The notes under the pieces: model-generated
Database searches by the model: none
What the model saw: the letters and a program-made list of their open reading frames with translations, nothing else
What the model was told of the DNA's origin: nothing
DNA from: an uncultured bacterium
GTDB lineage: Bacteria > Planctomycetota > SZUA-567 > JAKLDR01
NCBI GenBank assembly: GCA_937935355.1
Contig: CALGYR010000100.1
Location: 3,566-67,565 of the forward strand
DNA length: 64,000 nucleotides
Direction: 5' to 3'
In this document: piece by piece, positions 1 to 64,000 of the stretch
How positions within the stretch are numbered: the stretch's first letter is position 1
Layout: each line of letters starts with the position of its first letter
Position numbers and translations under genes: made by a program

Positions 1-45
1 TTCGACATTCGATGTTCTGAGGTTCGCCGTTCGTAGAGCTTAAGG
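1..45. repeat. family B element, partial at the window edge
   Basis: 'ttcgacattcgatgttctgaggttcgccgttcg' matches the right arm of the 26300-26420 element. Confidence 0.45.
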
Positions 46-119
46 AAGGGCCGTTCGGTGCAGCATCCGGCCTTCGTGATTGGACATGCGATGTTCGTCA
101 ATCTGCGGCTGGCGGTCCC

Positions 120-3029
120 TCATCCCTCCCCCGGCCGGTCCAGGATGCTGCGCACCTTGTCGGCCAGGTCCTCGAGCGTGAAGGGCTTGCTGATGAAGTC
201 GACGCCGGCCTCCAGCACTCCATGGCTGACGATGTACTTCTCGGTGTGTCCGGACATGTAGAGCACCCGCCTGACCTGTCCCCGGGAGGTGAGCATGTCG
301 GCCAGCCGGCGGCCGCTGACGGCCGGCATGACCACGTCGGTGAGCAGCAGGTCGATTGGGGCGGGGCTCGACTCGGCGGCCTGCAGGGCGTCGCCCACGT
401 TCTTGCAGGCCAGCACCTCGTAGCCGAGGTCGCGGAGCTCGGCCGCCACCAGGTCGCAGACCTCGGGCTCGTCCTCCACCACCAGGACCGATTCCGAGCC
501 CCGAGCCGCATCGCCGGCCTGCGCCGGGCTGGCGGACGCGGGCTCCTGCCCGGTTTTCTCCTCGGCGAGGGCCGGGAAGCAGACCTTGAAGGAGCTGCCT
601 TTGCCCGGCTCGGTGTCCACCTCGATGTGGCCGCCGCTCTGGCTGACGATGCCGTAGACCGTCGAGAGCCCGAGCCCGGTGCCGGCCCAGGGTTCCTTGG
701 TGGTGAAGAAGGGTTCGAAGAGGTGCTCGCGAACCTCCGGAGTCATGCCCGTGCCGGTGTCGGAAACCTCCAGCCGCACGTAGCGTCCCGGCAGGACCTC
801 CGGATGTCTGCGGCGCCGCTGCTCGCCGTGCTCGACATTGGCGGTGCGCAGGGTGAGCCGGCCGCCCTGGGGCATGGCGTCGCGGGCGTTGGTGGCCAGG
901 TTCATGATCACCTGGCTGACCTGAGTGTGGTCGGCCAATATCGGCCAGGGCTCCTTCTCGAGCGCGACTTCCAGCAGCACGTCCTCGCCCAGGACCGAGG
1001 GCAGCATCTCGCGCATCTCCGCGACCACGTCGTTGAGGTCGAGCCGCACCGGCTGCAGCACCTGCTTGCGCCCGAAGGCCAGGAGCTGCCGGGTCAGCGC
1101 CGCCGAGCGCTCCCCGGCCCGGACCATCTGCTCCACGGCGGCGCGCCGGAAGCCGGTCAGGCCCGGGTCGCGCAGCAGCCGGTTGCCGTAGCCGGTGACC
1201 ACGGTCATCATGTTGTTGAAGTCGTGGGCCACGCCGCCGGCCAGGCGTCCGACGGCGTCCATCTTCTGGGCCTGGAGGAGCTGGGCCTGCAGAAGGTCCC
1301 GCTCGGCGTCAGCGCGCTTGTGCTCGGTGAGGTCGTGGACCACGCTCATTACCAGGCGGCGCCCCTCGACCTCCACGATACGCGCGTGGACCTCCACGGG
1401 CATGATCGAGCCGTCCTTGCGGCGGTGGGCGGATTCGAAGACCATGTGCCCGGTGCGCTGCAATTCTTCGATCCGGGGCTTGACGAGCGCGGCCGAATCG
1501 GGGGCGTCGAGCTCCATGATCGTCATGGCCAGGAGTTCCTCGCGGGCGTAGCCGCGCGCTTCGCAGGCCGCCTGATTGACGTAGATCATCCGGCCCCCGG
1601 TGTCGTGCACGAAGATGGAGTCCGACGCCATGTCCAGCATCATGGAGCGGAAGCGGGACTCCTCCTCGGCCTTGCGGATCTTCTCGCGGTCCAGGACCTG
1701 GGCGGTCACGTCCTCCAGCGACAGGACCAGGAACTCGACCCGGCCGGCGGCGTCGAGGATGGGAGCCAGCGTCCAGTTCCAGTAGGTGACCCCCCGTTCG
1801 GGGCGATCCGGGAAGGTGAATGGTTGGGCCCAGGCCCGGTGCGGCTGCCGGGTCCTGACCACCCCCTCGAAGATGGCCCGGTTCTCCTCGTGCGGGCAGA
1901 GCTCGAAGTGGTTGCGGCCGGCGAAGTCAGTCGCGGGCCTCCCGCAGGCCTGGGCGTAGGCCTCGTTGACCCGGATGAAGTCGAACTTCGGGTCCAGGAA
2001 GACCGTCGGGGTGAGCGAGTGCTCGAACGACGCGTCGAGCTTGCGGGATTGCTCGCGCAGTTCGGCGGTTCGTATGGTCACCAGCCGCCGGAGGGACCGC
2101 GACCAGAGCAGGGCGATGGTCAGGAGGGCCAGCAGCGGCACCAGGACCCAGGCGGCGTAGGTCAGCACCGTCCGGGCCGAGGGCCCCTGCGGCTCGAACT
2201 GCTCCAGCCACTTCCGGCGGATCTCGTCGTATTCGCCGTCGGTCTTGATGGCGGCCAGGCCCCGGTCGAAGGGTGCCAGCACGGGGGAGTTGCCCTTCCT
2301 GACCGCGTAGCAGCAGTCCAGGGTCATGACCGTCATGCCCGCGACCACGGTCCCGTCCAGGTCCATCCGCTGGACGTAGTGCATGCCCACCGCCCGGGAG
2401 GTGACGAAACAGTCCCCCTGCCTGGAGAGCAGGAACCGGATGGCCTGGGGCACGTTCTCGACCACCAGCAGTCTGCCGGACACGCCGTTCTCGCGCAGCT
2501 GCTCCTCCATGGGGCTGCCGCGCACGACGACGACGCGATGGCCGCGCAGTTCCTCGAGCGAGTCGTACCGCCCGTTCTTCCGGCAGGAGAAGACGGCGAA
2601 CTGCACGGTGGTGATCGGCGCGGAGAAGTCCAGGCTCTTCTCGTACTCCCGGGTGTGGAACATGCCCTGCATGACGTCGACGGTGCCCGACTGCAGGGCC
2701 TGGCGGGTGGCCGCCCGGGAGGCCATCCGGAACTCGACGTCCAGGTCCGTGGCCCGGGCGATGGCCCTGGTCGTGTCGGTTATGAAGCCGGTGGGACTGC
2801 CCTCGTGGACGAACTCGTAAGGCGGGTAGCTGGCCAGCCCCCCGACGACCACGCGCGTGCGGCCGGCGGCCGCTTCCGGCCTTCCGGCCCGGGCCGTCCG
2901 GTTGGCGGCGTCTCCTCCTCCTGCCGCGCCCAGGGCCAGGAGCGCCGCGAGAAGGAACGCAGCGAGGAGCACCGGCGTGGTCAGAAGCCAGCTGCTCCGC
3001 GGGAGGACCTCCGTCCGGCGGCTAGCCAC
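120..3029 (-). CDS. hybrid sensor histidine kinase (periplasmic solute-binding domain, TM, PAS x2, HisKA/HATPase, C-terminal receiver)
   Basis: Translation shows an N-terminal TM and an SBP_bac_3-like domain. A second TM is followed by PAS regions. The H-box is 'GGVAHDFNNMM', the HATPase motifs include 'DTGTGM...GTGLGLS', and the receiver is 'LVVEDEPEV...DLLLTDVVMP'. Confidence 0.85.
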   Translation of the reverse strand: MASRRTEVLPRSSWLLTTPVLLAAFLLAALLALGAAGGGDAANRTARAGRPEAAAGRTRVVVGGLASYPPYEFVHEGSPTGFITDTTRAIARATDLDVEFRMASRAATRQALQSGTVDVMQGMFHTREYEKSLDFSAPITTVQFAVFSCRKNGRYDSLEELRGHRVVVVRGSPMEEQLRENGVSGRLLVVENVPQAIRFLLSRQGDCFVTSRAVGMHYVQRMDLDGTVVAGMTVMTLDCCYAVRKGNSPVLAPFDRGLAAIKTDGEYDEIRRKWLEQFEPQGPSARTVLTYAAWVLVPLLALLTIALLWSRSLRRLVTIRTAELREQSRKLDASFEHSLTPTVFLDPKFDFIRVNEAYAQACGRPATDFAGRNHFELCPHEENRAIFEGVVRTRQPHRAWAQPFTFPDRPERGVTYWNWTLAPILDAAGRVEFLVLSLEDVTAQVLDREKIRKAEEESRFRSMMLDMASDSIFVHDTGGRMIYVNQAACEARGYAREELLAMTIMELDAPDSAALVKPRIEELQRTGHMVFESAHRRKDGSIMPVEVHARIVEVEGRRLVMSVVHDLTEHKRADAERDLLQAQLLQAQKMDAVGRLAGGVAHDFNNMMTVVTGYGNRLLRDPGLTGFRRAAVEQMVRAGERSAALTRQLLAFGRKQVLQPVRLDLNDVVAEMREMLPSVLGEDVLLEVALEKEPWPILADHTQVSQVIMNLATNARDAMPQGGRLTLRTANVEHGEQRRRRHPEVLPGRYVRLEVSDTGTGMTPEVREHLFEPFFTTKEPWAGTGLGLSTVYGIVSQSGGHIEVDTEPGKGSSFKVCFPALAEEKTGQEPASASPAQAGDAARGSESVLVVEDEPEVCDLVAAELRDLGYEVLACKNVGDALQAAESSPAPIDLLLTDVVMPAVSGRRLADMLTSRGQVRRVLYMSGHTEKYIVSHGVLEAGVDFISKPFTLEDLADKVRSILDRPGEG

Positions 3030-3240
3030 GCAGTGCCCGCCACTCGTCGGGTTTGCGGCTTTCGCTGGAAGCGTCGGGAACTGAGCCGGAATTCATCGCG
3101 CCCACCAGGAGAGAAGGAGCGACGTGCGGAACCGGACCGCCGCCGCAAGAGAACCACCCTGATCCTCAGGGAATCAAGGTGGTTCCAGAACAGGGCCTAC
3201 TCGCCCCTTTAGCGGAACTTTCGGCCCTGTTCCATATCTG

Positions 3241-4077
3241 TTAACCGGATGGCGGTGGCGGATTTTCCCGGAAACTCCGGAACGGATCTCCTGCGTCGTT
3301 CCCGGAGAACGACCGGCGCAGCTCGCCCGGAGGCATTCCGAACTCCCGGCGGAAGAGACGGGACAGCTGGTATTCGTCGCCGACGCCAACCTCGGGGGCG
3401 ATGGCCTTTAAGGGCAGGTCGGTGGTCAGGAGCAGGAGCTTGGCCTTCTCCAGGCGCAGGAGGCGGAGCTCACGCATGGGCGTGTGCCCGGCCGAGCGCC
3501 GGAAGGCGCGCAGGAAATGGTAGCGGTCCATGCCCGCCTCCCGGGCCAGGTCGTCGAGGGAGAGGCGCTCGCCGAGCCTCTCGCGCATCCAGGCGCGCAT
3601 CCTGGGGGCCAGGCCGTAGGCGTCGGTGCCGGCCTCGGAGGCGGCGCGGAGCGCCTCGGCCGCCGCGGACCGGAAGAGGTTCGCGGCCGACTCCCGCTGC
3701 GCCGCGGTCGTTGCCGGCCGCTCGGCGCACAGCCAGGAGATGAGCAGCGCCACGCGTCCGCGGACGTCGCGGAACTTCACGGGCAGAGCGCCGGCGAAAC
3801 CGGGATGTTCGAAGGCCATGAACCACGTCTCGACCGGACGGCGCCGGTCGCTGGTCTCTTCGTGGAGCGTGCCCGCCTGATATAGCAGCAGCTCCCCCGG
3901 CCCGGCGGTGATGGCCTGCCCGCGCATCCGGACCTGCATCCGGCCGCGGACCACCGCGATGACCTCGTGAAACGGGTGGGAGTGGGCCGCCATGGCCCAG
4001 CGCGGGTCGGGCCGGACGTGCCCGGCGGATATCAGGCGTTCGGCGGCAGGCTGCTGCATTCGCGCAATTCCTGACAA
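3241..4077 (-). CDS. AraC family transcriptional regulator with N-terminal cupin domain
   Basis: The C-terminus carries an AraC HTH: 'LSLDDLAREAGMDRYHFLRAFRR..GHTPMRELRLLRLEKAKLLL'. The N-terminus has a cupin-like His motif 'HSHPFHEV'. Confidence 0.8.
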   Translation of the reverse strand: MSGIARMQQPAAERLISAGHVRPDPRWAMAAHSHPFHEVIAVVRGRMQVRMRGQAITAGPGELLLYQAGTLHEETSDRRRPVETWFMAFEHPGFAGALPVKFRDVRGRVALLISWLCAERPATTAAQRESAANLFRSAAAEALRAASEAGTDAYGLAPRMRAWMRERLGERLSLDDLAREAGMDRYHFLRAFRRSAGHTPMRELRLLRLEKAKLLLLTTDLPLKAIAPEVGVGDEYQLSRLFRREFGMPPGELRRSFSGNDAGDPFRSFRENPPPPSG

Positions 4078-4240
4078 AAGCCGTCAACCCCGGCCATTGT
4101 CCGCGCCCCCTCCGGCCGGCTAGGCTTGCTCTGAGGCCGGAAGAGAGGCCCCGGAGCCGGCGGCCGGCCGGGATTGTAGGCGGCCCCGGCCGCGGGCACA
4201 AGCGAGCCACGGAGGAAACGCGGCCATTGCAGAAGACGAT

Positions 4241-4361
4241 GCTCACCGCTGAGTCGCGGAGACGCAGAGACAGGATGCTGTCCGCGGCTGAGGCCTGCCC
4301 CATCAAAAGCCCTCGGCCACGTTCTGGAGGCAACTCTGCGACTCTGCGCCTCGGCGGTGAA
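4241..4361. repeat. family C hairpin element (GAGACGCGGAG-type arms, conserved loop)
   Basis: 'tcaccgctgagtcgcggagacgcagagac...tgtccgcggctgagg...ctctgcgactctgcgcctcggcggtgaa'. Confidence 0.75.
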
Positions 4362-4396
4362 GGCGTCTCTCGAAGAGGCCCTAACGGAGGATAGGC

Positions 4397-5452
4397 ATGG
4401 ACAGAGTCAGGATCGGTTTCGTGGGCGTCGGCGGGATGGGCCAGTGCGCCCACCTGCGCAACTACGCGGTGCTCCCGGACTGCGAGGTGGTGGCCATCGC
4501 CGAGCTTCGCGAGAAGACCGCCCGGGCGGTGGCCGGGAAGTACAACGTGCCGCGAGTCTACCGCTCGCATGAGGAGATGCTCGGACAGGAGCGGCTCGAC
4601 GGCATCGTCGCCAGCCAGCCGTTCGGCCGCCACGGCGTGCTGGTGCCGGGGCTGCTCGAGGCCGGCGTGCCGGTCTTCATCGAGAAGCCCCTGGCCGGCT
4701 GCATCGAGGCGGGCGAGAAGATCCTCTCGGCGCTCGCCCGGAGCAAGGCCTGGGTGATGGTCGGCTACCACAAGCGCAGCGACCCGGCCACCGCCGCGGC
4801 CAGGGCCGAAATCGACCGCCTGAAGAGCACCGGCGAGCTCGGCGGGCTCAAGTACGTGCGCATCCTGATGCCGGCCGGCGACTGGATCGCCGGCGGCTAC
4901 AGCGAGCTCATCAGCATCAAGGAGGACGCCAAGCCCGAGCTGGCCTGGGACGCGCCGGCCTCGGACATGTCCGCCGAGCTCTTCAAGCAGTACACCGCCT
5001 TCGTGAACTACTACATCCACCAGGTGAACCTGATGCGCTTCCTGCTCGGCGAGAGCTACAGGGTGACCTACGCCGACCCCTCGGGCGTGGTCTTCGCCGG
5101 CCAGAGCGCGAGCGGCGTCGCCTGCGTCATCGAGATGTCGCCCTACCGCACGACGGTCGACTGGCAGGAGTCGGCGCTGGTGGCCTTCGAGAAGGGCTAC
5201 GTGAAGCTCGAACTCCCGGCGCCGCTGGCCCACAACCGCCCGGGCCGCGTCGAGATCTTCAGGGATCCGAGCAAGGAAACTGCGCCTCAGACCGTCGTCC
5301 CGCAGCTGCCCTGGGTCCATGCCATGAAGCAGCAGGCGGCGAACTTCATCGCCGCGATCCGCGGCGAGAGGAGGCCGCCCTGCGACGCCGCCGAGGCGCT
5401 CGAGGACCTCAAGGTCGCCCGCGAGTACACCCGGCTCTGGAAGGGAGCGTGA
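4397..5452 (+). CDS. Gfo/Idh/MocA family oxidoreductase
   Basis: N-terminal Rossmann motif 'RIGFVGVGGMGQ..H' followed by 'EKPLA' and 'GYHKR'. The RBS 'ggaggataggc' precedes the ATG. Confidence 0.85.
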   Translation: MDRVRIGFVGVGGMGQCAHLRNYAVLPDCEVVAIAELREKTARAVAGKYNVPRVYRSHEEMLGQERLDGIVASQPFGRHGVLVPGLLEAGVPVFIEKPLAGCIEAGEKILSALARSKAWVMVGYHKRSDPATAAARAEIDRLKSTGELGGLKYVRILMPAGDWIAGGYSELISIKEDAKPELAWDAPASDMSAELFKQYTAFVNYYIHQVNLMRFLLGESYRVTYADPSGVVFAGQSASGVACVIEMSPYRTTVDWQESALVAFEKGYVKLELPAPLAHNRPGRVEIFRDPSKETAPQTVVPQLPWVHAMKQQAANFIAAIRGERRPPCDAAEALEDLKVAREYTRLWKGA

Positions 5453-5456
5453 CCAC

Positions 5457-6557
5457 GTGCCCCTCAAGTGGAGGAAGGAACTCATCGCCGACGAGCGCTA
5501 CGAGTCGGCCGGGGTCTTCGACGTCGACGGCGACGGAGTGCCCGACATCGTTTCCGGCGCCTGGTGGTACAAGGGCCCGGACTTCAAGCAGGCCTTCAAG
5601 ATCGGCGAAGTCCGGGCCGAGGGCGAGTACTTCGACGACTTCTCGACCATCCCCATGGACGTCAACGGCGACGGCCGCCTCGACTTCATCACCGGCGGCT
5701 GGTGGGGCAACACCCTGCGTTGGCGCGAGAACCCCGGCGAGTACGACCCGAAGAAGAAGCCCTGGCCCGAGCACGTCATCGCCGAGACCGGCAACATCGA
5801 GACCACTCGTGCCTGGGACGTCGACGGCGACGGCGAGCTCGAGATCGTGCCCAACACCCCCAACGGGCCGCTCGTGGCCTACAAGCTCGTCCGCGATGCG
5901 AGCGGCAAGGGCACCGGGAAGTTCGCGGGTTACAAGCTCTGGAGCGCGAAGCAGGGCCACGGCCTGGGCTTCGGCGACATCGACGGCGACGGGCGGGGAG
6001 AGTTCATCCTGAACACCGGTTGGTTGAAGGCCCCGGCCGCCGGGCTCTTCTCCGGCGAGTGGACCTTCCACGAGGAGTTCAAGCTGATGCCCTGGGCGGC
6101 GAGCGTCCCGGTCCTGGTGGTCGACTTGAACGGCGACGGCCGCAGCGAGCTCATCGTCGGCAACGCCCACGGCTACGGCCTCGACTGGTGGGAGCAGTCC
6201 CCCGAGGCGGGCGGCAGGCGCTCCTGGAAGAAGCACCCCATCGACCCCTGGAACGCCCAGTACCACGACCTCCAGTGGGCGGACATCGACGGCGACGGGC
6301 AAGCCGAGCTCGTGACCGGCAAGCGCCACCGCGCCCACAACGGCAACGACATCGGCGAGGCGGACGACGTCGGCCTCTACTATTTCAAGTGGACGGGCGA
6401 AAGCTTCGCCAAGCAGGTCATCGACTACGGCCCGATCCGACAGGGCAAGGGCTGCGGCATCTTCTTCCAGTTGGCCGACCTGTCAGGCACCGGGCGGCTG
6501 GACATCGTGGCACCGGGGAAGGACGGGCTCTACGTCTTCCGAAACCTGGGGCTGTAG
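5457..6557 (+). CDS. FG-GAP/VCBS repeat-containing protein
   Basis: Repeated 'DVDGDG', 'DIDGDG' and 'DLNGDG' calcium-binding FG-GAP motifs. The start lies 5 bp after the oxidoreductase stop, suggesting an operon. Confidence 0.8.
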   Translation: MPLKWRKELIADERYESAGVFDVDGDGVPDIVSGAWWYKGPDFKQAFKIGEVRAEGEYFDDFSTIPMDVNGDGRLDFITGGWWGNTLRWRENPGEYDPKKKPWPEHVIAETGNIETTRAWDVDGDGELEIVPNTPNGPLVAYKLVRDASGKGTGKFAGYKLWSAKQGHGLGFGDIDGDGRGEFILNTGWLKAPAAGLFSGEWTFHEEFKLMPWAASVPVLVVDLNGDGRSELIVGNAHGYGLDWWEQSPEAGGRRSWKKHPIDPWNAQYHDLQWADIDGDGQAELVTGKRHRAHNGNDIGEADDVGLYYFKWTGESFAKQVIDYGPIRQGKGCGIFFQLADLSGTGRLDIVAPGKDGLYVFRNLGL

Positions 6558-6574
6558 GCACAAGATGGATCCCC

Positions 6575-6706
6575 ACCACAGAGCACACGGAGGGCACAGA
6601 GGACGGCCACAGTTGCTCATCTGCGGAGACACGGCCATGCCGCCCAAGGCTCTTGCCACAGTGAAAAGTCACGGTCGTCCTCCGTGTCCTCTGTGTCCTC
6701 TGTGGT
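6575..6706. repeat. family D hairpin (CACAGAGG-type arms)
   Basis: 'ccacagagcacacggagggcacagaggacgg-N68-cgtcctccgtgtcctctgtgtcctctgtgg'. Confidence 0.75.
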
Positions 6707-6766
6707 GAAGATCGCAGTTGTAGCCTTGGACGTTTCTCGAAACGGCCCTGGGAGGATTCCGGAGTC

Positions 6767-7885
6767 ATGACCAACCGCGAGAGACTCGTCGGGACCCTGA
6801 TCGGCCGGCCGGTCGACCGCGCGCCGCTGCCCTGGTGGATGGGTTTCAGTCCCTGGGGCGAGACGCTCGAGCGCTGGCGCCGGGAGTCGGGAGACCCGAG
6901 CCTGGACGTCCGCGCGCGGCTGGGCTTCGAGCCATTCTTCGCGGCGGTCCCGGCCGAGTACGGGCCCTTCCCGCGCTTCGAGAGGCGCGTCCTCGAGGAG
7001 ACTGCAGAGCACGCGACCTTCACCGACTGGCGCGGCATCACCGTCCGCCAGCGGAAGGGCTCGAGCGACATGCCGGAGTTCGTCGACCATCCGGTGAAGG
7101 GGCCCGACGACTGGAAGCGCTACAAGGAGGAGCGGCTGCTCCCGCGCGTCGAGGAGCGCCTGGCCGCGCTGCCGGAGTGGCTGGCCAGGGTTACGCCGGA
7201 GACGGCCGTGCAGGTCGGGGTCTTCCCCTGGGGCGTATTCGGCACGGCGCGCGACCTGCTCGGCGCCGAGGAACTGCTGGTCGGCTTCTACTCCGAGCCG
7301 GAGATGGTCCGCGACATCATGGAGACGAACGTCAGCCTGTGGCTGGCGCTATACGAGCGGATCGCCGATCACGTCCGGATCGACCACATCCACGTCTGGG
7401 AGGACATGTCGGGCCGGCAGGGCAGCCTGATCTCCCCGGCGATGGCCGAGGACTTCATGATGCCGCAGTACGACCGCATCGCCGACTTCGCCCGGCGCCG
7501 CGGCGTGCCGGTGGTCTCGGTGGACTCCGACGGGCAGGTCGACGAGCTCGTGCCGCTCATGATGCGCCACGGGGTCAACGCCTTCATGCCCTTCGAGGTC
7601 CAGGCCGGCTCGGACGTCGAGGAGTTCGGCCGGCGCTACCCCGGGATCGGCCTATTCGGCGGGCTCGACAAGCGCGCGCTGGCCGGTGGCCGGGCCGAAA
7701 TGCACCGCGAGCTCGACCGCGCCGAGCGGTTGCTGGCCCGCGGCCGGTGGGTGCCGGGCTTCGACCACCTCATCCCGCCCGAGGCGTCCTGGGAGAACTT
7801 CAGCTGGTTCGTAGGCGAGCTTCGGAAGCTGGTTATGCAGGCGGCCGGCGCCGCCCCCGCCACTGGCGCGGCGAGCACTTCATGA
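6767..7885 (+). CDS. uroporphyrinogen decarboxylase (URO-D) family protein, MtaA/CmuA-like methyltransferase family
   Basis: URO-D fold signatures, including 'HIHVWEDMSGRQGSLISP' and 'VDSDGQVDELVPLMMRHGVNAFMPFE'. Confidence 0.75.
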   Translation: MTNRERLVGTLIGRPVDRAPLPWWMGFSPWGETLERWRRESGDPSLDVRARLGFEPFFAAVPAEYGPFPRFERRVLEETAEHATFTDWRGITVRQRKGSSDMPEFVDHPVKGPDDWKRYKEERLLPRVEERLAALPEWLARVTPETAVQVGVFPWGVFGTARDLLGAEELLVGFYSEPEMVRDIMETNVSLWLALYERIADHVRIDHIHVWEDMSGRQGSLISPAMAEDFMMPQYDRIADFARRRGVPVVSVDSDGQVDELVPLMMRHGVNAFMPFEVQAGSDVEEFGRRYPGIGLFGGLDKRALAGGRAEMHRELDRAERLLARGRWVPGFDHLIPPEASWENFSWFVGELRKLVMQAAGAAPATGAASTS

Positions 7886-8747
7886 CCCGCTGGAAGTGGC
7901 GGTTGAAGCTCGAGAGGGTGGGGTAGCCCACCCGGCCGGCCACGTCCAGCACCCGCAGGCTGGTGCTCTCCAGGAGCGTCGTCGCCATCTGAAGGCGCAG
8001 ATAGGTTAGATAGTCGCGCGGGCTGCGCCCCGTCGCCCGGTGGAACATCCGGCGCAGGTTGCTCTCGCTCGTGGCGCAGAGCTCGGCGAGCTCGGCCATC
8101 CCCACCGGCTCGGCGTAAGTCCGCGAGAGGTGCTCGAGCGCCGGGGCGATGGCCTCGGCTGGACCGGCCCGCTCGCGCGGTGTCGCGTCAGGCTCGGCTC
8201 CCGGCAGCCGCTGGAGCAGACCCATGGCCGCCAGCACCAGCCCCCGGACCACCGTCCGGTGACCGGGCCGGGCGCCTCCGCCGGCGGCCTCCAACTCGGC
8301 GACGAGCTGCCTGACGGCCCCGACCAACTCCGGATGGGCGCCCGGCTTCACGATGTTCGGGAAGCCCGGTCCGCCGAGCGGGGCGATGCGCAGCGCCTCT
8401 CGGTCGTCGCTTGCGGCGCTCAGGAGCTTGGCGGGGTCGAGCATTACGAAGCTCCAGGAACTGCCCGTGTCGGGCGCGCTCTGGGCCCGGTGCATCTCGC
8501 GGTCGTTGATCACCGACACGTCGCCGGATGCGAAAGGCAGGACCTTGTCCTCGACCACGAAGATGCCGGCGCCCTGGTGGCAGTAGCCCAGTTCCAGGCA
8601 GTCGTGCAGGTGCAGCCCGGTGATGGGCTCGGTCGAGGGGGAATGGCGCCTGCCCATGGCTATCGGGAAGTCAGCTGGCAGCACGGACGGCATGAACTGC
8701 TGCTCGGCCGGCTGTCGTGAGCGATTCTGCACGGTTTTTGGCCGCAT
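7833..8747 (-). CDS. AraC family transcriptional regulator (cupin N-terminal domain)
   Basis: C-terminal AraC HTH 'MAELAELCATSESNLRRMFHRATGRSPRDYLTYLRLQMATTLL'. The true start may be the internal Met near 8693. The 3' end overlaps the convergent URO-D gene. Confidence 0.75.
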   Translation of the reverse strand: MRPKTVQNRSRQPAEQQFMPSVLPADFPIAMGRRHSPSTEPITGLHLHDCLELGYCHQGAGIFVVEDKVLPFASGDVSVINDREMHRAQSAPDTGSSWSFVMLDPAKLLSAASDDREALRIAPLGGPGFPNIVKPGAHPELVGAVRQLVAELEAAGGGARPGHRTVVRGLVLAAMGLLQRLPGAEPDATPRERAGPAEAIAPALEHLSRTYAEPVGMAELAELCATSESNLRRMFHRATGRSPRDYLTYLRLQMATTLLESTSLRVLDVAGRVGYPTLSSFNRHFQRVMKCSPRQWRGRRRPPA

Positions 8748-8814
8748 CTGCGTGGACCTCCGCCAATACGGCAGTGTAAGCTATACCGAGACGAGCGCAA
8801 GTCCCGTGGGTGGT

Positions 8815-8900
8815 CAACCACAAAGTCACCAAGGCACAAAGGGGCACAAAGCAGAAAAAGGCGTTCCTCTTGGTGTCTCTTCGTGTCTTGGTGTCTTTGG
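8815..8900. repeat. family D hairpin (CACAAAGG variant)
   Basis: 'ccacaaagtcaccaaggcacaaaggggcacaaag-N18-ctcttggtgtctcttcgtgtcttggtgtctttgggg'. Confidence 0.7.
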
Positions 8901-8928
8901 GGTAAGGAGAGAATTGGGAGGAGAGAAG

Positions 8929-10230
8929 ATGGCTTACCCCAAGGTGGCGGACATCAAGAAGACGGCCGAGCTGTTGGAACTCTACAGCCAGCTCCAGCAC
9001 GAGTACGGGGCCAGGGGCGTCGAGCGCGAGCTTGCCGGCGTGCGCCGGGCGATGGACGCGGGCCTGAAGCGTCTGCGCGCACTGCCGGCCGACGCGAAGC
9101 TCGCGGCCAGAGAGCCCAACCGCCTCGCCGACATCAAGCGGCTCCGCCCGGCCGGCCCGCGCCGGATGTGGAAGACGTTCGACCGTGCCGGGTACCTCGA
9201 CCGGCTGGAGGGCGCGCTGCTCGCGCGCATGGCCGGCTGCACGCTCGGGGCGCCGGTCGAATTCTGGGACATCGAGAAGATGCAGGAACTGGCCCGTGAG
9301 AACGGCCAGAACTTCCCGCCCACCGAATATTGGAGCCGCGTGCCGGAGCCTTTCCGGAAGCGCTACGGCTTCAGCGAGCGCCGGGACTACACCCGCGACC
9401 GGATGAACGGCGTCCCGGTGGACGACGACATCGTCTACACGCTCCTCGGGCTCCTGGTGGTCGAGGAGTACGGTCCGCGTTTCTCTGTCGCGGAGAACGG
9501 CAGGGCCTGGCTCAAGCACCTGCCCTACGCCTGCACCGCCGAGAAGGTGGCCCTCGAGAACCTGGGCAGGGGCGTGGCCGCGATGCAGGCCGGCTGGCGC
9601 GACAACCCCTACTGCGAGTGGATCGGCGCCGACATCCGCTCCGACCCCTGGGGCTACATGGCCCCCGGCATGCCGGAGTTCGCCGCTGACATGGCCTGGC
9701 GCGACGCCTACCTCAGCCACCGCCGCAACGGCGTCTACGGCGAGATGTACTTCTCGGCGGCCATCGCCGCGGCCTTCGCGGTGGACGACCCGGTCGAGGC
9801 CCTGAGGATCGGGCTCACCGAGATCCCGCGCGACTGCGCCATGGCCGGGGCGGTGCGCTGGGCGCTGAAGGTTGCCCCGAAGATCCGCAACTGGCGCCAG
9901 GCCCGCGACGCCGCCGAGCGGAAGTTCGCCGGCATGCACCGGGTGCACACCATCATCAACGCGGTGCTGACCATCTGGGGCATCACCATCGGCCGGACCG
10001 ACGTTTCGAAGGTGATCGGCGAGACCGTGGCCATGGGCCTGGACAACGACTGCACGGCGGCGACGGCCGGCTCCATCGTGGGCGCAGTGGTGGGCAGGAA
10101 GGGCGTTCCCGCGAAGTGGACCAAGCCCTTCAACAACACCGTCCACTCGTACCTCAAGACCTGCAGGAAGTTCCGGATCGACGATCTCCTCCGGCGCTTC
10201 GCGAAGCAGGCCGAGAGGGTGCACGGGTAG
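8929..10230 (+). CDS. ADP-ribosylglycohydrolase family protein
   Basis: The ATG at 8929 follows the RBS 'ggaggagagaag'. Conserved motifs include 'GCTLGAPVEF...DDDIVYTL' and 'GLDNDCTAATAGSIVGA' (ADP-ribosylglycohydrolase Mg-binding D/T-rich motifs). Confidence 0.8.
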   Translation: MAYPKVADIKKTAELLELYSQLQHEYGARGVERELAGVRRAMDAGLKRLRALPADAKLAAREPNRLADIKRLRPAGPRRMWKTFDRAGYLDRLEGALLARMAGCTLGAPVEFWDIEKMQELARENGQNFPPTEYWSRVPEPFRKRYGFSERRDYTRDRMNGVPVDDDIVYTLLGLLVVEEYGPRFSVAENGRAWLKHLPYACTAEKVALENLGRGVAAMQAGWRDNPYCEWIGADIRSDPWGYMAPGMPEFAADMAWRDAYLSHRRNGVYGEMYFSAAIAAAFAVDDPVEALRIGLTEIPRDCAMAGAVRWALKVAPKIRNWRQARDAAERKFAGMHRVHTIINAVLTIWGITIGRTDVSKVIGETVAMGLDNDCTAATAGSIVGAVVGRKGVPAKWTKPFNNTVHSYLKTCRKFRIDDLLRRFAKQAERVHG

Positions 10231-10275
10231 GGGGTGGAAGGCTGGAAGGCTGGAAGGCTGGAAGGTTGGAAGGGC
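10231..10275. repeat. family A oligomer repeat (GGCTGGAAGG x4 direct)
   Basis: 'gggtggaaggctggaaggctggaaggctggaaggttggaagg' lies between the ADP-ribosylglycohydrolase stop and the URO-D start. Confidence 0.7.
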
Positions 10276-10296
10276 GGGGGAGATGAGGGCGGAAGC

Positions 10297-11334
10297 GTGA
10301 ACGCCAAGGAAAACGCCCTGCGGATCATCCGCTTCGACCGCCCGGAGCGGATCGTGGGCGGGCCGCCATGTCACGGGCTCGCCTACCTGGGCTGCAACCA
10401 CGAGGGCTACGAGGGCGGCGGCCACCACCTGCCGGTGGGCTCGAAGTGGACGGACATCTGGGGGACCGTCTGGCACCGCGAGCACGAGGGCGTGATGGGG
10501 TTCCCTCGCGGCAATCCGCTGGCCGACCTGGTCGGCGGACTGGCCCGTTTCCATTGGCCGTCTCCCGACGACGAGCGCATCTGCGGCCCGCTCCGGGAGC
10601 AGGCCCGGGCCTGGAACCGCGAGGAGTCTTTCCTGACCGGCCGGCATCGGGACACGCTCTGGGAGAAGGGCTACATGCTCGTGGGCATGGAGGAGCTGAT
10701 GTGCTCCTTCCACACCGAGCCGGGAGCGGTGCGCGAGCTCTTCCGCGGCATCATGGACTTCCAGCTGGGCATGGCCCGGCACTACCTGGAGCTGGGCGTC
10801 GAGATGGTCTCGATGGGCGACGACCTCGGCACCCAGTCGGGGCTGCTGCTCTCGCCGGAGATCCTCGAGGAGTTCCTGGTGCCGGAGTACCGCCGGCTCT
10901 TCGACCTGTACCGGAGCCGCGGCGTCATGATCGGCTTCCACAGCTGCGGGCACGTCACGCCGGTCCTGGAGATGTTCATGGACCTGGGCGTGGACGTCCT
11001 GAACCCGATACAGGCCACGGCCAACGACCTGGCCGAGGTCCGGCGCATCACCCGGGGGCGGATGGCCCTGCAGGGCGGGGTCTCCTCGGGGCTGGTCATG
11101 GAGGGCCCGACGGAGCGGATCCGGGCGGAGGCCCGCCGCTGCATGCGGCTGCTCGGCAGCGACGGGGGATACTTCTGCGGTCCCGACCAGGGCATGCCCT
11201 ACCCGCAGGAGCACCTCGACGCGCTCAAGGACGAGATCGGGCGCTTCGGCCGGTATCCGCTGTGCGAGGCAGGAGATCGCGCCGCGTCGGTCCCGGGCCA
11301 TTGCGGGAAGGAGGTTTCACCGCCGAGGCGCTGA
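10297..11334 (+). CDS. URO-D family protein (second paralog)
   Basis: Motifs 'DIWGTVWHRE', 'GDDLGTQSGLLLSPE' and 'GFHSCGHVTPVLEMFMDLGVDVLNPIQ'. A GTG start at 10297 is preferred. The upstream in-frame ATG at 10234 would translate the GGCTGGAAGG repeat. Confidence 0.7.
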   Translation: MNAKENALRIIRFDRPERIVGGPPCHGLAYLGCNHEGYEGGGHHLPVGSKWTDIWGTVWHREHEGVMGFPRGNPLADLVGGLARFHWPSPDDERICGPLREQARAWNREESFLTGRHRDTLWEKGYMLVGMEELMCSFHTEPGAVRELFRGIMDFQLGMARHYLELGVEMVSMGDDLGTQSGLLLSPEILEEFLVPEYRRLFDLYRSRGVMIGFHSCGHVTPVLEMFMDLGVDVLNPIQATANDLAEVRRITRGRMALQGGVSSGLVMEGPTERIRAEARRCMRLLGSDGGYFCGPDQGMPYPQEHLDALKDEIGRFGRYPLCEAGDRAASVPGHCGKEVSPPRR

Positions 11335-11435
11335 GGCGCAGAGCGCGCTCATGAGCGCGGCGGACGTTCCTTGGCGGCCTGGGTCCTGGCCGCGGACGGA
11401 ATCTTCTTTCTGCGTCTCCGCGCCTCGGCGGTGAA
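11317..11435. repeat. family C element whose left arm overlaps the stop codon of the URO-D paralog
   Basis: 'tcaccgccgaggcgctgaggcgcagagcg...ggtcctggccgcggacgg...ctgcgtctccgcgcctcggcggtgaa'. Confidence 0.6.
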
Positions 11436-11513
11436 ATCGGCCTCCTGCCGTGGTCCTGGTTCCCGGTCGCAGGCAGTTGACCGGGCCGCGGCTCGGTGGT
11501 TATACTCCGAGCC

Positions 11514-12224
11514 ATGAGATCGACTTTCGTCGCTGCCGCCTTCGCGGCCCTGACGCTGGGCCTGCTCGGGGCCGAAGGGCCGTCGGGGTCCGCCCCGGCC
11601 AAGCCTGCGCCGCCGGCCGCCGGCGCGCTCAGCGAAGCCCCCGCCGACAGGCAGGAGAGCCTGAGGGACCGGCGCCTGCACGTGTCGGTGACTCTCAAGG
11701 ATGGCAAGGCGGTGGCCGGCGTTCTCGAGAGCTACACGCCGGGCAAGGACGGCCTGCCCGGGACCTTCGTGCTCACCGTCGAAGGCGGCAAGCCCGTCGC
11801 CATCTACGATCTCAACGTCGTCAGGCTCGAGGTGGTCAAGGTCGAGGCCGCCGAGCCGGCCAAGGAGCCCGCGCCTCCGCACAGCCGGCTTCTCCCGGAA
11901 CTGATGGAAGCCATGCGGGCGGGCACGGTCCCGGCCTTCATCGCCAGGCACGAAGCGGCTTTGAAGAAGGTCGCCGACATCCAGGACGGTCGCGCGGAGC
12001 TGTGGGCGCTGGCCGCCGCCTACCGGCACCAGCAGCCGGAGGCGGACCGCAAGCAGCTTCGGGAGCGCCTCCGCGCCGGCGTGGACGGCGTCGAGGACGC
12101 GCTGGTCCGGGCCGATCTCCACCGGCTGCTGCAGGAGGAGCGCATCCTGCAGGGCCGGCCGCTGAGGCCTCTCGGCGGCAGAGGCCTCGGTCCGGGCGGA
12201 GTCCGGGAGCCGGAGAAGAACTAA
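11514..12224 (+). CDS. hypothetical secreted protein (signal peptide)
   Basis: 'MRSTFVAAAFAALTLGLLGAEG' resembles a signal peptide. No recognisable domain was found. Confidence 0.55.
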   Translation: MRSTFVAAAFAALTLGLLGAEGPSGSAPAKPAPPAAGALSEAPADRQESLRDRRLHVSVTLKDGKAVAGVLESYTPGKDGLPGTFVLTVEGGKPVAIYDLNVVRLEVVKVEAAEPAKEPAPPHSRLLPELMEAMRAGTVPAFIARHEAALKKVADIQDGRAELWALAAAYRHQQPEADRKQLRERLRAGVDGVEDALVRADLHRLLQEERILQGRPLRPLGGRGLGPGGVREPEKN

Positions 12225-12646
12225 CGCCCGGAAGCCAGGAAGTCCCCGGCTTTCCGGAGCAGCTCGCGCGTATTGTCGAAGGTCAGCAGAGCCAGAGCCT
12301 GGTCGAAGGCCGCCCAGCGCAGCTCGGCGATCTCGTCCGCGTCGCCGCTCGCGGGTTGCGAGTCCGGCGCCGAGCGGGCCAGCAGGTAGACCGACTCCTT
12401 GAGAGCGGTTCCGTCGGGCAAAGGGTAGCGCAGGGTCTCGCCGAAGCCGGGGACGATCTCCAGCCCGGTCAGGCCGACCTCCTCGGCCGTCTCGCGCAAC
12501 GCGGCGGCCTCGTCGCTCTCGCCGGGGTTGAGGTGGCCCTTGGGAAAGCCCCAGGCCCCGTGACGGCGGCTCCTGACCAGCAGGAATTCGCGGCGGCCGT
12601 CGCTCTCCCGCACGACTATCAGTCCGGCGGAGCGTTCGGTCTTCAT
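12221..12646 (-). CDS. NUDIX hydrolase
   Basis: Nudix box 'GFPKGHLNPGESDEAAALRETAEEVGL'. Confidence 0.85.
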   Translation of the reverse strand: MKTERSAGLIVVRESDGRREFLLVRSRRHGAWGFPKGHLNPGESDEAAALRETAEEVGLTGLEIVPGFGETLRYPLPDGTALKESVYLLARSAPDSQPASGDADEIAELRWAAFDQALALLTFDNTRELLRKAGDFLASGR

Positions 12647-12650
12647 GGTG

Positions 12651-13367
12651 TCAGCCTTTCCGTCCCTCGTCCTCGAGCCGCGCGAGGGTCGCCATATGGT
12701 GCGCCCTCCGCGCCGGCTCCGGCAGGCGGTACCCGGCCGTCGAGGCGAGCACCAGGCGTGCCGCGCCGGCGAGGTCGATGAGGTGTCCGACCGAAACGTA
12801 GACCGGCGTCACCCCGTCGCGGGTCCGGAGCGCGAGTCCCACCGTTTCGCCGCGATGCACGAGCGGGCGGCTCGAGCCGCACCTGGCCGGCAGGGGTGCG
12901 TGCTCGCCCACCAGGATGCTCTTGGCGCAGCCTACCGCGGGGATGCCCAGGAAGAGGCCCAGGTGCGAGGCGATGCCCAGCCGCCGCGGGTGGGCGCGGC
13001 CCTGGCCGTCGACCATCACGACCCCTGGCCTGGCCGCAAGCTTTTCCAGACATGCGAGCACCGGCGGGAGTTCGCGGAAGGACAGCAGCCCCGGCACGTA
13101 GGGCATGCCCGGCCGCTCGGAGACCACGTGCTCCTCGACGGTCTCGATGTCAGCCGGGCGGTCGACCGCGCCGTCGTCCGGCAGCCGGCAGAGGACCACC
13201 GCGGCGTAGAGCCGGTCCTCTTGCCGGGAGTAGCCGCAGTCGATCCCGGCCACGAGCCGCGGCAGATTGCGGAGCGGCCGTTCGCGGACCTCCCCGGCCA
13301 GCTTCCTCTGGAGCTCGACGGCCTCCCCCGGAGAGAGGTCCCAGGAGTGCAGGGGAGGGGACTTCAC
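12651..13367 (-). CDS. nfi: endonuclease V (deoxyinosine 3' endonuclease)
   Basis: Alignable with E. coli Nfi: 'GMPYVPGLLSFRELP', 'VDGQGRAHPRRLGIASHLG' and 'GYRLPEP'. The ORF track merges it into a longer GC-artefact ORF. A GTG start at 13367 is chosen. Confidence 0.8.
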   Translation of the reverse strand: MKSPPLHSWDLSPGEAVELQRKLAGEVRERPLRNLPRLVAGIDCGYSRQEDRLYAAVVLCRLPDDGAVDRPADIETVEEHVVSERPGMPYVPGLLSFRELPPVLACLEKLAARPGVVMVDGQGRAHPRRLGIASHLGLFLGIPAVGCAKSILVGEHAPLPARCGSSRPLVHRGETVGLALRTRDGVTPVYVSVGHLIDLAGAARLVLASTAGYRLPEPARRAHHMATLARLEDEGRKG

Positions 13368-13696
13368 TGCGGGCGCACCGGGCCCTCGGCGGACCACCAG
13401 GGGTCCTGCTTGGCCCAGTCGACGCCGAAGTTGTCGTGGGCCAGCTCCTTGAACTGGTCGCGCGAGACCGGTTTCCATTCGTGACGGCACCGGGCGGCCT
13501 CGGGCGTCCGGAGGGACTGGGTCGGTCCTTTGCCGTAGATGCCGCCGTCGAGGCTGTCGCACTTGGCGCAGCAGAAGAAGGCCCGCTCGACCTTGCCGTG
13601 GGACGGCGGCTGGTTCGGGCCGCAGCCCGAGCAGAGCAGTGCGACGGCCGCGACGGCGGTTGCGGAGGCGGAGAGGAGGACGGTTCCGATGCGCAT
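13364..13696 (-). CDS. small lipoprotein, hypothetical
   Basis: Signal peptide plus lipobox 'LLCSGC'. Its stop overlaps the nfi start by 4 bp. Confidence 0.55.
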   Translation of the reverse strand: MRIGTVLLSASATAVAAVALLCSGCGPNQPPSHGKVERAFFCCAKCDSLDGGIYGKGPTQSLRTPEAARCRHEWKPVSRDQFKELAHDNFGVDWAKQDPWWSAEGPVRPQ

Positions 13697-13699
13697 GGG

Positions 13700-14410
13700 C
13701 TATTCCCTTTTCGAGATGTCGGCGCCGCCCAGGAAGGGGGCGAGCTCCCGGGCGTCGACCTGGATGTCGCGGAGGCTGCCGGTCAGGTGGACGATGGCCT
13801 CGGCGCTGCCGGCCTCGCCCTGGAAGCGCTTGTCGAGGCTCTGCACGTGGAAATCGCTGAGCATCACCCGGACGGGGAGGTCGAGCTTCCCGCCCGCGCC
13901 CGGCTCGAAGACGCACGATAGCGTGAAGCGGCCGCGCAGGAAGCGGACCCGGCCGTGCTCCTTGAGCGCGGGGTTGAGCTCGAAGCAGTGCCCGCTGACG
14001 GCCAGCTTCGCCGGGCCGGAGCCGGTCTCCCCGGTAAGGGCGCCGAGGTTGCCGGCCGAGACGTCCACGCCGGTCAGGCGCAGCGGCTCGGTCCCGGGCA
14101 GCTCCAGGCGGACCACGCCCTGGTTCATGGTCAGGGTCCGGAGCCGCCGCTCGGAGAGGTCCCCGGTGGCCACCAGGCGGTCGAATTCCAGGACCGGCCC
14201 AGGGGCCGCGCCCAGGGTCAGGTCGGAGATGGCGATGCCTCCGGACGCCGGCCGGACCGATCCGATCCGGCAGGGCATGCCCGTCTCCCGGGAGATGGCC
14301 GCGGCCAGCCGCCGGCTCGGCGAGAGCGGCCCGAGGAGGAGCCACGCGACCAGCGCGCCGGTCCCGGCGAGCGCGGCGGCGATGGCGGCGAGGCGTCTGC
14401 GGCGGCTCAT
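13700..14410 (-). CDS. hypothetical membrane-anchored protein
   Basis: N-terminal TM 'LAAIAAALAGTGALVAWLLL'. The gene is tightly packed between the lipoprotein and PilZ genes. Confidence 0.5.
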   Translation of the reverse strand: MSRRRRLAAIAAALAGTGALVAWLLLGPLSPSRRLAAAISRETGMPCRIGSVRPASGGIAISDLTLGAAPGPVLEFDRLVATGDLSERRLRTLTMNQGVVRLELPGTEPLRLTGVDVSAGNLGALTGETGSGPAKLAVSGHCFELNPALKEHGRVRFLRGRFTLSCVFEPGAGGKLDLPVRVMLSDFHVQSLDKRFQGEAGSAEAIVHLTGSLRDIQVDARELAPFLGGADISKRE

Positions 14411-15132
14411 TTCTGGGAGACGAACTGCGCGCCGGCCTCGTAGCGGGTGCCCACCCGCCGGGAGCGGATCACCCGGATTATGGAGTTGAGGGTCAGCCGC
14501 GTGCCGGCGCCGCCCGCCGGCGACGGGTTGCTGAAGATGCTGATGGCCGCCACCGAGCCGGACGGCAGCGGCCGGGTGGAGAAGAAGCGCAGGCCGCCGG
14601 CGGAGATGTCGCGGACCTCGCCGCGCCAGGGCCGGGCCGTCTCGCCCGGCAGCCGGAAGAAGGCCTCCAGGCGCACCGGGTGGCGCTTCGTCCGGCGGCG
14701 CTCGGAGGCCTCGAACCGCCGGGCCGGCACGGGGGCGAAGCGCGCCCCTATCTCCCAGACCTGCGCGACCTGGCGGCAGCGGACCACCTCGAGGTAGAGC
14801 TCTCCGCCGAAGTCCCGGACCTTGCCGCCCCGGCGCTGCAGCGTGGCCTGGAGGATCTCGCCGATGCCGAGCTCCTGCGAGGCCGCGAAGCGCAGGCCGC
14901 TGCGGGAGAGGTCCCGCACCCGTCCGACCAGCGGGGTCATCCGGCCGGGCGCGCGGTAGCGCACCAGCAGGTCGGCGTTGAGCCTCTCGAAGTTGCGGCG
15001 CTCGCGGCCGCCGCCGGAATCCAGGCGGGCCTCGAGCCGGGCCAGGAGCCGGTCGACATCCTGGAGCTTCTGGCGCTCCAGGGCCGCCTGCTCGCGCAGG
15101 CGGTGGGGGCGGGACGAACCGCTCTCGGGCAT
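14407..15132 (-). CDS. PilZ domain-containing protein (tandem PilZ)
   Basis: Two 'RRxxR...D(L/I)SxGG' c-di-GMP-binding signatures: 'ERRNFERL...DLSRSGLRF' and 'RRRTKRHP...DISAGGLRF'. Confidence 0.75.
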   Translation of the reverse strand: MPESGSSRPHRLREQAALERQKLQDVDRLLARLEARLDSGGGRERRNFERLNADLLVRYRAPGRMTPLVGRVRDLSRSGLRFAASQELGIGEILQATLQRRGGKVRDFGGELYLEVVRCRQVAQVWEIGARFAPVPARRFEASERRRTKRHPVRLEAFFRLPGETARPWRGEVRDISAGGLRFFSTRPLPSGSVAAISIFSNPSPAGGAGTRLTLNSIIRVIRSRRVGTRYEAGAQFVSQK

Positions 15133-15136
15133 CCGC

Positions 15137-16369
<1,233 letters not shown>

Positions 16370-16498
16370 CGATCGTCTCCTCCTGGTTATGGCACTGGCG
16401 CGGCGGCTCTTCCGGAGCCGTCGGAGCGATTCTAGCCCCGCTGGGGAGGTTCGCAAGGAACGTGTGGGCACCAACTGCCGGTAATGAGAGGAGCCGGG

Positions 16499-16619
16499 CT
16501 CACCGCCGAGACGCGGAGGCGCCGAGACTGGATTTTGTCCGCGGCTCAGGTTCTTGCCCGCAGAAGCCGTCCGCCGCGTTCCTGAGCCTGCTCTGCGCCT
16601 CTGTGTCTCCGCGGTGAAC
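16499..16619. repeat. family C hairpin element
   Basis: 'tcaccgccgagacgcggaggcgccgagac...tgtccgcggctcagg...ctctgcgcctctgtgtctccgcggtgaa'. The loop core is shared with the 4241 copy. Confidence 0.75.
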
Positions 16620-16698
16620 CCGGGCCACAAAGAACCGCGCGGCCGGATCTCTCCGGCCGCGCGGGCTCTGCCTGGGTTCGTTCTGGACTGCCGCGGCT

Positions 16699-17049
16699 TC
16701 AGCCGCCCACCGACTTCACTCCTTCGTCGACGGAGTCGACCATGGTGACCACCGAGGCCAGGCCCGAGAGCTCGAACGAGCGCCGGGCCACCGTCGGGGC
16801 GCCGGCGACCACCAGCTTGCCGCCGACCTGTTTGAACTGGGCGTTGTAGTAGCCGACCATGGCCACCACGTAGCTGGTCATCCGCGTCACGCCGGAGAGG
16901 TCGAGCACCGCGCGCGGCGGGATGCCGCTGCCCAGGATCTTGTCCATGACTGCCTTGAAGTCGCCGATTTCCTGGACTTCCAGGTCGCCGTTCATGGCCA
17001 CCACGGACACCTGTCCGCGGCTGCTAACCTTGAGCTCCATTGCCGACAT
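16699..17049 (-). CDS. STAS domain protein (anti-sigma factor antagonist-like)
   Basis: '[24 protein letters not shown]...[17 protein letters not shown]' has SpoIIAA-like topology. Start chosen by the RBS 'ggagcgaggtg'. Confidence 0.7.
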
Positions 17050-17077
17050 GCCCATCACCTCGCTCCGTGAGGGGTGA

Positions 17078-19303
17078 CTAGTGGCGCGGGCCGCCACGAC
17101 CGCCGTGGCCACCATGCCCGCCCCGGCCGCCGCCGCGACCGCCGTGGCCGCCGGGACCGCGCGGCCGGAAGCCGCCGCCGCCCTCGCCGCCGGCCGGCTG
17201 CTGGTTCTCCATGCCCTCGGGCACGGGGAGCAGAGCCTTGCGGGAGAGCTTGAGGCGCCCGGTGTCGTCGATGTTGATCAGCTTCACCTCGACGGTGTCG
17301 CCGATCTTGACGTGCTGGCCGATGTCCTTGACGTAGGCGTAGTCCCACTCGGAGACGTGCAGCAGGCCGTCGGTGCCGGGCAGGATCTCGATGAAGGCGC
17401 CGAACTCCTTGATGGTCCGGACGGTGCCCTTGTAGACCGTGCCGACGATCGGCTCCATGGTCAGGGCCTCGACCATGGCCTTGGCGGCCTCGGCCGCGGC
17501 CGCGTCCGTCGAGGAGATGGAGACGATGCCCTCGTCGTTGATGTCGATCTCGGCGCCGGACTGGGCCTCGATCCCGCGGATGGTCTTGCCGCCGGGGCCG
17601 ATGACCTTGCCGATCTTCTCCTGGTCGACCTTGATGGTGATGATCCGCGGGGCGAGCGGGTTGAGCTGCTCGCGCGGCTTGGCCAGGGCCTCGAGCATGA
17701 TCCCGAGGATCTTCATGCGCCCCTGGCGGGCCTGCTCGAGCGCGCGGCTCAGCAGGTCGGTCTTCAGCCCCTTCACCTTGATGTCCATCTGCAGGGCGGT
17801 GATGCCCTGGCCCGTGCCGGCGACCTTGAAGTCCATGTCGCCGAAGTGGTCCTCGTCGCCGAGGATGTCGGTGAGCACGATGCTCTTGTCGCCCTCCTGG
17901 ACCAGGCCCATGGCGATGCCCGCCACCGGGGCCTTGATCTGGACGCCGGCGTCCATCAGCGAGAGCGATCCGCCGCAGATGGTCGCCTGGCTGGACGAGC
18001 CGTTGGACTCGAGCACCTCCGCGGCGATGCGGATGGTGTAGGGGAAGTTCTCGCCGGAGGGCAGCACCGGCTCGAGCGCCCGCTTGGCCAGCGCGCCGTG
18101 GCCGATGTCGCGGCGGCTCGGGCCGCGCGGCATCTTGACCTCGCCGACCGAGAAGGACGGGAAGTTGTAGTGCAGCAGGAAGTCCTCCTCGAAGTCCTCG
18201 TGGAGGGCCTCGACCATCTGCTTGTCGCCGGGGGTTCCCAGCGTGGTGGTGGCCAGCACCTGGGTCTCGCCGCGGGTGAAGAGCGCCGAGCCGTGGGTGC
18301 GCGGCAGCAGCCCCACCTCGCAGGTGATCGGCCGGACGTCCTCGAAGCCGCGGCCGTCGCAGCGTACGCCGTTCTCGAAGATGCTCTTGCGCATGGCCAC
18401 GGACTGCAGTTCGTCGAAGGCCGCGTAGACCTTGCCCTTGGTCGGGCTCTTGGGGTCGTCGGGCTTGACGAACTCGGCCATGATCTTGTCGCGCACGGCC
18501 TTGAGCGCCGCGCGGCGCTCGGCCTTGGTCTTCACCAGGCAGGCCTGGCCGGTCTCGGCGAGGTATTTCGCCTCGACGGCCTTGAAGAGCGAGTTGTCGA
18601 CGGGCGCGGGCACCATCTTCTGGACGCCGCACTGGGCCGCGAGCTCGGACTGCATCAGGGCGATCTCGCGGCAGACGCCGCCGGCCATCTCGAGTGCCCG
18701 GACCATCACGTCCTCGGGCACCTCTTTGGCTCCGGCCTCGACCATGACGATGCTGTCGGCGGTGCCGGCCACGATGAGGTCCAGGTCGCCCTCGGTGCGC
18801 TGGGCGTAGCTGGGGTTGACGACGAACTCGCCGTTCACCCGGCCGATGCGCACGGCGCCGAACGGACCCTGGAAGGGCAGGGGGCTGACCGCCATGCTGG
18901 CGGAGCCCGCGATCATGGCGAAGATGTCCGGGTCGGTCTCGTCGTCGGCCGAGAGGGTCATGACCTGGACCAGCGTGTCGCGCCGGAAGCCGTCCGGGAA
19001 GAGCGGGCGGGTCGGGCGGTCGATGAGCCGCATGGTCAGGATTTCCTTCTCGGTCGGACGGCCCTCGCGCTTGTAGAAGCGTCCGCCGAAGATCTTGCCG
19101 GCCGAGAAGGCCTTCTCGCGGTAGTCGACCGTCAGCGGGAAGAAGTCGTCGAAGCCCTCGCGCGGGTCGGCGTCGGTGACGGCGGCGAGCACCACGGTGT
19201 TGCCCCAGGTCACCAGCGCGGCGCCGGAGGCCTGCTTGGCGAGGCGCCCGGTCTCGATGACCAGTTTGCGCCCGCCGATTTCACGTTCTACGATGAAAGC
19301 CAA
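17078..19303 (-). CDS. pnp: polyribonucleotide nucleotidyltransferase (PNPase)
   Basis: Two RNase PH domains plus KH and S1 domains. The N-terminus is 'MAFIVEREIGGRKLVIETGRLAKQASGA'. There is an unusual Gly/Arg/His-rich C-terminal tail. Confidence 0.92.
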   Translation of the reverse strand: MAFIVEREIGGRKLVIETGRLAKQASGAALVTWGNTVVLAAVTDADPREGFDDFFPLTVDYREKAFSAGKIFGGRFYKREGRPTEKEILTMRLIDRPTRPLFPDGFRRDTLVQVMTLSADDETDPDIFAMIAGSASMAVSPLPFQGPFGAVRIGRVNGEFVVNPSYAQRTEGDLDLIVAGTADSIVMVEAGAKEVPEDVMVRALEMAGGVCREIALMQSELAAQCGVQKMVPAPVDNSLFKAVEAKYLAETGQACLVKTKAERRAALKAVRDKIMAEFVKPDDPKSPTKGKVYAAFDELQSVAMRKSIFENGVRCDGRGFEDVRPITCEVGLLPRTHGSALFTRGETQVLATTTLGTPGDKQMVEALHEDFEEDFLLHYNFPSFSVGEVKMPRGPSRRDIGHGALAKRALEPVLPSGENFPYTIRIAAEVLESNGSSSQATICGGSLSLMDAGVQIKAPVAGIAMGLVQEGDKSIVLTDILGDEDHFGDMDFKVAGTGQGITALQMDIKVKGLKTDLLSRALEQARQGRMKILGIMLEALAKPREQLNPLAPRIITIKVDQEKIGKVIGPGGKTIRGIEAQSGAEIDINDEGIVSISSTDAAAAEAAKAMVEALTMEPIVGTVYKGTVRTIKEFGAFIEILPGTDGLLHVSEWDYAYVKDIGQHVKIGDTVEVKLINIDDTGRLKLSRKALLPVPEGMENQQPAGGEGGGGFRPRGPGGHGGRGGGRGGHGGHGGRGGPRH

Positions 19304-19356
19304 GTTGTGCTCCTTGTCTACGGATTCCTCTCGAAAACCAGAATGCTTCCCCCGCG

Positions 19357-19626
19357 CTACTTGCGCAGGTTGAGGCGGTCGATGAGCCCCTTGTAGCGAT
19401 TGAAGTCCTCGCGGCGCAGATAGCGCAGCAGCCGGTTGCGCCGGCTGACCATCAGCACCAGCCCCCGGCGGGAGTGGGCGTCCTTCTTGTGCTTCTCCAG
19501 ATGCTTGGACAGGTCCGTGATCTGCTCGGTGAGGAGCGCGATCTGGACCTCGGGCGAGCCGGTGTCCTTCTCTCCGATGCGGTTGTCGGCGACGATCTGC
19601 TTCCTGCGTTCCTTGGTTACGGCCAT
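19357..19626 (-). CDS. rpsO: 30S ribosomal protein S15
   Basis: 89 aa, '[12 protein letters not shown]...[29 protein letters not shown]'. This is the classical rpsO-pnp arrangement. Confidence 0.92.
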
Positions 19627-20050
19627 GGTCTCCTCGACTCCTTCCTGCCCTTTCGCTTCTCGGGATCGGTCGGCCGCGCCCGCACGGGCGGACGCGGAGA
19701 ACGCGCCAGAACCCGGCCGGGAAAGGGACCAGCCGGATCCGGAGTGTCGCTCAGAGCGGCGCCGGAACGACCGGCGCGGTCGCAATGGAGTCAGTAGCTT
19801 CGGTGGAGAAGGGGGCGGCACGCCGGACGGCGGCGCCCGAAAACTTCGGCCTCGAACTCTACATCCTCGCCCGCGGCACGCGGGCCGACACTCTCATCTT
19901 TCATTCGGCCGCCAGTATAAGCGGGCCGTCCGGAGGCGTCAAGGACGGATTGGGGGCGCAATTCCCGGGATTTGCGTGGCGCGCGGGCATCGGGCGCGAG
20001 TAATATCCGGAGGGCGCCGGACGGCGGCGCACCGGCACCGGAGGGAGGCC

Positions 20051-23000
20051 ATGACCGACCGGGAGCTCCTCGACGCCTACGCGGCCGGAGGCTCGCAGAC
20101 AGCCTTCGCCGAACTGGTCGCGCGTCACGCCGGGCAGGTCTACGCGACCTGCCTGCGCGTCCTGGAGGACCCCCACGCCGCCGAGGACGCCGCCCAGGCG
20201 ACATTCCTGGTGCTCGCCCGCAAGGCCGGCGCCCTCGGCGGCGGGGCGGTCCTGGCCGGTTGGCTGCACCTGGCGGCCAGGCGCTCGGCCCTGGCGCTCA
20301 GGGAGCGGGAGCGCCGGCGCGAGCGGCGCGAGAGGGAGGCGGCGATAATGCGCGAACGCGAGTCGGCAGGGTCGGAGGCTTCCTGGGCGGAGGTCCGGCC
20401 CAGGCTCGATGCGGCGCTGGCCGCCCTGAGCGGGCCGCAGCGCGATGTGGTTCTGTTGCGCCATCTCTACGGCTGCTCCGAGGAGGAGGCTGCGAGGGAG
20501 CTGGGGTGGAAACGCAGCCGCGTGTCCATGACCCTGCTGCGGGCCATGGAGCGCCTGCGCGAGCGGCTGGGGCGCGACGGCGCGCGGCTTGGCTCGGCGG
20601 CCCTGGCCGGCCTGCTCGCGTCCGAGGCTGCGGGCCCGGCGGCCCCGGCCGGCCTGGCCGCATCCATCGTCGAGACCTGCTCCGGAGGGGCGGCGGCGTC
20701 ATCCCCGGTGGCATTCGCTGCGGAGGGAGTCATGAAGACCATGTTCCTGGCGAAACTGAAGGCGGCGGCGACGGTCCTGACGGCTGCGGCCGTGGCGGGA
20801 CTCGGCGGAACGGCGGCCGTGCTGCTCGCCGCCGAGGGGCCTGCCGGTCCGCCTGCCCCGGAGAGCCCCGCGCTTAAGGCCGCTCCGGCCAACACCTGGG
20901 TGAAGCTCGCCGAGGAGCCCGACGGCGCCCGGGACGGGGCGCTCTTCTGCTACGCGCCCAACGCCGGCCGCTTCATCCTGGCCGGCGGCGTGGCCGGCAA
21001 GCCCCAGCACTTCGACACCGAGCTCTTCGACGCCGGCGCCGGGAAGTGGGTCAACGCCCACCCCAAGGACGGCCCCTACAAGAACGAGTCGGGGCTGACC
21101 GACGCGCCCAGCTCCGGCTACACCGGCTGGCCGACGCCGGCCTTCCAGACCGACAAGGCCGGGGTCACCCGCATCCGCATGGACGGAGAGAACGCCGCCT
21201 ACGGCACGGACACGCGGCTGGGCTTCCAGTACGCCTTCGACCCGGCCGGCGGAAAGCTCTACGCCTACTTCTGCGACATCACCGCGGCCTACGACCCGCT
21301 CGAGCGCAAGTGGACCGACCTGAAGGCGGAGAAGTTCAGCAAGACGCCGCGCTTCGCGCTGATGTACGGCTCGCTGGCCTACGATCCGGTCAACAAGGAG
21401 GTCCTGTCGATCGGCGGCACCAGCAACGAGCCGGGCGGCACCCCCGGCACCTGGGCGTTCAACATCGCGGCCGGCTCCTGGAAGAAGGTGGAGACCGGCT
21501 CGAAGGAGCTCCGGGCATTGGGCGCCGGGGCCGAAGACTTGCGAAAGGGCGCCGACGCGCTGGCCAATGCCGCCCGCAACCGCTTCTACGTCGCCGAGAG
21601 CGAGGCCGAGGCCAAAGACGACCTGGCCGGCCGCGCCGCGAAGCTCGCCGCCGAGGCCGAGGCCTTCGTCGGGAAGCTGAAGGCGGCGAAGCTCTCCGGA
21701 GTCGAAGAGCGGGCGCCCGCGTCCGCCGCCGAGGAGTTCGGGAAGCTCGCCGCCGCGCTCAAGGCGCTTGGCGGCAGGCTCGGCGGCAAGGTCGGGCAGG
21801 AGGCGCTGGCCGAGGCTCAGTCCATCCAGGACCTGGCCTGGCGGGCGGCGCGCCGGCTCGACGCCGAGCCCTGCGGCCGGGGCTATTCCCAGATGGCCTC
21901 GGACCTGGCCGCGGGGAAGATAGTGCTCTTCGGGGGCAGCCGGCTCGACGGCTTCCTCTCCGACACCTGGGTCTACGACTGCAAGTCGCGATCCTGGGAG
22001 CAGCGCCGGCCGAAGCTTGCGCCCTCGCCGCGCGCCGGGCACACGCTGGCCTGGCTGCCGGGGAGCGGCAAAGTCGTCCTGGCCGGCGGCAGCGCCCGGC
22101 ACGGCGCCGCGCCCCAGGACCTCTGGGCCTACGACCTCAGGGGCGACGAGTGGAGGCTGCTCGCCCGGTTCAAGGACGGCCCGGCCGGTGGACCCGGCGC
22201 GGTCGACACCTCCGACCAGCTGATCGTGGTGAGCGTCGACCCGAAGAAGGGGCGCTCGCGGGTGACCTGGGGCATGCGCGTGGATCCGGCCGCGCCGGCC
22301 GCCGGACTGGACGCGGCCTCGGCGGGAGGCGCTCCGGGGACCGTGGCCTTCGGGCTCGCTCCGGCCGACTACGACAAGGCCGCGACGCCCGATCCGGACG
22401 GGGTCGGCAGGGTCCTCAAAGAGCTGCCGGCCAACAAGTGGAAACTCATGCCCAAGCCGCCGAAGGGCACGGCCACCCGCGACTGGGGGACGCTGCCCTA
22501 CGATACCGACCGCCACCAGATCCTTCACTGGGGCGGGGGGCACTCGACCTACATCGGCACGGACCTGGCCCACTACAGCCTGCGCACCGCCACCTGGAGC
22601 ATCGGCTATCCGGCCGAGAACCCGCCGACCCGCGGCTTCTACGCCATGGCCGACCAGAGCTTCAACGACCGCCCGATGGTGCCCAACCACGTCTGGGATG
22701 CGGCGGCCTACGACCCGGTCTCGAAGAAGGGCGTGTGGATGGTCCGGGGCGGCACCTGGACCTACGATCCGGCCAGGCGCGAGTGGGACTACCCGCCGGC
22801 GGCGAGCATCGGAGGTGAGCTCAAAGTCGCGCTGGCCGCCACGCCCAAGGGCGTGGTCTGCTGGGCCAACGAGGCCCTGCAGCTCTTCGACGCCAAGGCC
22901 GGGGCGTGGAGCAAGCTGCCGCTGGCCGGCGGCAAGGTCGGCGGCGCCTACGGGGACACGTCGGGCATCTGCCACGACTCGAAGCGCAACTGCCTGTGGC

Positions 23001-23410
23001 TCGCCCACCGCGGCGGGCCGATGATGCGCTACGACATGGATGGCGGCGCGCTCACCGTCATCGACGTCAAGGGCCCGGCCGGGATCTTCATGCGCGAGAC
23101 GGTCTACGTCCCGGAGATCGACATGCTCTTGAACGAGGTCCGGGTGCAGGGCGAGGGCGGGGCCGGCAACCTGGCCTTCGACATCGAGGGCGGGAAGTGG
23201 CTGGGGCTCGATCTGCCCTACGATGGCAAGGATCAGTACCTGTCGAGCCGCGAGTACTGGGCCACCACCGGCAGTCGGTCGCTGCACTACGACCCGGCCC
23301 TAAAGGTGGCCATCTTCCTCTACGGCGCCGAGGAGGTCGGCGTCCTTCGTGCCGAGAAGCCGGGCTTGAAGACCTTCGAGGTCAAGCTCCAGGAGCCGAA
23401 GAAGAAGTAG
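20051..23410 (+). CDS. ECF (sigma-70 family) sigma factor domain fused in frame to a TM segment and a large Kelch/beta-propeller domain
   Basis: Sigma region 2 ('FAELVARHAGQVYATCLRVL') and region 4 ('DVVLLRHLYGCSEEEAARELGWKRSRVSMTL') are present. They are followed by a hydrophobic segment and repeated Kelch-like units. There is no stop between the parts. A strong internal SD 'ggagggag' precedes the ATG at 20732. Confidence 0.7.
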   Translation: MTDRELLDAYAAGGSQTAFAELVARHAGQVYATCLRVLEDPHAAEDAAQATFLVLARKAGALGGGAVLAGWLHLAARRSALALRERERRRERREREAAIMRERESAGSEASWAEVRPRLDAALAALSGPQRDVVLLRHLYGCSEEEAARELGWKRSRVSMTLLRAMERLRERLGRDGARLGSAALAGLLASEAAGPAAPAGLAASIVETCSGGAAASSPVAFAAEGVMKTMFLAKLKAAATVLTAAAVAGLGGTAAVLLAAEGPAGPPAPESPALKAAPANTWVKLAEEPDGARDGALFCYAPNAGRFILAGGVAGKPQHFDTELFDAGAGKWVNAHPKDGPYKNESGLTDAPSSGYTGWPTPAFQTDKAGVTRIRMDGENAAYGTDTRLGFQYAFDPAGGKLYAYFCDITAAYDPLERKWTDLKAEKFSKTPRFALMYGSLAYDPVNKEVLSIGGTSNEPGGTPGTWAFNIAAGSWKKVETGSKELRALGAGAEDLRKGADALANAARNRFYVAESEAEAKDDLAGRAAKLAAEAEAFVGKLKAAKLSGVEERAPASAAEEFGKLAAALKALGGRLGGKVGQEALAEAQSIQDLAWRAARRLDAEPCGRGYSQMASDLAAGKIVLFGGSRLDGFLSDTWVYDCKSRSWEQRRPKLAPSPRAGHTLAWLPGSGKVVLAGGSARHGAAPQDLWAYDLRGDEWRLLARFKDGPAGGPGAVDTSDQLIVVSVDPKKGRSRVTWGMRVDPAAPAAGLDAASAGGAPGTVAFGLAPADYDKAATPDPDGVGRVLKELPANKWKLMPKPPKGTATRDWGTLPYDTDRHQILHWGGGHSTYIGTDLAHYSLRTATWSIGYPAENPPTRGFYAMADQSFNDRPMVPNHVWDAAAYDPVSKKGVWMVRGGTWTYDPARREWDYPPAASIGGELKVALAATPKGVVCWANEALQLFDAKAGAWSKLPLAGGKVGGAYGDTSGICHDSKRNCLWLAHRGGPMMRYDMDGGALTVIDVKGPAGIFMRETVYVPEIDMLLNEVRVQGEGGAGNLAFDIEGGKWLGLDLPYDGKDQYLSSREYWATTGSRSLHYDPALKVAIFLYGAEEVGVLRAEKPGLKTFEVKLQEPKKK

Positions 23411-23499
23411 GCTCGCGAAGCACGCGCGCGGGCTCTTCGCGGTCGGCGCGATCACGCCGCTGCGCGGCGCGCGGCCATTGCTGAGCCGCTCCCGGCCGC

Positions 23500-23529
23500 G
23501 GCTAGTTTGCGCTCGGGCGCAAACTAGCC
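23500..23529. terminator. perfect hairpin between convergent genes (bidirectional terminator candidate)
   Basis: 'ggctagtttgcgc-tcgg-gcgcaaactagcc', a 13 bp stem with a 4 nt loop. Confidence 0.5.
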
Positions 23530-24045
23530 CCCGTCGAAGCTCCAGCGCTCCTGGACCATGAACCAGTTGCCGGTGTTCTCGAGGTACTCGAGCGTGCCGG
23601 AGAGGATCCTCCAGTGGTCCTCCTCCTCGGCGGCCAGGCGCTCGCAAAGCGTGCGGGCCTCGCCGGAGGCGGCCTTCTTCGCCCACGTGCGGTAGAAGGC
23701 CAGGGACTTGTCCTCCATCTCGATGCCGACTTTGAGGGCCTGGATGTCGTCGGGGGTGCCGGCCGCCTTGGAGCGCAGGCTCTCGGGCATGTCCTGGAAG
23801 ACGTTGCGGAGAGCCGCGGCGAACTCGCCCGCGTAGGGGGCGACCTTCAGCTTGCCGGCGGCCAGCGCCTCGATGAACTCGATGTGCTTCTGCTCGGCCT
23901 CGGCCAGGTAGTCGAACATCTTCCTGGCCAACGGGTTCGAGGTCTTGGCGGCGGCGCCTCCGTAGAACTGCTTGCCGTCCTGTTCCGTGTGGCGGGCGGT
24001 CTCGAGGATGGTGCGGAGTTCCTGGCTGCTGTCCTTCTCGGGCAC
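23524..24045 (-). CDS. ferritin-like/rubrerythrin-family domain protein
   Basis: Two 'E..H' di-iron-like helices: 'AEAEQKHIEFI' and 'AAEEEDHWR'. Confidence 0.65.
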   Translation of the reverse strand: MPEKDSSQELRTILETARHTEQDGKQFYGGAAAKTSNPLARKMFDYLAEAEQKHIEFIEALAAGKLKVAPYAGEFAAALRNVFQDMPESLRSKAAGTPDDIQALKVGIEMEDKSLAFYRTWAKKAASGEARTLCERLAAEEEDHWRILSGTLEYLENTGNWFMVQERWSFDGG

Positions 24046-24189
24046 GGTCCGGCGCTCCTTTCGTGGCTCTGGGTCGATCGGTCCCGGCCGCCGGCGGGGC
24101 GGTCCGGGCGCGAGGCTTCGGCGGTCGTAACCGGCCCGTCGCGCCGGGTATTCCTATAAGGGCGGCCCTCTGCATGCGCAAGTGCGTTC

Positions 24190-24240
24190 TCAGCGCAGAG
24201 ACGCGGAGGTCGCAGAGCGAGCGCGGAGAGAGCGATGGGC
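24190..24240. repeat. family C partial (left-arm-like)
   Basis: 'ctcagcgcagagacgcggaggtcgcagagcgagcgcggagag'. Confidence 0.4.
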
Positions 24241-24340
24241 GAACCCGGATCTTCTGCCACGGCGATTGCGGCGGCAACCGGTTCTTGCAGCCCCGGCGGC
24301 TTTTGGGTATAAGCGGCGTGTCGACCCGGAGGGACGAGGG

Positions 24341-25243
24341 ATGCCCAAGGAATACGGCGACCAGCGCGGCACCAGGCGCTATAACGTCAGGGACTTCCAG
24401 CTCTACTGGACCCCGAGCGGGCTGCTCTCCTTCCTGAGCGCCGGCAAGCAGGCCAAGAACAAGCTGCCGGTGGTGAACTTCAGCGTGGGCGGCGCCCAGT
24501 TCCTCTCCGCCAAGGATCTGCCCCGGGGCGAGCGGGTGCGCATCCACCTGACCGGTCCAATCCTGCCGGACGCCATGACCGTGGAGGCCGAGGTCTGCTG
24601 GTCGCGGCAGATCCCGCGCCGCTCGGCCTACCGGGTGGGCGTGCGCTTCAGCTCGAAGGCCTCGCGCCAGGAGAGGCTCCAGGAGCTCGAGGCCAGGCTC
24701 GGGGACATGACCATCCGTCTGCGCTGCGCAGGGTGCGGCACGCCGTTCTCGGTCAAGAAGAGCTTCGAGGGCGAGGCCGGTCGCTGCCCGCGTTGCAAGG
24801 CGGTGGTGGAGGTCCGCGAGGAGGAGCTGCTTCCCGAGTTGCCCGAGGAGAAGAAGACCGTCGAGGAGAAGCCGGGTGCGTCCGCGCCGGGGCCGGTGGC
24901 CTCGGGGGGGCTCTCCAAGGCCATGACCCTCTTCATCCGCTCGACGATCCCCAGCCGGCTGCACCTGGAGCTCATCCAGCACTTCACCAAGCGGCCGGCC
25001 GGACAGGTCTTCGGGGTGAGCGAGCTGGCCATGCTGGTCAGCGTGCCCGAGCCGCGGGTCCACGCCACGCTCAAGGAGATGACCGCCCGGGGCATTCTCA
25101 AGGAGCTCGGGGCCAAGACCTTCAACTACGACCCCTCGCCGGACGCCAAGCGCAAGATCGCCGAGCTGGCCTCGCTGCTCAGCAACCCGCTGCGCCGCAG
25201 CGAGGTGCTGGCCGCGGTGCTGGCCTGCGAGAAGGGCAAGTAG
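24341..25243 (+). CDS. PilZ domain protein with zinc-ribbon and C-terminal winged-helix-like region
   Basis: 'RGTRRYNVRDF...NFSVGGAQF' (PilZ) and 'CAGCGTPF....CPRCK' (Zn ribbon). RBS 'ggagggacgaggg'. Confidence 0.7.
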   Translation: MPKEYGDQRGTRRYNVRDFQLYWTPSGLLSFLSAGKQAKNKLPVVNFSVGGAQFLSAKDLPRGERVRIHLTGPILPDAMTVEAEVCWSRQIPRRSAYRVGVRFSSKASRQERLQELEARLGDMTIRLRCAGCGTPFSVKKSFEGEAGRCPRCKAVVEVREEELLPELPEEKKTVEEKPGASAPGPVASGGLSKAMTLFIRSTIPSRLHLELIQHFTKRPAGQVFGVSELAMLVSVPEPRVHATLKEMTARGILKELGAKTFNYDPSPDAKRKIAELASLLSNPLRRSEVLAAVLACEKGK

Positions 25244-25258
25244 CGGGGTTCGCTGATC

Positions 25259-26233
25259 GTGAAGGTCGAGCACGCCCTGGTCACCGGCGGCGCCGGGTTC
25301 ATCGGCAGCCATCTCTGCGAGCGGCTGCTGGCCTCCGGCTGCCGGGTGACTGCGGTCGACGACCTCTCCACCGGCTCGATCCGCAACGTGCGCGCGCTCG
25401 AGGGCAACCCGGACTTCCGCATCCTGGTGGGCTCGGCCGGCGACCGCGAACTGCTCCAGAGCCTGGCGGTCGGCGCCGACGCGGTTTTCCACCTGGCCGC
25501 GGTGGTCGGCGTGCGCAAGGTCATGGAGAGCTCGGTCGAGACCATCGAGAAGAATCTGCACACCACCGAGACGGTGCTGAAGGTCTGCAACCTGCTGCGC
25601 CTGCGGCTGGTGGTGGCCTCGACCAGCGAGGTCTACGGCGCCAACCCCCGGGCCTCGTTCCGCGAGGACGACGACTCGATCATCGGCACCAGCCGCCACC
25701 GGCGATGGTCCTACGCGGCCAGCAAACTGCTCGACGAGTTCCACGCCTACGCGTACTACCATTCGACGGCCCTGCCGGTGACCATCGTGCGGCTCTTCAA
25801 CACCATCGGGCCGCGCCAGGTGGGGCACTACGGCATGGTCGTGCCCACCTTCGTGGGCCAGGCCCTGGCCGGCGCGCCCATCACCGTCCACGGCGACGGC
25901 AGCCAGCGGCGCTGCTTCACGGCGGTCGCTGATGTCGTCCGATGCCTGGCGGAACTGGCCGCGCGCGAGGAGACCGCCGGGCAGGTCTACAATATCGGCG
26001 GCACCCAGGAGATCTCGATCATGGACCTGGCCAACAAGGTCAAGGCCATGACCGGGAGCGCCTCGCCGATCGTCACGAAGAGCTACGCCGAGGTCTACGG
26101 CGAGAACTTCGTGGACATGGAGCGCCGCGTGCCGGACGTCTCCAAGCTCCGCTCGGCCATCGGCTTCGCGCCGGAGACGGGGCTCGAGGACATGCTCCGG
26201 ACGGTGATAGAGCACCTCAGGGCCGGGCAGTAG
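25259..26233 (+). CDS. NAD-dependent epimerase/dehydratase (SDR family, UDP-sugar epimerase/decarboxylase-like)
   Basis: 'VTGGAGFIGSHLCERL' Rossmann motif and the catalytic 'YAASK' motif. Confidence 0.85.
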   Translation: MKVEHALVTGGAGFIGSHLCERLLASGCRVTAVDDLSTGSIRNVRALEGNPDFRILVGSAGDRELLQSLAVGADAVFHLAAVVGVRKVMESSVETIEKNLHTTETVLKVCNLLRLRLVVASTSEVYGANPRASFREDDDSIIGTSRHRRWSYAASKLLDEFHAYAYYHSTALPVTIVRLFNTIGPRQVGHYGMVVPTFVGQALAGAPITVHGDGSQRRCFTAVADVVRCLAELAAREETAGQVYNIGGTQEISIMDLANKVKAMTGSASPIVTKSYAEVYGENFVDMERRVPDVSKLRSAIGFAPETGLEDMLRTVIEHLRAGQ

Positions 26234-26299
26234 GCTTCTCGCTACCTCCGGGCCCGGCCAGCCAATCCGGGATGCCTTTGAATGGCACTTCCGTAAGCC

Positions 26300-26420
26300 C
26301 TGCGAACGGCGAACCGCAGAATGTCGAATGTCGAAGTCAGAATTACGAACGACGTGGAGTGGCCGGGAGTTGCCACTTCGACATTCGTCATTCGGTGTTC
26401 TGCGGTTCTGCGGTTTGCTG
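26300..26420. repeat. family B hairpin (AATGTCGAA-type arms)
   Basis: 'gaaccgcagaatgtcgaatgtcgaag-N42-cttcgacattcgtcattcggtgttctgcggttc'. Confidence 0.7.
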
Positions 26421-27035
26421 TGGGTTCGCCAGGGGGCTGGCATGGCCTAGGGAAGCGCCATTCGGGCGCATCCCTAACGGCTCTTGCTCCGCGCGGATGC
26501 CGCCATCCGCTTCAGGGTGCTCCCACGCCTCTGCAACTCTCGCCATCCTGGCCACCAGCCAGTCCTGGACCGGCTTGGGGAGAGACGCCCCGAAGCAGAT
26601 GCTGCCCTGCGGGCTCGTTATCGCGATGCGATGGATCGGAGGTCCAAGGCCATGTCGTCTGGCCCCATAGTGGTCGACGACCTTTTCTGCTCGCACGTCC
26701 GTACCGTGAAGGCGCTGAACGCCGGATCCCCAGATGCTCCGCGTTCTGATTTCCACCATGCCCCGGCACATGGTCAGATCGTAGACCAGCGTGCTCAGCC
26801 GCAGGGCGTGGATGTCCAGAGCCGCCGTAAGCGTCCCGAATACCCCGACCAGCAGGTAAGCCAGAAGCGGGTTGCTTTGCCTGCTCGCGATAACGCCGGA
26901 CGCCAGAAACAGCATCGGAGGCGTTGCGACGGCGCCTGCGCAGAGCAGGACCCAGGGCTTCTTTCCGGTGAGGCGCACGGCCAAACAGCCAGGGCTTTCC
27001 TCGAGGACAGCGGCGTGTCTGCCGATCGCGTTCAT
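26388..27035 (-). CDS. hypothetical membrane protein
   Basis: Several hydrophobic helices. It sits in a lower-GC patch. The start is placed at the internal Met 'MNAIGRH'. Confidence 0.4.
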   Translation of the reverse strand: MNAIGRHAAVLEESPGCLAVRLTGKKPWVLLCAGAVATPPMLFLASGVIASRQSNPLLAYLLVGVFGTLTAALDIHALRLSTLVYDLTMCRGMVEIRTRSIWGSGVQRLHGTDVRAEKVVDHYGARRHGLGPPIHRIAITSPQGSICFGASLPKPVQDWLVARMARVAEAWEHPEADGGIRAEQEPLGMRPNGASLGHASPLANPQQTAEPQNTE

Positions 27036-27389
27036 GTCCCCGCCACCTGTTGCACTGCCCCCGTCTTGCCGGCCATTGTGCGTCTGGCGGCATGTTCTAT
27101 CCGCGCCTCTCAGACCTGCAAGTGACGGTGGATGTATCGGACCGGCGCCCATGCGGCATATGCCGCCGCTGAGGCTTTACGTTACGGTTACTCGCCGGGA
27201 GGCGGAGAAGACGGTTCCAGATTCGCTGGGAGGCACTTGCGACGCCGGCGACGGCGGGGAGAATGCCGGCAGGAGGTCGTCATGGCCAACGGACTTCGTC
27301 TCGCGACTATGTGGGTCGGGGAGATCGCAGCCCGGCCGGTGACGCTGGTCGTTCCGGCGAAGAAAGAGAAGCAGGCACCATAGCAGCCC

Positions 27390-28115
27390 GTGCCCGAAGA
27401 GCAGAGCGAACTTGATGCGGTTCCCGGGGCGGTGTTCCCCGGAGAAGACGGAGGTCGTTCGGTGGATGGCCAGCTTGGCGTTCCGCGAAGTGAGCCCTCT
27501 GAGGACGGGCGTGGCGTGCTGAGGAAGGGCCCTTGGGGGCGGGTAGGATGTGTGCTGGGGGCTGGCGTCTTCGTCTGCCTGCTGGCTGTCGGCGGACTCG
27601 GGGCCTGGCGGCATCTTGACGCGGAGGCGTGCAGGGGCAATCTTGAGATGATAGGCCGGGCCTGCCTTAGCTATGCGGCGGAGAATGGTGGGAGCTTCCC
27701 AGCCGACTGGGATGGTGTTCTTTCCAAGCGACGGTTTCCGGAGCCATTTGTGTGCCCTTCTGACCCGCGGGGATATGGCTACGCTGTGAAAGACAACCGA
27801 GTGGTTCCAGACCGCGTGAGCTATGAGTATGTGGCCGGGCTCAGGCTGGACAAGTCGAGGGAACTCGTGGTGGCATACGACAGGCATGGCAACCACCGGG
27901 GAGGTCGCAACGTGCTCATGATCTCCGGTGGTTCGGTGGAGGTTGTCTTCTGGCCCACGGCGAGAAATGGGGAGTTGGAGACCAGGCTGGCCGAGCAGAG
28001 GGCGCGGAGTTCGAACGACCGCGATGCCCCGGCTGTTCCAGCCAAGTCGCACGCGACCGGGCCGGACGTCGAATTAACCAATGACGTGGGGCATGGCAAG
28101 CCCCTCTCGCCCTGA
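27390..28115 (+). CDS. DUF1559-like (planctomycete pseudopilin-like) protein
   Basis: 'CRGNLEMIGRACLSYAAENGGSFP' matches the DUF1559 'C.NL+.IG.A...Y...G.FP' motif. The C-terminal 'HRGGRNVLMISGGSVEVV' matches the H-X9-DG(SV) box. The N-terminus is hydrophobic. Confidence 0.55.
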   Translation: MPEEQSELDAVPGAVFPGEDGGRSVDGQLGVPRSEPSEDGRGVLRKGPWGRVGCVLGAGVFVCLLAVGGLGAWRHLDAEACRGNLEMIGRACLSYAAENGGSFPADWDGVLSKRRFPEPFVCPSDPRGYGYAVKDNRVVPDRVSYEYVAGLRLDKSRELVVAYDRHGNHRGGRNVLMISGGSVEVVFWPTARNGELETRLAEQRARSSNDRDAPAVPAKSHATGPDVELTNDVGHGKPLSP

Positions 28116-28157
28116 GCCGGTGCCTTCTCGCGGAGAGAATGATGCCCCGGCAGCATC

Positions 28158-28355
28158 GTGAGCCTGCGCACCGAGCAGGTCGAGGCCGTTGAACGTTTGG
28201 GGGGGCAGGAACTGGTCGCGTTGGGAGAGATCGGACCGGCTGCCGCGCAGGCCATTCCGGACATCGAGCCGCTCCTGGAGGACCGGGATCAGGAAGTTCG
28301 CGCGGCCGCCGCCGATGCGCTTATGAAGATCCGGCGCGAGGCGATTGACGAGTAG
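28158..28355 (+). pseudogene. orphan HEAT/PBS-lyase repeat fragment
   Basis: The 65 aa sequence 'LGEIGPAAAQAIPDIEPLLEDRDQEVRAAAADALMKI' is a single HEAT-like repeat without a surrounding protein. Confidence 0.3.
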
Positions 28356-28525
28356 CGCTCCAACTCCGCGCAGCGATCTGATCGTGCTATCAGCCTGCCG
28401 TTTGCGCTCTGAACTAGAGTGCTGGTTCGGGGAGTGTAACGCCCGTCGATCGCCGCCGAATTCATAAGTGACTGTATATTGGGCCGTTCCGTGCCCATTC
28501 GTCTGTCTTCACCCTTCCATCGGAA

Positions 28526-28540
28526 TACCCCCGCCGGGTA
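28526..28540. promoter_or_regulatory. predicted CsoR operator (TACCC-N5-GGGTA pseudo-palindrome) upstream of YHS/csoR/cusCBA
   Basis: 'TACCCCCGCCGGGTA' lies about 90 bp upstream of the YHS gene. A near-identical box occurs at 37431. Confidence 0.5.
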
Positions 28541-28631
28541 CCGGGTTGACACCACAAGGAGGAGAGGGCCGGTCCGGAGGCCGTCCCTGCGATCATCCTG
28601 GACAGAGGTGCACCGGTGAGGAGGAGCTGAA

Positions 28632-29054
28632 ATGTTCAGCCTGCAGTTGAGGTCTCTGGGAGTGATGGCGTTGGGCTTGGCCTTCTCGTTTGCGGCCGTC
28701 GCCGCCGAGGGAGACAAGCCTCAGGCGGGCGACCAGGACGGGGCGAAGAAGGAGGTCAAGGTCCAGACCACCTGTCCGGTCATGGGCAACAAGATCAACA
28801 AGGACATCTACGTCGATCACGACGGCAAACGGGTCTACCTGTGCTGCAAGGCCTGCGTGGCCGCCTTCAACAAGGACCCCGGGAAGTACATCAAGAAGCT
28901 CGAGGACGAGGGCGTGACCATCGAGAAGGCCCCGGTGCAGACGGAGTGCAAGGACAAGTGCGATGCCAAGGACGGCAAGGCCGGAGGCGGCTGTTGCTCG
29001 GACGCCGGCAAGACCGTCAAGGAAGGAGCGGGGGAAGGCGGGTGCTGCAAGTAG
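28632..29054 (+). CDS. secreted YHS/TRASH-domain metal-binding protein with Cys-rich C-terminus
   Basis: Signal peptide, YHS-like 'CPVMGNKI.....YVDHDGKRVYLCCKACVAAFNKDPGKY', and a C-terminal 'GGGCCS...GGCCK' motif. Confidence 0.7.
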   Translation: MFSLQLRSLGVMALGLAFSFAAVAAEGDKPQAGDQDGAKKEVKVQTTCPVMGNKINKDIYVDHDGKRVYLCCKACVAAFNKDPGKYIKKLEDEGVTIEKAPVQTECKDKCDAKDGKAGGGCCSDAGKTVKEGAGEGGCCK

Positions 29055-29156
29055 CGCCCGCGCGGTTCTACGGGCGGTTCTCCCCGCAGAGAACCGCCCG
29101 TAGAACTTCCGCCGCAGAAGGCGTCATGAACCCCGGTCCGGGTACGGAGGCTGAAT

Positions 29157-29441
29157 ATGCTTGACGACGACCTCTCACGCGAGCTCGACCGCCGGCTCCT
29201 CAAGATCGAGGGCCAGGTCCGCGGCATTCGCAAGATGATCGAAGATCATCGCTACTGCGTGGACCTGCTCGACCAGCTGGCCGCGGCGCGCGCGGGCTTG
29301 GGCGCGGTCGGCCAGGGGATACTCAGGAACCACATCGAGACCTGCGTGGCCGCGGCCCTGTCCGGGACTAACCAGGCCGACCGGCAGGCGAAGGTCGAGG
29401 AACTGGTCAGGCTCTTCCCGCGGTTCTGCCGCGGAGGCTGA
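29157..29441 (+). CDS. csoR: CsoR/RcnR family metal-sensing transcriptional repressor
   Basis: 94 aa, 'LKIEGQVRGIRKMIEDHRYCVDLLDQL...H..C'. This is the CsoR fold with a Cys-His-Cys ligand set. Confidence 0.8.
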   Translation: MLDDDLSRELDRRLLKIEGQVRGIRKMIEDHRYCVDLLDQLAAARAGLGAVGQGILRNHIETCVAAALSGTNQADRQAKVEELVRLFPRFCRGG

Positions 29442-29483
29442 GGAGGATTCCAATGCGCCGAGGGCACTGCGACCGGAGGGGAA

Positions 29484-29640
29484 CTGCGGCACCGAACGTT
29501 CAACATGCAACACGCAACATTCGACACGCAATGAATCAGCGGAAGGGGCCGATTCATCGGTTTCATTCCTCAAGATCGTGCTCCTTCCCTGATTTGCTCT
29601 GTATGTTGCATGTTGCATGTTGGACGTTGCGTGTTCGTCT
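29484..29640. repeat. family B-like hairpin (CAACATGCAAC arms) with an inner stem-loop
   Basis: 'gaacgttcaacatgcaacacgcaacattcgacacgcaatgaatc...gattcat...tgttgcatgttgcatgttggacgttgcgtgttcg'. Confidence 0.7.
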
Positions 29641-29671
29641 CTTCCCCGAAATATCCTGCAGGGCCATCGCT

Positions 29672-31096
29672 GTGCGCACTTCGAGGACTGGTCTCGCTCT
29701 GCTCGCGCTTCCCCTGGCCCTGGCGGCTGGCTGCGCGCCTGACGGTTCGCCGGGCGCTTCGCCAGGCGTTGGGATCGGCGGTTCGGCGGGGACCCCGCCC
29801 TTCAGCAGGGCCGGGATCGTTCGCGACCGGGGGATGGGGGGCGAGGTTCGCGCCGAGCCGCCCCTCGCGACGCTCGACGACTATCTGGCGTATGCGGCGA
29901 TCCACAACCCCGGCCTGGAGGCGGCCTACTACCGCTGGCAGGCGGCGACCGAGCGCGCCCCGCAGGCCCGGAGCCTTCCCAATCCGGTGCTCAATTACGG
30001 GTACTACATCCGCTCGGTCGAAACCAAGGTCGGCCCGCAGCGCGAGCGAGTGGGCCTGTCCCAGGCCATTCCATGGCCGGGCAAGCTCATCGCCGCCTCG
30101 GCGGTGGCGGACAGAGAGGCCGAGGCCGCGCGGCTCGGCTACGAGGCGGCCAAGTTCGAGCTCTTCTATCGGGTCAAGGACGCCTGGTACGAGTACTACT
30201 ACCTCGGGCGTCAGACCCAGGTGACGGAGGCCGTCGCCGACCTGGTCCGGAAGATGGAGGAGGTCGTCAGGGCCAGGTACGCGGCCGGCGCTGCCGGGCA
30301 TCCGGACCTGATCCGCGCGCAGGTTGAGCTCGGACGGGTCGAGGACCGCGTCAGGAGCCTGCGCGACCTGCGCTCCGCGGCGGCCGCCAGGCTCAACGCC
30401 GTGCTCGGCCGTCCGACGGACGCGCCGGTGCCCTGGCCCGGGGAGGCGCCGGCCGTCTCCAGCCTCGCGGCATCGGACGAGTCGCTGGTCGCCGAAGTCC
30501 TGGAGCGCAACCCGGAACTCGCCGCGCTCGGCGCCCAGGTCGAGCGGGACCGCAGGGCGGTGAGCCTCGCCAGGCAGAACTACTGGCCGGACATCACCGT
30601 CGGCGGCGAGTACATCTTCACCGACAAGGCCAGGAGCACCATGCCGATCGAGGACAACGGCAAGGACCCGGTGGTGGTGAGCGTGGGTCTGAGCCTGCCC
30701 ATCTGGTTCGGGCGCTACCGGGCGGCCGAGCGCGAGGCCCGCGACCGGCTGCGCGGCACGGAGCTCTCGCGCGAGGACCGGGGCAACGCGATCGCCGCCC
30801 GGCTCAAGCGCGTCCTCTTCGAACTGCACGACGCCGAGCGCAAGGCCGAACTCTACGGCCGGACGCTCATACCCCGGGCCGAGGATTCCCTGGCGGCGAA
30901 TGAGGCGGCCTTCAAGGCCGGCCGCACGGACTTCTCGGCCCTGCTCGACGCCGAGCGGGTGCTGCTCGACTTCCGGCTGAGCTACGAGCGGGCGGTGGCC
31001 GGCCACGCCCAGCGCCTCGGCGAGCTCGAGATGCTGCTGGGCCGGCCGGTGGCCACGGATGCGGTGTCCGACGCTCCCAAGGAGGTGGGCCGATGA
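29672..31096 (+). CDS. cusC: TolC-family outer membrane efflux protein (CusC-like)
   Basis: Lipoprotein-like 'LALLALPLALAAGC' followed by two OEP repeats. A GTG start at 29672 is chosen because the upstream part of the ORF is occupied by a hairpin repeat. Confidence 0.75.
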   Translation: MRTSRTGLALLALPLALAAGCAPDGSPGASPGVGIGGSAGTPPFSRAGIVRDRGMGGEVRAEPPLATLDDYLAYAAIHNPGLEAAYYRWQAATERAPQARSLPNPVLNYGYYIRSVETKVGPQRERVGLSQAIPWPGKLIAASAVADREAEAARLGYEAAKFELFYRVKDAWYEYYYLGRQTQVTEAVADLVRKMEEVVRARYAAGAAGHPDLIRAQVELGRVEDRVRSLRDLRSAAAARLNAVLGRPTDAPVPWPGEAPAVSSLAASDESLVAEVLERNPELAALGAQVERDRRAVSLARQNYWPDITVGGEYIFTDKARSTMPIEDNGKDPVVVSVGLSLPIWFGRYRAAEREARDRLRGTELSREDRGNAIAARLKRVLFELHDAERKAELYGRTLIPRAEDSLAANEAAFKAGRTDFSALLDAERVLLDFRLSYERAVAGHAQRLGELEMLLGRPVATDAVSDAPKEVGR

Positions 31097-32949
31097 TCGA
31101 CTTCAGAAGAATTCTGGTGAGCGGCCGGTTCCGCCTGGCATTCGCCATCGCCGGGGTGCTGCTTCTCGGCGGCCTGGCGACGATCGTTCTGCACGAGTCC
31201 GGCGGCAGCCATGCGGCCGAATCGTCCGTGGCCGGCAAGGCCGGGGCGCAGTACTACACCTGCGGCATGCACCCCTGGGTGATTCTGCCGAAGCCCGGCG
31301 ACTGCCCGATCTGCCACATGAAGCTCGTGCCCCTCGATCCCGCGAAGTTCACCGGCCAGATCGCCATCGACCCGGTGGTCGTCCAGAACATCGGCGTCCG
31401 AGTCGCGCCGGCGACGGTCGGAGAGGTGACCCGCACCGTCCGGACGGTCGGTTCGGTCGAATACGACGAGACCCGCGTCCGGGACGTGAACCTCAAGATC
31501 GCCGGCTGGATCGAGAAGCTGCACGTCGACTCCCTCGGTCAGCCGGTGAAGAAGGGCGAGCCGCTCCTCGAGATCTACTCGCCCGAGCTCTACTCGGCCG
31601 AGGCCGAGTATCTCGCGGCCTTTCGGCGCGCCAAGGCCGGGCAGAACGCGGACAGGGCCGACAGGATGGACGCCGAGTTGCTCGCGGCCGCCCGGAAGCG
31701 CCTGGAGTACTTCGACGTCCCGGCCGGCGAGGTCCGCGAGCTCGAGCGGACCGGCGAGGTCAGGAAGGCCCTGACCATCCGCAGCCCCTTCGACGGCGTG
31801 GTCGTCGAGAAGATGGCCCAGGAGGGCATGAAGGCCGATGCCGCCATGCGCCTCTACCGCATCGCCGACCTCTCGACCGTCTGGGTGCAGGCCGCGGTCT
31901 ACGAGCAGCAACTGCCCTACGTCCGGGAGGGCCAGGCGGCGGCCATGACGCTGCCCTACCTGCCCGGCCGGAAGTTCGACGGCAAGGTGGCCTACGTCTA
32001 CCCCTACCTGGACAGGAAGCTCCGCCAGGTGAACGTGCGCCTGGAGTTCGCGAACCCCGATCTCACGCTCAAGCCCGGGATGTTCGCGAGCGTCGAGTTG
32101 CGCGGCGCCGAGGCGAAGCAGGGCCTGCTCGTCCCGCGCGAGGCGGTGATCGACACCGGCGAGCGGCAGGTGGCCTTCGTGAGCCTGGGCAAGGGGAGGT
32201 TCGAGCCCCGCGACGTGAAGCTCGGCGTCGAGGCCGACGGCGGCAAGGTCGAGATCCTCGAGGGCCTGAAGCCCGGCGAGATGGTGGTCACCAGCGGCCA
32301 GTTCCTGCTCGACAGCGAGTCGCGCCTGCGCGAGGCGCTGGCCAGGATGATGGCGGGGACGACGGGAGGGGTGGAAGGTGGAGGGTGGAAGGTGGAAGGT
32401 TCCGCCTCGCAAGCCTCCACCATCCACCATCCACCTTCCACCCTGCTTGTCCTTCCGGCGCCCGCCGGCAAGGCGCTCGCCGGGATGCTCGACGGCTACT
32501 TTGCGATCGGTGCGAAGCTGGCCGACGACACCGCTGCGGGCATCGCCGAGCCCGCGCGACAAGTGGCCTCGAGCGCCGAGGCTCTGCTCAAGGTGGAGAT
32601 CCCCGGCGACCCGCACTTCTGGCACAAGCACATGGAGGCCGGCGAGGTCCGCGCCAGGGCGCTGGAGCTGGCCGGCGCCGGCGATCTGGCCAAGGCCCGC
32701 TCGGTCTTCGCCGACCTGGGCACGGCGCTCGAAAAGCTGCTCAAGGCGACGGGCGTCCCCGCTGGCTACGGGAAGGAGGTCTACGAACTCCATTGCCCGA
32801 TGTATCGGGAGGAGCAGGGCGGCGCCGTCTGGCTGCAGACCAACCAGGATGTCACCAACCCATACTACGGCAAGGCCATGCTGAACTGCGGGGACGTGGT
32901 GGGGGCTGTCCCCTCCCACGCCGCTCCGGACGGGAACGGGAAGAAGTAG
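31093..32949 (+). CDS. cusB: efflux RND periplasmic adaptor (CusB-like) with N-terminal heavy-metal-binding motif and C-terminal DUF3347-like domain
   Basis: 'YYTCGMHPWVILPKPGDCPICHMKL' (HMBD), then an MFP barrel/lipoyl region and a C-terminal 'YYGKAMLNCG'. A GGTGGAAGG hairpin repeat sits in frame in the linker at 32368-32444. Confidence 0.75.
   Translation: MIDFRRILVSGRFRLAFAIAGVLLLGGLATIVLHESGGSHAAESSVAGKAGAQYYTCGMHPWVILPKPGDCPICHMKLVPLDPAKFTGQIAIDPVVVQNIGVRVAPATVGEVTRTVRTVGSVEYDETRVRDVNLKIAGWIEKLHVDSLGQPVKKGEPLLEIYSPELYSAEAEYLAAFRRAKAGQNADRADRMDAELLAAARKRLEYFDVPAGEVRELERTGEVRKALTIRSPFDGVVVEKMAQEGMKADAAMRLYRIADLSTVWVQAAVYEQQLPYVREGQAAAMTLPYLPGRKFDGKVAYVYPYLDRKLRQVNVRLEFANPDLTLKPGMFASVELRGAEAKQGLLVPREAVIDTGERQVAFVSLGKGRFEPRDVKLGVEADGGKVEILEGLKPGEMVVTSGQFLLDSESRLREALARMMAGTTGGVEGGGWKVEGSASQASTIHHPPSTLLVLPAPAGKALAGMLDGYFAIGAKLADDTAAGIAEPARQVASSAEALLKVEIPGDPHFWHKHMEAGEVRARALELAGAGDLAKARSVFADLGTALEKLLKATGVPAGYGKEVYELHCPMYREEQGGAVWLQTNQDVTNPYYGKAMLNCGDVVGAVPSHAAPDGNGKK
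32368..32444. repeat. family A hairpin (GGTGGAAGG arms) inside the cusB linker
   Basis: 'ggtggaaggtggagggtggaaggtggaagg-N17-ccaccatccaccatccaccttccacc'. Confidence 0.75.
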
Positions 32950-32953
32950 TCCC

Positions 32954-35900
32954 ATGATCGGCAAGCTCATCGACTGGTGCGTCCGCAACCGCCTTCTGGT
33001 GCTGCTCCTGACGGCGCTGTTGGCCGTCGGAGGCATCTGGTCGGCCAGCCACATCACCATCGATGCCATCCCGGACCTCTCCGACGTGCAGGTGGTGATC
33101 CGTACGGAGGCGGCGGGCCAGGCCCCGCAGATCGTCGAGGACCAGATCACCTATCCGCTGACCACGGCGATGCTGGCCGTGCCCAAGGCCAAGGTGGTGC
33201 GCGGCTACAGCATGTTCGGCACCAGCTTCGTCTACATCATCTTCGAGGACGGCACCGACCTGTACTGGGCGCGGAGCCGCGTCCTCGAGCAGCTCAGCAC
33301 CGTTTCGGCGAAGCTCCCGGCCGGCGTGAGCCCGCAACTCGGGCCGGACGCCACCGGGGTGGGATGGATCTACGAGTACGCGCTCGTCACCGGCAGGTAC
33401 TGTCCGGACCATCCGAACGGCGCCTGGCACGACCCCGTGACGGACAAGTGGTACGCCGATCCCGGGAAAGCCCCCGGCGACGAGGCTGTGCAGAAACGGC
33501 TCGTCCATCACCGGGTCTTCCAGGAGAGCCGCGATGCCTGCCCTCTCGACGGCAAGCCTCTCAAACCGAGCGACCAGAGCCTGGCCAACCTCCGCAGCCT
33601 CCAGGACTGGTATCTGCGCTACGAGCTGACCGCGGTCGACGGGGTCAGCGAGGTGGCCTCGCTCGGCGGCTTCGTCAAGCAATACCAGGTGGTGGTCGAC
33701 CCGGTGAAGCTGCTGGCCTTCCACATGCCGCTCGGCAAGGTCAAGTCCGCGATCCAGCGCTCGAACCTCGACGTTGGCGGCCGGCTCGTGGAGATGAGCG
33801 AGACCGAATACATGGTTCGGGGCGTGGGCTACCTCGGCAGCCTCTCTGACCGGGAGGTCGTCGTCGCCCGCGCCGCAGGCAAGTCCGTCGGGGAGCTGCG
33901 CACCGCCAGGGCGCTCGATGAGCTGGGCAGGGTCGCGCTCGGCGCCACGGAGAGCGGATCTCCCATCCGGCTCTCGGACGTGGCCGAGGTGCGCCTCGGC
34001 CCGGACATCCGCCGCGGCGTGGCCGACTGGAACGGCGGGGGCGAGACCGTCGGCGGGATCGTGGTGATGCGCTTCGGCGAGAACGCCCGCGCGACCATCG
34101 ACAACGTCCGCCGGAAGCTCGCCGACCTCGAGAAGGGCCTGCCCGCCGGCGTGGCGGTCGAGACCGGCTATGACCGCAGCGACCTGATCGACCGCGCGGT
34201 GGATACGCTGCGGCACACGCTCTTCGAGGAAATCGCCATCGTCGCGCTGGTGTGCATTCTGTTCCTGCTCCATGCCCGGAGCGCGCTGGTGGCCGCCTTC
34301 GTGCTGCCGACGGGAGTGCTGGCCACGCTTGCGGTCATGCACCTGCTGGGCATCAATGCCAACATCATGAGCCTGGGCGGCATCGCCATCGCCATCGGCG
34401 TGATGGTGGACAGCTCCATCATCATGGTGGAGAACGCCCACAAGCACCTCGACTACGAGAGACAACGCGTGGCCGAAGGGGGCGGGCCCCGCCCGCGGTC
34501 CGCGGTCATAGCCGAGGCGGCCCGGGAGGTGGGCCCGAGCCTCTTCATCGCGCTGCTCATCATCGTGGTCAGCTTCCTGCCCATCTTCGTGCTGGGCGAG
34601 CAGTCCGGGAGGCTCTTCAAGCCCCTGGCCTACACCAAGACCTTCGCGATGATCGGCGGCGCGGTGCTGGCCGTGACCATCATCCCGGTGCTCATGACCT
34701 TCTTCGTGTCGGAGCGGACGCTGCCCGTGGAAATGAGCCGGCGCAGGCGCTGGGCCACCTACGCGGGCATCGTCTTCGTCCCCGCCCTGGTGTTGGCGGC
34801 GATCCCCTTGCCGCAGCTGGACGGATACCGGCTCCCGCTGGCTCTGGGCTGGGCCGTCCTCTCCGCCCTGGCGATCCTGCCGCAGCGGCTCCCCTCGGAG
34901 GAGCGGAACCCGATCAGCCGCTTCCTGGAGGCGGTCTACAACCCGCTATTCGCGCTGGTGATGCGCTTCCGCTGGGCGGCGATGATCGGGGCGGTCGTGC
35001 TGGTGGCCGTGACATGGGTCCCCTTCAGCCGTCTGGGCAGCGAGTTCATGCCGCCGCTCGAAGAGGGCGACCTGCTCTATATGCCCACGACCGACCCGGG
35101 CATCAGCATGGGCAAGGCCCGCGAGCTGCTCCAGCAGACCGACGCGCTCATCAAGAGCTTCCCGGAGGTCGAGAAGGTCCTGGGCAAGGCCGGCCGGGCC
35201 GAGACCGCCACCGACCCGGCGCCGCCGAGCATGCTCGAGACCACCATCACCCTCCGGCGCGACAAGGACCTCTGGCGACAGGTGCCGGCCGGGCGCTTCT
35301 TCGCCTCCTGGCCGGGGTTCCTGCGCGGGCCGCTCTCGCACATCTGGCCGCTCAACCGGCCGATCACGACCGACGAACTGGTCTACGGCTACGAGCTGCC
35401 GGTGGCCGGCCGCGAGCCGCTCCACGTCCCCGGGCTCAACGAGGCGGTCCAGATCCCGGGGCTGACCAACTCCTGGACCATGCCGATCAAGACGCGCATC
35501 GACATGCTCTCCACCGGCATCAAGACCCCGGTGGGCGTCAAGGTCATGGGGCCGGACCTGGGGACGCTGGGCCGGATGGCCGACCGGATCGCCCAGGTGC
35601 TGAAGACCTCCGAGGGCACCGGCGCCTACACGGTGAGCGCCTTCCCGGAGAAGACCGTCGGCGGCAATTACCTCGACGTGCGCATCGACCGCGACGAGAT
35701 CGGCCGCTACGGCCTGACCGTGGGCGACGTCCAGGACGTGGTCATGAGCGCCCTGGGCGGCGCCAACGTCACCTACACGGTGGAGGGGCTGGAGCGCTAT
35801 CCGGTGAACCTGCGTTATCCCTCCGAGTTGCGCGACCGACGGGACGCGCTCGCCGGCATGCTGGTGGCCACGCCCTCCGGCGCGCAGGTGCCGCTGGGGC

Positions 35901-36688
35901 AGCTCGCCGAGCTCCAAATCCACAAGGGCGCGCCCATGGTCAAGAGCGAGAACGCGCGGCTGACCAGTTGGGTCTACGTGGACATCGCCGGGATCGACGT
36001 GGGCACTTACGTGGCCAACGCCCAGCGGGCCGTCGCCGAGAAGGTCGATCGGCCCGAGGGCTACTCCATCGTCTGGTCCGGACAGTACGAGTACATGCAG
36101 GCAGCCAGGCAGGACCTGATCGTCGCCGGAATACTTGCGCTGGCGGCCATAATCCTGCTGCTCTACGTTTCGACCCGGAGCTGGCTGCGGACCTTGCTAG
36201 TGATTCTGGCCGTGCCCTTCAGCCTGGTGGGGGCGGTCTGGCTGCTCTACCTGATGGACTACAACCTGTCGCTCGCGGTGGTGGTGGGCCTGATCGCGCT
36301 GGCCGGGCTCGACGCCGAGACCGGGGTGGTCATGCTGCTCTACCTCGACACCAGCTTCGCGCGCTTCAAGTCCGAGGGGCGGATGCGTGACGCCAAAGAC
36401 CTGTGGCGCGCCGTCCACGACGGGGCGGTCAAGCGCATCCGGCCCAAGATGATGACGGTGGTCTCGACGGGCGCCGGCCTCCTGCCGCTGCTGTGGGCCT
36501 CGGGCGCCGGCGCCGACACCATGCGGCGGCTGGCCGTGCCCATGATCGGCGGGCTGGCCACGAGCTTCCTGATGGAGCTCCTCATCTACCCGGCGATCTA
36601 CTACACCGCCAAGAGGATGGCCCTTGCCGGTCAGTTACGGGACAAAGGTGCGCGCACCGGCGAGGCACTGCCCTCCTCGGCGCAGTAA
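32954..36688 (+). CDS. cusA: heavy-metal efflux RND permease (CusA/CzcA family)
   Basis: 1244 aa, 12 TM HME-RND topology, starting 'MIGKLIDWCVRNRLLVLLLTALLAVGG'. Confidence 0.9.
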   Translation: MIGKLIDWCVRNRLLVLLLTALLAVGGIWSASHITIDAIPDLSDVQVVIRTEAAGQAPQIVEDQITYPLTTAMLAVPKAKVVRGYSMFGTSFVYIIFEDGTDLYWARSRVLEQLSTVSAKLPAGVSPQLGPDATGVGWIYEYALVTGRYCPDHPNGAWHDPVTDKWYADPGKAPGDEAVQKRLVHHRVFQESRDACPLDGKPLKPSDQSLANLRSLQDWYLRYELTAVDGVSEVASLGGFVKQYQVVVDPVKLLAFHMPLGKVKSAIQRSNLDVGGRLVEMSETEYMVRGVGYLGSLSDREVVVARAAGKSVGELRTARALDELGRVALGATESGSPIRLSDVAEVRLGPDIRRGVADWNGGGETVGGIVVMRFGENARATIDNVRRKLADLEKGLPAGVAVETGYDRSDLIDRAVDTLRHTLFEEIAIVALVCILFLLHARSALVAAFVLPTGVLATLAVMHLLGINANIMSLGGIAIAIGVMVDSSIIMVENAHKHLDYERQRVAEGGGPRPRSAVIAEAAREVGPSLFIALLIIVVSFLPIFVLGEQSGRLFKPLAYTKTFAMIGGAVLAVTIIPVLMTFFVSERTLPVEMSRRRRWATYAGIVFVPALVLAAIPLPQLDGYRLPLALGWAVLSALAILPQRLPSEERNPISRFLEAVYNPLFALVMRFRWAAMIGAVVLVAVTWVPFSRLGSEFMPPLEEGDLLYMPTTDPGISMGKARELLQQTDALIKSFPEVEKVLGKAGRAETATDPAPPSMLETTITLRRDKDLWRQVPAGRFFASWPGFLRGPLSHIWPLNRPITTDELVYGYELPVAGREPLHVPGLNEAVQIPGLTNSWTMPIKTRIDMLSTGIKTPVGVKVMGPDLGTLGRMADRIAQVLKTSEGTGAYTVSAFPEKTVGGNYLDVRIDRDEIGRYGLTVGDVQDVVMSALGGANVTYTVEGLERYPVNLRYPSELRDRRDALAGMLVATPSGAQVPLGQLAELQIHKGAPMVKSENARLTSWVYVDIAGIDVGTYVANAQRAVAEKVDRPEGYSIVWSGQYEYMQAARQDLIVAGILALAAIILLLYVSTRSWLRTLLVILAVPFSLVGAVWLLYLMDYNLSLAVVVGLIALAGLDAETGVVMLLYLDTSFARFKSEGRMRDAKDLWRAVHDGAVKRIRPKMMTVVSTGAGLLPLLWASGAGADTMRRLAVPMIGGLATSFLMELLIYPAIYYTAKRMALAGQLRDKGARTGEALPSSAQ

Positions 36689-36711
36689 CCGGAGTGAATA
36701 GGGGCGCGAAA

Positions 36712-37326
36712 GTGAGCGACTGCTGCGCTTCGTGTGTCGGGGAACTGGAGAAACTCCAGGGCCGCCAGCGCTCGACGCTGCGCGTCGTGCTGGCCATCAA
36801 CGCGGTCATGTTCGCCGTGGAGGCGGCGGCCGGCATCCTGGCGGGCTCGACCGCCCTCTTGGCCGACTCGCTGGACATGCTGGGCGACGCGCTGGTCTAC
36901 GGCTTCAGCCTGTACGTGGTGGGCCGCAGCCAGTCCTGGAAGGCGGCCGCGGCCCTGGCCAAGGGCGCGGCAATGGCGCTCTTCGGCCTCTTCGTCCTGG
37001 GGGAGGCGCTCTGGAAGCTGTTCCACCCCGAGGTGCCCGCCCACCTCGCGATCGGCGGCGTCGGGCTTCTGGCGCTGGCCACCAACCTGGTCTGCCTGGG
37101 CCTCCTGTGGCGTCATCGCGCGGAGGACATCAACATGCGCTCGGTGTGGCTGTGCTCGCGCAACGACATCGTCGCCAACGTGTCCGTGCTGGTCGCGGCG
37201 CTCGGGGTGTGGGCCTTCCGGTCGCAGTGGCCGGACCTGCTGATCGGCGTGGGCATCGCGGCGCTCTTCATCGCCTCGTCGGTCCGCGTGCTGCGCGAGG
37301 CGTGGAGGTGTCGCGCTCCGCGCTGA
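36712..37326 (+). CDS. cation diffusion facilitator-like membrane transporter (TM domain only)
   Basis: The GTG at 36712 is the first start after the cusA stop (36688). Six TM helices carry CDF-like 'LLADSLDMLGDAL' and 'HRAEDINMRSVWLCSRNDIVANV'. Confidence 0.6.
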   Translation: MSDCCASCVGELEKLQGRQRSTLRVVLAINAVMFAVEAAAGILAGSTALLADSLDMLGDALVYGFSLYVVGRSQSWKAAAALAKGAAMALFGLFVLGEALWKLFHPEVPAHLAIGGVGLLALATNLVCLGLLWRHRAEDINMRSVWLCSRNDIVANVSVLVAALGVWAFRSQWPDLLIGVGIAALFIASSVRVLREAWRCRAPR

Positions 37327-37430
37327 TCCGGGTCTGGTCGCAGCGGCCGGTTGCCTTCGGGGCGTCGATCCCGGGCTGTGCCGATGCGCCCGCCATGCCT
37401 CCTCCATGTCTTTGTCGGCTGCCGCCGGAA

Positions 37431-37445
37431 TACCCCGGCCGGGTG
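37431..37445. promoter_or_regulatory. second predicted CsoR operator
   Basis: 'TACCCCGGCCGGGTG' lies about 55 bp upstream of the HMBD-protein ATG. The flanks are shared with the 28526 box ('GGAATACCCC.GCCGGGT'). Confidence 0.45.
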
Positions 37446-37498
37446 GTGGGTTTTGCCCACGAAGGGGACGGCTCGGGCGGCAAGGAGGAGGTGCTGCC

Positions 37499-37786
37499 AT
37501 GAAAGCGAAAAACCGACCGATCGGGTGGCTGTGGCTTTTCGCGGCCGGATGCGTGGTGCTGGCCGTGGGATTGGCTGCCGGCCATATGCTGCTGGCCGAC
37601 AACCAGCTGGAGCGGCCCAAACACGCCGCGCCGTTGTGGAACGCTCCGGAGAGCACGCAGTCCTGGCGCTGCCCGGCCCACGTGGAGGATAGGCTCTCCG
37701 GCCCGGGCAAGTGCCCCAAGTGCGGCATGGACCTGACCTTCCCGAAGCCCGACGAAGCGGAAGCCCGGGACTGCGCCGCGCGGTGA
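37499..37786 (+). CDS. membrane-anchored heavy-metal-binding domain (HMBD) protein
   Basis: RBS 'aaggaggaggtg', TM 'WLWLFAAGCVVLAVGLAAG', and 'WRCPAHVEDRLSGPGKCPKCGMDL' (CPxH...CPxCGM motif, as in the CusB N-terminus). Confidence 0.65.
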   Translation: MKAKNRPIGWLWLFAAGCVVLAVGLAAGHMLLADNQLERPKHAAPLWNAPESTQSWRCPAHVEDRLSGPGKCPKCGMDLTFPKPDEAEARDCAAR

Positions 37787-37967
37787 CCTGGGGTGACATG
37801 GCATCCCGCGGAAAAGGTTTCCGGTGCGACGCCAATCCTGAGGCATGGCAAGCATCGGATTGAAGCCTCATTCTTGACGCGCCGCCGGCAGTCGATACCA
37901 TGCGACCGTCCGGCCGAGGCCCTTCGCGGGCCATTTCCCAGGCGCCGTCAAGGAGGGGAACAACGCG

Positions 37968-39632
37968 ATGTCAGATGGTGGTCCGACCGCCGATTCTAAC
38001 CGCCACGGCTCCGTCCGCGGCCGGGACGCCGTCAGGCGCGTGCTTCAGGACGCCGCCGCGCGCGACCCGAACAGCATCGATCCACAGAAGCTTCTGGGTG
38101 CGGTCCTGGCGGGCTCGGACGATCCGGGGGGCGATCTGGCCTGGTTGGTGGCCTACGACCTGGACAAGGGCGTCTGCGACGTGGGAGTCCCTCTGCTTCA
38201 CTTCGTGGCCACCGATAAGGATGCCCTGGCCGCCGCCGGCGCCGGCAAGGTCCGGAAGTCCGCCAGGACCGCCTTGCTCAAAGCCTTGCGCGACCGGCGG
38301 GTGCCCGATGACCGGAAGCTGCCTCTGGCGCCGCTTTTCGAGATGCTCGGGGGCCGGCTCTCGGAGGGCGACTATCGCTCCTTCTTCAGCGACTACGATG
38401 CCGTCGTTCGCAGCATAGCCAGACGGGTCGCCTCCTCCGTGATGGACACTCCGGAAGGCATCGAAGGCGTGTTCGAAGCGATCGGACTGATGGAGACGGG
38501 GCGCGGCGCCCCCTCCGAGCGGGACGTCGCCCAGCTTCTCCAGTTGCATGGGGACGCTCGCGAGGCCAACCCGGCCGCCGCGGCCGCGCTGCTGGGCGCT
38601 CTCGTGGCGCTCGAGATCGAGCACGGCCGGACGGGCGAGGAGACCGCCGCCATGGTCGACCTGCTGGCCAAGGACGCCTCCCCGCGCGCCGCGTGGTGCA
38701 TTGACGAGCTGGGCCGCTGGCCGGCGGCCGGCCCGATCGGCGCGCGGTGCCGGGCGCTCGCCGGCGCTCTCCGGGAAAAGGGCGTGCTCCCCGGGGGCGT
38801 GCGCCCGCCCGAGTTCGTGTCCGGCCTGTTCAGCGCCGTGGACGGGGCGGGCTCGCGCAACCTGACGATCATCACCAAGTCGGCGGACGGCGGCCTGGAT
38901 GGCCTGGTGTTGATGCCCAACGATCAGGTCGGCATCAAGGACGCCTGGTGCGCCTTCGGCGATGGGCGGGAGGCGGAGGCTCGCTTCAAGTCCGCCAAGG
39001 AGATCGTCGCGGTCCGGTGCTCCATGGAACTGGCGCGCGAGCTGGTGGCCGACGCCCTGGCGATCCACGAGCAGACCCGGCGGCCCCCGCCCGGCCGGTT
39101 CTTCATCTATCGTCCGGTCTTCGGCGCGGAGCCCATTGTCCCGCGCCGACGCAGTCCGGATCTGGGCGCCTATGGAGTCCCCGGGCCGGAGGCGGCGTCT
39201 CCCGTGTCCGAGCGCGAGGCCTTCGACATGCTCGACTGCCCCGGCTACCGCGAGCTGTGGTTCTGCTCCGACTTCGTCTATGAAACCATCTCGAAGATGA
39301 CGCGTGGAGGGCGACAGCGGCTCTCCGACATCCAGCTCGAGAAGCTCATGGTCGAGGTCCTCCCGCAAGAGAGGGAACGGCTGCTCTCGCGGCTGGCGGC
39401 GAACCTGGAGATTCTCGCTTTGGCCGGGAAGGCGTCCAGGCGGGAGAACCGGCTGGCTTTCCGGGTCTGGCGCGAGTTGTCGAAGGGCGACGCCAACCCG
39501 GCCGCCATCCCCTTCCTCCGGGCGCTGTGCCGGCGCACGGCGGAGATCGTGGGATATAACCTCGCCATGGGCTTCCGCAGCCAGGCTCAGGCCAACCGGG
39601 TGGTGGAGGAGATGGAGGAGGGGAGGGAGTAG
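37968..39632 (+). CDS. hypothetical protein (554 aa, no recognisable domain)
   Basis: RBS 'ggaggggaacaacgcg' before the ATG. Same strand as the rtcR-like gene, 85 bp upstream of it. Confidence 0.55.
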   Translation: MSDGGPTADSNRHGSVRGRDAVRRVLQDAAARDPNSIDPQKLLGAVLAGSDDPGGDLAWLVAYDLDKGVCDVGVPLLHFVATDKDALAAAGAGKVRKSARTALLKALRDRRVPDDRKLPLAPLFEMLGGRLSEGDYRSFFSDYDAVVRSIARRVASSVMDTPEGIEGVFEAIGLMETGRGAPSERDVAQLLQLHGDAREANPAAAAALLGALVALEIEHGRTGEETAAMVDLLAKDASPRAAWCIDELGRWPAAGPIGARCRALAGALREKGVLPGGVRPPEFVSGLFSAVDGAGSRNLTIITKSADGGLDGLVLMPNDQVGIKDAWCAFGDGREAEARFKSAKEIVAVRCSMELARELVADALAIHEQTRRPPPGRFFIYRPVFGAEPIVPRRRSPDLGAYGVPGPEAASPVSEREAFDMLDCPGYRELWFCSDFVYETISKMTRGGRQRLSDIQLEKLMVEVLPQERERLLSRLAANLEILALAGKASRRENRLAFRVWRELSKGDANPAAIPFLRALCRRTAEIVGYNLAMGFRSQAQANRVVEEMEEGRE

Positions 39633-39717
39633 GCCCGCGAGGGACCTCGGATGCCCGTGTAGCCGTCCGGGGAAAGATCGTTGTGAAACCATAAAGCCTC
39701 TTGTACACTTCCGCGCC

Positions 39718-41217
39718 ATGCGCGAAGTGCTTTTCGCCTGGATAGGCAATACGGACCTGAAGGCGGCGGCCGGCCAGACGGATGTTGGACTCGGCCCGAT
39801 CGGCCAGGCGGTCAAGGCGAAGAGCTACGACAAGCTCGTCCTAATCAGCAACTACCCCAAGGCGCAGGCCCAGGAGTACGCCAAGTGGCTATCCGGGCAG
39901 ACCAGGGCCGAGACGCTCGTCCTCCACGAGAAGCTGAGCAGCCCCACGAACTTCGGCGAGATCTACCTGGCGGCCAGGAAGGCGGTCGATGCTGAACTTG
40001 CCTCCGCCCCCGGCGGCGGGGCCCGCCCGACGTTTCACCTGAGCCCCGGCACTCCGGCCATGGCCGCGGTCTGGATCATTCTGGCCAAGGCGTTCTACGG
40101 CGCGGAACTCATCCAGTCGTCCCGCGAAGAGGGGGTCGTGACGGCCTCCGTGCCTTTCGACCTCTCCGCCGAGTTCATCCCCGACCTGCTGCGGAGGCGG
40201 GACGAGGCCATAGAGCGGCTCGCGAGCGCCACGCCGCCGGAGGCCCCGGAGTTCGCCGACATCGTCCACCGGTGCGAGGAGATGAAGCGCGTCGTGGCCA
40301 AGGCGCGCCGCGTGGCCGTCCACGGCGTGCCCGTGCTCATCGAGGGCGAGTCCGGGACCGGCAAGGAGCTCCTGGCCCGCGCCATCCACGACGCAAGTCC
40401 GCGGCGCGATAAGCCTTTCGTCGCCATAAACTGCGGGGCCATCCCGGCGGGCCTGGTGGAGTCGGAGCTTTTCGGCCACGTGAAGGGCGCCTTCAGCGGA
40501 GCCACGGCCGACCGCCAGGGCCGCCTTGAGGACGCCGATGGCGGCACCGTCTTCTTGGACGAGGTCGGCGAGCTTCCGGCCGACGCGCAGGTCAAGCTCC
40601 TGCGCGTGCTCGAGACCGGGGAGGTGACCCCGGTCGGCTCCGGCAAGACCGTCGAGCTCGACGTGCGGGTGCTCGCGGCGACCAACCGGGACCTCATGGC
40701 CGAGGTGACTGCCGGCCGCTTCCGCGAGGACCTCTTCTACCGGCTGGCGGTGGCGGTGCTGTTCCTGCCCCCGCTGCGGGCCAGGAAGGGCGACGTTGGC
40801 CTTCTGATCGACAGGCTGCTCGATCAGGTCGGGAAGGAGCTTCCCGAGGCCGGCAGCAAGAAGCTTTCTGCGGGCGCAAGAAAGCTTATGCTGGCCCACC
40901 CCTGGCGCGGCAACGTCCGGGAACTGCTCAACACTCTGCGGCGGGCGGCGATCTGGTCCGCCGGCGAGGTCATCGACGCCGACGAGATGCGCGAGGCGCT
41001 CCTGAGCGCCGGCGCCGCGCAGGGGACGGAGGTGCTCGGCCAGCCGCTCGGGAACGGCTTCAACCTTCCGGAAACGCTGGGTTTGGTCGCGCGGCACTAC
41101 CTGGAGCGGGCGCTCCAGGAGTCCGGTGGCAACAAGACCAAGGCGGCCGAGCTGCTCGGGCTGCCCAGCTACCAGACGCTGACCAACTGGCTCAAGCGGT
41201 ACGGGGTTGAGGGATGA
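39718..41217 (+). CDS. sigma-54-dependent transcriptional activator with N-terminal CARF-like (RtcR-type) sensor domain
   Basis: AAA+ sigma-54 domain: 'VLIEGESGTGKELLARAIH', GAFTGA-like 'GHVKGAFSGA', 'FREDLFYRL', and a C-terminal Fis HTH. The N-terminal 'HLSPGTPAMAAVWIILAKAFYGAELIQSS' aligns with E. coli RtcR 'HITTGTHVAQICWFLLAEARYLPARLIQSS'. Confidence 0.85.
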   Translation: MREVLFAWIGNTDLKAAAGQTDVGLGPIGQAVKAKSYDKLVLISNYPKAQAQEYAKWLSGQTRAETLVLHEKLSSPTNFGEIYLAARKAVDAELASAPGGGARPTFHLSPGTPAMAAVWIILAKAFYGAELIQSSREEGVVTASVPFDLSAEFIPDLLRRRDEAIERLASATPPEAPEFADIVHRCEEMKRVVAKARRVAVHGVPVLIEGESGTGKELLARAIHDASPRRDKPFVAINCGAIPAGLVESELFGHVKGAFSGATADRQGRLEDADGGTVFLDEVGELPADAQVKLLRVLETGEVTPVGSGKTVELDVRVLAATNRDLMAEVTAGRFREDLFYRLAVAVLFLPPLRARKGDVGLLIDRLLDQVGKELPEAGSKKLSAGARKLMLAHPWRGNVRELLNTLRRAAIWSAGEVIDADEMREALLSAGAAQGTEVLGQPLGNGFNLPETLGLVARHYLERALQESGGNKTKAAELLGLPSYQTLTNWLKRYGVEG

Positions 41218-41218
41218 A

Positions 41219-41234
41219 TGGCACGGAGGTTGCT
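41219..41234 (+). promoter_or_regulatory. near-consensus sigma-54 (-24/-12) promoter upstream of hsdR
   Basis: 'TGGCACGGAGGTTGCT' matches TGGCACG-N4-TTGC exactly. It lies at the 3' end of the activator gene, 15-55 bp before the candidate hsdR starts. Confidence 0.7.
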
Positions 41235-41287
41235 CTGATGCGCAGATCATGCGACTTCTCGATGGACACGACTGGGGAGACTCGCCG

Positions 41288-43576
41288 ATGAGGAACAGAT
41301 CCTCGGAGGCGGACGCCAGGATCGTTATCGACGACCTGCTCCGTCAGGCCGGGTGGGACCCGGCCGACAAGTCCCAGGTGGTCACGGAGTTCCATGTGGC
41401 CGGTTCCCCCCAGACGATAGCCGAGAGCAATCCGGCCTACGGACAAGGTGCGGCAGTGCTGGACGGAAGTGCCGAGCCTATGTCGGAGGCTGGTCCGGGC
41501 AGAGGCGACTACCTGCTTCAGGACCGGCGGGGCCGGCCGCTGGCGGTCGTCGAGGCCAAGAGGGCTGGGACCAATCCTTACTCCGCCAAGCAGCAGACGC
41601 TGCCCTACGCCAAGAAGGTGGGCGCGCCCTTCATCTTCCTGACCAACGGCGAGCTCATCTACTTCTGGGACTACATGAACGATGACGCCCGGATGGTCAA
41701 CTCGTTCTACTCCCGGCGCGACCTGGAACGGCTGGTCGAGATGCGCGCCACCCGCAAGGCTATGGCGACGGTCGAGATCCCGGAGTACTACCTTCGCCAG
41801 GGCGAGAACCGGCAGGTTCGGCCCTACCAGCGCGCCGCCATGCAGGCGCTCGACCACGCCGTCGAGCTCGGCAAGCGCCGCTTCCTGATCGAGTTGCCAA
41901 CGGGCACCGGCAAGACCGATCTCACCTGCCTCTACCTCAAGCGGTTGATCCAGGCCGGCCGGGCCGAGCGCATCCTCTTCCTGGTGGACCGTGAGCAGTT
42001 GGCCAAGCAGGCTCTGGAGGCGTTCCAGGATGTGCTGAGCCAGCACGGTAGCTACTGGCTCCGTCCGGGGATGGCGAGACAGGAGCAGCAGATCACTGTC
42101 TGCCTGCTCCAGACCATGATCGGGCGCTACAAGGAATTCACCAGCGGCTACTTCGACGTGGTCGTGGCCGATGAAAGTCATCGCTCTATCTATGGCGCCT
42201 GGCAGACGGCACTTACGCATTTCGACGCGCTGCACATCGGCCTGACCGCCACGCCCTCGGCCTACATCGAGCGCAACACCTTCGACTTCTACCAGTGCCG
42301 GGATGGCAAGCCGGACTTCTCGTTCCCCATCCAGCAGGCCTTCAAGGAGGGCTACCTCGCTCCCTACCGGTTCGCGTCGGGCATTACCGTCATCCTGGCC
42401 GAGGGCGCCGAGGTCGGGGAGGAGGACTACGACCCGGCCGAGTTCGAGCGCAAGTGGACCAACGAGGACACCAACCGGAAGATGATGCAGGAGTTCGACC
42501 GGCTGGCCTGGGAGAACTACCGCGAGCTGGCGCCCGGCCAGAAGATCGTCCCGGGCAAGGCGGTGGTCTTCGCCATCACCAAGCACCACGCTGCCCGGCT
42601 GGCCCAGTACCTGAACGAACTGCACCCAGAGCTCAAGGGCCGCTACGCCGAGGTTATTACCAGCGACGTGGCCAATGCCGACGAGCTCATCCGCAAGTTC
42701 CGGCGCGAGGACTACCCGCAGGTGGCGGTCAGCGTCGGCATGCTCGACACCGGTTTCGACTGCCGGGAGATCCTGCATCTGGTGATGTGCCGCCGGGTGC
42801 GCAGCCCGATCCTCTACCAACAGATGCGTGGGCGGGGAACCCGTACCGCGCCGCACATCGGCAAGCAGGGCTTCGTCATTTACGACTTCTTCGGCAATCG
42901 CGAGTACTTCAACGACAGTGACGCCGATGCCTTCACCGGCGCTGGCGGCGGACACGCCTCCGGCGGGCGGCCCAAGCCTCCCAGCGAGCCCCGCGACTTG
43001 GTGGAATTGGGGCTCCAGGACGAATGGCTTCACGCTGTGGCCTATGTCGAGGTCGGACCGGAAGGCGAGCGCGTCGACAAGAAGGACTACATCACCAATT
43101 GGCAGAAGACGGTCCAGGGCTCGGCCAAGGACGACCCGGTTATCAGGAAGGTCCGGGACGGCGAGTCCCTGAGCGAGGGTGAGGAGAAGGAACTCGCCGA
43201 CCGGCTCAACCGGCCGGAGATGTATTTCAACGAAGAGAACCTCCGGAGAGCCTACCGCCAGCCAGGCGGCAACTTGATCGACTTCATCAGGGCGGCCCTC
43301 GGCAGCCTCAAGATCAAGAGCCGCGAGGAAGTGCTGACTGAGAACTTCCAGGCTTGGCTGGTGGCCAAGTCACTTACCGCGCAGCAGGCCCAGTACCTGG
43401 CGCTGCTCAAGAACCGCGGCATCGTTCGCGGCAAGATCGAGATGGAGGATCTCTTCAGCCCACCCCTCTCGATCCTCAACGCTGCAGAACTCGGCGTCGA
43501 ACTCTTCGGTGAGAAGGGCTTGAAACAGGTAGTTGCCGACCTTAATGAATCCGTGTTCGGCAAGAAGGGTGCATAG
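41288..43576 (+). CDS. hsdR: type I restriction enzyme R subunit (HsdR) with EcoEI_R_C-like C-terminus
   Basis: HSDR_N nuclease motif 'DYLL..RPLAVVEAKRAG', helicase motifs 'ELPTGTGKT' and 'DESH', and the C-terminal 'AWLVAKSLTAQQAQYLALL'. The alternative ATG is at 41249. Confidence 0.85.
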   Translation: MRNRSSEADARIVIDDLLRQAGWDPADKSQVVTEFHVAGSPQTIAESNPAYGQGAAVLDGSAEPMSEAGPGRGDYLLQDRRGRPLAVVEAKRAGTNPYSAKQQTLPYAKKVGAPFIFLTNGELIYFWDYMNDDARMVNSFYSRRDLERLVEMRATRKAMATVEIPEYYLRQGENRQVRPYQRAAMQALDHAVELGKRRFLIELPTGTGKTDLTCLYLKRLIQAGRAERILFLVDREQLAKQALEAFQDVLSQHGSYWLRPGMARQEQQITVCLLQTMIGRYKEFTSGYFDVVVADESHRSIYGAWQTALTHFDALHIGLTATPSAYIERNTFDFYQCRDGKPDFSFPIQQAFKEGYLAPYRFASGITVILAEGAEVGEEDYDPAEFERKWTNEDTNRKMMQEFDRLAWENYRELAPGQKIVPGKAVVFAITKHHAARLAQYLNELHPELKGRYAEVITSDVANADELIRKFRREDYPQVAVSVGMLDTGFDCREILHLVMCRRVRSPILYQQMRGRGTRTAPHIGKQGFVIYDFFGNREYFNDSDADAFTGAGGGHASGGRPKPPSEPRDLVELGLQDEWLHAVAYVEVGPEGERVDKKDYITNWQKTVQGSAKDDPVIRKVRDGESLSEGEEKELADRLNRPEMYFNEENLRRAYRQPGGNLIDFIRAALGSLKIKSREEVLTENFQAWLVAKSLTAQQAQYLALLKNRGIVRGKIEMEDLFSPPLSILNAAELGVELFGEKGLKQVVADLNESVFGKKGA

Positions 43577-43589
43577 GAGCAAGCCGGGG

Positions 43590-44102
43590 ATGACCAATCT
43601 GCCGACAGTAGACGTGGCCACCCTCTGGAATAGCCTTGAGTGGGTCCGGGGAGGTCTGCAGCGGACCCGGTCGGTGACCTGCCCGCTCTGCGTGACGGAG
43701 GCCCCGAAGGCGGCAGGGCTGTACCGCGTTGCTTGGATTTTGGATGAGGGCTGGGAACGCCTAAGCAAGGTTTTTCATGCTCGGGCAACCAAGAGGATCG
43801 TTGACCCGTCGGTTGGTTTCGCCGCCCTTCAGCCGCCCATTGTCCTTTCTATTGGGCGCACCACGAACATCTTCAGCAGAATCCGCCAGCACTTCGGTAA
43901 TAATCGGAACAGCAATCGCATTCTGAGCCGTCTTCGGCAGATCTCGCCTTCTGAGTGGACTGACGAAGACGTCCGAGGTGCGGCTGCCAAGAGCCTGCAA
44001 GTTGAATGGGCGGTGGTGCCTAACTGGGTGGAGCGCTGCCTGCTGGAGAGCTACGGCAAGGCGATCCAGTCCCCCATCCTCGACCTCGACGCGGAGCACT
44101 AG
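43590..44102 (+). CDS. GIY-YIG-like nuclease domain protein
   Basis: 'GLYRVAW' (GIY-like), 'VLSIGRTTNIFSRIRQH' (YIG plus the conserved Arg), and 'ESYG' with a Glu. The RBS is 'aggagcaagccgggg'. GC is locally lower. Confidence 0.5.
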   Translation: MTNLPTVDVATLWNSLEWVRGGLQRTRSVTCPLCVTEAPKAAGLYRVAWILDEGWERLSKVFHARATKRIVDPSVGFAALQPPIVLSIGRTTNIFSRIRQHFGNNRNSNRILSRLRQISPSEWTDEDVRGAAAKSLQVEWAVVPNWVERCLLESYGKAIQSPILDLDAEH

Positions 44103-44105
44103 TCC

Positions 44106-45776
44106 ATGAACCAGGATCTAAGACGCAAGCTCAACCGGATTACCGACATCCTCTGGGCCGGGGGGGTCACGAACCCGGTCACCTACATCGAACAACTTTC
44201 CTACCTGATCTACCTGAAGATGCTCGACGAGGAGGAGTCCAGCCGGGAACTCAAGGCCCGGTTGACCGGCGGGCAGGCGAACGGCAACGGCAATGGCCGG
44301 CTACTCTTCGCCAAGCAGGCCGAGCGCTACCGCTGGACCAAGTGGCGTTTCAAGAGCGGGGTGGAACTCCGCGACTTCGTCCGGGACGAGGTCTTCCCCT
44401 ACATGGCCTCCCTGGTGAAGGAGGAGCCGCAGATCGCGGAGTACTTCCGGGACGCCGTGCTCGAGATCGTGGACGCCAACGTCCTCAAGCAGGTGGTGGA
44501 CGAGATCGACAGCATCGACTTCGCGAAGCTCGGCACGGACGTCAAGGGTGACATCTTCGAGTACCTGCTCACCCACCTGGGCCAGTCGGCGCTCAACGGC
44601 CAGTTCCGCACGCCGCGTCAGATCCGCACCATGATGGTCGAAATGGTCGCCCCGGACCTCGGCGATACGGTCTACGATCCGGCCGCCGGCACCGGCGGCT
44701 TTCTGATCGATGCCGTGGAGCATATCCTGGCCAAATACTCCACCGAGCCGCAGGAGGTGCCCATCTACGGCGAGGAGTGGCTGGAGAGCCGGGGCCAGAC
44801 GCTTGCGGAGGCCAGGAAGGCCGTCCCGGCGCTCCAAACCTACCGCAAGGGGCCGGGCGAGCGCGTTCCCGACTGGAAGCTGCTCGAAGGGGCCATTTAC
44901 GGGATCGACGTGTCGCGGCAGATGATGCGGATCGCCATGATGAACCTGGTGCTCCACGGCATCCGCAAGGCTAACGTCAAGCGGGCCAATACGCTCTCCG
45001 ACATGGGCGGCCTGACCGAGGACGACCTGGCCCGCCGGTACAAGGTCATCCTCTCGAATCCACCCTTTGCCGGCGTGCTCCCCAAGGAGTCCGTGAGGAA
45101 GGACCTGCCCACCAACTCCAAGAAGAGCGAGCTGCTCTTCCTGGGAGTCATGATGGAAGCGCTCGCCCCGGGCGGGCGCTGCGCCGTGGTGGTGCCCGAG
45201 GGGCTGCTCTTCGGGTCCACCTCCGCTCACACTGAGCTTCGTCGGAAGTTGCTCGACGACTACCAACTCCTGGCCGTGGTCTCCCTCCCCGCCGGCGTCT
45301 TCAAGCCTTATGCCGGGGTCAAGACCGGCGTTCTGGTCTTCCGTAAGCCGGAAAGCGCTACGAAGGACAAGAAGAAGCCCGAGGGCAAGGTCTGGTTCTA
45401 CGAGATCCGGAACGACGGCTACGACCCGGACAAGATCCAGGGCGGCGGCCGGCCGGAGACGCCGGCGAAGAACGACATCCCCGACCTGCTCGCCCAGTGG
45501 GCGGAGTACCGGAAGTCCGGCTTCAGGAAGCCTCCGGGCGTGGAGGCCGGGACGCTCCTGGAGGCCGGCAGCCCCGAGCCGCGCTCGTGGTGGGCGCCGC
45601 TTAAGGCCATCGCCGAGAACGAGTTCAACCTGGCCGCCGGGCGGTACAAGCCGCAGGTGGCGGAGAAGGCTCCGGAGGATGACCCGGCGGAACTGATCCG
45701 CGAGACGGCCGAGGTCGAGCGGGAGATCCTTGGCGGGTTGGAGAAGCTGCTGAAGGATGTGGAGGCTGCCCAGTGA
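44106..45776 (+). CDS. hsdM: type I restriction-modification system methyltransferase subunit (HsdM)
   Basis: HsdM_N-like N-terminus, AdoMet motif 'VYDPAAGTGGFL', and the catalytic 'SNPPFAG' motif. Confidence 0.9.
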   Translation: MNQDLRRKLNRITDILWAGGVTNPVTYIEQLSYLIYLKMLDEEESSRELKARLTGGQANGNGNGRLLFAKQAERYRWTKWRFKSGVELRDFVRDEVFPYMASLVKEEPQIAEYFRDAVLEIVDANVLKQVVDEIDSIDFAKLGTDVKGDIFEYLLTHLGQSALNGQFRTPRQIRTMMVEMVAPDLGDTVYDPAAGTGGFLIDAVEHILAKYSTEPQEVPIYGEEWLESRGQTLAEARKAVPALQTYRKGPGERVPDWKLLEGAIYGIDVSRQMMRIAMMNLVLHGIRKANVKRANTLSDMGGLTEDDLARRYKVILSNPPFAGVLPKESVRKDLPTNSKKSELLFLGVMMEALAPGGRCAVVVPEGLLFGSTSAHTELRRKLLDDYQLLAVVSLPAGVFKPYAGVKTGVLVFRKPESATKDKKKPEGKVWFYEIRNDGYDPDKIQGGGRPETPAKNDIPDLLAQWAEYRKSGFRKPPGVEAGTLLEAGSPEPRSWWAPLKAIAENEFNLAAGRYKPQVAEKAPEDDPAELIRETAEVEREILGGLEKLLKDVEAAQ

Positions 45777-47041
45777 AGTGGCACTCGCCAAGGCTATCCA
45801 GACTTGCCCAGATCATCCGGGGCGTCTCGTTCGACAGCTCCGAGGCTAGCCCCACGCCAATTGCGGGGCATGTCCCTATCCTGCGCGCCGGCAACATCGG
45901 CCGCGACCTGGACACAGAGAATGACCTGATCTGGGTCCCGGCAGCCAGGGTGTCAGACGAACAAAGGCTCAAGGCAGGTGACATCGCGATTGCCATGTCG
46001 TCAGGAAGCTCCAATATCGTCGGGAAGACAGCACAGTTGAACCAAGCGTGGGACGGCTCCGTGGGGGCCTTCTGCGCGATCATCCGCCCGTTGGAGACTG
46101 TGAGCGCCGCATATCTCGGGTACTGGCTTCTTGGTCCCACCTTCACCGCATGGCGGCAATCGCAGTGTATGGGGCTGAACATCAAGAACTTGCGGAAGGC
46201 GGAGATCGAGTGCCTGGAAATCCCGCTCCCTCCTCCCTCCGAGCAGCACCGGATCGTGGAGATCCTCGACCAGGCCGACGCCCTGCGCCGGAAGCGCGCC
46301 GAGGCCGACGCCAAGGCCGGGCGCATCCTGCCGGCGCTCTTCTACAAGATGTTCGGGGATCCGGCGACGAATCCGAAGGGGTGGCCGGTGGTGCCTATCA
46401 GCAAGCTGGTTGAACCCATCGAACGGAGAGACCCCTCCGTTCAACCCGAAGAGCCTTTCACCTACATCGATATCGCGAGTGTGAATGGCCAGTTAGGCGT
46501 CATCACCGACACCAAAGCCTTGATGGGCGCAGAAGCTCCCAGCAGGGCGCGGCAGATTGTCAGGGCGAACGATGCAATCATCTCGACCGTCCGCCCATAC
46601 CTTCGAGCGACGGCATTAGTGCCTACGCAACATGACAACCAGATTTGCAGCACCGGATTCTGCGTCTTGAGGGCAAAGACAGGGGTGGGATTTGGCTTCT
46701 TGTATGCTCTTTCCCGCTTGCAGTGGTTCACAGACCAGCTTAACGCACGTGCCCGTGGAGCGTCATATCCGGCCGTGACGGATGCAGACGTTCTCAACCT
46801 GCGCGTGCCGCGACAGACCGACCGGGAAACACTTCAGATATTTGATCGCCAGGTGCTCGATGTCCTTGTGCAACAGGACAAGCGACGTGGAGTTGCATGC
46901 AGACTTGGTGTCTTGTTCGAGACGCTTCTCCACCGCGCTTTCACCGGCGACCTAATGGCCGGTTGGCGCGAGGCGCACATGAATGAACTCCAAATAGAGA
47001 TGGAATCACAGGCCAGAATGCTGAAGGGGGGCGATGAATGA
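45773..47041 (+). CDS. hsdS: type I restriction-modification specificity subunit (HsdS), two TRDs
   Basis: A 4 bp overlap with hsdM. The conserved central and C-terminal repeats are 'LEIPLPPPSEQHRIVEILDQADALRRKR' and 'LRVPRQTDRETLQIFDRQVLDV'. Confidence 0.85.
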   Translation: MKWHSPRLSRLAQIIRGVSFDSSEASPTPIAGHVPILRAGNIGRDLDTENDLIWVPAARVSDEQRLKAGDIAIAMSSGSSNIVGKTAQLNQAWDGSVGAFCAIIRPLETVSAAYLGYWLLGPTFTAWRQSQCMGLNIKNLRKAEIECLEIPLPPPSEQHRIVEILDQADALRRKRAEADAKAGRILPALFYKMFGDPATNPKGWPVVPISKLVEPIERRDPSVQPEEPFTYIDIASVNGQLGVITDTKALMGAEAPSRARQIVRANDAIISTVRPYLRATALVPTQHDNQICSTGFCVLRAKTGVGFGFLYALSRLQWFTDQLNARARGASYPAVTDADVLNLRVPRQTDRETLQIFDRQVLDVLVQQDKRRGVACRLGVLFETLLHRAFTGDLMAGWREAHMNELQIEMESQARMLKGGDE

Positions 47042-47673
47042 TCAGGATCAGTCTGAAGGGCCTAGCCAAATTCATGACCGGCAACTCCGCCAAGCAGCGC
47101 AAAGTTCTCAGGGACTACAAATACCCCGATCCAGAGGGGCATGCGCAGGCAACCTACTACCGAGAGGCCAGAGACTTCATCGTGTCCCATCACCAGAGTG
47201 GGCACAGCCCCCTCTGGCTCCCGGAGAGGGCCGCAATTCTCGACACGCTGGCATCTCAGTCGGCAGGGCAAACCAAAGTCCGCCTTCGCAATAATGCCCG
47301 GGCACTTCGAGAGTACGCGAACCACTTTGGGAAGCGGACATTCAAGGTGCTGCGCGATGTGAATCTCGGCATCGAACACGCCGGCGTTCTGGTAACCTTC
47401 GCTCCTGACCTCCACATCAAGGAAGGCGAGAAGGAGAAGATCATCAGACTTGACTTCACCAAGGAACCTCCTGACGACAAGACCGTCAAGATCATCACTC
47501 AGGCGATGTTTGAGGCGCAGGCAACTCTCGGGATGGGCTTGCCAAGTGCCGCAGTGCTCTACCTGGATGTGCCCCGTGGCCAAACGCACAAGGGTGCCAG
47601 GGCGGGGTCTCGGATGCGCACTGAGATCGAAGCGGCCTGCAAGAACATCTCTGCTCTGTGGGATGGAATCTAG
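47038..47673 (+). CDS. hypothetical protein (211 aa) translationally coupled to hsdS
   Basis: ATGA overlap with the hsdS stop. No recognisable domain. GC is lower. Confidence 0.5.
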   Translation: MIRISLKGLAKFMTGNSAKQRKVLRDYKYPDPEGHAQATYYREARDFIVSHHQSGHSPLWLPERAAILDTLASQSAGQTKVRLRNNARALREYANHFGKRTFKVLRDVNLGIEHAGVLVTFAPDLHIKEGEKEKIIRLDFTKEPPDDKTVKIITQAMFEAQATLGMGLPSAAVLYLDVPRGQTHKGARAGSRMRTEIEAACKNISALWDGI

Positions 47674-47682
47674 GGGAACAAG

Positions 47683-49404
47683 ATGCTCACCGCCCTCCAA
47701 CTCGCCCGCTTCAAGGCCTTTGGCGACCTCCAGCGCGTCCCGATCAAGCCGATCACCCTGATCTACGGCCCGAACAGCGCCGGGAAGTCGAGCCTGATCC
47801 ACAGCCTGATCCTGGCCCGCCAGGCGGCCGAGACCGGCGAACTGGACGTCCACCGCACCCCGGTCGGCGGCGACTCGGTGGACCTGGGCGGCTTCCGGCA
47901 ATACGTCCACCGGCGCAACGCCGGCGAGCGGGTCGAGTGGGCCATGGAGCTCGATACCAGCCGTTTCACTGGGCGCCTGGCTACGCTTCTGGCGGCGGCC
48001 AAGGTGGTTACAGCTCGCGTCGAGGTCGGCTTGGCTCACGAGGAGAAGAAGCGCAAGCGTTTCGTCCTCGATCCCCGGACCGACAAGGCAATCGAGATCG
48101 AGGAACCCACCGGCGAGATGGTGGCCGTGGGGCAACCCGCAATCCAGAGCTTCAAATTGGAGGCCGACTCCACGCCACTCCTGGAGATGAGCCGCCGGCC
48201 GAGCGGCGGCTTCCGGCTGGACAGACTGCACCATGGGCATGCCGTGTTCCGGGAGGTGATCAAGGCCATAGTGGCAGCCTCCACGACGACGGAGTCGTTG
48301 CAGCCGTCCGACTACGAAGGTCTGGACAAGGCAATAGACGCCCTTGTCCCCGACATAGTCGCCACCTGCCGCGGTTTACTACCGGATGGTCTGGCGAAAG
48401 CCGAAGGGCCGGATTCGGAGAAGCCTCCCACGTTGTTTCCAATCAGCAAGGGCCGCCGGCAGGAGGACTTGGCCGCCGCAGTCCGCTTCTTCGTGCCCCG
48501 TACTATTGAAGAACTGCTCAAGGGCGTGAGCCAGACGGTGGGCTTCGAGCTCGACCGATTGCATTATCTCGGACCGCTGCGCTCCTACCCGCCGCGACAC
48601 TTGGCATTTGCCCAGCACCACGATCCCAACTGGATCGCGGGTGGTGGATATGCATGGGACGCGGTGCGGCGGGACGGCAGAGTGCGCGCTCAAGTGAACG
48701 AGTGGTTGGGTGCCAAGAACCGGCTGCAGACGCCTTACGAACTTACCCTGCGTGAACTGGTGGGCGTGGATCAACTGGAGACGCCGATATCCGAAGGCAT
48801 CGAGAATCATCTGGGTCGCGAGGCTGAAGCAAGCAAAGGCCCTGTTGAGGTTGCCGATGATCTAGAGATTAGCAGGTTGCCGTTCCCTGACTTGCTGGAT
48901 GAGCTCCTAACGGCCATCAATTCGGCCGACATCGAGAAACTAGACGAACTTATTCTGAAGGACTGTCGATCCAATACGGTTGTCAGCCACCGCGACGTTG
49001 GCATCGGCATCAGCCAAGTGCTCCCGGTGCTCGTCAGCGCCTACGCCTCCCAGGACCGCCTGGTGGCCATCGAGCAACCGGAGATCCATCTGCATCCCAA
49101 GCTCCAGGCCGAGCTGGGCGACGTGTTTCTGGAGTCCGCCCTCGGCGAGCGCCGGAACACCTTCCTGCTCGAGACCCACAGCGAGCACGTCCTGCTCCGC
49201 ATCATGAAGCGCATGCGCCAGATGGCCGACGGCAGCCTGCCCGAGGGCCTGCCCAAGGTGCGCCCGGAGGATGTGGCGGTGCTCTACGTCGAGCCGGACG
49301 GCTCCCGGAGCATCGTCCGGGAGATGCCGCTCAACGAGCGCGGCGACCTGGTCAAAGCCTGGCCCGGCGGGTTCTTCGAAGAAGGCCTCGACGAGATGTT
49401 CTGA
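47683..49404 (+). CDS. AAA_21/OLD-family ABC-type ATPase (RloA/PtuA/AriA-like)
   Basis: Walker A 'IYGPNSAGKSSL' and D-loop/Walker B region 'LVAIEQPEIHLHP...LLETHSEHVL'. No C-terminal Toprim domain was seen. Confidence 0.75.
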   Translation: MLTALQLARFKAFGDLQRVPIKPITLIYGPNSAGKSSLIHSLILARQAAETGELDVHRTPVGGDSVDLGGFRQYVHRRNAGERVEWAMELDTSRFTGRLATLLAAAKVVTARVEVGLAHEEKKRKRFVLDPRTDKAIEIEEPTGEMVAVGQPAIQSFKLEADSTPLLEMSRRPSGGFRLDRLHHGHAVFREVIKAIVAASTTTESLQPSDYEGLDKAIDALVPDIVATCRGLLPDGLAKAEGPDSEKPPTLFPISKGRRQEDLAAAVRFFVPRTIEELLKGVSQTVGFELDRLHYLGPLRSYPPRHLAFAQHHDPNWIAGGGYAWDAVRRDGRVRAQVNEWLGAKNRLQTPYELTLRELVGVDQLETPISEGIENHLGREAEASKGPVEVADDLEISRLPFPDLLDELLTAINSADIEKLDELILKDCRSNTVVSHRDVGIGISQVLPVLVSAYASQDRLVAIEQPEIHLHPKLQAELGDVFLESALGERRNTFLLETHSEHVLLRIMKRMRQMADGSLPEGLPKVRPEDVAVLYVEPDGSRSIVREMPLNERGDLVKAWPGGFFEEGLDEMF

Positions 49405-50345
49405 TGGCTCTGCTTGCCGAATACGCTCTGACCCCGGACGTCTTCGACTCGGCTTCCTACGCCGGCGAGGAGATCGGCGATCTGCACCTGTCCCATCTCA
49501 AGGAGGCGCTCCTGGACGACGGGGTTGTCCGGAGCCTGCGTAACGGCGAGTGGCTGGCGCAGTTTAGCGGTGACGGTCGCATGTGGCACCGCCGCGGCAA
49601 GGAGCTACTTCACAAGCTGGACAAGCAAGGACGGCTGAGGGCCTGCGCCCCCGTGGGCAACGCCTGCCCGGCAGTTGACTGTGACTGGTGCCATGAGGCC
49701 TTGGGTTCTCACGCCCGTCTCCCGCTTGGCGGGATCGTGGTGACAGACTGTGTCGCGTCAGCCTTCGTGGGGAACCCACTGGTGGCCTCGGTCACGAAGC
49801 TCCCGGCAGCACAATGGTGGAGCGAGCGAAGCCCATCGGCCCGTCTGGTACGGACGAAAGTCGAGTACCAGCGGCACCTTGGCCTGCTTCTGGAGTGTTC
49901 GCGGTCCATTGCCTTCATCGACGCACATCTGGATCCCAGCCAAGGCCGCTACAAGGACTTCGTTGCCATCCTCGCCGGCATGGCGGGCATGAAGCGGGTG
50001 CCGCGGATAGAACTGCATCGCGTATGCCACTCGCAGTTGCGCGGAGAGAAGCCCGACAAGAGGCCGGATCCCGAGCTCAGGCCACTGTTCTTGCGAGAGC
50101 TGTCCTCCCCGTTGAAGGCGGCCGGAATGTCCATCGAGGCGTTCTTCTGGGACGACTTCCATGATCGCCACATCGTCAGCAATCTTGCGGTCCTGCATCT
50201 GGGCAATGGCCTGGATACCACCACCCATCCAAGCGCGATGACTACGTGGACTAGGCTAGGTCGACGTGAAGCCGACGATGTGCGGCGTGAGTTCGATCCT
50301 GCAAGCGGTCGCCACACGCTGGTAGAACGCTTCCCCATTCCATGA
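49404..50345 (+). CDS. hypothetical protein (313 aa), partner of the ATPase
   Basis: A 1 nt TGATG overlap with the ATPase stop. No recognisable domain. Confidence 0.5.
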   Translation: MALLAEYALTPDVFDSASYAGEEIGDLHLSHLKEALLDDGVVRSLRNGEWLAQFSGDGRMWHRRGKELLHKLDKQGRLRACAPVGNACPAVDCDWCHEALGSHARLPLGGIVVTDCVASAFVGNPLVASVTKLPAAQWWSERSPSARLVRTKVEYQRHLGLLLECSRSIAFIDAHLDPSQGRYKDFVAILAGMAGMKRVPRIELHRVCHSQLRGEKPDKRPDPELRPLFLRELSSPLKAAGMSIEAFFWDDFHDRHIVSNLAVLHLGNGLDTTTHPSAMTTWTRLGRREADDVRREFDPASGRHTLVERFPIP

Positions 50346-50608
50346 AACGCCGCAAAGCCAATCCCCAACCCGAATTCGAGCCCACCCGCATCTCGGGCTT
50401 CCGCCCCGTGGCGTTCTTCTTCGCCCTGATCGCCTTCTACCTCCTGGGCCTGACCATCTGGAGCCCATTCTACATCCTCTGGCCCCGCCGCTACCCGGGG
50501 ACGAACTGGTTCCAGTCCGTGGCCATCCGCGGCAGCCTGGTCTGGCAGCTCTGGTCGCGGTACGTCTTTGGGCAGGCCTGGGGGCTGCTGCGCGGCCGGC
50601 ACCGGTAG
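50342..50608 (+). CDS. small membrane protein (88 aa)
   Basis: ATGA overlap with the upstream stop. Two hydrophobic helices: 'FRPVAFFFALIAFYLLGLTIW'. Confidence 0.45.
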   Translation: MKRRKANPQPEFEPTRISGFRPVAFFFALIAFYLLGLTIWSPFYILWPRRYPGTNWFQSVAIRGSLVWQLWSRYVFGQAWGLLRGRHR

Positions 50609-50609
50609 G

Positions 50610-50640
50610 GTTCTCAACCACGAAACACACGAAATACACG
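50610..50640. repeat. three direct 9-bp CACGAAANN units
   Basis: 'cacgaaacacacgaaatacacgaaaga', immediately after the stop of the small TM gene. Confidence 0.55.
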
Positions 50641-50739
50641 AAAGAGGCTTCGAGAGCCGCCGAACGGTGAGCAGGAAGTGTTTCGCCGAGGTTAGCTACC
50701 AAGCCTTCGTGAGGGGCCGGAACCGGGGACATGGAGACC

Positions 50740-50860
50740 CGGTCGTTGTTGTTGTTCACACAGAGCCGCGGAGCCACGGAGAACGGCAAACCAGGCCGTT
50801 GTTGTCCTCTGTGTCTCTGCGTCTCCGTGTGAGAAACAGCCGTTGCTGTTGCCATCATCC
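50740..50860. repeat. family D hairpin
   Basis: 'cacacagagccgcggagccacggagaacgg-N25-gtcctctgtgtctctgcgtctccgtgtgagaa'. Confidence 0.65.
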
Positions 50861-50866
50861 TGCACG

Positions 50867-51685
50867 TCACAAGTCCTCCGCCGCGTACACCAACTCCTTC
50901 TGGAGCTTGGTGAGGGCTCTCTGGGCCTGGCTCCGCAGCTGCCAGAGACGGTCCAGATCGCCGGGGTCGCTCACCGCCGCCTGGGCCAGTTCGGCGCTGG
51001 CGCGCAGGAGCGCCAGGGCGGTGCTCTGCAATGCCGGCCCCCCCTTCAGCTTCCGGGTGGTGTTCACGATCCCGTCGATGACGGGCTGCCAGTCAGCGCG
51101 GGGTTTGCTTGCTTTTGTGGGGGCCGGCTGCGCCAGTTCCGGTTCCAGCGTCGTGACGACTTGGTCGCGGCGCTTGGCGGTCGCGTACTCTTCCCTTAAC
51201 CTGGCGCGGATACCGGGGCCGAAGGTCATGGGGTAGGTGGCAAGCCAGCCGTCGTAGACTATCCTGCTCTTGAACGGCAACAGCACCGTTCGCACCATTA
51301 CAGGCATGGGCCCCAGGCTGAACAAGTCCTCGAAGCTCTCGGACAGGCCCAAAACTCCGTAGGCGCGCGAACCGCCGAGCAGGATGGCGTGGTTCTTCAG
51401 AAACCGGAAGACATAGAAGTCGCCGGCCACGAAGCGTTTCCACTTCTGTACGATCTCCAGTTCGTCCGCCGGCAGTTTGTCCGGATTGTCCCTGACGTAG
51501 GCGTCGATCAGGTCCGGTTCCTTCCACAATGCCTCCCTTGTCCGGTACTTATCGTCTTTGGGCAACGCGGCAAACGCCTCCGCGGACGTGGTATCCGGGA
51601 GCAGGCCGCGCTGTCTGCCGACGTAGGACTGAAGTCCCCATATCAAGCGATAGAACAGGGCGGCTTCTTCCTTCTCCAACTTCAC
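50867..51685 (-). CDS. hypothetical protein (about 272 aa)
   Basis: The listed 411 aa ORF has a GC-artefact N-terminus. The real start is probably the GTG at 51685, overlapping the upstream stop (GTGA). Confidence 0.45.
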   Translation of the reverse strand: MKLEKEEAALFYRLIWGLQSYVGRQRGLLPDTTSAEAFAALPKDDKYRTREALWKEPDLIDAYVRDNPDKLPADELEIVQKWKRFVAGDFYVFRFLKNHAILLGGSRAYGVLGLSESFEDLFSLGPMPVMVRTVLLPFKSRIVYDGWLATYPMTFGPGIRARLREEYATAKRRDQVVTTLEPELAQPAPTKASKPRADWQPVIDGIVNTTRKLKGGPALQSTALALLRASAELAQAAVSDPGDLDRLWQLRSQAQRALTKLQKELVYAAEDL

Positions 51686-52078
51686 GTCCTTCCCCTGCCA
51701 GGCCGGCCGGCTGCGTGGTCCCCGGCTTCGCCCTCTCCGGCGTGGCCCCGCCGGAGCCCTTCGAGCGCCTCGATTCTCGCCCGGGTCTCCTCCGACAGGT
51801 TCTCCACATGTTCCGGGCCCAGGAGGTCGTGCTGCTTCAACTGGAACAGCTTGGCGAAGAGCGTCGACCGGCTCCAGTCGTCGAAGCAGTCGGCGACGAT
51901 GCGGTTGGAGTCCTTGAGGTGCCGGTAGAGCCGGCGGTATTTGTCGGCTTCGGACTGCCCGGCGGCCGCGAGGATGTCCATCGACTGCCGGTTGATGCGC
52001 CCGAACAGGGCGGCGAGCAGCTCCTCCTGGGCCTTCCGCATGTACTTCCAGTCGCGCTCGGGGATGTCTCTGGACATG
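51682..52078 (-). CDS. hypothetical protein (132 aa)
   Basis: Starts at 'MSRDIPERDWKYMRKAQEEL'. Coupled to its flanking genes by overlaps. Confidence 0.45.
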
Positions 52079-52079
52079 C

Positions 52080-52607
52080 TTAGCCTCCCGTTCTCTCCGC
52101 ACCCCGGCCGCCCCTCGCCCGGGTCCACTCCCGGGATGGCGGGGGCTCCGCTATGGGCGGCTCGATGCCTGCCGGGAACCATCCGCCGCGGGTCATTTGC
52201 AGCTCCTTGTAGGTTTTGAACATGAAGGCATGTTTGAGGACTTCGGCCGGAGGCCTGGGGTGCTTCATGTTCTCCCGCCAGTGCTTCTTCTCCAGTGTGC
52301 CGAAGACCAGATAGTCGCCGCCGATCAAGTCGGGGTCCAACTCCACGAACAGGTCGGTGAGCAGGCGTTCGATCTCGTGCTTGTGGGCGGCCAACAGGTC
52401 GCAGCCCCGGCAGTAGCGGCAGGTGTAGTTGAGGGCGACCATCCGCTTCTCGCCGACGTCGATCAGCAGGGGAAGCTTGCGCTGTCCGGTCTTGCGGTGG
52501 CAGACAGGGCAGATCGAGAGCCGCACGTCGGGATAGGGGTTCATGATGAACCCGTATCTGCGGGGCGGCTCCCCTGCACTCGGATCCCAGGCCTTGGCCA
52601 TATCCAT
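52080..52607 (-). CDS. hypothetical zinc-ribbon protein
   Basis: 'CPVCHRK...CRYCRGC', a four-Cys arrangement. Confidence 0.5.
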   Translation of the reverse strand: MDMAKAWDPSAGEPPRRYGFIMNPYPDVRLSICPVCHRKTGQRKLPLLIDVGEKRMVALNYTCRYCRGCDLLAAHKHEIERLLTDLFVELDPDLIGGDYLVFGTLEKKHWRENMKHPRPPAEVLKHAFMFKTYKELQMTRGGWFPAGIEPPIAEPPPSREWTRARGGRGAERTGG

Positions 52608-52623
52608 ATGTTGTCTCCTGTCG

Positions 52624-53370
52624 CTACTTGCGTTGTTCTTCGGCGCCCCCCGGTCCCCGGTCCTCCATGTTCACCTCAAGGCCGTTCTCCCGGCACCACT
52701 CGAGAATGGCCGCTCGGGTCGCCTCATTCTCGAAATCGTGCCACTTCTGGAGCAGGCCGTGGCGCTCGAGCAGGTCCTTGTAGCGGCCGTAGGCGCCGCG
52801 CCGGCTGAAAATCCGGCCGACCTCCCCGGCGAGCTGCGGCGCGTGCCGGTTCACGAAGTTCCCGACCAGGTCGGCGCCCAGGTCCAGGTCGTTCTTGTGA
52901 GGGATCGAGAGGTAGTCTTCCCCGCCCGCGTCCTCGGGCATCTCGTCCATGTCCGCCATCTCGGAGGAGAAGAAGGTCTGCCCCGTCTTCCGGTGGATGC
53001 AGGCGGAGTGATCGCCGTACGGTGCAGAACCCACGAAGTCGAACGCCATTTCGACTTCGGAAAACTTGATGGCCATGCGCTTCTCCTTTGACAGGTTGTC
53101 CGGCTTGGAAACTCCAGCGTCCGGGGGCTGCTGCGCGGCTGCGTCTCTGTTCAACTCGTACTGGTAGAGCTCCTCCCACATCTCGTTCTGGGCAAGCCAG
53201 ACGGGGTCGGCGTTCCTGGCGACGAATTCGTCGACGGGCATCCCGTCGATGGTCGGCGGACGCCTTACCCGCTTCTGCTTGCCGTTGACGAAGATGGTCA
53301 TGAACTCGAGCCGGCGCCGCCGTTTCTCGGCCTTCTCCTTGGCGGTCAGCTTGCGCTTGCGGCGTGACAC
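52624..53370 (-). CDS. hypothetical protein with Lys/Arg-rich N-terminus
   Basis: 'MSRRKRKLTAKEKAEKRRRRLEF'. No recognisable domain. Confidence 0.5.
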   Translation of the reverse strand: MSRRKRKLTAKEKAEKRRRRLEFMTIFVNGKQKRVRRPPTIDGMPVDEFVARNADPVWLAQNEMWEELYQYELNRDAAAQQPPDAGVSKPDNLSKEKRMAIKFSEVEMAFDFVGSAPYGDHSACIHRKTGQTFFSSEMADMDEMPEDAGGEDYLSIPHKNDLDLGADLVGNFVNRHAPQLAGEVGRIFSRRGAYGRYKDLLERHGLLQKWHDFENEATRAAILEWCRENGLEVNMEDRGPGGAEEQRK

Positions 53371-53379
53371 GGGGTGCCG

Positions 53380-54078
53380 TCAGCCGTTCTTGGGCCAGGC
53401 TTCCAAGCGTTCAAGCCACGTCCGGAAGAGCGGGCACTGAGCTCTGATGGCCTCCAACCCTATCTCCAGGACGGCTAAGGTCCCCATGACGGGCTTCTCA
53501 TAGCCGGGCAGCAGCGATTCCACGCGCTTCGACGGGGCCGTCTGAGGGGAATCGTTCACCTCCTCGGGGCTGGCGAAATCGTCCCGTATAGCCTGGAACG
53601 CCGGAGCCAGATCGGGGTGTCCGATTCCGCCGGCGAACCGGGAGCAGTCGCTGAAGAGCAGCCCCTCGAACTCGTGCATCATCACATAGGGAATGAACCG
53701 GCCCGGGTTGAAATCCTCGCCCATCCCTCTACAGACATCCGCCAGCAGGGCGTTCTCGACGGTTGAAGCTTTCTGTGGAAACGGCAAGCGGCCCGCATCG
53801 GCCCGACCGGGCCAGGCCCTGGGACCGCTGCAGGGCAGTCCGTAGTAGTCCACCATGGTCGTTACCAGGCATTCCCCATCCTGCTTGAGGTGGTTCCGAA
53901 TGTCGCCCCGTACTTCCCCCCAGCCGCGGATGCCACCGCGGCGTTGGCGCTGCCGTGCGTTGCCGAGGAGCCGGGCGCCGACCGCCGTGTAGCCATGCTC
54001 GTAAAGGTGGGCCGCGAGCACCTGAGTGACGAAGGATTCCTCCGTCTCGCCTTCCACGTGGACCAGCAATCTAGCCAT
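53380..54078 (-). CDS. DUF4276 family protein (Toprim-like)
   Basis: N-terminal 'MARLLVHVEGETEESFV' resembles the DUF4276/Toprim 'VEGxxE' signature. An 8 bp overlap with the upstream ATPase. Confidence 0.65.
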   Translation of the reverse strand: MARLLVHVEGETEESFVTQVLAAHLYEHGYTAVGARLLGNARQRQRRGGIRGWGEVRGDIRNHLKQDGECLVTTMVDYYGLPCSGPRAWPGRADAGRLPFPQKASTVENALLADVCRGMGEDFNPGRFIPYVMMHEFEGLLFSDCSRFAGGIGHPDLAPAFQAIRDDFASPEEVNDSPQTAPSKRVESLLPGYEKPVMGTLAVLEIGLEAIRAQCPLFRTWLERLEAWPKNG

Positions 54079-55189
54079 GGGCGCGTTCCGCCCCAGGCCG
54101 GCCGCCGAACTCGTTCTTTTCCCAGAGCTGGCCGAGGCTGTAGTTCTCGAGCCATGTGGCCAGCTTGGCGGACTCCAGACGGGTGAACTCGGTTCCCCCG
54201 TGTGCCCGGTCGGCCACCAGCACATCCTCCGGTGCAAAATGGTCCAGGAGGAGAGGTGATTGGGTGGAGACGATGGCCTGTGTCTTGATCGAGGCCTGCT
54301 TGATCAGCGAGGCCAGCATGGTTATGGCGTAGGGATGCAGGCCCAGCTCCGGCTCGTCCACGAGAATAACCGAAGGTCTGTGGGCCTCCGGCTGCATGAA
54401 GAGGGTCGTCAGCGCGATGAAACGCAGCGTCCCGTCCGAGAGCGAGGAGGCGTCGAAGTAGGCCTCGGAGCCCTTGTGCCGCCACTCCAGACGGATCTTG
54501 TCCGGATTGAGCTTCTGCGGCTCCAGCATGAAGTCGTCGAAGAACGGGGTGACCAACTGGACCGTCTTGCGGATGAGGTTGTAGGATGTCTGGTGCTTGA
54601 GCCGAAGATAGTAGAGGAAGGCGGCGAGGTTCGAGCCGTCCGGGCGGAGGTAACGGTTGTCGTTCACGTCGGCCGTCTTCTTCATGGGCGACGAATCGCT
54701 GGTGTCGTGAAAATGGTAGAGCCGCCAGCTGCCGAGGCGGAAGCGAACGTACTTGGCGGTTCGCTCGCAGCCCGGATCGCTGATGCCAGCCTCCGCGCCC
54801 CTCGGCGCGATCCCGCTCTCATAGGGCTTTTCGTAGTGGGCCTTGTCCCAGTAGTAGCCGGTCTCGGCGGTACGGCGCAATTGATCGCCGGCTGCGGGCT
54901 CCAGGGTTATGGCGTACTGGTTGACGCCTTCCTGGAAGGAGATGTGAATCTCCAGCTTCTGAGTGGTCTTCGAGCCGAAGTGCAGCACCTTGTCGGCGCC
55001 GCCGGCCTTGGCGACGTAGTCCTGCAGGTGCCCCTCCCGGATGGCGTGGAGGAAGGCGAAGACGCCGATGAAGTTGGACTTGCCCGAGCCGTTGGGGCCG
55101 ATGACCACGTTGATGGGCCCGAGCTTCAGATTCTCGACGGAAGCGATGCTCTTGAAGCCCTTCACGGTGATGCTGTCTAGCTCAGCCAT
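54071..55189 (-). CDS. AAA family ATPase (AAA_21/SMC-like ABC ATPase)
   Basis: Walker A 'VIGPNGSGKSNF' and Walker B/D-loop 'ILVDEPELGLHP'. It is the usual partner of DUF4276. Confidence 0.8.
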   Translation of the reverse strand: MAELDSITVKGFKSIASVENLKLGPINVVIGPNGSGKSNFIGVFAFLHAIREGHLQDYVAKAGGADKVLHFGSKTTQKLEIHISFQEGVNQYAITLEPAAGDQLRRTAETGYYWDKAHYEKPYESGIAPRGAEAGISDPGCERTAKYVRFRLGSWRLYHFHDTSDSSPMKKTADVNDNRYLRPDGSNLAAFLYYLRLKHQTSYNLIRKTVQLVTPFFDDFMLEPQKLNPDKIRLEWRHKGSEAYFDASSLSDGTLRFIALTTLFMQPEAHRPSVILVDEPELGLHPYAITMLASLIKQASIKTQAIVSTQSPLLLDHFAPEDVLVADRAHGGTEFTRLESAKLATWLENYSLGQLWEKNEFGGRPGAERAHG

Positions 55190-55408
55190 TGCGCGATTCC
55201 TCTGCCGGACCGTCCGGCATTGTAGCGGGCCGGGCGGCGGTTGCATGGACATGATACTTCGGGCAGGAGGGCGGTCAAGGATGATCATCTGTCGGCGCCA
55301 TGCCCGCGGCCTGGAGGACCAACACGCCCATACCGATCGGCCGCCCCCGGGATGATTCCCCCCTCCGCCCGTCGTTTAGTCAGTGCGCCGAGGGGGAGCC
55401 GCACTACT

Positions 55409-56389
55409 ATGGAAACCGCCTTCGAACGCGCCGTAACTGCCGCCATCGGCGACGAGCTGCACGCCGTCGAGATCGACACCATCCAGGCCAACCTGGGGCT
55501 GCGCTGCGACCTGGCCTGCGCGCACTGCCACCTGGACGCCTCTCCGGACCGGGTCGAGTCCATGGAGTGGCCGGTGATGGCACAGCTGGTGGAGGCCGCC
55601 CAGAACTCGGGCTGCCGCCAAGTCGAGCTCACCGGCGCCGCGCCCGAGCTGCATCCCGACTTCCGGCGGTTGGTGGCGGCGCTCCGCGAGGCCGAGGTTG
55701 GCGTGGAGTTGCGCACCAACTTCACGGCGCTGCTCGCCGAGGGCAACGAGGACCTGCCGGAGTTCCTGCGCGATCAGGGCGTGCGGGTGGTCGGCTCGCT
55801 GCCGTGCTACATGGAGGAGAACGTCGACGCCCAGAGGGGGGAGGGCGTCTTCGCGCTCAGCATGCAGGCGATGCGGCGGCTCAACGAGCTCGGCTACGGC
55901 CGCGGCATCGACCTGTCTCTCGACCTCGTCCACAACCCGGTCGGCGCCTTTCTGCCGCCCAGGCAGGAGGTCCTGGAGGCCGACTATCGCCTGGAGCTTG
56001 ACCGCCGCTACGGCGTGAGCTTCAACCGCCTGTTCGTCATGAACAACTCCGCCATGGGCCGCTTCCTGACGGCGCTGCGCGAGCAGGGGCGGGAGGGCGT
56101 CTACCAGCGGCTGCTCGAGGAGTCCTTCAATCCGGCGACCCTCGACGGCCTGATGTGCCGCCACCTGGTGGCCGTCCGCTGGGACGGGACGATCTTCGAC
56201 TGCGACTTCAACCTGGCGCTCGGCCTGCCCGTCCACCACGCGGTCCCGAACCGACTGGAGGAGTTCGAGCCTCTGGAACTGGCCGGCCGCAAGATCATGC
56301 TCGGAGAGCACTGCTTCGGCTGCGCCGCCGGCCACGGCTCGGGCTGCACAGGTGCACTCTCGGCGACCACGGCGGGGGAGAGGATGTGA
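55409..56389 (+). CDS. radical SAM/Cys-rich domain protein (ArsS-like, TIGR04167-type)
   Basis: Radical SAM 'CDLACAHCH' and a C-terminal Cys-rich 'CFGCAAGHGSGCTGAL'. Confidence 0.75.
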   Translation: METAFERAVTAAIGDELHAVEIDTIQANLGLRCDLACAHCHLDASPDRVESMEWPVMAQLVEAAQNSGCRQVELTGAAPELHPDFRRLVAALREAEVGVELRTNFTALLAEGNEDLPEFLRDQGVRVVGSLPCYMEENVDAQRGEGVFALSMQAMRRLNELGYGRGIDLSLDLVHNPVGAFLPPRQEVLEADYRLELDRRYGVSFNRLFVMNNSAMGRFLTALREQGREGVYQRLLEESFNPATLDGLMCRHLVAVRWDGTIFDCDFNLALGLPVHHAVPNRLEEFEPLELAGRKIMLGEHCFGCAAGHGSGCTGALSATTAGERM

Positions 56390-56393
56390 GGCC

Positions 56394-56570
56394 TGGTGGA
56401 AGGTGGAAGGTTGAAGGTGGAGGTGAACCGGGTTCGTTAGGCTGAAGCCGGAGGGCGGACGCGCGGAGCCGCCCTCGGCTTCCATCTTTCACCATCCATC
56501 TTCCACCGTAAACCTCCACCCTCCACCTTCCACCCTCCACCTGCCACCTCCCACCCGCCAATCTTCCTTC
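56394..56570. repeat. family A composite hairpin (GGTGGAAGG arms flanking an inner perfect hairpin)
   Basis: Left arm 'ggtggaaggtggaaggttgaaggtggaggtg'. Inner stem 'gaagccgagggcgg...ccgccctcggcttc'. Right arm 'caccatccatcttccacc...ctccaccctccaccttccaccctccacctgccacctcccacc'. Confidence 0.75.
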
Positions 56571-56694
56571 CCCGATTGACATTGTCGTCCCTTCGGTGTA
56601 TCTACTCCGGAGCCAAAGCAGCACGTTGCGGCGTCCGACGCGGCAGACTTGACGGTCGTTCCATCGATACGTAGTCCGGGCCGGGGAACCGCGG

Positions 56695-58908
56695 ATGCAG
56701 TCATTCTTCACAAACCCGTGGATGCTGGCCGCGGCCGCGGCGGTGGCGCTCCCCATCATCATCGAGTGGCTCTTCCGCCGGCGCAAGCGCCAGGTTGAGC
56801 TGCCCACCATCCGCTTCCTGCTGCGCAACAAGGAACAGGAGAAGATCAAGCGGCAGGACCGCATCCTGCTGATCCTGCGCATGGTCGGTATCGGCCTGCT
56901 GGTCCTGGCCGTGTCCCGGCCCATCATCCGGCAGGGCTTGATGGGCGGCGCCCGGCAGCGGCACGTGGTCGTGCTGCTCGACGGCACGGCCAGCACCAGC
57001 CAGCAGGTCGGCGTGACCAGCGCCTTCGGGCTCGCCCAGAAGAAGGCCTCGGCCATGATCCGCGAGCTGCCCGACGGCACGGCCGTCAGCGTGGCGCTCC
57101 TGGGCCACCGGGCCTCGACGGTCTTCGAGGAGGAGAAGGACCTGCACACCGCCGCCGGGCGGGTGGAGGCGCTCCGCGCCGGCTCGGGCGCCGCGCCGAT
57201 CACCGACTTGCTCGCCTGGGCCGACGAGTTGCTGGGCCGCTCGCAGGCCGGCCGGCCGGAGGTCTACGTTTTCTCCGACTTCCAGAAGCACACCTGGACG
57301 CGGGAGGGCCGGCTGACCGCCGATGCCTCGCGGGCGCTCGCGGCGCTCGGCGCCCGGGCCGAGTGCTTCCTGGTGGATACCGGCGGCGAGCCCCAGTTCA
57401 ACTACATGCTCACCGAACTGCGCCCGGCTGACTGGCTGATGTCCGTGGGCCTGCCGGTGCGCTTCCGCGTGCAGGTCGAGCTCTGGGGCAAGCCGCCGGA
57501 GGGCCGCGCGGCCACGGTGACCTTCATGGTCGACGGGGCCAAGAAGGACGTGCGCGACGTGCGGGTCGGCGACGGGCCGGCGGTCCTGGAGTTCGACCAC
57601 CGCTTCGCCGAGCCCGGCGAGCACCTGGTCGAGGCCGTCCTCGAGGGCGACGAGCACCGCGTGGACAACCGGCGCCTGTACATCTGTTCGGTGCCGGAGA
57701 GCGTCAAGGTCCTGGTGCTCGACGACAGCGTCTCGGCCGAGGCCGCCGCCGGGCCGGCCGAGGGGGGCGCCGCGGCGGCCCCCGCTGCGGGTCGGCCGGC
57801 CGAGCGGCTCGACTTCCGGAGTTCCTACCTGACCCGGGCCGTCGCGCCGCCGAGCCATCCGGGGGCCGAGCGGGTCTCGCGCTTCTCGGCGCGGGCCGTC
57901 AACTTCTCGCAGATCGACTACGAGAACCTCGAGAACTACGCCGCGGTGGTGCTCACCGACACCGGGGACCTGGCCGAGGCCACCGCCGTGAAGCTCGAGA
58001 ACTACGTCTCCGACGGCGGCGCGCTCTGGGTCTTCCTCGGGCCTCAAGTCAATGTCTATCAATACAACAAGCTGCTCTTCAAGGACGGCGCCGGCGTGCT
58101 GCCCTGCCGGCTCAAGGCGCCCGCGGCGCCCGAGGCCGGCAAGGAGTCGCCCTACATCCGCTTCGGGGAGTCGACCCACCCGGCGCTGGCCCAGCTCGCC
58201 GGCGGCGGCAACTCCGACGCGAAGTTCCTGCGCTACATGGACCTGGAGGTCAAGCCGGAGACCAAGGTGGTGCTGGCGCTCTCCAACGGGGTTCCGGCCA
58301 TGCTCGAGAAGAGCTTCGGCCGGGGACGGGTGCTGCTGGTCAACTCCACGGCGGGCGTGGACTGGTCCCTGCTGCCGGCCACCATCGAGTTCCCCATCCT
58401 GATGCAGGAGATGATGCGCTACCTGGTGGGCAACCCCGACGCGGCGGTGAACCTCAACGTCGGCGACCGCTTCGAGGAGCCGGTCTACGTCTCCTCGCAG
58501 CACCTCCTGCTCCGGATGCCCGACGGCCGCAAGGAGCGGCTCGGGCCCAAGGCGCGCGAGGGCCGGGCCAACGCCTGGGCCGTATCCTTCGACGGCACCA
58601 TGCAGCAGGGCCGCTACGAGTTCGTGGACGTCTCGCCGGAGTCCCTGCCCCGGCTGCGCTTCGCCGTCAACCAGAAGCCCGAGGAGGGCGACCTGGGCCG
58701 CTTCACCCGCGACGAGTTCGCCGAGGCCTTCGGCCGCGGCGGCGCGCGCTGGATCGGCCAGGAGACGCCGGTCGAGGATTTCGTCGCCAAACTGCACTCC
58801 GTGACCGAACTGGCCCCGGGCGTGCTCTGGATGCTGGTCCTGGTGCTGGCCGTCGAGTCGTACCTGGCGGCGCGCTTCGGCCGCCGGCGCGGAGGGTCCA
58901 CCACGTGA
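56695..58908 (+). CDS. BatA-like membrane protein with vWFA domain
   Basis: BatA_N signature 'FTNPWMLAAAAAVALPIIIEWLFRRRKRQ', then vWA-like 'VVVLLDGTASTS'. Confidence 0.75.
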   Translation: MQSFFTNPWMLAAAAAVALPIIIEWLFRRRKRQVELPTIRFLLRNKEQEKIKRQDRILLILRMVGIGLLVLAVSRPIIRQGLMGGARQRHVVVLLDGTASTSQQVGVTSAFGLAQKKASAMIRELPDGTAVSVALLGHRASTVFEEEKDLHTAAGRVEALRAGSGAAPITDLLAWADELLGRSQAGRPEVYVFSDFQKHTWTREGRLTADASRALAALGARAECFLVDTGGEPQFNYMLTELRPADWLMSVGLPVRFRVQVELWGKPPEGRAATVTFMVDGAKKDVRDVRVGDGPAVLEFDHRFAEPGEHLVEAVLEGDEHRVDNRRLYICSVPESVKVLVLDDSVSAEAAAGPAEGGAAAAPAAGRPAERLDFRSSYLTRAVAPPSHPGAERVSRFSARAVNFSQIDYENLENYAAVVLTDTGDLAEATAVKLENYVSDGGALWVFLGPQVNVYQYNKLLFKDGAGVLPCRLKAPAAPEAGKESPYIRFGESTHPALAQLAGGGNSDAKFLRYMDLEVKPETKVVLALSNGVPAMLEKSFGRGRVLLVNSTAGVDWSLLPATIEFPILMQEMMRYLVGNPDAAVNLNVGDRFEEPVYVSSQHLLLRMPDGRKERLGPKAREGRANAWAVSFDGTMQQGRYEFVDVSPESLPRLRFAVNQKPEEGDLGRFTRDEFAEAFGRGGARWIGQETPVEDFVAKLHSVTELAPGVLWMLVLVLAVESYLAARFGRRRGGSTT

Positions 58909-61241
58909 GACCGACGCTGCTGGCCGGCCAGGGCATGGCCATCTTCCTGCTGGTCGTGGCCGCGGCCCTGGGCTTCTTCTACGTCTACATCTACCGCCGG
59001 GAGGCCCGGCAGGCCCGGCGGCTCACCGGAAGACAGCGCGGCACCCTGCGGCTGCTGCGCATCGTCGTCGGGGCGCTGGCCGTTCTGGCCCTGGCGCGCC
59101 CGGCGGTGACCGTGGTCAAGCACGAGACCCGGCTGCCGGTGCTGCCCATACTGCTCGACGAGTCCACCAGCATGGCCTTCCCGGACGCCCGGGACAACCC
59201 GCTGGTCCAGGCCGGCTCCCCCGACAAACGCCGCCGCTACGACACCGCCAAGACGGTGGTCGAGACGCTCGAGAAGAAGCTGACCCTGACCCACCGGGTC
59301 AAGCTCTTCACCTTCTCGGACTCGGGCAAGCTGCTCAAGGAGCTGCCCGTCCGCAAGGACGAGGCCGACCCGCTGCCCGGCCGCGACGAGCTCTTCGCGG
59401 GGGCGCCGGACCCGACCGGGGACTACACCAACGTCGGCGACGGCCTGCGCGACGTGCTGCGCGAGCTCTCCGGCGACCGGGTCTCCGGCGTGGTGCTGCT
59501 CTCCGACGGCCGCCAGACCGGCGGCGCGGCGCTGCGCGACGCCGGCGCCCAGGCGGCCGACGCCAGGGTCCCGGTCCACGCCCTGGCCCTGGGCTCGGAG
59601 TTCCCGCTGCGCGACCTGCGCATCGACGAGGTCATCGTCGACCCGGAGGCCAGCCTCGGCGACGTGCTCCGCTTCCGGCTGAAGGTCACCAACCAGATCC
59701 GCGCGCCGCTCGCGGCCAAGCTGACCCTCTACGAGGAGGGCCAGAAGGTCAACGAGAAGGAGCTCAACCTCAACCGCGGCGAGAACATGGTGGAGATCGC
59801 CACCATCCCGGAGACCGAGGGCACCCGGGCCTTCCGGCTGGTCCTGCCGGCCTTCGACGACGAGGTGGACACCGCCAACAACGAGGCCACCGTCCACGTC
59901 AAGGTGGTCAAGCGCACCCTGCGGGTGCTGCTGGTCGCCGGCAACCCCAGCCGGGAGTTCTTCTACCTGGTGCCGGGGCTCTTGCGCGATCCGGTGGTGG
60001 ACCTGTCCTGCTTCCTGCAGTCGGCGGACATCGACTACGTCCAGCAGGGCAACACCAGCATCGAGCGCCTGCCGCGGTCGGTGGAGGAGTGGAAGAAGTA
60101 CGACGTGGTCATGCTCTTCGACGTCGACCCCAACAAGATCACCACCCAGCAGGTCGCCGAAATGGAGACCATGGTCCGCACCGGCGGCGGGCTGATGGTC
60201 ATCGCCGGCCGCAACAACGGCCTGGCCAAACTCATCCAGGTCCACGCCGTGAAGGTCCGCGAGCTGCTCCCGGTGGAGATCGACAAGAACGCGCTGCCGG
60301 ACTACTTCCAGACCTTCGAGACGGCCTTCTCCGCCGAGCGCACCCCCATCGGCCGCAGCCACGCGGTCATGCGCCTGGACCGCGACGACCGGACCAACGA
60401 GGCGGTCTGGGCCACCTTCCCGAAGTTCCACTGGGCTCACCCGGTCCGGGGCGTCAAGCCCAAGTCGGTCGTGCTGCTCCAGCGCGCCGGGGAGGGCTCC
60501 GGCCGCGGCGACTGCCTGATGGCCATCCACCGCTACTACGAGGGCGCGGTCTTCTACTCGGGGATCGACAGCCTCTGGCGCTGGCGCTACCCGAGCGAGA
60601 ACTACGACTACGACCGCTTCTGGACCAACGTGATCCGCTACCTGGGCGAGACGCGCCTCAAAGGCGCGCAGCAGCAGGTGGCGCTCTCCACCGACCGCAA
60701 CAGCTACGCGCCGGGCGAGGAGGTCAAGGTCAAGCTGCGGCTGCTCGACCCGGCGCTGATGAGCCAGCTCGAGGGCCAGCAGCTGGTCGTGGCCGTGACC
60801 AGCTCCGAGGGCGAGCGGCAGATGGTGGCGCTCTCGCCCGACCGGAGCGGCGAGATGCTCTACCTCGGCTCCTACCGGGCGCGCCGGGTCGGCAGCATGG
60901 TGGTCGAGGCCAAACAGGCCGCCCCCGGCGGCAGCACCGAGGCCAAGCCGCTCTTCGACGTCAAGTGCGCCTTCCAGGTCAAGATGCAGTCGCTGGAGAA
61001 CAAGGACACCAGCGGCGATCTGGAGGCCATGAAGAGTCTCGCCGAGCAGACCGGCGGCAGGTACTTCGACTACCGCAACATGGGCGGCCTCGACGAGCTG
61101 GTCGCGGCCATCCCCTCCGACCCGCAGGTGCTCAGCCAGGAAGTCCTGGTCGAGGCCTGGGACGGGACCGCCTTCCTGGCGCTCTTCCTGCTGCTGATCG
61201 GCGCGGAGTGGTCCTTGAGGAAACTGTGGGGGCTGCTGTGA
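58905..61241 (+). CDS. vWFA-domain membrane protein (BatB-like) with C-terminal TM anchor
   Basis: An N-terminal TM, vWA-like 'LPILLDESTSM', and a C-terminal TM 'FLALFLLLIGAEWSL'. A 4 bp overlap with the upstream gene. Confidence 0.65.
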   Translation: MRPTLLAGQGMAIFLLVVAAALGFFYVYIYRREARQARRLTGRQRGTLRLLRIVVGALAVLALARPAVTVVKHETRLPVLPILLDESTSMAFPDARDNPLVQAGSPDKRRRYDTAKTVVETLEKKLTLTHRVKLFTFSDSGKLLKELPVRKDEADPLPGRDELFAGAPDPTGDYTNVGDGLRDVLRELSGDRVSGVVLLSDGRQTGGAALRDAGAQAADARVPVHALALGSEFPLRDLRIDEVIVDPEASLGDVLRFRLKVTNQIRAPLAAKLTLYEEGQKVNEKELNLNRGENMVEIATIPETEGTRAFRLVLPAFDDEVDTANNEATVHVKVVKRTLRVLLVAGNPSREFFYLVPGLLRDPVVDLSCFLQSADIDYVQQGNTSIERLPRSVEEWKKYDVVMLFDVDPNKITTQQVAEMETMVRTGGGLMVIAGRNNGLAKLIQVHAVKVRELLPVEIDKNALPDYFQTFETAFSAERTPIGRSHAVMRLDRDDRTNEAVWATFPKFHWAHPVRGVKPKSVVLLQRAGEGSGRGDCLMAIHRYYEGAVFYSGIDSLWRWRYPSENYDYDRFWTNVIRYLGETRLKGAQQQVALSTDRNSYAPGEEVKVKLRLLDPALMSQLEGQQLVVAVTSSEGERQMVALSPDRSGEMLYLGSYRARRVGSMVVEAKQAAPGGSTEAKPLFDVKCAFQVKMQSLENKDTSGDLEAMKSLAEQTGGRYFDYRNMGGLDELVAAIPSDPQVLSQEVLVEAWDGTAFLALFLLLIGAEWSLRKLWGLL

Positions 61242-62533
61242 TGAGCAGATGGCTGCTGGCCTTCGTGGCCGTCGCCTGCCTGGCCGGGCTGGGGCTCTCC
61301 GCCGCCTCGGGAGAGAGGCCGCCCCGGAAGCCCGCCGCGGAGAAGCCGGAGAAGAAGCCCGAGAAGAACGCCGAGAAGAAGCCCGCCGGCAAGGCCAAGG
61401 ACAAGGCCGGTGAGCAGGCTGGCGAGCAGCCCGGCGCGGAGGACGGGCAGCCCAAGGTCGACGAGGCCCAGCGCCTGCTCGCCGAGCGGGAGAAGAAGCG
61501 CGGCCCGACCTTCCCGGGCAAGGACCCGGCCTTCCTGGTGCTGCCGCGGGCCAGCGAGCGGGGCAACACCGCCCAGACGCTCCTGACCCCCCAGGTCAAA
61601 GAGATGACCGAGAAGTCCCTGGAGTACCTGGTGCGCACCCAGGGGCCGGACGGCGGCTGGGGCGACATGCAGTTCAAGCCCTCCAATACCGGCGTGACCG
61701 CGCTGGCCTGCCTGGCCTTCATGGCCGAGGGCAGCCGCCCGCGGGTCGGCCGCTACGGCAAGCCCCTGGACCGGGGCCTGGAGTTCCTGCTCAAGAACGT
61801 CAAGAAGGGCAGCGGGGTCATCGCCGGGGCGGGCAGCAACGAGCTCGGGCCCATGTACGAGCACGCGCTCTCGACGCTGGCCCTGCTCATGGCCAGCGGG
61901 GACATGCCCTGGAAGCCCGAGCTCCACGAGGTGATCGGCGGGGCGGTCGACGCCATCAAGAAGAGCCAGCACCTCGACGGCGGCTGGCGCTACCAGTTGA
62001 CCAACGTGGGCGACAGCGACATGTCGGTCACCGCCAACGTCCTCTGGGTGCTGCGCACCGCCAAGAAGTGCGGCTTCACCGTGCCGGCCGACGCCGTGGA
62101 CAAGGGCGTCAAGTACATCGAGAAGTGCGCCAACCCCGACGGCACCTTCCGCTACCGCTACTGGGGCCTGCACGCCTCGCCGAGCCTGGGCGGCACCGGG
62201 ATCATCGCCCTGGCCAACCAGGGCAGCCTGGACCACCCGCTGATCCCCCGGGCGCGCGACCGCATCGCCTACGACTACCGGCGCTACACCATCGAGGACC
62301 TCAAGGGCCGGCGCTACTTCGTCTACGGGGCCTTCTACGCGAGCCTGGCCACCTACTCCTGCGGCGACAAGTACCTGGTGCCCTGGTTCCGCAAGACCGT
62401 GGACGTGCTGGCCGTCATGCAGCGCAAGGACGGGGAGTTCTGGGACGAGTTCGACAACACCGTGTACCCCACGGCCATGGCCGCGATAATGCTGCAGGCG
62501 CCGCTGGGCTACCTGCCGATCTACGAGCGCTGA
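61241..62533 (+). CDS. secreted prenyltransferase/squalene-oxidase-repeat (alpha-alpha toroid) protein
   Basis: A signal peptide and a Lys/Pro/Glu-rich linker, then repeats 'QGPDGGWGD' and 'QHLDGGWRY' typical of terpene-cyclase-like repeats. Confidence 0.65.
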   Translation: MSRWLLAFVAVACLAGLGLSAASGERPPRKPAAEKPEKKPEKNAEKKPAGKAKDKAGEQAGEQPGAEDGQPKVDEAQRLLAEREKKRGPTFPGKDPAFLVLPRASERGNTAQTLLTPQVKEMTEKSLEYLVRTQGPDGGWGDMQFKPSNTGVTALACLAFMAEGSRPRVGRYGKPLDRGLEFLLKNVKKGSGVIAGAGSNELGPMYEHALSTLALLMASGDMPWKPELHEVIGGAVDAIKKSQHLDGGWRYQLTNVGDSDMSVTANVLWVLRTAKKCGFTVPADAVDKGVKYIEKCANPDGTFRYRYWGLHASPSLGGTGIIALANQGSLDHPLIPRARDRIAYDYRRYTIEDLKGRRYFVYGAFYASLATYSCGDKYLVPWFRKTVDVLAVMQRKDGEFWDEFDNTVYPTAMAAIMLQAPLGYLPIYER

Positions 62534-62547
62534 GGGCGAGATCGAGA

Positions 62548-64000
62548 GATGGATACCAGAGCCCTGGACCGCCTGTGCGCCGCCTTCCGGCGGAGGATCC
62601 GCTCGCGGCTCGTCCAGGCGGGCCTGTGCCGGCTCGTCATCCTGGCCCTCGCGCTGCTGCCTGCCTTCCTGGTCCTCGACTGGTGGGTGCACCTGGAGAC
62701 CCTCTGGCGCGTCCTGGCCCTGGCCGGGTACCTCGCGGCGCTCGGCTCGGTGGCGTGGTGGACCATGCTCGCGCCCATGTCCCGGCGCTGGAGCAACGAG
62801 GAGGTCCTGGCCTACGTCGACTCGACGCTCCCGGGCGGCCGGGGGATGCTCCTTGAGCTCTACCAGCTGCTGCGGGGCGAGGGCATCCAGGAGATGGAGA
62901 CCGCCCTGGGCCGGGACATGGTCGAGGGCGCGCGTGGGGACCTCGCGCCGCTCGTCGAGGAGGCCGAGCGCTCCGAGACGTTGCACGGCCGGAGGCTCGC
63001 GCGCTGGGCCCTCGTCGCCGGGGTCGTGGCCCTGGTCTTCCTGGGCGCGGCCGTGCCGCTTCGCGAGTATCTGTCCATCGGCTGCGAGCGCTTCTTCAAT
63101 CCCTTCTCGTCGCAGCGCTGGCCGCACCGCACGACCATCGCGCTCGACGAGCCGGCCAACGGCTGGACCATCCCGCAGATGGAGGCCTTCACGGTCCGCG
63201 GCAAGGTCACCGGGCTGATCCCGCCCCAGGTGGTCATGGCCTACCGGGTCGAGAGCACCGGCTACTGGATCAAGGAGCGCGTCGCCGTCCGCGACGACGG
63301 GGCGCTGGCCTACACCTTCCCGCAGGTCCGGGAGCCGGTCGACTTCTACCTGAAGGGCGGGGACTACGCCACCGACGAGCACCGCATCGAGATCGTCGAG
63401 CGGCCCTACTTGAAGAAGGTCGCGGCCCACTACAGCTACCCGGACTACGCCGGCATCCCGGACCGGACCGTGCCCGGCGGACAGCTCGCGGGGCTCGAGG
63501 GCACGAGCGTGCGCCTGTCCTTCGAGAGCTCCATGGCGCTCGAGAAGGCGGTGATGATCCTCGACCTCAAGACCGGCAGGACTTCCGAGACGTTGCCGCT
63601 CAAATCCGAGACCGAGTTCGAGAAGACCCTGGTGCTCTCCGCCGACGGGGGCTACAGCGTGGAGCTCTACGAGAAGCACGGCTTCCGCGAGGCCCGGCCC
63701 GAGCGCTACGAGATCCGGGTCACCCCCGACAACCCGCCGGAGGTCGAGCTGCTCGCCCCAGGGCGCGACCTGGTGGTCATCCGCGAGGCCGCGGTGGACG
63801 TGTCCCTGCGGGCCCGCGACGACTTCGGTCTCAAGAAGGTGGAGTTCCTCTGCCAGGTCGACGACGGCGAGCCGACGGTGCTCAGCGACCGGATCACCGG
63901 CCCGATGGATCCCAAGGGGAAGGCCAAGGAGGCCTTCTTCAAGTGGGACCTGCGCAAGATGAATCTGCCCAAGACGGCGGTGCTCCAGTACTTCGTACGG
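62548..64000 (+). CDS. hypothetical membrane protein, 3'-truncated by the window end
   Basis: Manual translation from the ATG at 62548 gives 484 codons without a stop, with two N-terminal TM helices. The gene is absent from the ORF track because it does not terminate inside the window. Confidence 0.55.

Follow-up and report, generated by a model that had tools for sequence, protein, structure and literature searches.

Here, we show that positions 47038–50608 of the window, by which we mean the whole 64,000-nucleotide stretch of DNA analysed, contain a conserved pair of genes: in 77 of 79 related loci, drawn from many phyla, a homolog of ORF313 lies directly 3′ of a homolog of an ABC ATPase. 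The conserved unit is this pair only and not the four-gene module that the initial annotation had proposed, as ORF211 is essentially absent from the related loci and ORF88 is absent. Menshen is reportedly a system of three genes, NsnA, NsnB and NsnC (Millman et al. 2022), and the core pair is a two-gene relative of Menshen and of HEC-03 that usually stands behind a type I RM system. Taken as a whole, the region is probably a sensor-less two-gene anti-phage module of the Menshen NsnB–NsnC/HEC-03 kind, accompanied by the cargo gene ORF211 and the separate gene ORF88.

The genes are arranged on one strand, in the following order.

39718–41217, + strand: sigma-54 activator (bEBP), head of the superoperon (Pfam Sigma54_activat 3e-68, AAA_lid_14, HTH_8)
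41219–41234, + strand: predicted sigma-54 (-24/-12) promoter, TGGCACGGAGGTTGCT (exact match to TGGCAC-N5-TTGCW)
41288–43576, + strand: hsdR, type I restriction subunit (Pfam ResIII, EcoEI_R_C, HSDR_N; start as in the gene call on contig DAIPLX010000026.1)
43590–44102, + strand: 170-aa embedded gene (GIY-YIG and TniQ similarity, Pfam below threshold at 0.003 and 0.02)
44106–45776, + strand: hsdM, type I methyltransferase (HsdM_N and N6_Mtase on the DAIPLX010000026.1 gene call)
45773–47041, + strand: hsdS, specificity subunit (Pfam Methylase_S 3e-12)
47038–47673, + strand: ORF211 (211 aa), predicted Cas4/RecB-type PD-(D/E)XK-fold protein
47683–49404, + strand: NsnB-like ABC ATPase (573 aa) with a C-terminal DUF3696 tail (Pfam, PADLOC)
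49404–50345, + strand: ORF313 (313 aa), NsnC-like predicted effector (fold, HDR motif)
50342–50608, + strand: ORF88 (88 aa), single-pass membrane protein (GC3, hydrophobic helix)

The last four ORFs, with these lengths and positions, are real genes, as had been assumed: an ORF scan of the window recovers all four on the + strand, the same four are called on NCBI contig DAIPLX010000026.1, and their homologs and the GC3 of ORF88 point the same way. They also lie, as described before, at the end of the type I RM operon, where the start ATG of ORF211 overlaps the hsdS stop at 47041 in an ATGA overlap. The ATPase and ORF313 genes share 1 nt, and the ORF313/ORF88 junction is again an ATGA overlap. 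The 170-aa gene between hsdR and hsdM has its only second occurrence among the related loci in L077.

What kind of ATPase is encoded here? Pfam identifies AAA_21 (1.6e-16), AAA_15 (2.9e-15) and, above the cut-off of that family, DUF3696 (8.6e-5), and three PADLOC models match about equally well, PDC-M55A at 1.4e-42, NsnB at 1.3e-41 and HEC-03B at 2.4e-40. These matches fall mainly in the N-terminus and the C-terminal third, and the central insert differs. The earlier placement of the protein in the defence ABC-ATPase group, with a separate effector, is borne out, and so is the statement that it carries no fused nuclease domain; its C-terminus is a short DUF3696 tail. Toprim/OLD-like_TOPRIM and DUF4435 have no match in the ATPase or its neighbours (Pfam, PADLOC), and the PrrC and RloC models are absent among the best 25 PADLOC matches listed for the ATPase. 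The Walker A motif reads GPNSAGKSS and the Walker B region IEQPEIHLHP. Across 57 orthologs, the conserved positions are Walker A K35, YLGPLR (R300), G440-I-G442, GIGISQ, Walker B E464-Q465 (AIEQPE), H498 and the C-terminal LVKAWPGGFFEE. The ATPase has an R in place of the Q-loop, its signature is GxG and its Walker B is not DE, all oddities that it shares with NsnB, for which they are published peculiarities (PMC12065111). The E-Q that naturally occupies Walker B points to slow hydrolysis, and we infer that the protein serves as regulator and scaffold of its effector.

The three proteins around the ATPase, ORF88 among them as a small membrane protein, were initially described as devoid of recognisable domains, and at the level of sequence this holds: ORF211, ORF313 and ORF88 all stay below threshold in Pfam, NCBIfam and PADLOC, and of the four proteins the ATPase alone was matched in the PADLOC run that had been recommended. 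It does not hold for structure prediction, the other recommended check, which assigns clear folds to both ORF211 and ORF313. ORF313, with 742 homologs mostly from uncultured soil and sediment lineages and no relatives found in viral contigs or plasmids, is predicted with a clear fold to combine a PIN-like N-terminal domain (residues ~1–140) with a PLD-like domain of PB-PLD1 type (~145–313). The fold of the latter is closest to MIT_C (2YMB), an invariant Asp follows its second strand, where PB-PLD1 domains have Asp or Glu, and the motif H253-D254-R255 (HDR), invariant among homologs, precedes strand 5. An inPIN plus PB-PLD1 architecture has been described for Menshen NsnC, in which inPIN denotes a PIN-like domain without the catalytic D-E-D-D residues (PMC12065111). 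ORF313 likewise has a PIN-like N-terminal domain and a C-terminal effector domain, and its gene lies immediately 3′ of an NsnB-like ATPase. Its N-terminal domain could still be a catalytically active PIN RNase, because several acidic residues are kept: D15, E67, D92 and E98 are invariant, and D12 and E39 are present in at least 90% of sequences. None of the PADLOC v2.0.0 models, including those for NsnC and for the HEC-03 and PDC-M55 partners, matches ORF313 at a search threshold of E = 0.1, and its relatives and the divergent partners in L088, L015 and L003 do not match either; the link between ORF313 and NsnC is therefore one of fold and motif only, and the HEC-03 partner is likewise not recognisable at sequence level. 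The PADLOC v2.0.0 models thus have no match for the effector of this sensor-less family.

Menshen is one of the closest known systems: AAA_15/AAA_21, DUF3696 and the altered motifs of the ATPase are all those of NsnB in the domain analysis of this system (Li et al., NAR 2025, PMC12065111). In Menshen, however, NsnA lies directly upstream of NsnB, whereas the locus here is without NsnA, and the Menshen paper makes no mention of an RtcR-like activator or a sigma-54 promoter (PMC12065111), both of which are found here. We found no NsnA gene (ParB-DUF262 plus ParBDB) in the window or in about 64 analysed neighbourhoods, and a scan for the DUF262 motifs QRxxxW and DGxQR in the window and 80 loci returned only the GmrSD positive control, in L003. 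The gene upstream of the ATPase was considered as a candidate NsnA and rejected, given this negative scan and the variability of the gene between loci: ten representatives from related loci all belong to other families, and the genes at this position include hsdS, a sigma-54 activator, OLD, AAA_21, DUF6119, DUF3800, pP_pnuc_1, RhuM, DUF2130 and YhcG. ORF211, which occupies the position here, has no DUF262 match in Pfam. The NsnB–NsnC core of Menshen would then also exist as a large sensor-less two-gene family, which the published Menshen survey is not expected to retrieve because it was seeded on the DUF262 domain of NsnA.

HEC-03, an ABC ATPase and a PIN-domain protein embedded in Hma systems, has been validated in E. 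coli, where both genes are needed for defence (Payne et al., bioRxiv 10.1101/2024.01.29.577857). The pair described here is alike in having two genes, no separate sensor, a PIN-like partner and a position within or appended to another defence system, and its ATPase matches the HEC-03 ATPase model, HEC-03B in PADLOC. It differs in that the partner has an extra PLD-like domain and no match to the HEC-03 partner model, that the PIN-like domain may be inactive, and that the host system is type I RM and not Hma. PDC-M55, an untested PADLOC candidate, provides the best-scoring ATPase model, barely above NsnB, and no second-component model of it matches ORF313, ORF211 or ORF88. In PARIS (AriA/AriB), Septu (PtuA/PtuB), Gabija (GajA), OLD and AbiL/RloA–RloB, an ABC ATPase of the same broad clade also controls a separate or fused nuclease, and RM loci harbour some of these systems. 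Nonetheless, the ATPase matches them much more weakly, at 1e-16 or worse (GajA and AriA only at 1e-9 to 1e-16 in PADLOC), and a PIN-like plus PLD effector fold takes the place of Toprim, HNH or DUF4435 partners. The proposal of a novel ATPase-plus-effector system therefore stands as to ATPase and effector and not as to complete novelty, as relatives in Menshen and HEC-03 are known. Membership of a described system, or a lack of co-conservation, had been named as what would refute it; this was found for ORF211 and ORF88 and in part for the core pair.

How might the pair act? By analogy with the published models of NsnB4–NsnC2 and with the complexes solved for Septu, PARIS and Gabija, the effector may be bound by ATPase oligomers, with contacts between their DUF3696 tails and its PIN-like domain. 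A phage cue would alter the ATP-bound state of the ATPase, upon which the PLD-like nuclease would be released or activated, degrade nucleic acid and stop the infection. The type I RM system would form the first layer of such a defence and the ATPase–nuclease pair the terminal one.

What could replace the sensor? The predicted promoter at 41219–41234 lies 2 nt past the activator stop and ~55 nt before the hsdR start, and is the sole exact TGGCAC-N5-TTGCW match in the 64 kb window, where 0.04 would be expected by chance. An equivalent site, with at most one mismatch and just after the activator gene, is present in 36 of 40 related loci as compared with 1.2% of control windows, and 31 of the 33 strict sites in 1.38 Mb are on the operon strand. 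Of the 80 ORF313 loci, 45 have an activator homolog upstream of the operon. Pfam detects clear AAA+ and HTH domains in the activator; for the N-terminal domain, 8 of 15 homologs give a sub-threshold match to RtcR (1e-3 at best), and the copy in the window gives none. A PDB sequence search with the activator profile matched other bEBPs, in their AAA+ core only, and gave no match to CARF. Judged from the sequence, the whole string hsdR–170aa–hsdM–hsdS–ORF211–ATPase–ORF313–ORF88 stands behind this one sigma-54 promoter, and since an RtcR-like activator adjoins it, signal sensing in the ATPase–ORF313 family may take place largely at the level of transcription. It is possible, though doubtful, that NsnA has been replaced in this way and that the RtcR-like activator switches on a layered, mobile and inducible immune cassette. 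A CARF-type sigma-54 activator would then detect an infection or RNA-damage signal, with RM acting first, cargo nucleases of an interchangeable kind (ORF211, for example) coming next, and the NsnB/NsnC-type pair last, by abortive infection.

A similar arrangement has been reported for the RtcR-headed defence superoperons of type II CoCoNuTs (Bell et al., eLife 2024, PMC11090510). These also have an RtcR-like CARF–ATPase–HTH activator at the 5′ end; behind it, in the same direction, come DNA-restriction systems, type I RM among them, and at the end a nuclease system that is predicted to serve as the last line of defence. There, the terminal system is a McrBC-like CoCoNuT, whereas here it is the DUF3696-ATPase/PIN–PLD pair, and here the sigma-54 promoter itself has been identified and is conserved. 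If transcriptional sensing is correct, the locus would represent a conserved cassette of many phyla that differs from constitutive Menshen and HEC-03 and forms a counterpart to the RtcR–CoCoNuT superoperons. The coupling of activator and promoter offers a handle on how ATPase–nuclease modules without a dedicated sensor are triggered, and on whether an RNA-damage signal induces defence superoperons.

Alternatively, the RM complex itself might take the place of NsnA, as in the PrrC/EcoprrI type of guard: HsdRMS would keep the sensor-less pair inactive, and the pair would fire once a phage anti-restriction protein disables the complex. We consider this unlikely, although several observations are consistent with it. 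Among the 60 loci whose upstream sequence extends for 9 kb or more, 30 have a closely related hsdR/hsdM system ahead of the pair and on the same strand (mostly 63–87% identical; hsdM of the window is 63–87% identical to hsdM of related loci carrying the same RM system), so that in half of the cases the pair is coupled to one particular type I RM lineage. The RM-linked loci span Planctomycetota, cyanobacteria, Gamma- and Deltaproteobacteria, Spirochaetia and Ignavibacteriota, and RM and pair therefore seem to move as one cassette. In 14 loci the hsdS stop and the start of the ATPase are at most tens of nucleotides (up to ~170 nt) apart. The HEC paper (bioRxiv 10.1101/2024.01.29.577857) takes up the PrrC precedent, and PrrC/RloC have a similar position at the end of an hsd operon, with a C-terminal anticodon nuclease fused to the ABC ATPase, a fusion that is lacking here. 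However, the remaining 30 of these loci lack such hsd genes over a distance of 10 kb, the pair there standing directly behind the sigma-54 activator, and the pair can therefore exist without RM; in loci without hsd genes it often forms tandem arrays of paralogous pairs. Moreover, hsdS and the ATPase gene are often separated by cargo genes of varied kinds.

The two-gene reading also has to be weighed against a single four-gene system, with ORF211 as sensor or accessory protein, the ATPase as motor, ORF313 as effector and ORF88 as terminal membrane-disrupting effector. The four genes share one orientation and each abuts or overlaps the next, there is no meaningful internal sigma-70-like promoter or terminator within 46.8–51 kb, ORF88 seems to be a genuine single-pass membrane protein, and ORF211 directly precedes the ATPase in the closest relatives of the window (L003, L084, L088 and L090). 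Yet ORF88 occurs in none of the 80 ORF313 loci, in which the only trace of ORF211 is a fragment in L072, at a distance of 6 kb, and the L003 module stops after the ORF313 homolog and is followed by an integrase. The genes around the closest ORF88 homolog are unrelated, and ORF88 was rejected as a component of the module, and with it as the conserved terminal effector once proposed. ORF211, for its part, has 219 homologs, and 79 of 83 ORF211 loci are without the ATPase. It occurs singly, with heterogeneous neighbours, in varied defence and mobile-element contexts; no conserved partner was found among these loci, the most frequent being hsdS (7 of 83) and a 156-aa ORF (5), with neighbour Pfam families scattered. 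A four-gene system is thus very improbable. Structure prediction gives ORF211 the clear fold of a stand-alone Cas4/RecB-type PD-(D/E)XK protein, with repair and recombination nucleases as structural neighbours, and it would represent a previously unnamed family of this fold that recurs in defence islands. At this locus, where its gene lies between those of hsdS and the ATPase, it counts as cargo and not as a conserved partner of the pair; a lineage-specific functional link to the ATPase is conceivable.

Least credible is a non-immune role, in which the pair and ORF211 would be repair or processing factors, or a toxin–antitoxin-like addiction module, carried along in a mobile RM cassette: RNA repair genes are the classical targets of RtcR-type activators (PMC7790460), the structural neighbours of ORF211 fit such a role, and integrases and transposases lie near some loci, but the best ATPase matches are all defence-system ATPases, the neighbours of the pair are overwhelmingly defence genes (RM, OLD, HEC-01, DUF6119, pPIWI-associated nuclease), the relatives HEC-03 and Menshen are experimentally anti-phage, and gene calls find neither RtcA nor RtcB in the operon.

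Finally, ORF88 was also considered as a spurious ORF and rejected in view of its GC3 of 0.92 and its small homolog family (10 hits among 1.8 billion cluster representatives, with about 8 small homologs). With one hydrophobic helix at residues ~22–45, it is a rare but real single-pass membrane protein, added in this lineage. At this locus, ORF88 is translationally coupled to ORF313.

A six-frame ORF scan of the window recovered the four + strand ORFs that the initial annotation had placed directly after hsdS:

45773-47041, + strand, hsdS
47038-47673, + strand, ORF211 (211 aa), ATGA overlap with hsdS
47683-49404, + strand, ATPase (573 aa)
49404-50345, + strand, ORF313 (313 aa)
50342-50608, + strand, ORF88 (88 aa), ATGA overlap

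Gene calls are identical on NCBI contig DAIPLX010000026.1 (assembly GCA_036768975.1), whose sequence is identical to the window. Homologs number 219 for ORF211, nearly uniform in length, and 742 for ORF313. ORF88, with one hydrophobic helix, has a third-position GC of 0.92, as in genuine genes of the same genome, and has a WPRRYPG-type motif in common with a handful of small homologs. With clear family matches for the ATPase as well, all four are real genes and the initial observation is confirmed.

Only two of them are conserved as a unit. Scanning one genome per species for ORF313 relatives yielded 80 loci from many phyla, so that ATPases of this clade were sampled through their ORF313 neighbours. 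Upstream sequence is available for 79 of these loci. In 77 of them the end of an ATPase homolog and the ORF313 start are no more than a few bases apart, and the two exceptions carry degraded ATPase remnants. ORF88 occurs in none of the 80 loci and its nearest homolog is surrounded by unrelated genes; of ORF211 there is only a fragment, 6 kb off, in a single locus. In the reverse survey, the order hsdS-ORF211-ATPase was present in only 4 of 83 ORF211 loci (L003, L084, L088 and L090, among the closest relatives of the window at 56-65% identity), and no constant ORF211 partner was found in the others, where its neighbours include DndB, SIR2, methylases, Cas1, AbiJ, Mrr and plasmid-replication genes. 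The ATPase-ORF313 linkage, the absence of ORF88 and the lack of a constant ORF211 partner therefore define the two-gene pair as the conserved unit. The proposed combination of an ATPase with an effector behind hsdS thus holds, for two genes instead of the four suggested, and the idea of ORF88 as a membrane effector is abandoned. ORF88 is a lineage-specific addition, and ORF211 is one among many interchangeable cargo genes. The pair itself seems to decay occasionally, as suggested by two loci with an intact ORF313 homolog behind a fragmented ATPase (L037, 9434-10790; L045, 9569-10840). Viral contigs and plasmids yielded no relatives of ORF313.

Which gene precedes the ATPase varies: it is hsdS, directly, in 14 loci, a sigma-54 activator in 15, and elsewhere an OLD nuclease, a second AAA_21 ATPase, DUF6119, DUF3800, a pPIWI-associated nuclease, RhuM, DUF2130 or YhcG. 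None of the families identified at this position fits a ParB-DUF262 protein (NsnA, the sensor of canonical Menshen), and when loci were scanned for the two DUF262 motifs, the GmrSD control in L003 was the sole positive.

The ATPase is of the OLD-type ABC class (Pfam AAA_21, 1.6e-16; AAA_15, 2.9e-15), with a C-terminal DUF3696 above the Pfam cut-off. Its best PADLOC models are PDC-M55A (1.4e-42), Menshen NsnB (1.3e-41) and HEC-03B (2.4e-40), those for AriA, GajA, PtuA and Old being far weaker. An alignment of 57 orthologs drawn from related loci shows conservation of Walker A (K35), YLGPLR, G-I-G-I-S-Q, Walker B A-I-E-Q-P-E, ETHSEH and the tail LVKAWPGGFFEE. Li et al. describe as peculiar to NsnB an R replacing the Q-loop, a GxG signature and a non-DE Walker B (PMC12065111), all of which the ATPase has in common with it.

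The proteins flanking the ATPase had been described as lacking recognisable domains, which is incorrect at the level of fold. The structural matches listed for ORF313 are Streptomyces PLD, SauUSI, Zucchini, Nuc, BfiI and Tdp1, and its N-terminal half matches PIN domains (SMG5, 8.5; Utp24; many VapC). ORF211 has no family match, but its predicted structure is very confident (pLDDT 92.5), and RecB/Cas4-type PD-(D/E)XK nuclease domains align over nearly the whole model, with matches to AdnA, AdnB, MGME1, the Argonaute-associated Cas4-family protein ACE1, Cas4, RecE and lambda exonuclease; a Foldseek search against viral models likewise returned PD-(D/E)XK/RecB exonucleases. Among its homologs an acidic residue at 124, H126, E129, E/D139 and Q155 are conserved. 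Because the usual catalytic lysine position is unconserved and the Cas4 cysteine set is absent, we call ORF211 a nuclease-fold protein only, its nuclease activity being uncertain. The family (219 members, no Pfam family) occurs singly in the ORF211 loci L001, L002 and L085-L163, beside the neighbours named above (the methylases being of RM type), and may in itself represent a one-gene nuclease family of defence or of mobile elements.

How does the pair relate to known systems? It probably works like Menshen NsnB-NsnC and like HEC-03, a validated two-gene system of an ABC ATPase and a PIN protein in which both genes are required (bioRxiv 10.1101/2024.01.29.577857). In the strict sense it belongs to neither, as it lacks NsnA and leaves the HEC-03 partner model unmatched, nor to PDC-M55, whose partner models are also unmatched.

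Upstream, the operon carries two further features:

39718-41217, + strand, sigma-54 activator gene, heading the operon
41219-41234, + strand, sigma-54 promoter TGGCACGGAGGTTGCT, 2 bases past the activator stop and about 55 nt ahead of the hsdR start

The promoter is the sole exact sigma-54 consensus match in 64 kb (0.04 expected by chance). Homologs of the activator lie ahead of the operon in 45 of the 80 loci. In 36 of 40 loci the activator stop is followed, at a distance of 0-140 nt, by a site with no more than one mismatch, versus 1.2% of control windows. A strict TGGCAY-N5-TTGCW scan found 33 sites in 1.38 Mb, against about 1.6 expected by our own estimate from base composition; 31 of these share the strand of the operon and lie a short way upstream of hsdR or, where RM is lacking, of the ATPase. 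Activator and promoter together head most related loci, so that transcription of the type I RM operon would depend on sigma-54 and could presumably be induced. The assignment of the activator to RtcR/CARF is tentative, because Pfam RtcR gives only weak matches to the N-terminal domain, in 8 of 15 homologs with a best value of 1e-3, and none to the copy in the window. For type II CoCoNuTs, Bell et al. (PMC11090510) described the same logic: an RtcR homolog stands at the 5' end, and DNA-restriction systems, type I RM among them, lie in between. Of the 60 loci with 9 kb or more of sequence upstream, 30 have a closely related type I RM system ahead of the pair on the same strand (identity mostly 64-81% for hsdR, 63-87% for hsdM); RM system and pair thus move across phyla as one cassette. 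A 554-aa ORF without Pfam match lies directly 5' of the activator on the same strand (37968-39632, +). Between hsdR and hsdM, a 170-aa gene (43590-44102, +) has sub-threshold GIY-YIG and TniQ similarity only, and a homolog at the equivalent position in one related locus, L077 (45% identity).

For a mechanism, the gene order, folds, motifs, co-conservation and promoter found here can be extended with published models and complexes. By analogy with NsnB4-NsnC2 models and the Septu, PARIS and Gabija complexes, an ATPase oligomer probably grips ORF313 via the DUF3696 tails and the PIN-like domain. On a phage cue the nucleotide state would change, and the PLD-like nuclease would be freed or activated; that the ATPase is slow and switch-like is suggested by its natural E-Q Walker B. 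With NsnA absent, several trigger routes come into consideration. The ATPase could sense the trigger directly, as in PARIS, or triggering could be largely transcriptional, through the RtcR-like activator. A PrrC-type relay via the RM complex could also operate, a reading weakened by the half of loci that carry no RM.

The end of the operon faces a - strand gene block across a 258-nt AT-richer spacer (50609-50866), in which a simple scan detected no terminator-like hairpin. The block comprises a strong HEC-01 pair (53380-55288, -; AAA_21 ATPase, PADLOC 1.1e-141, and DUF4276/Toprim partner, 3.9e-72) and, behind it in the same orientation, four genes (50867-53370, -; 248, 175, 131 and 272 aa), one with a weak UPF0158 match and three without family; pair and four genes converge on the end of the operon.

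Finally, some Vicinamibacterales and Latescibacterota loci contain tandem paralogous DUF3696-ATPase/effector pairs (L015, 8331-14483; also L021, L030, L064, L069 and L070), with effectors of about 310 aa. In L015 the second pair has its own strict sigma-54 site just upstream, and in L031 a second sigma-54 site lies downstream of the ORF313 homolog. The effector of the second pair is distantly homologous to ORF313 (hhalign 95%) and keeps H-x-R, as HAR or HPR instead of HDR.

Follow-up and report, generated by a model that had tools for sequence, protein, structure and literature searches.

A HEC-01 ATPase-DUF4276 gene pair and four unrelated small genes downstream of it in a low-GC island of an uncultured bacterium

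Genetic composition and arrangement of the locus

The DNA analyzed here is a stretch of 64,000 nucleotides from an uncultured bacterium (assembly GCA_937935355.1, contig CALGYR010000100.1), referred to as the window. Between positions 50867 and 55189 six co-directional genes are located on the minus strand, here named A to F in their order of reading. All ORFs were found at the positions given for them in an earlier note, which had been made from the sequence alone. Since each of these ORFs has many conserved homologues, they represent real genes and not chance ORFs.

Gene A (54071..55189) encodes an ABC-type ATPase of 372 aa (AAA_21/AAA_15/SMC_N; family HEC-01A) and gene B (53380..54078) a DUF4276 protein of 232 aa (family HEC-01B), which is predicted to be a TOPRIM-like nuclease effector. 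These are followed by gene C (52624..53370), a UPF0158 gene of 248 aa with a GTG start, by gene D (52080..52607), which encodes a zinc-ribbon family protein of 175 aa, and by gene E (51682..52077). The latter encodes 131 aa and not 132 aa as given earlier. The last gene of the block is gene F (50867..51685; 272 aa), which also has a GTG start.

The start of B overlaps the stop of A by 8 bp (ATGGCTAG), which confirms the overlap reported earlier. Gaps of 9 bp, 16 bp and 2 bp separate B from C, C from D and D from E, respectively, and the junction of E and F is a 4-bp overlap (GTGA).

The six-gene arrangement was found in one lineage only, which comprises the MAG GCA_036768975.1 (contig DAIPLX010000026.1) and a near-identical ENA contig. 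The public gene calls for A to E are identical, and gene F is called with 270 aa instead of 272 aa in the ENA contig. As the arrangement is confined to a single lineage, it offers no independent replicate for or against a six-gene reading.

A sigma-70-like promoter match (TTGACC-16-TATCAT; 55251..55278, minus strand) lies approximately 62 nt upstream of the start of A. It is a consensus match only and the sole one between positions 50200 and 55500, where 0.3 matches were expected. No minus-strand terminator-like site was found inside the six-gene block. About 40 nt after the stop of F a long imperfect hairpin is present (50758..50829, minus strand; inverted repeats I2 and I3). It possibly represents the end of the transcription unit, with a z-score of only -1.63 for the RNA fold of region 50700-50870 and no U-tract. 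Based on the tight spacing, the single promoter-like site and the lack of an internal terminator, genes A to F probably form one transcription unit.

The six genes and a convergent Type I restriction-modification (R-M) operon are located inside an island of low GC content. The lower GC is shared by all six genes, and the pair of A and B lies at the edge of the island. That the block faces an R-M operon tail to tail, as observed earlier, is thereby confirmed, the operon being of Type I. At its end the R-M operon carries extra genes, namely a 211-aa ORF, an ATPase of 573 aa (AAA_21+DUF3696), a 313-aa ORF and an 88-aa ORF, so that the tail-to-tail spacer amounts to about 258 bp (50609-50866). The 211-aa, 573-aa and 313-aa genes were considered as a Menshen system (NsnABC). 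This was not adopted, since ParB-DUF262 is the defining feature of NsnA and had no match in the 211-aa protein. As neither a tRNA nor an Rfam family was found in the window, no integration site was identified.

Identity and relatives of the ATPase-DUF4276 pair

In the PADLOC scan for defense systems both genes of the pair had full-length, top-scoring matches to the HEC-01 models. Gene A matched HEC-01A (PDLC04175) with E=1e-141, residues 2-365 corresponding to profile positions 4-362 of 363, and gene B matched HEC-01B (PDLC04188) with E=1.1e-71. Among the Pfam families AAA_21 (E=8.9e-29) as well as SMC_N and AAA_15 were matched by gene A. The assignment of gene B to DUF4276 holds on profile search, with E=9.4e-49 and 166.7 bits versus a cut-off of 30.2 over profile positions 1-192 of 192.

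The ATPase carries a Walker A motif (G31-K37-S38), a signature-like LSDGT (250-254) and a Walker B motif ILVDE (275-279), which are at least 97% conserved among 79 sequences. The acidic residues E9, E13, E14, D67, D77, E136 and E138 of gene B were likewise at least 97% conserved (58 sequences). Thus, the motifs quoted in the earlier note are both present in the sequence and conserved among homologues. The best sequence match of A to a solved structure was the OLD-family protein 6p74 (E=1e-5), restricted to the P-loop region. A PDB sequence search with gene B gave nothing significant. In the literature DUF4276 is placed in the Toprim superfamily and is the homologue of Mad4; its assignment as TOPRIM comes from published structure predictions, as does the putative correspondence of the acidic residues to the E/DxD positions of TOPRIM.

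HEC-01, the Hma-embedded candidate 01, is a published candidate anti-phage module consisting of two genes, one for an ABC ATPase and one for a TOPRIM protein in which a metal-binding site is conserved (Payne et al., bioRxiv 10.1101/2024.01.29.577857). Judged by their sequences, the adjacent and co-directional genes A and B are a new member of this catalogued candidate. They share with it the adjacent, overlapping genes for an ABC ATPase and a DUF4276/TOPRIM-like protein. Unlike HEC-01, the pair described here has no Hachiman system around it; it is convergent to a Type I R-M operon, and four additional genes come after it. In a wider sense, the data support an assignment to the OLD/PARIS/Gabija-like superfamily, as a module with separate genes for ABC ATPase and TOPRIM. 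The initial description as a split OLD/PARIS-type pair is therefore upheld, and can be specified as PADLOC HEC-01.

PARIS likewise has a split AAA_15/21-type ABC ATPase (AriA) and a separate nuclease of the TOPRIM superfamily (AriB), and by analogy to AriA/AriB a logic of sensor plus released effector is likely here. However, gene B is a DUF4276 protein whereas AriB belongs to DUF4435, and B was matched only by HEC-01B models in PADLOC and only by DUF4276 in Pfam, with no hit to an AriB model. The AriA model (PDLC02980) matched gene A with E=1.6e-28, far below the match to HEC-01A. With neither an AriB-type nuclease nor an ATPase that is best matched by AriA, identity with PARIS was rejected.

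In OLD and in GajA of Gabija an ABC ATPase is coupled to a TOPRIM nuclease as well, but there both are fused in one polypeptide, whereas two genes are present here. Gabija adds a UvrD-like helicase (GajB), which the block does not contain. Identity with OLD or Gabija was rejected because the Old model matched only the ATPase segment (2.4e-16), the genes are separate and a helicase is lacking.

In the MADS system, which reportedly comprises multiple genes, Mad3 is an AAA-family ATPase and Mad4 a DUF4276 homologue. Both sit together with methyltransferase and specificity genes, similar to the closest relatives of the pair. MADS was rejected since gene A reached 111.1 bits with the NCBIfam model antiphage_MADS3 versus a cut-off of 420 and no other mad genes were identified. 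For the hsdM and hsdS genes of the window, located on the opposite strand, the matches to ordinary Type I models were far better than those to mad2 and mad5.

For comparison of the pair in other genomes the 80 closest metagenomic relatives of A were used (67-80% identity). In 78 of these B was located directly after A. Downstream of B a flank of at least 800 bp was available in 40 of the 80 loci and of at least 2.6 kb in 28. Where the flank allowed it, an hsdS gene directly preceded the pair (20 of 55 loci) and hsdR directly followed it (21 of 40). Among the close relatives with a sufficient flank, about one in two is part of a Type I R-M operon with the order hsdS-A-B-hsdR. The plasmid homologues of the pair are two-gene pairs too, with unrelated genes downstream.

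[quoted passage not shown] This negative outcome of the only published test would fit if A and B were no defense genes, but a module of ATPase and nuclease with a selfish or addiction function, or accessory genes to Type I R-M. The location of about half of the close relatives between hsdS and hsdR fits a role tied to R-M too, and the occurrence of pairs on plasmids points in the same direction. [quoted passage not shown] OLD, Gabija, PARIS and Mad3/Mad4 of MADS, are defense systems or parts of such systems in the literature. Furthermore, embedding in defense operons was a successful predictor for 7 of 9 tested candidates (bioRxiv 10.1101/2024.01.29.577857). A function outside of defense is thus quite improbable in our view.

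For a defense module a putative mechanism can be outlined by analogy. The ATPase (A) would serve as a sensor which holds or gates the TOPRIM nuclease (B). A phage-derived trigger might shift the state of the ATPase and license the nuclease, and the embedding of the closest relatives in Type I R-M operons suggests that this trigger may be linked to restriction evasion. The nuclease would then cut nucleic acid, either DNA as in OLD and Gabija or tRNA as in PARIS, and the infection would abort.

Features and distribution of the four downstream genes

Genes C to F did not match any model of NCBIfam, PHROGs or PADLOC or any Pfam immunity family. The earlier note had stated that none of the four has a known domain. 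D, E and F have no Pfam model, but for gene C the statement is wrong.

Residues 167-236 of gene C matched UPF0158 (PF03682) with 24.5 bits versus a cut-off of 21.1, and precomputed PF03682 annotations are present in its close homologues as well. The protein is composed of a Lys/Arg-rich N-terminal module (about residues 1-75) and the C-terminal UPF0158 domain. Its homologues fall into more than 466 clusters, most of which are UPF0158 proteins standing alone (136-146 aa). These share 50-62% identity with the C-terminal ~135 residues of C, which differs from them by the extra N-terminal module of about 100 aa common only to a few homologues such as P0081. In P0081, the closest full-length homologue, the next gene encodes a SEC-C-motif protein and not D. 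In another locus (L034) the N-terminal module is a separate small ORF adjoining a homologue of E. A PDB sequence search with gene C gave nothing significant. To our knowledge, the UPF0158 family has no known function. Gene C is a passenger and outside of HEC-01.

Gene D is a member of a conserved family of zinc-ribbon proteins (CPxC ... CRYCxxC), and its homologues fall into 109 clusters. One of these homologues adjoins a PT-HINT toxin cassette. Gene D is a passenger as well.

The family of gene E consists of proteins of ~105-110 aa with the conserved motifs E.DWKY ... CFDDWRRS, and typical members had no Pfam match. Homologues were found in 311 representative clusters. A genome scan with an alignment of 11 close sequences yielded 57 E loci from many phyla. 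No recurring neighbor was found in these loci, and neither A, B or F nor a UPF0158 gene was nearby. One of the loci studied (L055) contains a same-strand array of a 134-aa and a 180-aa ORF, a D-like pseudogene and a SEC-C protein, followed by E. Gene E is a passenger that encodes a small helical protein.

In gene F a conserved N-terminal core of ~185 aa (helices and a small beta-barrel) precedes a C-terminal helical bundle, which is variable. Its homologues form 79 clusters. The predicted structure had a pLDDT of 91.9, and the fold matches were limited to generic helix bundles or weak hits of OB-like type. For D and F the models are predicted structures of high confidence with no counterpart among solved structures, and PDB sequence searches with profiles of E and F gave nothing significant. 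Haloarchaeal plasmids carry the core domain of F as well, and it is also present next to IS66 transposases. A homologue of F (L008-L010) is located just after a 97-aa N-terminal fragment of an AAA_21 protein with 50% identity to A (54 residues). A connection of F to ATPases was rejected, as the match represents the generic P-loop region and no homologue of B is present. Gene F is a passenger, and its contexts are unrelated to the pair.

The contexts sampled for the downstream genes comprised 57 places for E and were limited to 5 distinct places for D, 5 distinct places and plasmids for F, and 1 for C. In none of them did a homologue adjoin the pair. Homologues of D, F and C, among them the closest ones (59-65% identity), were found in unrelated and often housekeeping contexts. 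Judging from these neighborhoods, C to F each appear to be independently distributed in other genomes.

The four genes could also be a heterogeneous set of small conflict genes, such as orphan immunity-like or antitoxin-like proteins or mobile cargo, whose gathering in a variable island had nothing to do with HEC-01. Their families are small, well conserved and occur as single genes across many phyla with no fixed neighbors, and the array in L055 is comparable. The separate N-terminal module of C beside an E homologue and the D homologue next to the PT-HINT cassette are in line with this as well. Additionally, the neighborhoods of F homologues include a TumE gene, a Y1 transposase, IS66 transposases and toxin-antitoxin genes of haloarchaeal plasmids. 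However, no toxin gene is present within the six-gene block, C to F lack any match to Pfam immunity families, PADLOC or PHROGs, and several contexts of D and F resemble ordinary metabolic neighborhoods. Single-protein scans of IMG/VR and alignment-based motif scans of 2.9 million viral contigs did not detect D, E or F, so there is no evidence of these genes being phage-borne. An accumulation of C to F as conflict genes is therefore considered unlikely.

Two-gene module or six-gene system

The co-directional block had been read as one operon, with the four genes downstream of the pair as components of the system. Our comparison does not bear this out. Homologues of genes C to F were absent from all 80 closest pair loci, and all of the 57 E loci were devoid of the pair. 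The earlier note had named two conditions that would refute its reading. Of these, a failure of the DUF4276 assignment did not occur, whereas the lack of synteny of the four genes with the pair in other genomes did, and the contexts of D, F and C were unrelated.

Nevertheless, the six genes might be a lineage-specific extended variant of HEC-01, in which C to F are accessory sensors, regulators or antitoxin-like subunits. The shared orientation and junctions of -8 to +16 bp fit a functional operon, as do the single promoter-like site before A with no terminator-like site within the block and the lower GC common to all six genes. A recruitment limited to one lineage would also be compatible with the absence of synteny elsewhere. 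These features have to be weighed against the lack of all four genes in the closest pair loci, the lack of the pair in the E loci, the often housekeeping surroundings of D, F and C homologues, and the published system, which has two genes. We regard such an extended variant as very unlikely. Similarly, it is very unlikely that in this lineage C to F, with F possibly OB-like, were recruited as accessory or regulatory partners into a six-component HEC-01 or, in a weaker version, that D, E and F, three widely distributed families lacking both a Pfam model and a PDB fold match, act in inter-genomic conflict.

Most probably, therefore, the locus consists of a two-gene HEC-01 module and four unrelated small genes which share the probable transcription unit in this genome. 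Since C to F travel with the pair in this genome only, no new six-gene system is proposed. An apparent novel six-gene defense operon is thus corrected to a catalogued two-gene candidate (HEC-01) with passengers, and a separate count of it among defense systems is not justified.

The families of D, E and F are conserved and widespread and have no Pfam model, which makes them a modest lead. For HEC-01, the very frequent insertion of the closest relatives between hsdS and hsdR suggests an approach to its function: testing the module together with an R-M partner or with anti-restriction proteins might show the trigger.

Organization of the six-gene block and its surroundings

The block consists of six co-directional ORFs on the minus strand between 55189 and 50867 of the window, exactly where the earlier note had placed them. 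These are gene A (55189..54071, 372 aa), B (54078..53380, 232 aa), C (53370..52624, 248 aa, GTG start), D (52607..52080, 175 aa), E (52077..51682, 131 aa) and F (51685..50867, 272 aa, GTG start). The length of E, previously given as 132 aa, was the sole slip among coordinates and lengths. A and B overlap by 8 bp (ATGGCTAG), and the following junctions measure +9 bp (B-C), +16 bp (C-D), +2 bp (D-E) and -4 bp (E-F). Public gene calls on DAIPLX010000026.1 (GCA_036768975.1) and on a near-identical ENA contig are identical for A to E; F is called with 270 aa on the ENA contig versus 272 aa here. Many conserved homologues were found for each of the six proteins, and the ORFs are real genes.

A single sigma-70-like match (TTGACC-16-TATCAT; 55278..55251, minus strand) lies upstream of A, and no minus-strand terminator-like site is present inside the block. 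After the stop codon of F, within the 258-bp convergent spacer, an imperfect long hairpin (50758-50829) is built from a nested pair of perfect inverted repeats, 8 nt each, ACACAGAG/CTCTGTGT and CACGGAGA/TCTCCGTG. With a fold z-score of -1.63, which is not significant, it is possibly a bidirectional terminator without U-tract. Junction spacing, the promoter-like match, the lack of an internal terminator-like site and the hairpin suggest, rather than prove, that A to F are transcribed together in this genome.

The block is part of a compositional island (41200-55200) with gene GC of 0.58-0.68 and GC3 of 0.72-0.92, flanked by radical-SAM/DUF3641, BatA and VWA genes with values of 0.70-0.71 and 0.93-0.98, respectively. 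Neither tRNA, Rfam match nor integrase was found at the island edges. On the plus strand a Type I restriction-modification (R-M) block, in the order hsdR (41288-43576), 170-aa ORF, hsdM, hsdS, 211-aa ORF, 573-aa ATPase, 313-aa ORF and 88-aa ORF, converges on A to F; the proposed term "two-sided defence island" fits reasonably well.

The genes after hsdS (47038-50608, plus strand) appear to make up a second candidate module, built around an ATPase and joined to the R-M operon. They encode the 573-aa AAA_21+DUF3696 ATPase between the 211-aa and 313-aa ORFs, both without matches; the 88-aa ORF is hydrophobic and its start overlaps the stop of the 313-aa ORF by 4 bp. Best PADLOC matches of the ATPase were PDC-M55A (1.4e-42), NsnB (1.3e-41) and HEC-03B (2.4e-40). 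A classical Menshen system was rejected since the ParB-DUF262 protein NsnA is absent.

Assignment of the ATPase-DUF4276 pair

Gene A has Pfam matches to AAA_21, SMC_N and AAA_15 and matched the PADLOC model HEC-01A (PDLC04175) over essentially its full length (E=1e-141). B covered the whole Pfam profile DUF4276 (E=9.4e-49) and matched HEC-01B with E=1.1e-71. The claim of an ATPase paired with a DUF4276 protein therefore holds. Rival ATPase-nuclease families scored far worse in PADLOC (AriA 1.6e-28, Old 2.4e-16, mad3 5.9e-27), and NCBIfam MAD3 reached 111 bits versus a cut-off of 420. By these profile matches the pair is HEC-01, an already catalogued kind of two-gene candidate anti-phage module.

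In an alignment of the closest relatives the motifs of A were at least 97% conserved, namely Walker A (G31..K37-S38), a signature-like LSDGT (250-254) and Walker B ILVDE (275-279). The conserved acidic residues of B are E9, E13, E14, D67, D77, E136 and E138. A sequence search for a solved structure of a DUF4276 protein found none. HEC-01 was defined as an ABC ATPase with a TOPRIM-like partner embedded in Hachiman systems, and the TOPRIM metal-binding site was conserved in the models (Payne et al., bioRxiv 10.1101/2024.01.29.577857). Independently, DUF4276 has been assigned to the Toprim superfamily and identified as the counterpart of Mad4 in MADS (PMC12065111).

Genomic contexts of the four downstream genes

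A scan of JGI metagenome contigs yielded 351 relatives of A, and the best 80 of these (67-80% identical) were analyzed, with all ORFs in their loci checked by profile and sequence searches. B directly followed A in 78 of these 80 loci. No homologue of the UPF0158 domain or the N-terminal module of C, nor of D, E or F, was found in any of the 80. Beyond B, the contig continued for 800 bp or more in 40 of these loci, and in 28 of them for 2.6 kb or more, enough to hold a block the size of C-F. More distant pairs on plasmids (35-41% identity) likewise comprised two genes, followed by unrelated ones.

The sampled contexts of C to F were unrelated to the pair as well. C is a UPF0158 protein (PF03682) with an unusual basic N-terminal extension, which corrects the earlier statement that none of the four proteins has a known domain. 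Its homologues fall into more than 466 clusters, most of them stand-alone proteins 136-146 aa long, and the gene following the closest full-length homologue encodes a SEC-C-motif protein, not D. The five distinct contexts sampled for D (109 clusters) place it next to a PT-HINT cassette, a GGDEF gene, an aldehyde dehydrogenase or a sigma factor, or on Nostoc plasmids, and none contained another gene of the block.

For E there are 311 representative clusters. In 57 loci of 57 genomes from many phyla, neither A, B, F nor UPF0158 was present within 8 kb of E, and no neighbour recurred across these loci; a frameshifted D-like gene lay 1 kb from E in one of the 57 (L055). In a Bacteroidetes MAG (L034, 7771-8306) the Lys/Arg-rich N-terminal module of C (...IDGMPVDEF..NADP.WL.QNEMWE) is encoded by a separate ORF of ~70 aa that directly precedes an E-family gene, and a Desulfobacteraceae MAG (L076, 2630-3012) has the module in degraded form beside a fragment of E. 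With only two of 57 E loci, this is at most a sporadic link. One E homologue (P0338) is fused to an N-terminal Xre-type HTH_3 domain.

For F (79 clusters), five distinct contexts were inspected, among them that of its nearest long-contig relative (59% identity), and B to E were missing from all five. The genes around the F homologues were TumE, Y1 transposase, helicase, HU-like and acetyltransferase genes, and ATPase fragments in one lineage. The AlphaFold model of F is confident (pLDDT 91.9). The conserved core comprises the N-terminal ~185 residues, and in some homologues (P0071-P0073) DUF6398 (PF19935) replaces the C-terminal helical bundle.

In L008 (9176-10906; also L009 and L010) an F homologue comes directly after a pair of short ATPase fragments of the AAA_21/AAA_15 type (87 and 97 aa). 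Behind it lie an SLFN_AlbA_2 gene and the genes for an AAA_21+DUF3696 ATPase and its 164-aa partner, and the neighbourhood looks like a decayed defence island. The F core (residues 1-198, 31-33% identity) recurs on Ruminococcus albus megaplasmids (L167, 5001-5540, pRUMAL02), where it is divided between two ORFs directly behind an IS66 transposase gene. On haloarchaeal plasmids (L168, 4983-5891, Halovenus plasmid) a gene of 302 aa carries it, surrounded by genes for toxin-antitoxin systems and transposases. The family thus spans Bacteria and Archaea in mobile-element-rich regions.

D, E and F matched nothing in Pfam, PADLOC, NCBIfam or PHROGs, and none of the three turned up when 2.9 million viral contigs were scanned by motif. 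We therefore treat C to F as four independent, unrelated passenger genes. A possible but weakly supported reading is a "conflict-gene array". That these orphan families tend to gather in arrays is hinted at by L055 (5400-8306, Pyrinomonadaceae MAG), where a same-strand array of small unrelated genes encodes proteins of 134 aa and 180 aa, the frameshifted D-like gene, a 280-aa SEC-C-motif protein and the E homologue; likewise, the gene behind the closest C homologue (L166, 938-2044) codes for a protein with a SEC-C motif. Recruitment of C to F by the pair in this lineage is very improbable.

Of the two outcomes that the earlier note had named as speaking against its six-gene operon, loss of the DUF4276 assignment on profile search did not occur; the other, absence of synteny between C to F and the pair elsewhere, clearly did. 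With none of the 80 closest pair loci carrying the four genes, the six-gene reading is, on these sequence comparisons, wrong.

Restriction-modification context and putative mechanism

The commonest arrangement among the same best 80 of 351 relatives (L086-L165) was hsdM-hsdS-A-B-hsdR-radC. Where the contig left room for a neighbour, the gene directly preceding the pair encoded HsdS, on the same strand, in 20 of 55 loci, and the gene directly following it encoded HsdR in 21 of 40. This HEC-01 subfamily is thus typically embedded in Type I R-M operons, whereas the pair of the window adjoins one. A RadC-like JAB protein follows hsdR in such loci (e.g. L133, 1-5544; L140, L116, L165).

Family membership, adjacency and residue conservation are all that was established for the pair itself, and in the one functional test published for HEC-01, the system gave E. 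coli no protection against any phage tried (10.1101/2024.01.29.577857). By analogy with PARIS, OLD and Gabija, the ATPase would most likely be a sensor gating the TOPRIM nuclease, and an infection-associated cue would activate the nuclease and lead to abortive infection. As the R-M embedding of the relatives suggests, this cue may relate to restriction evasion.
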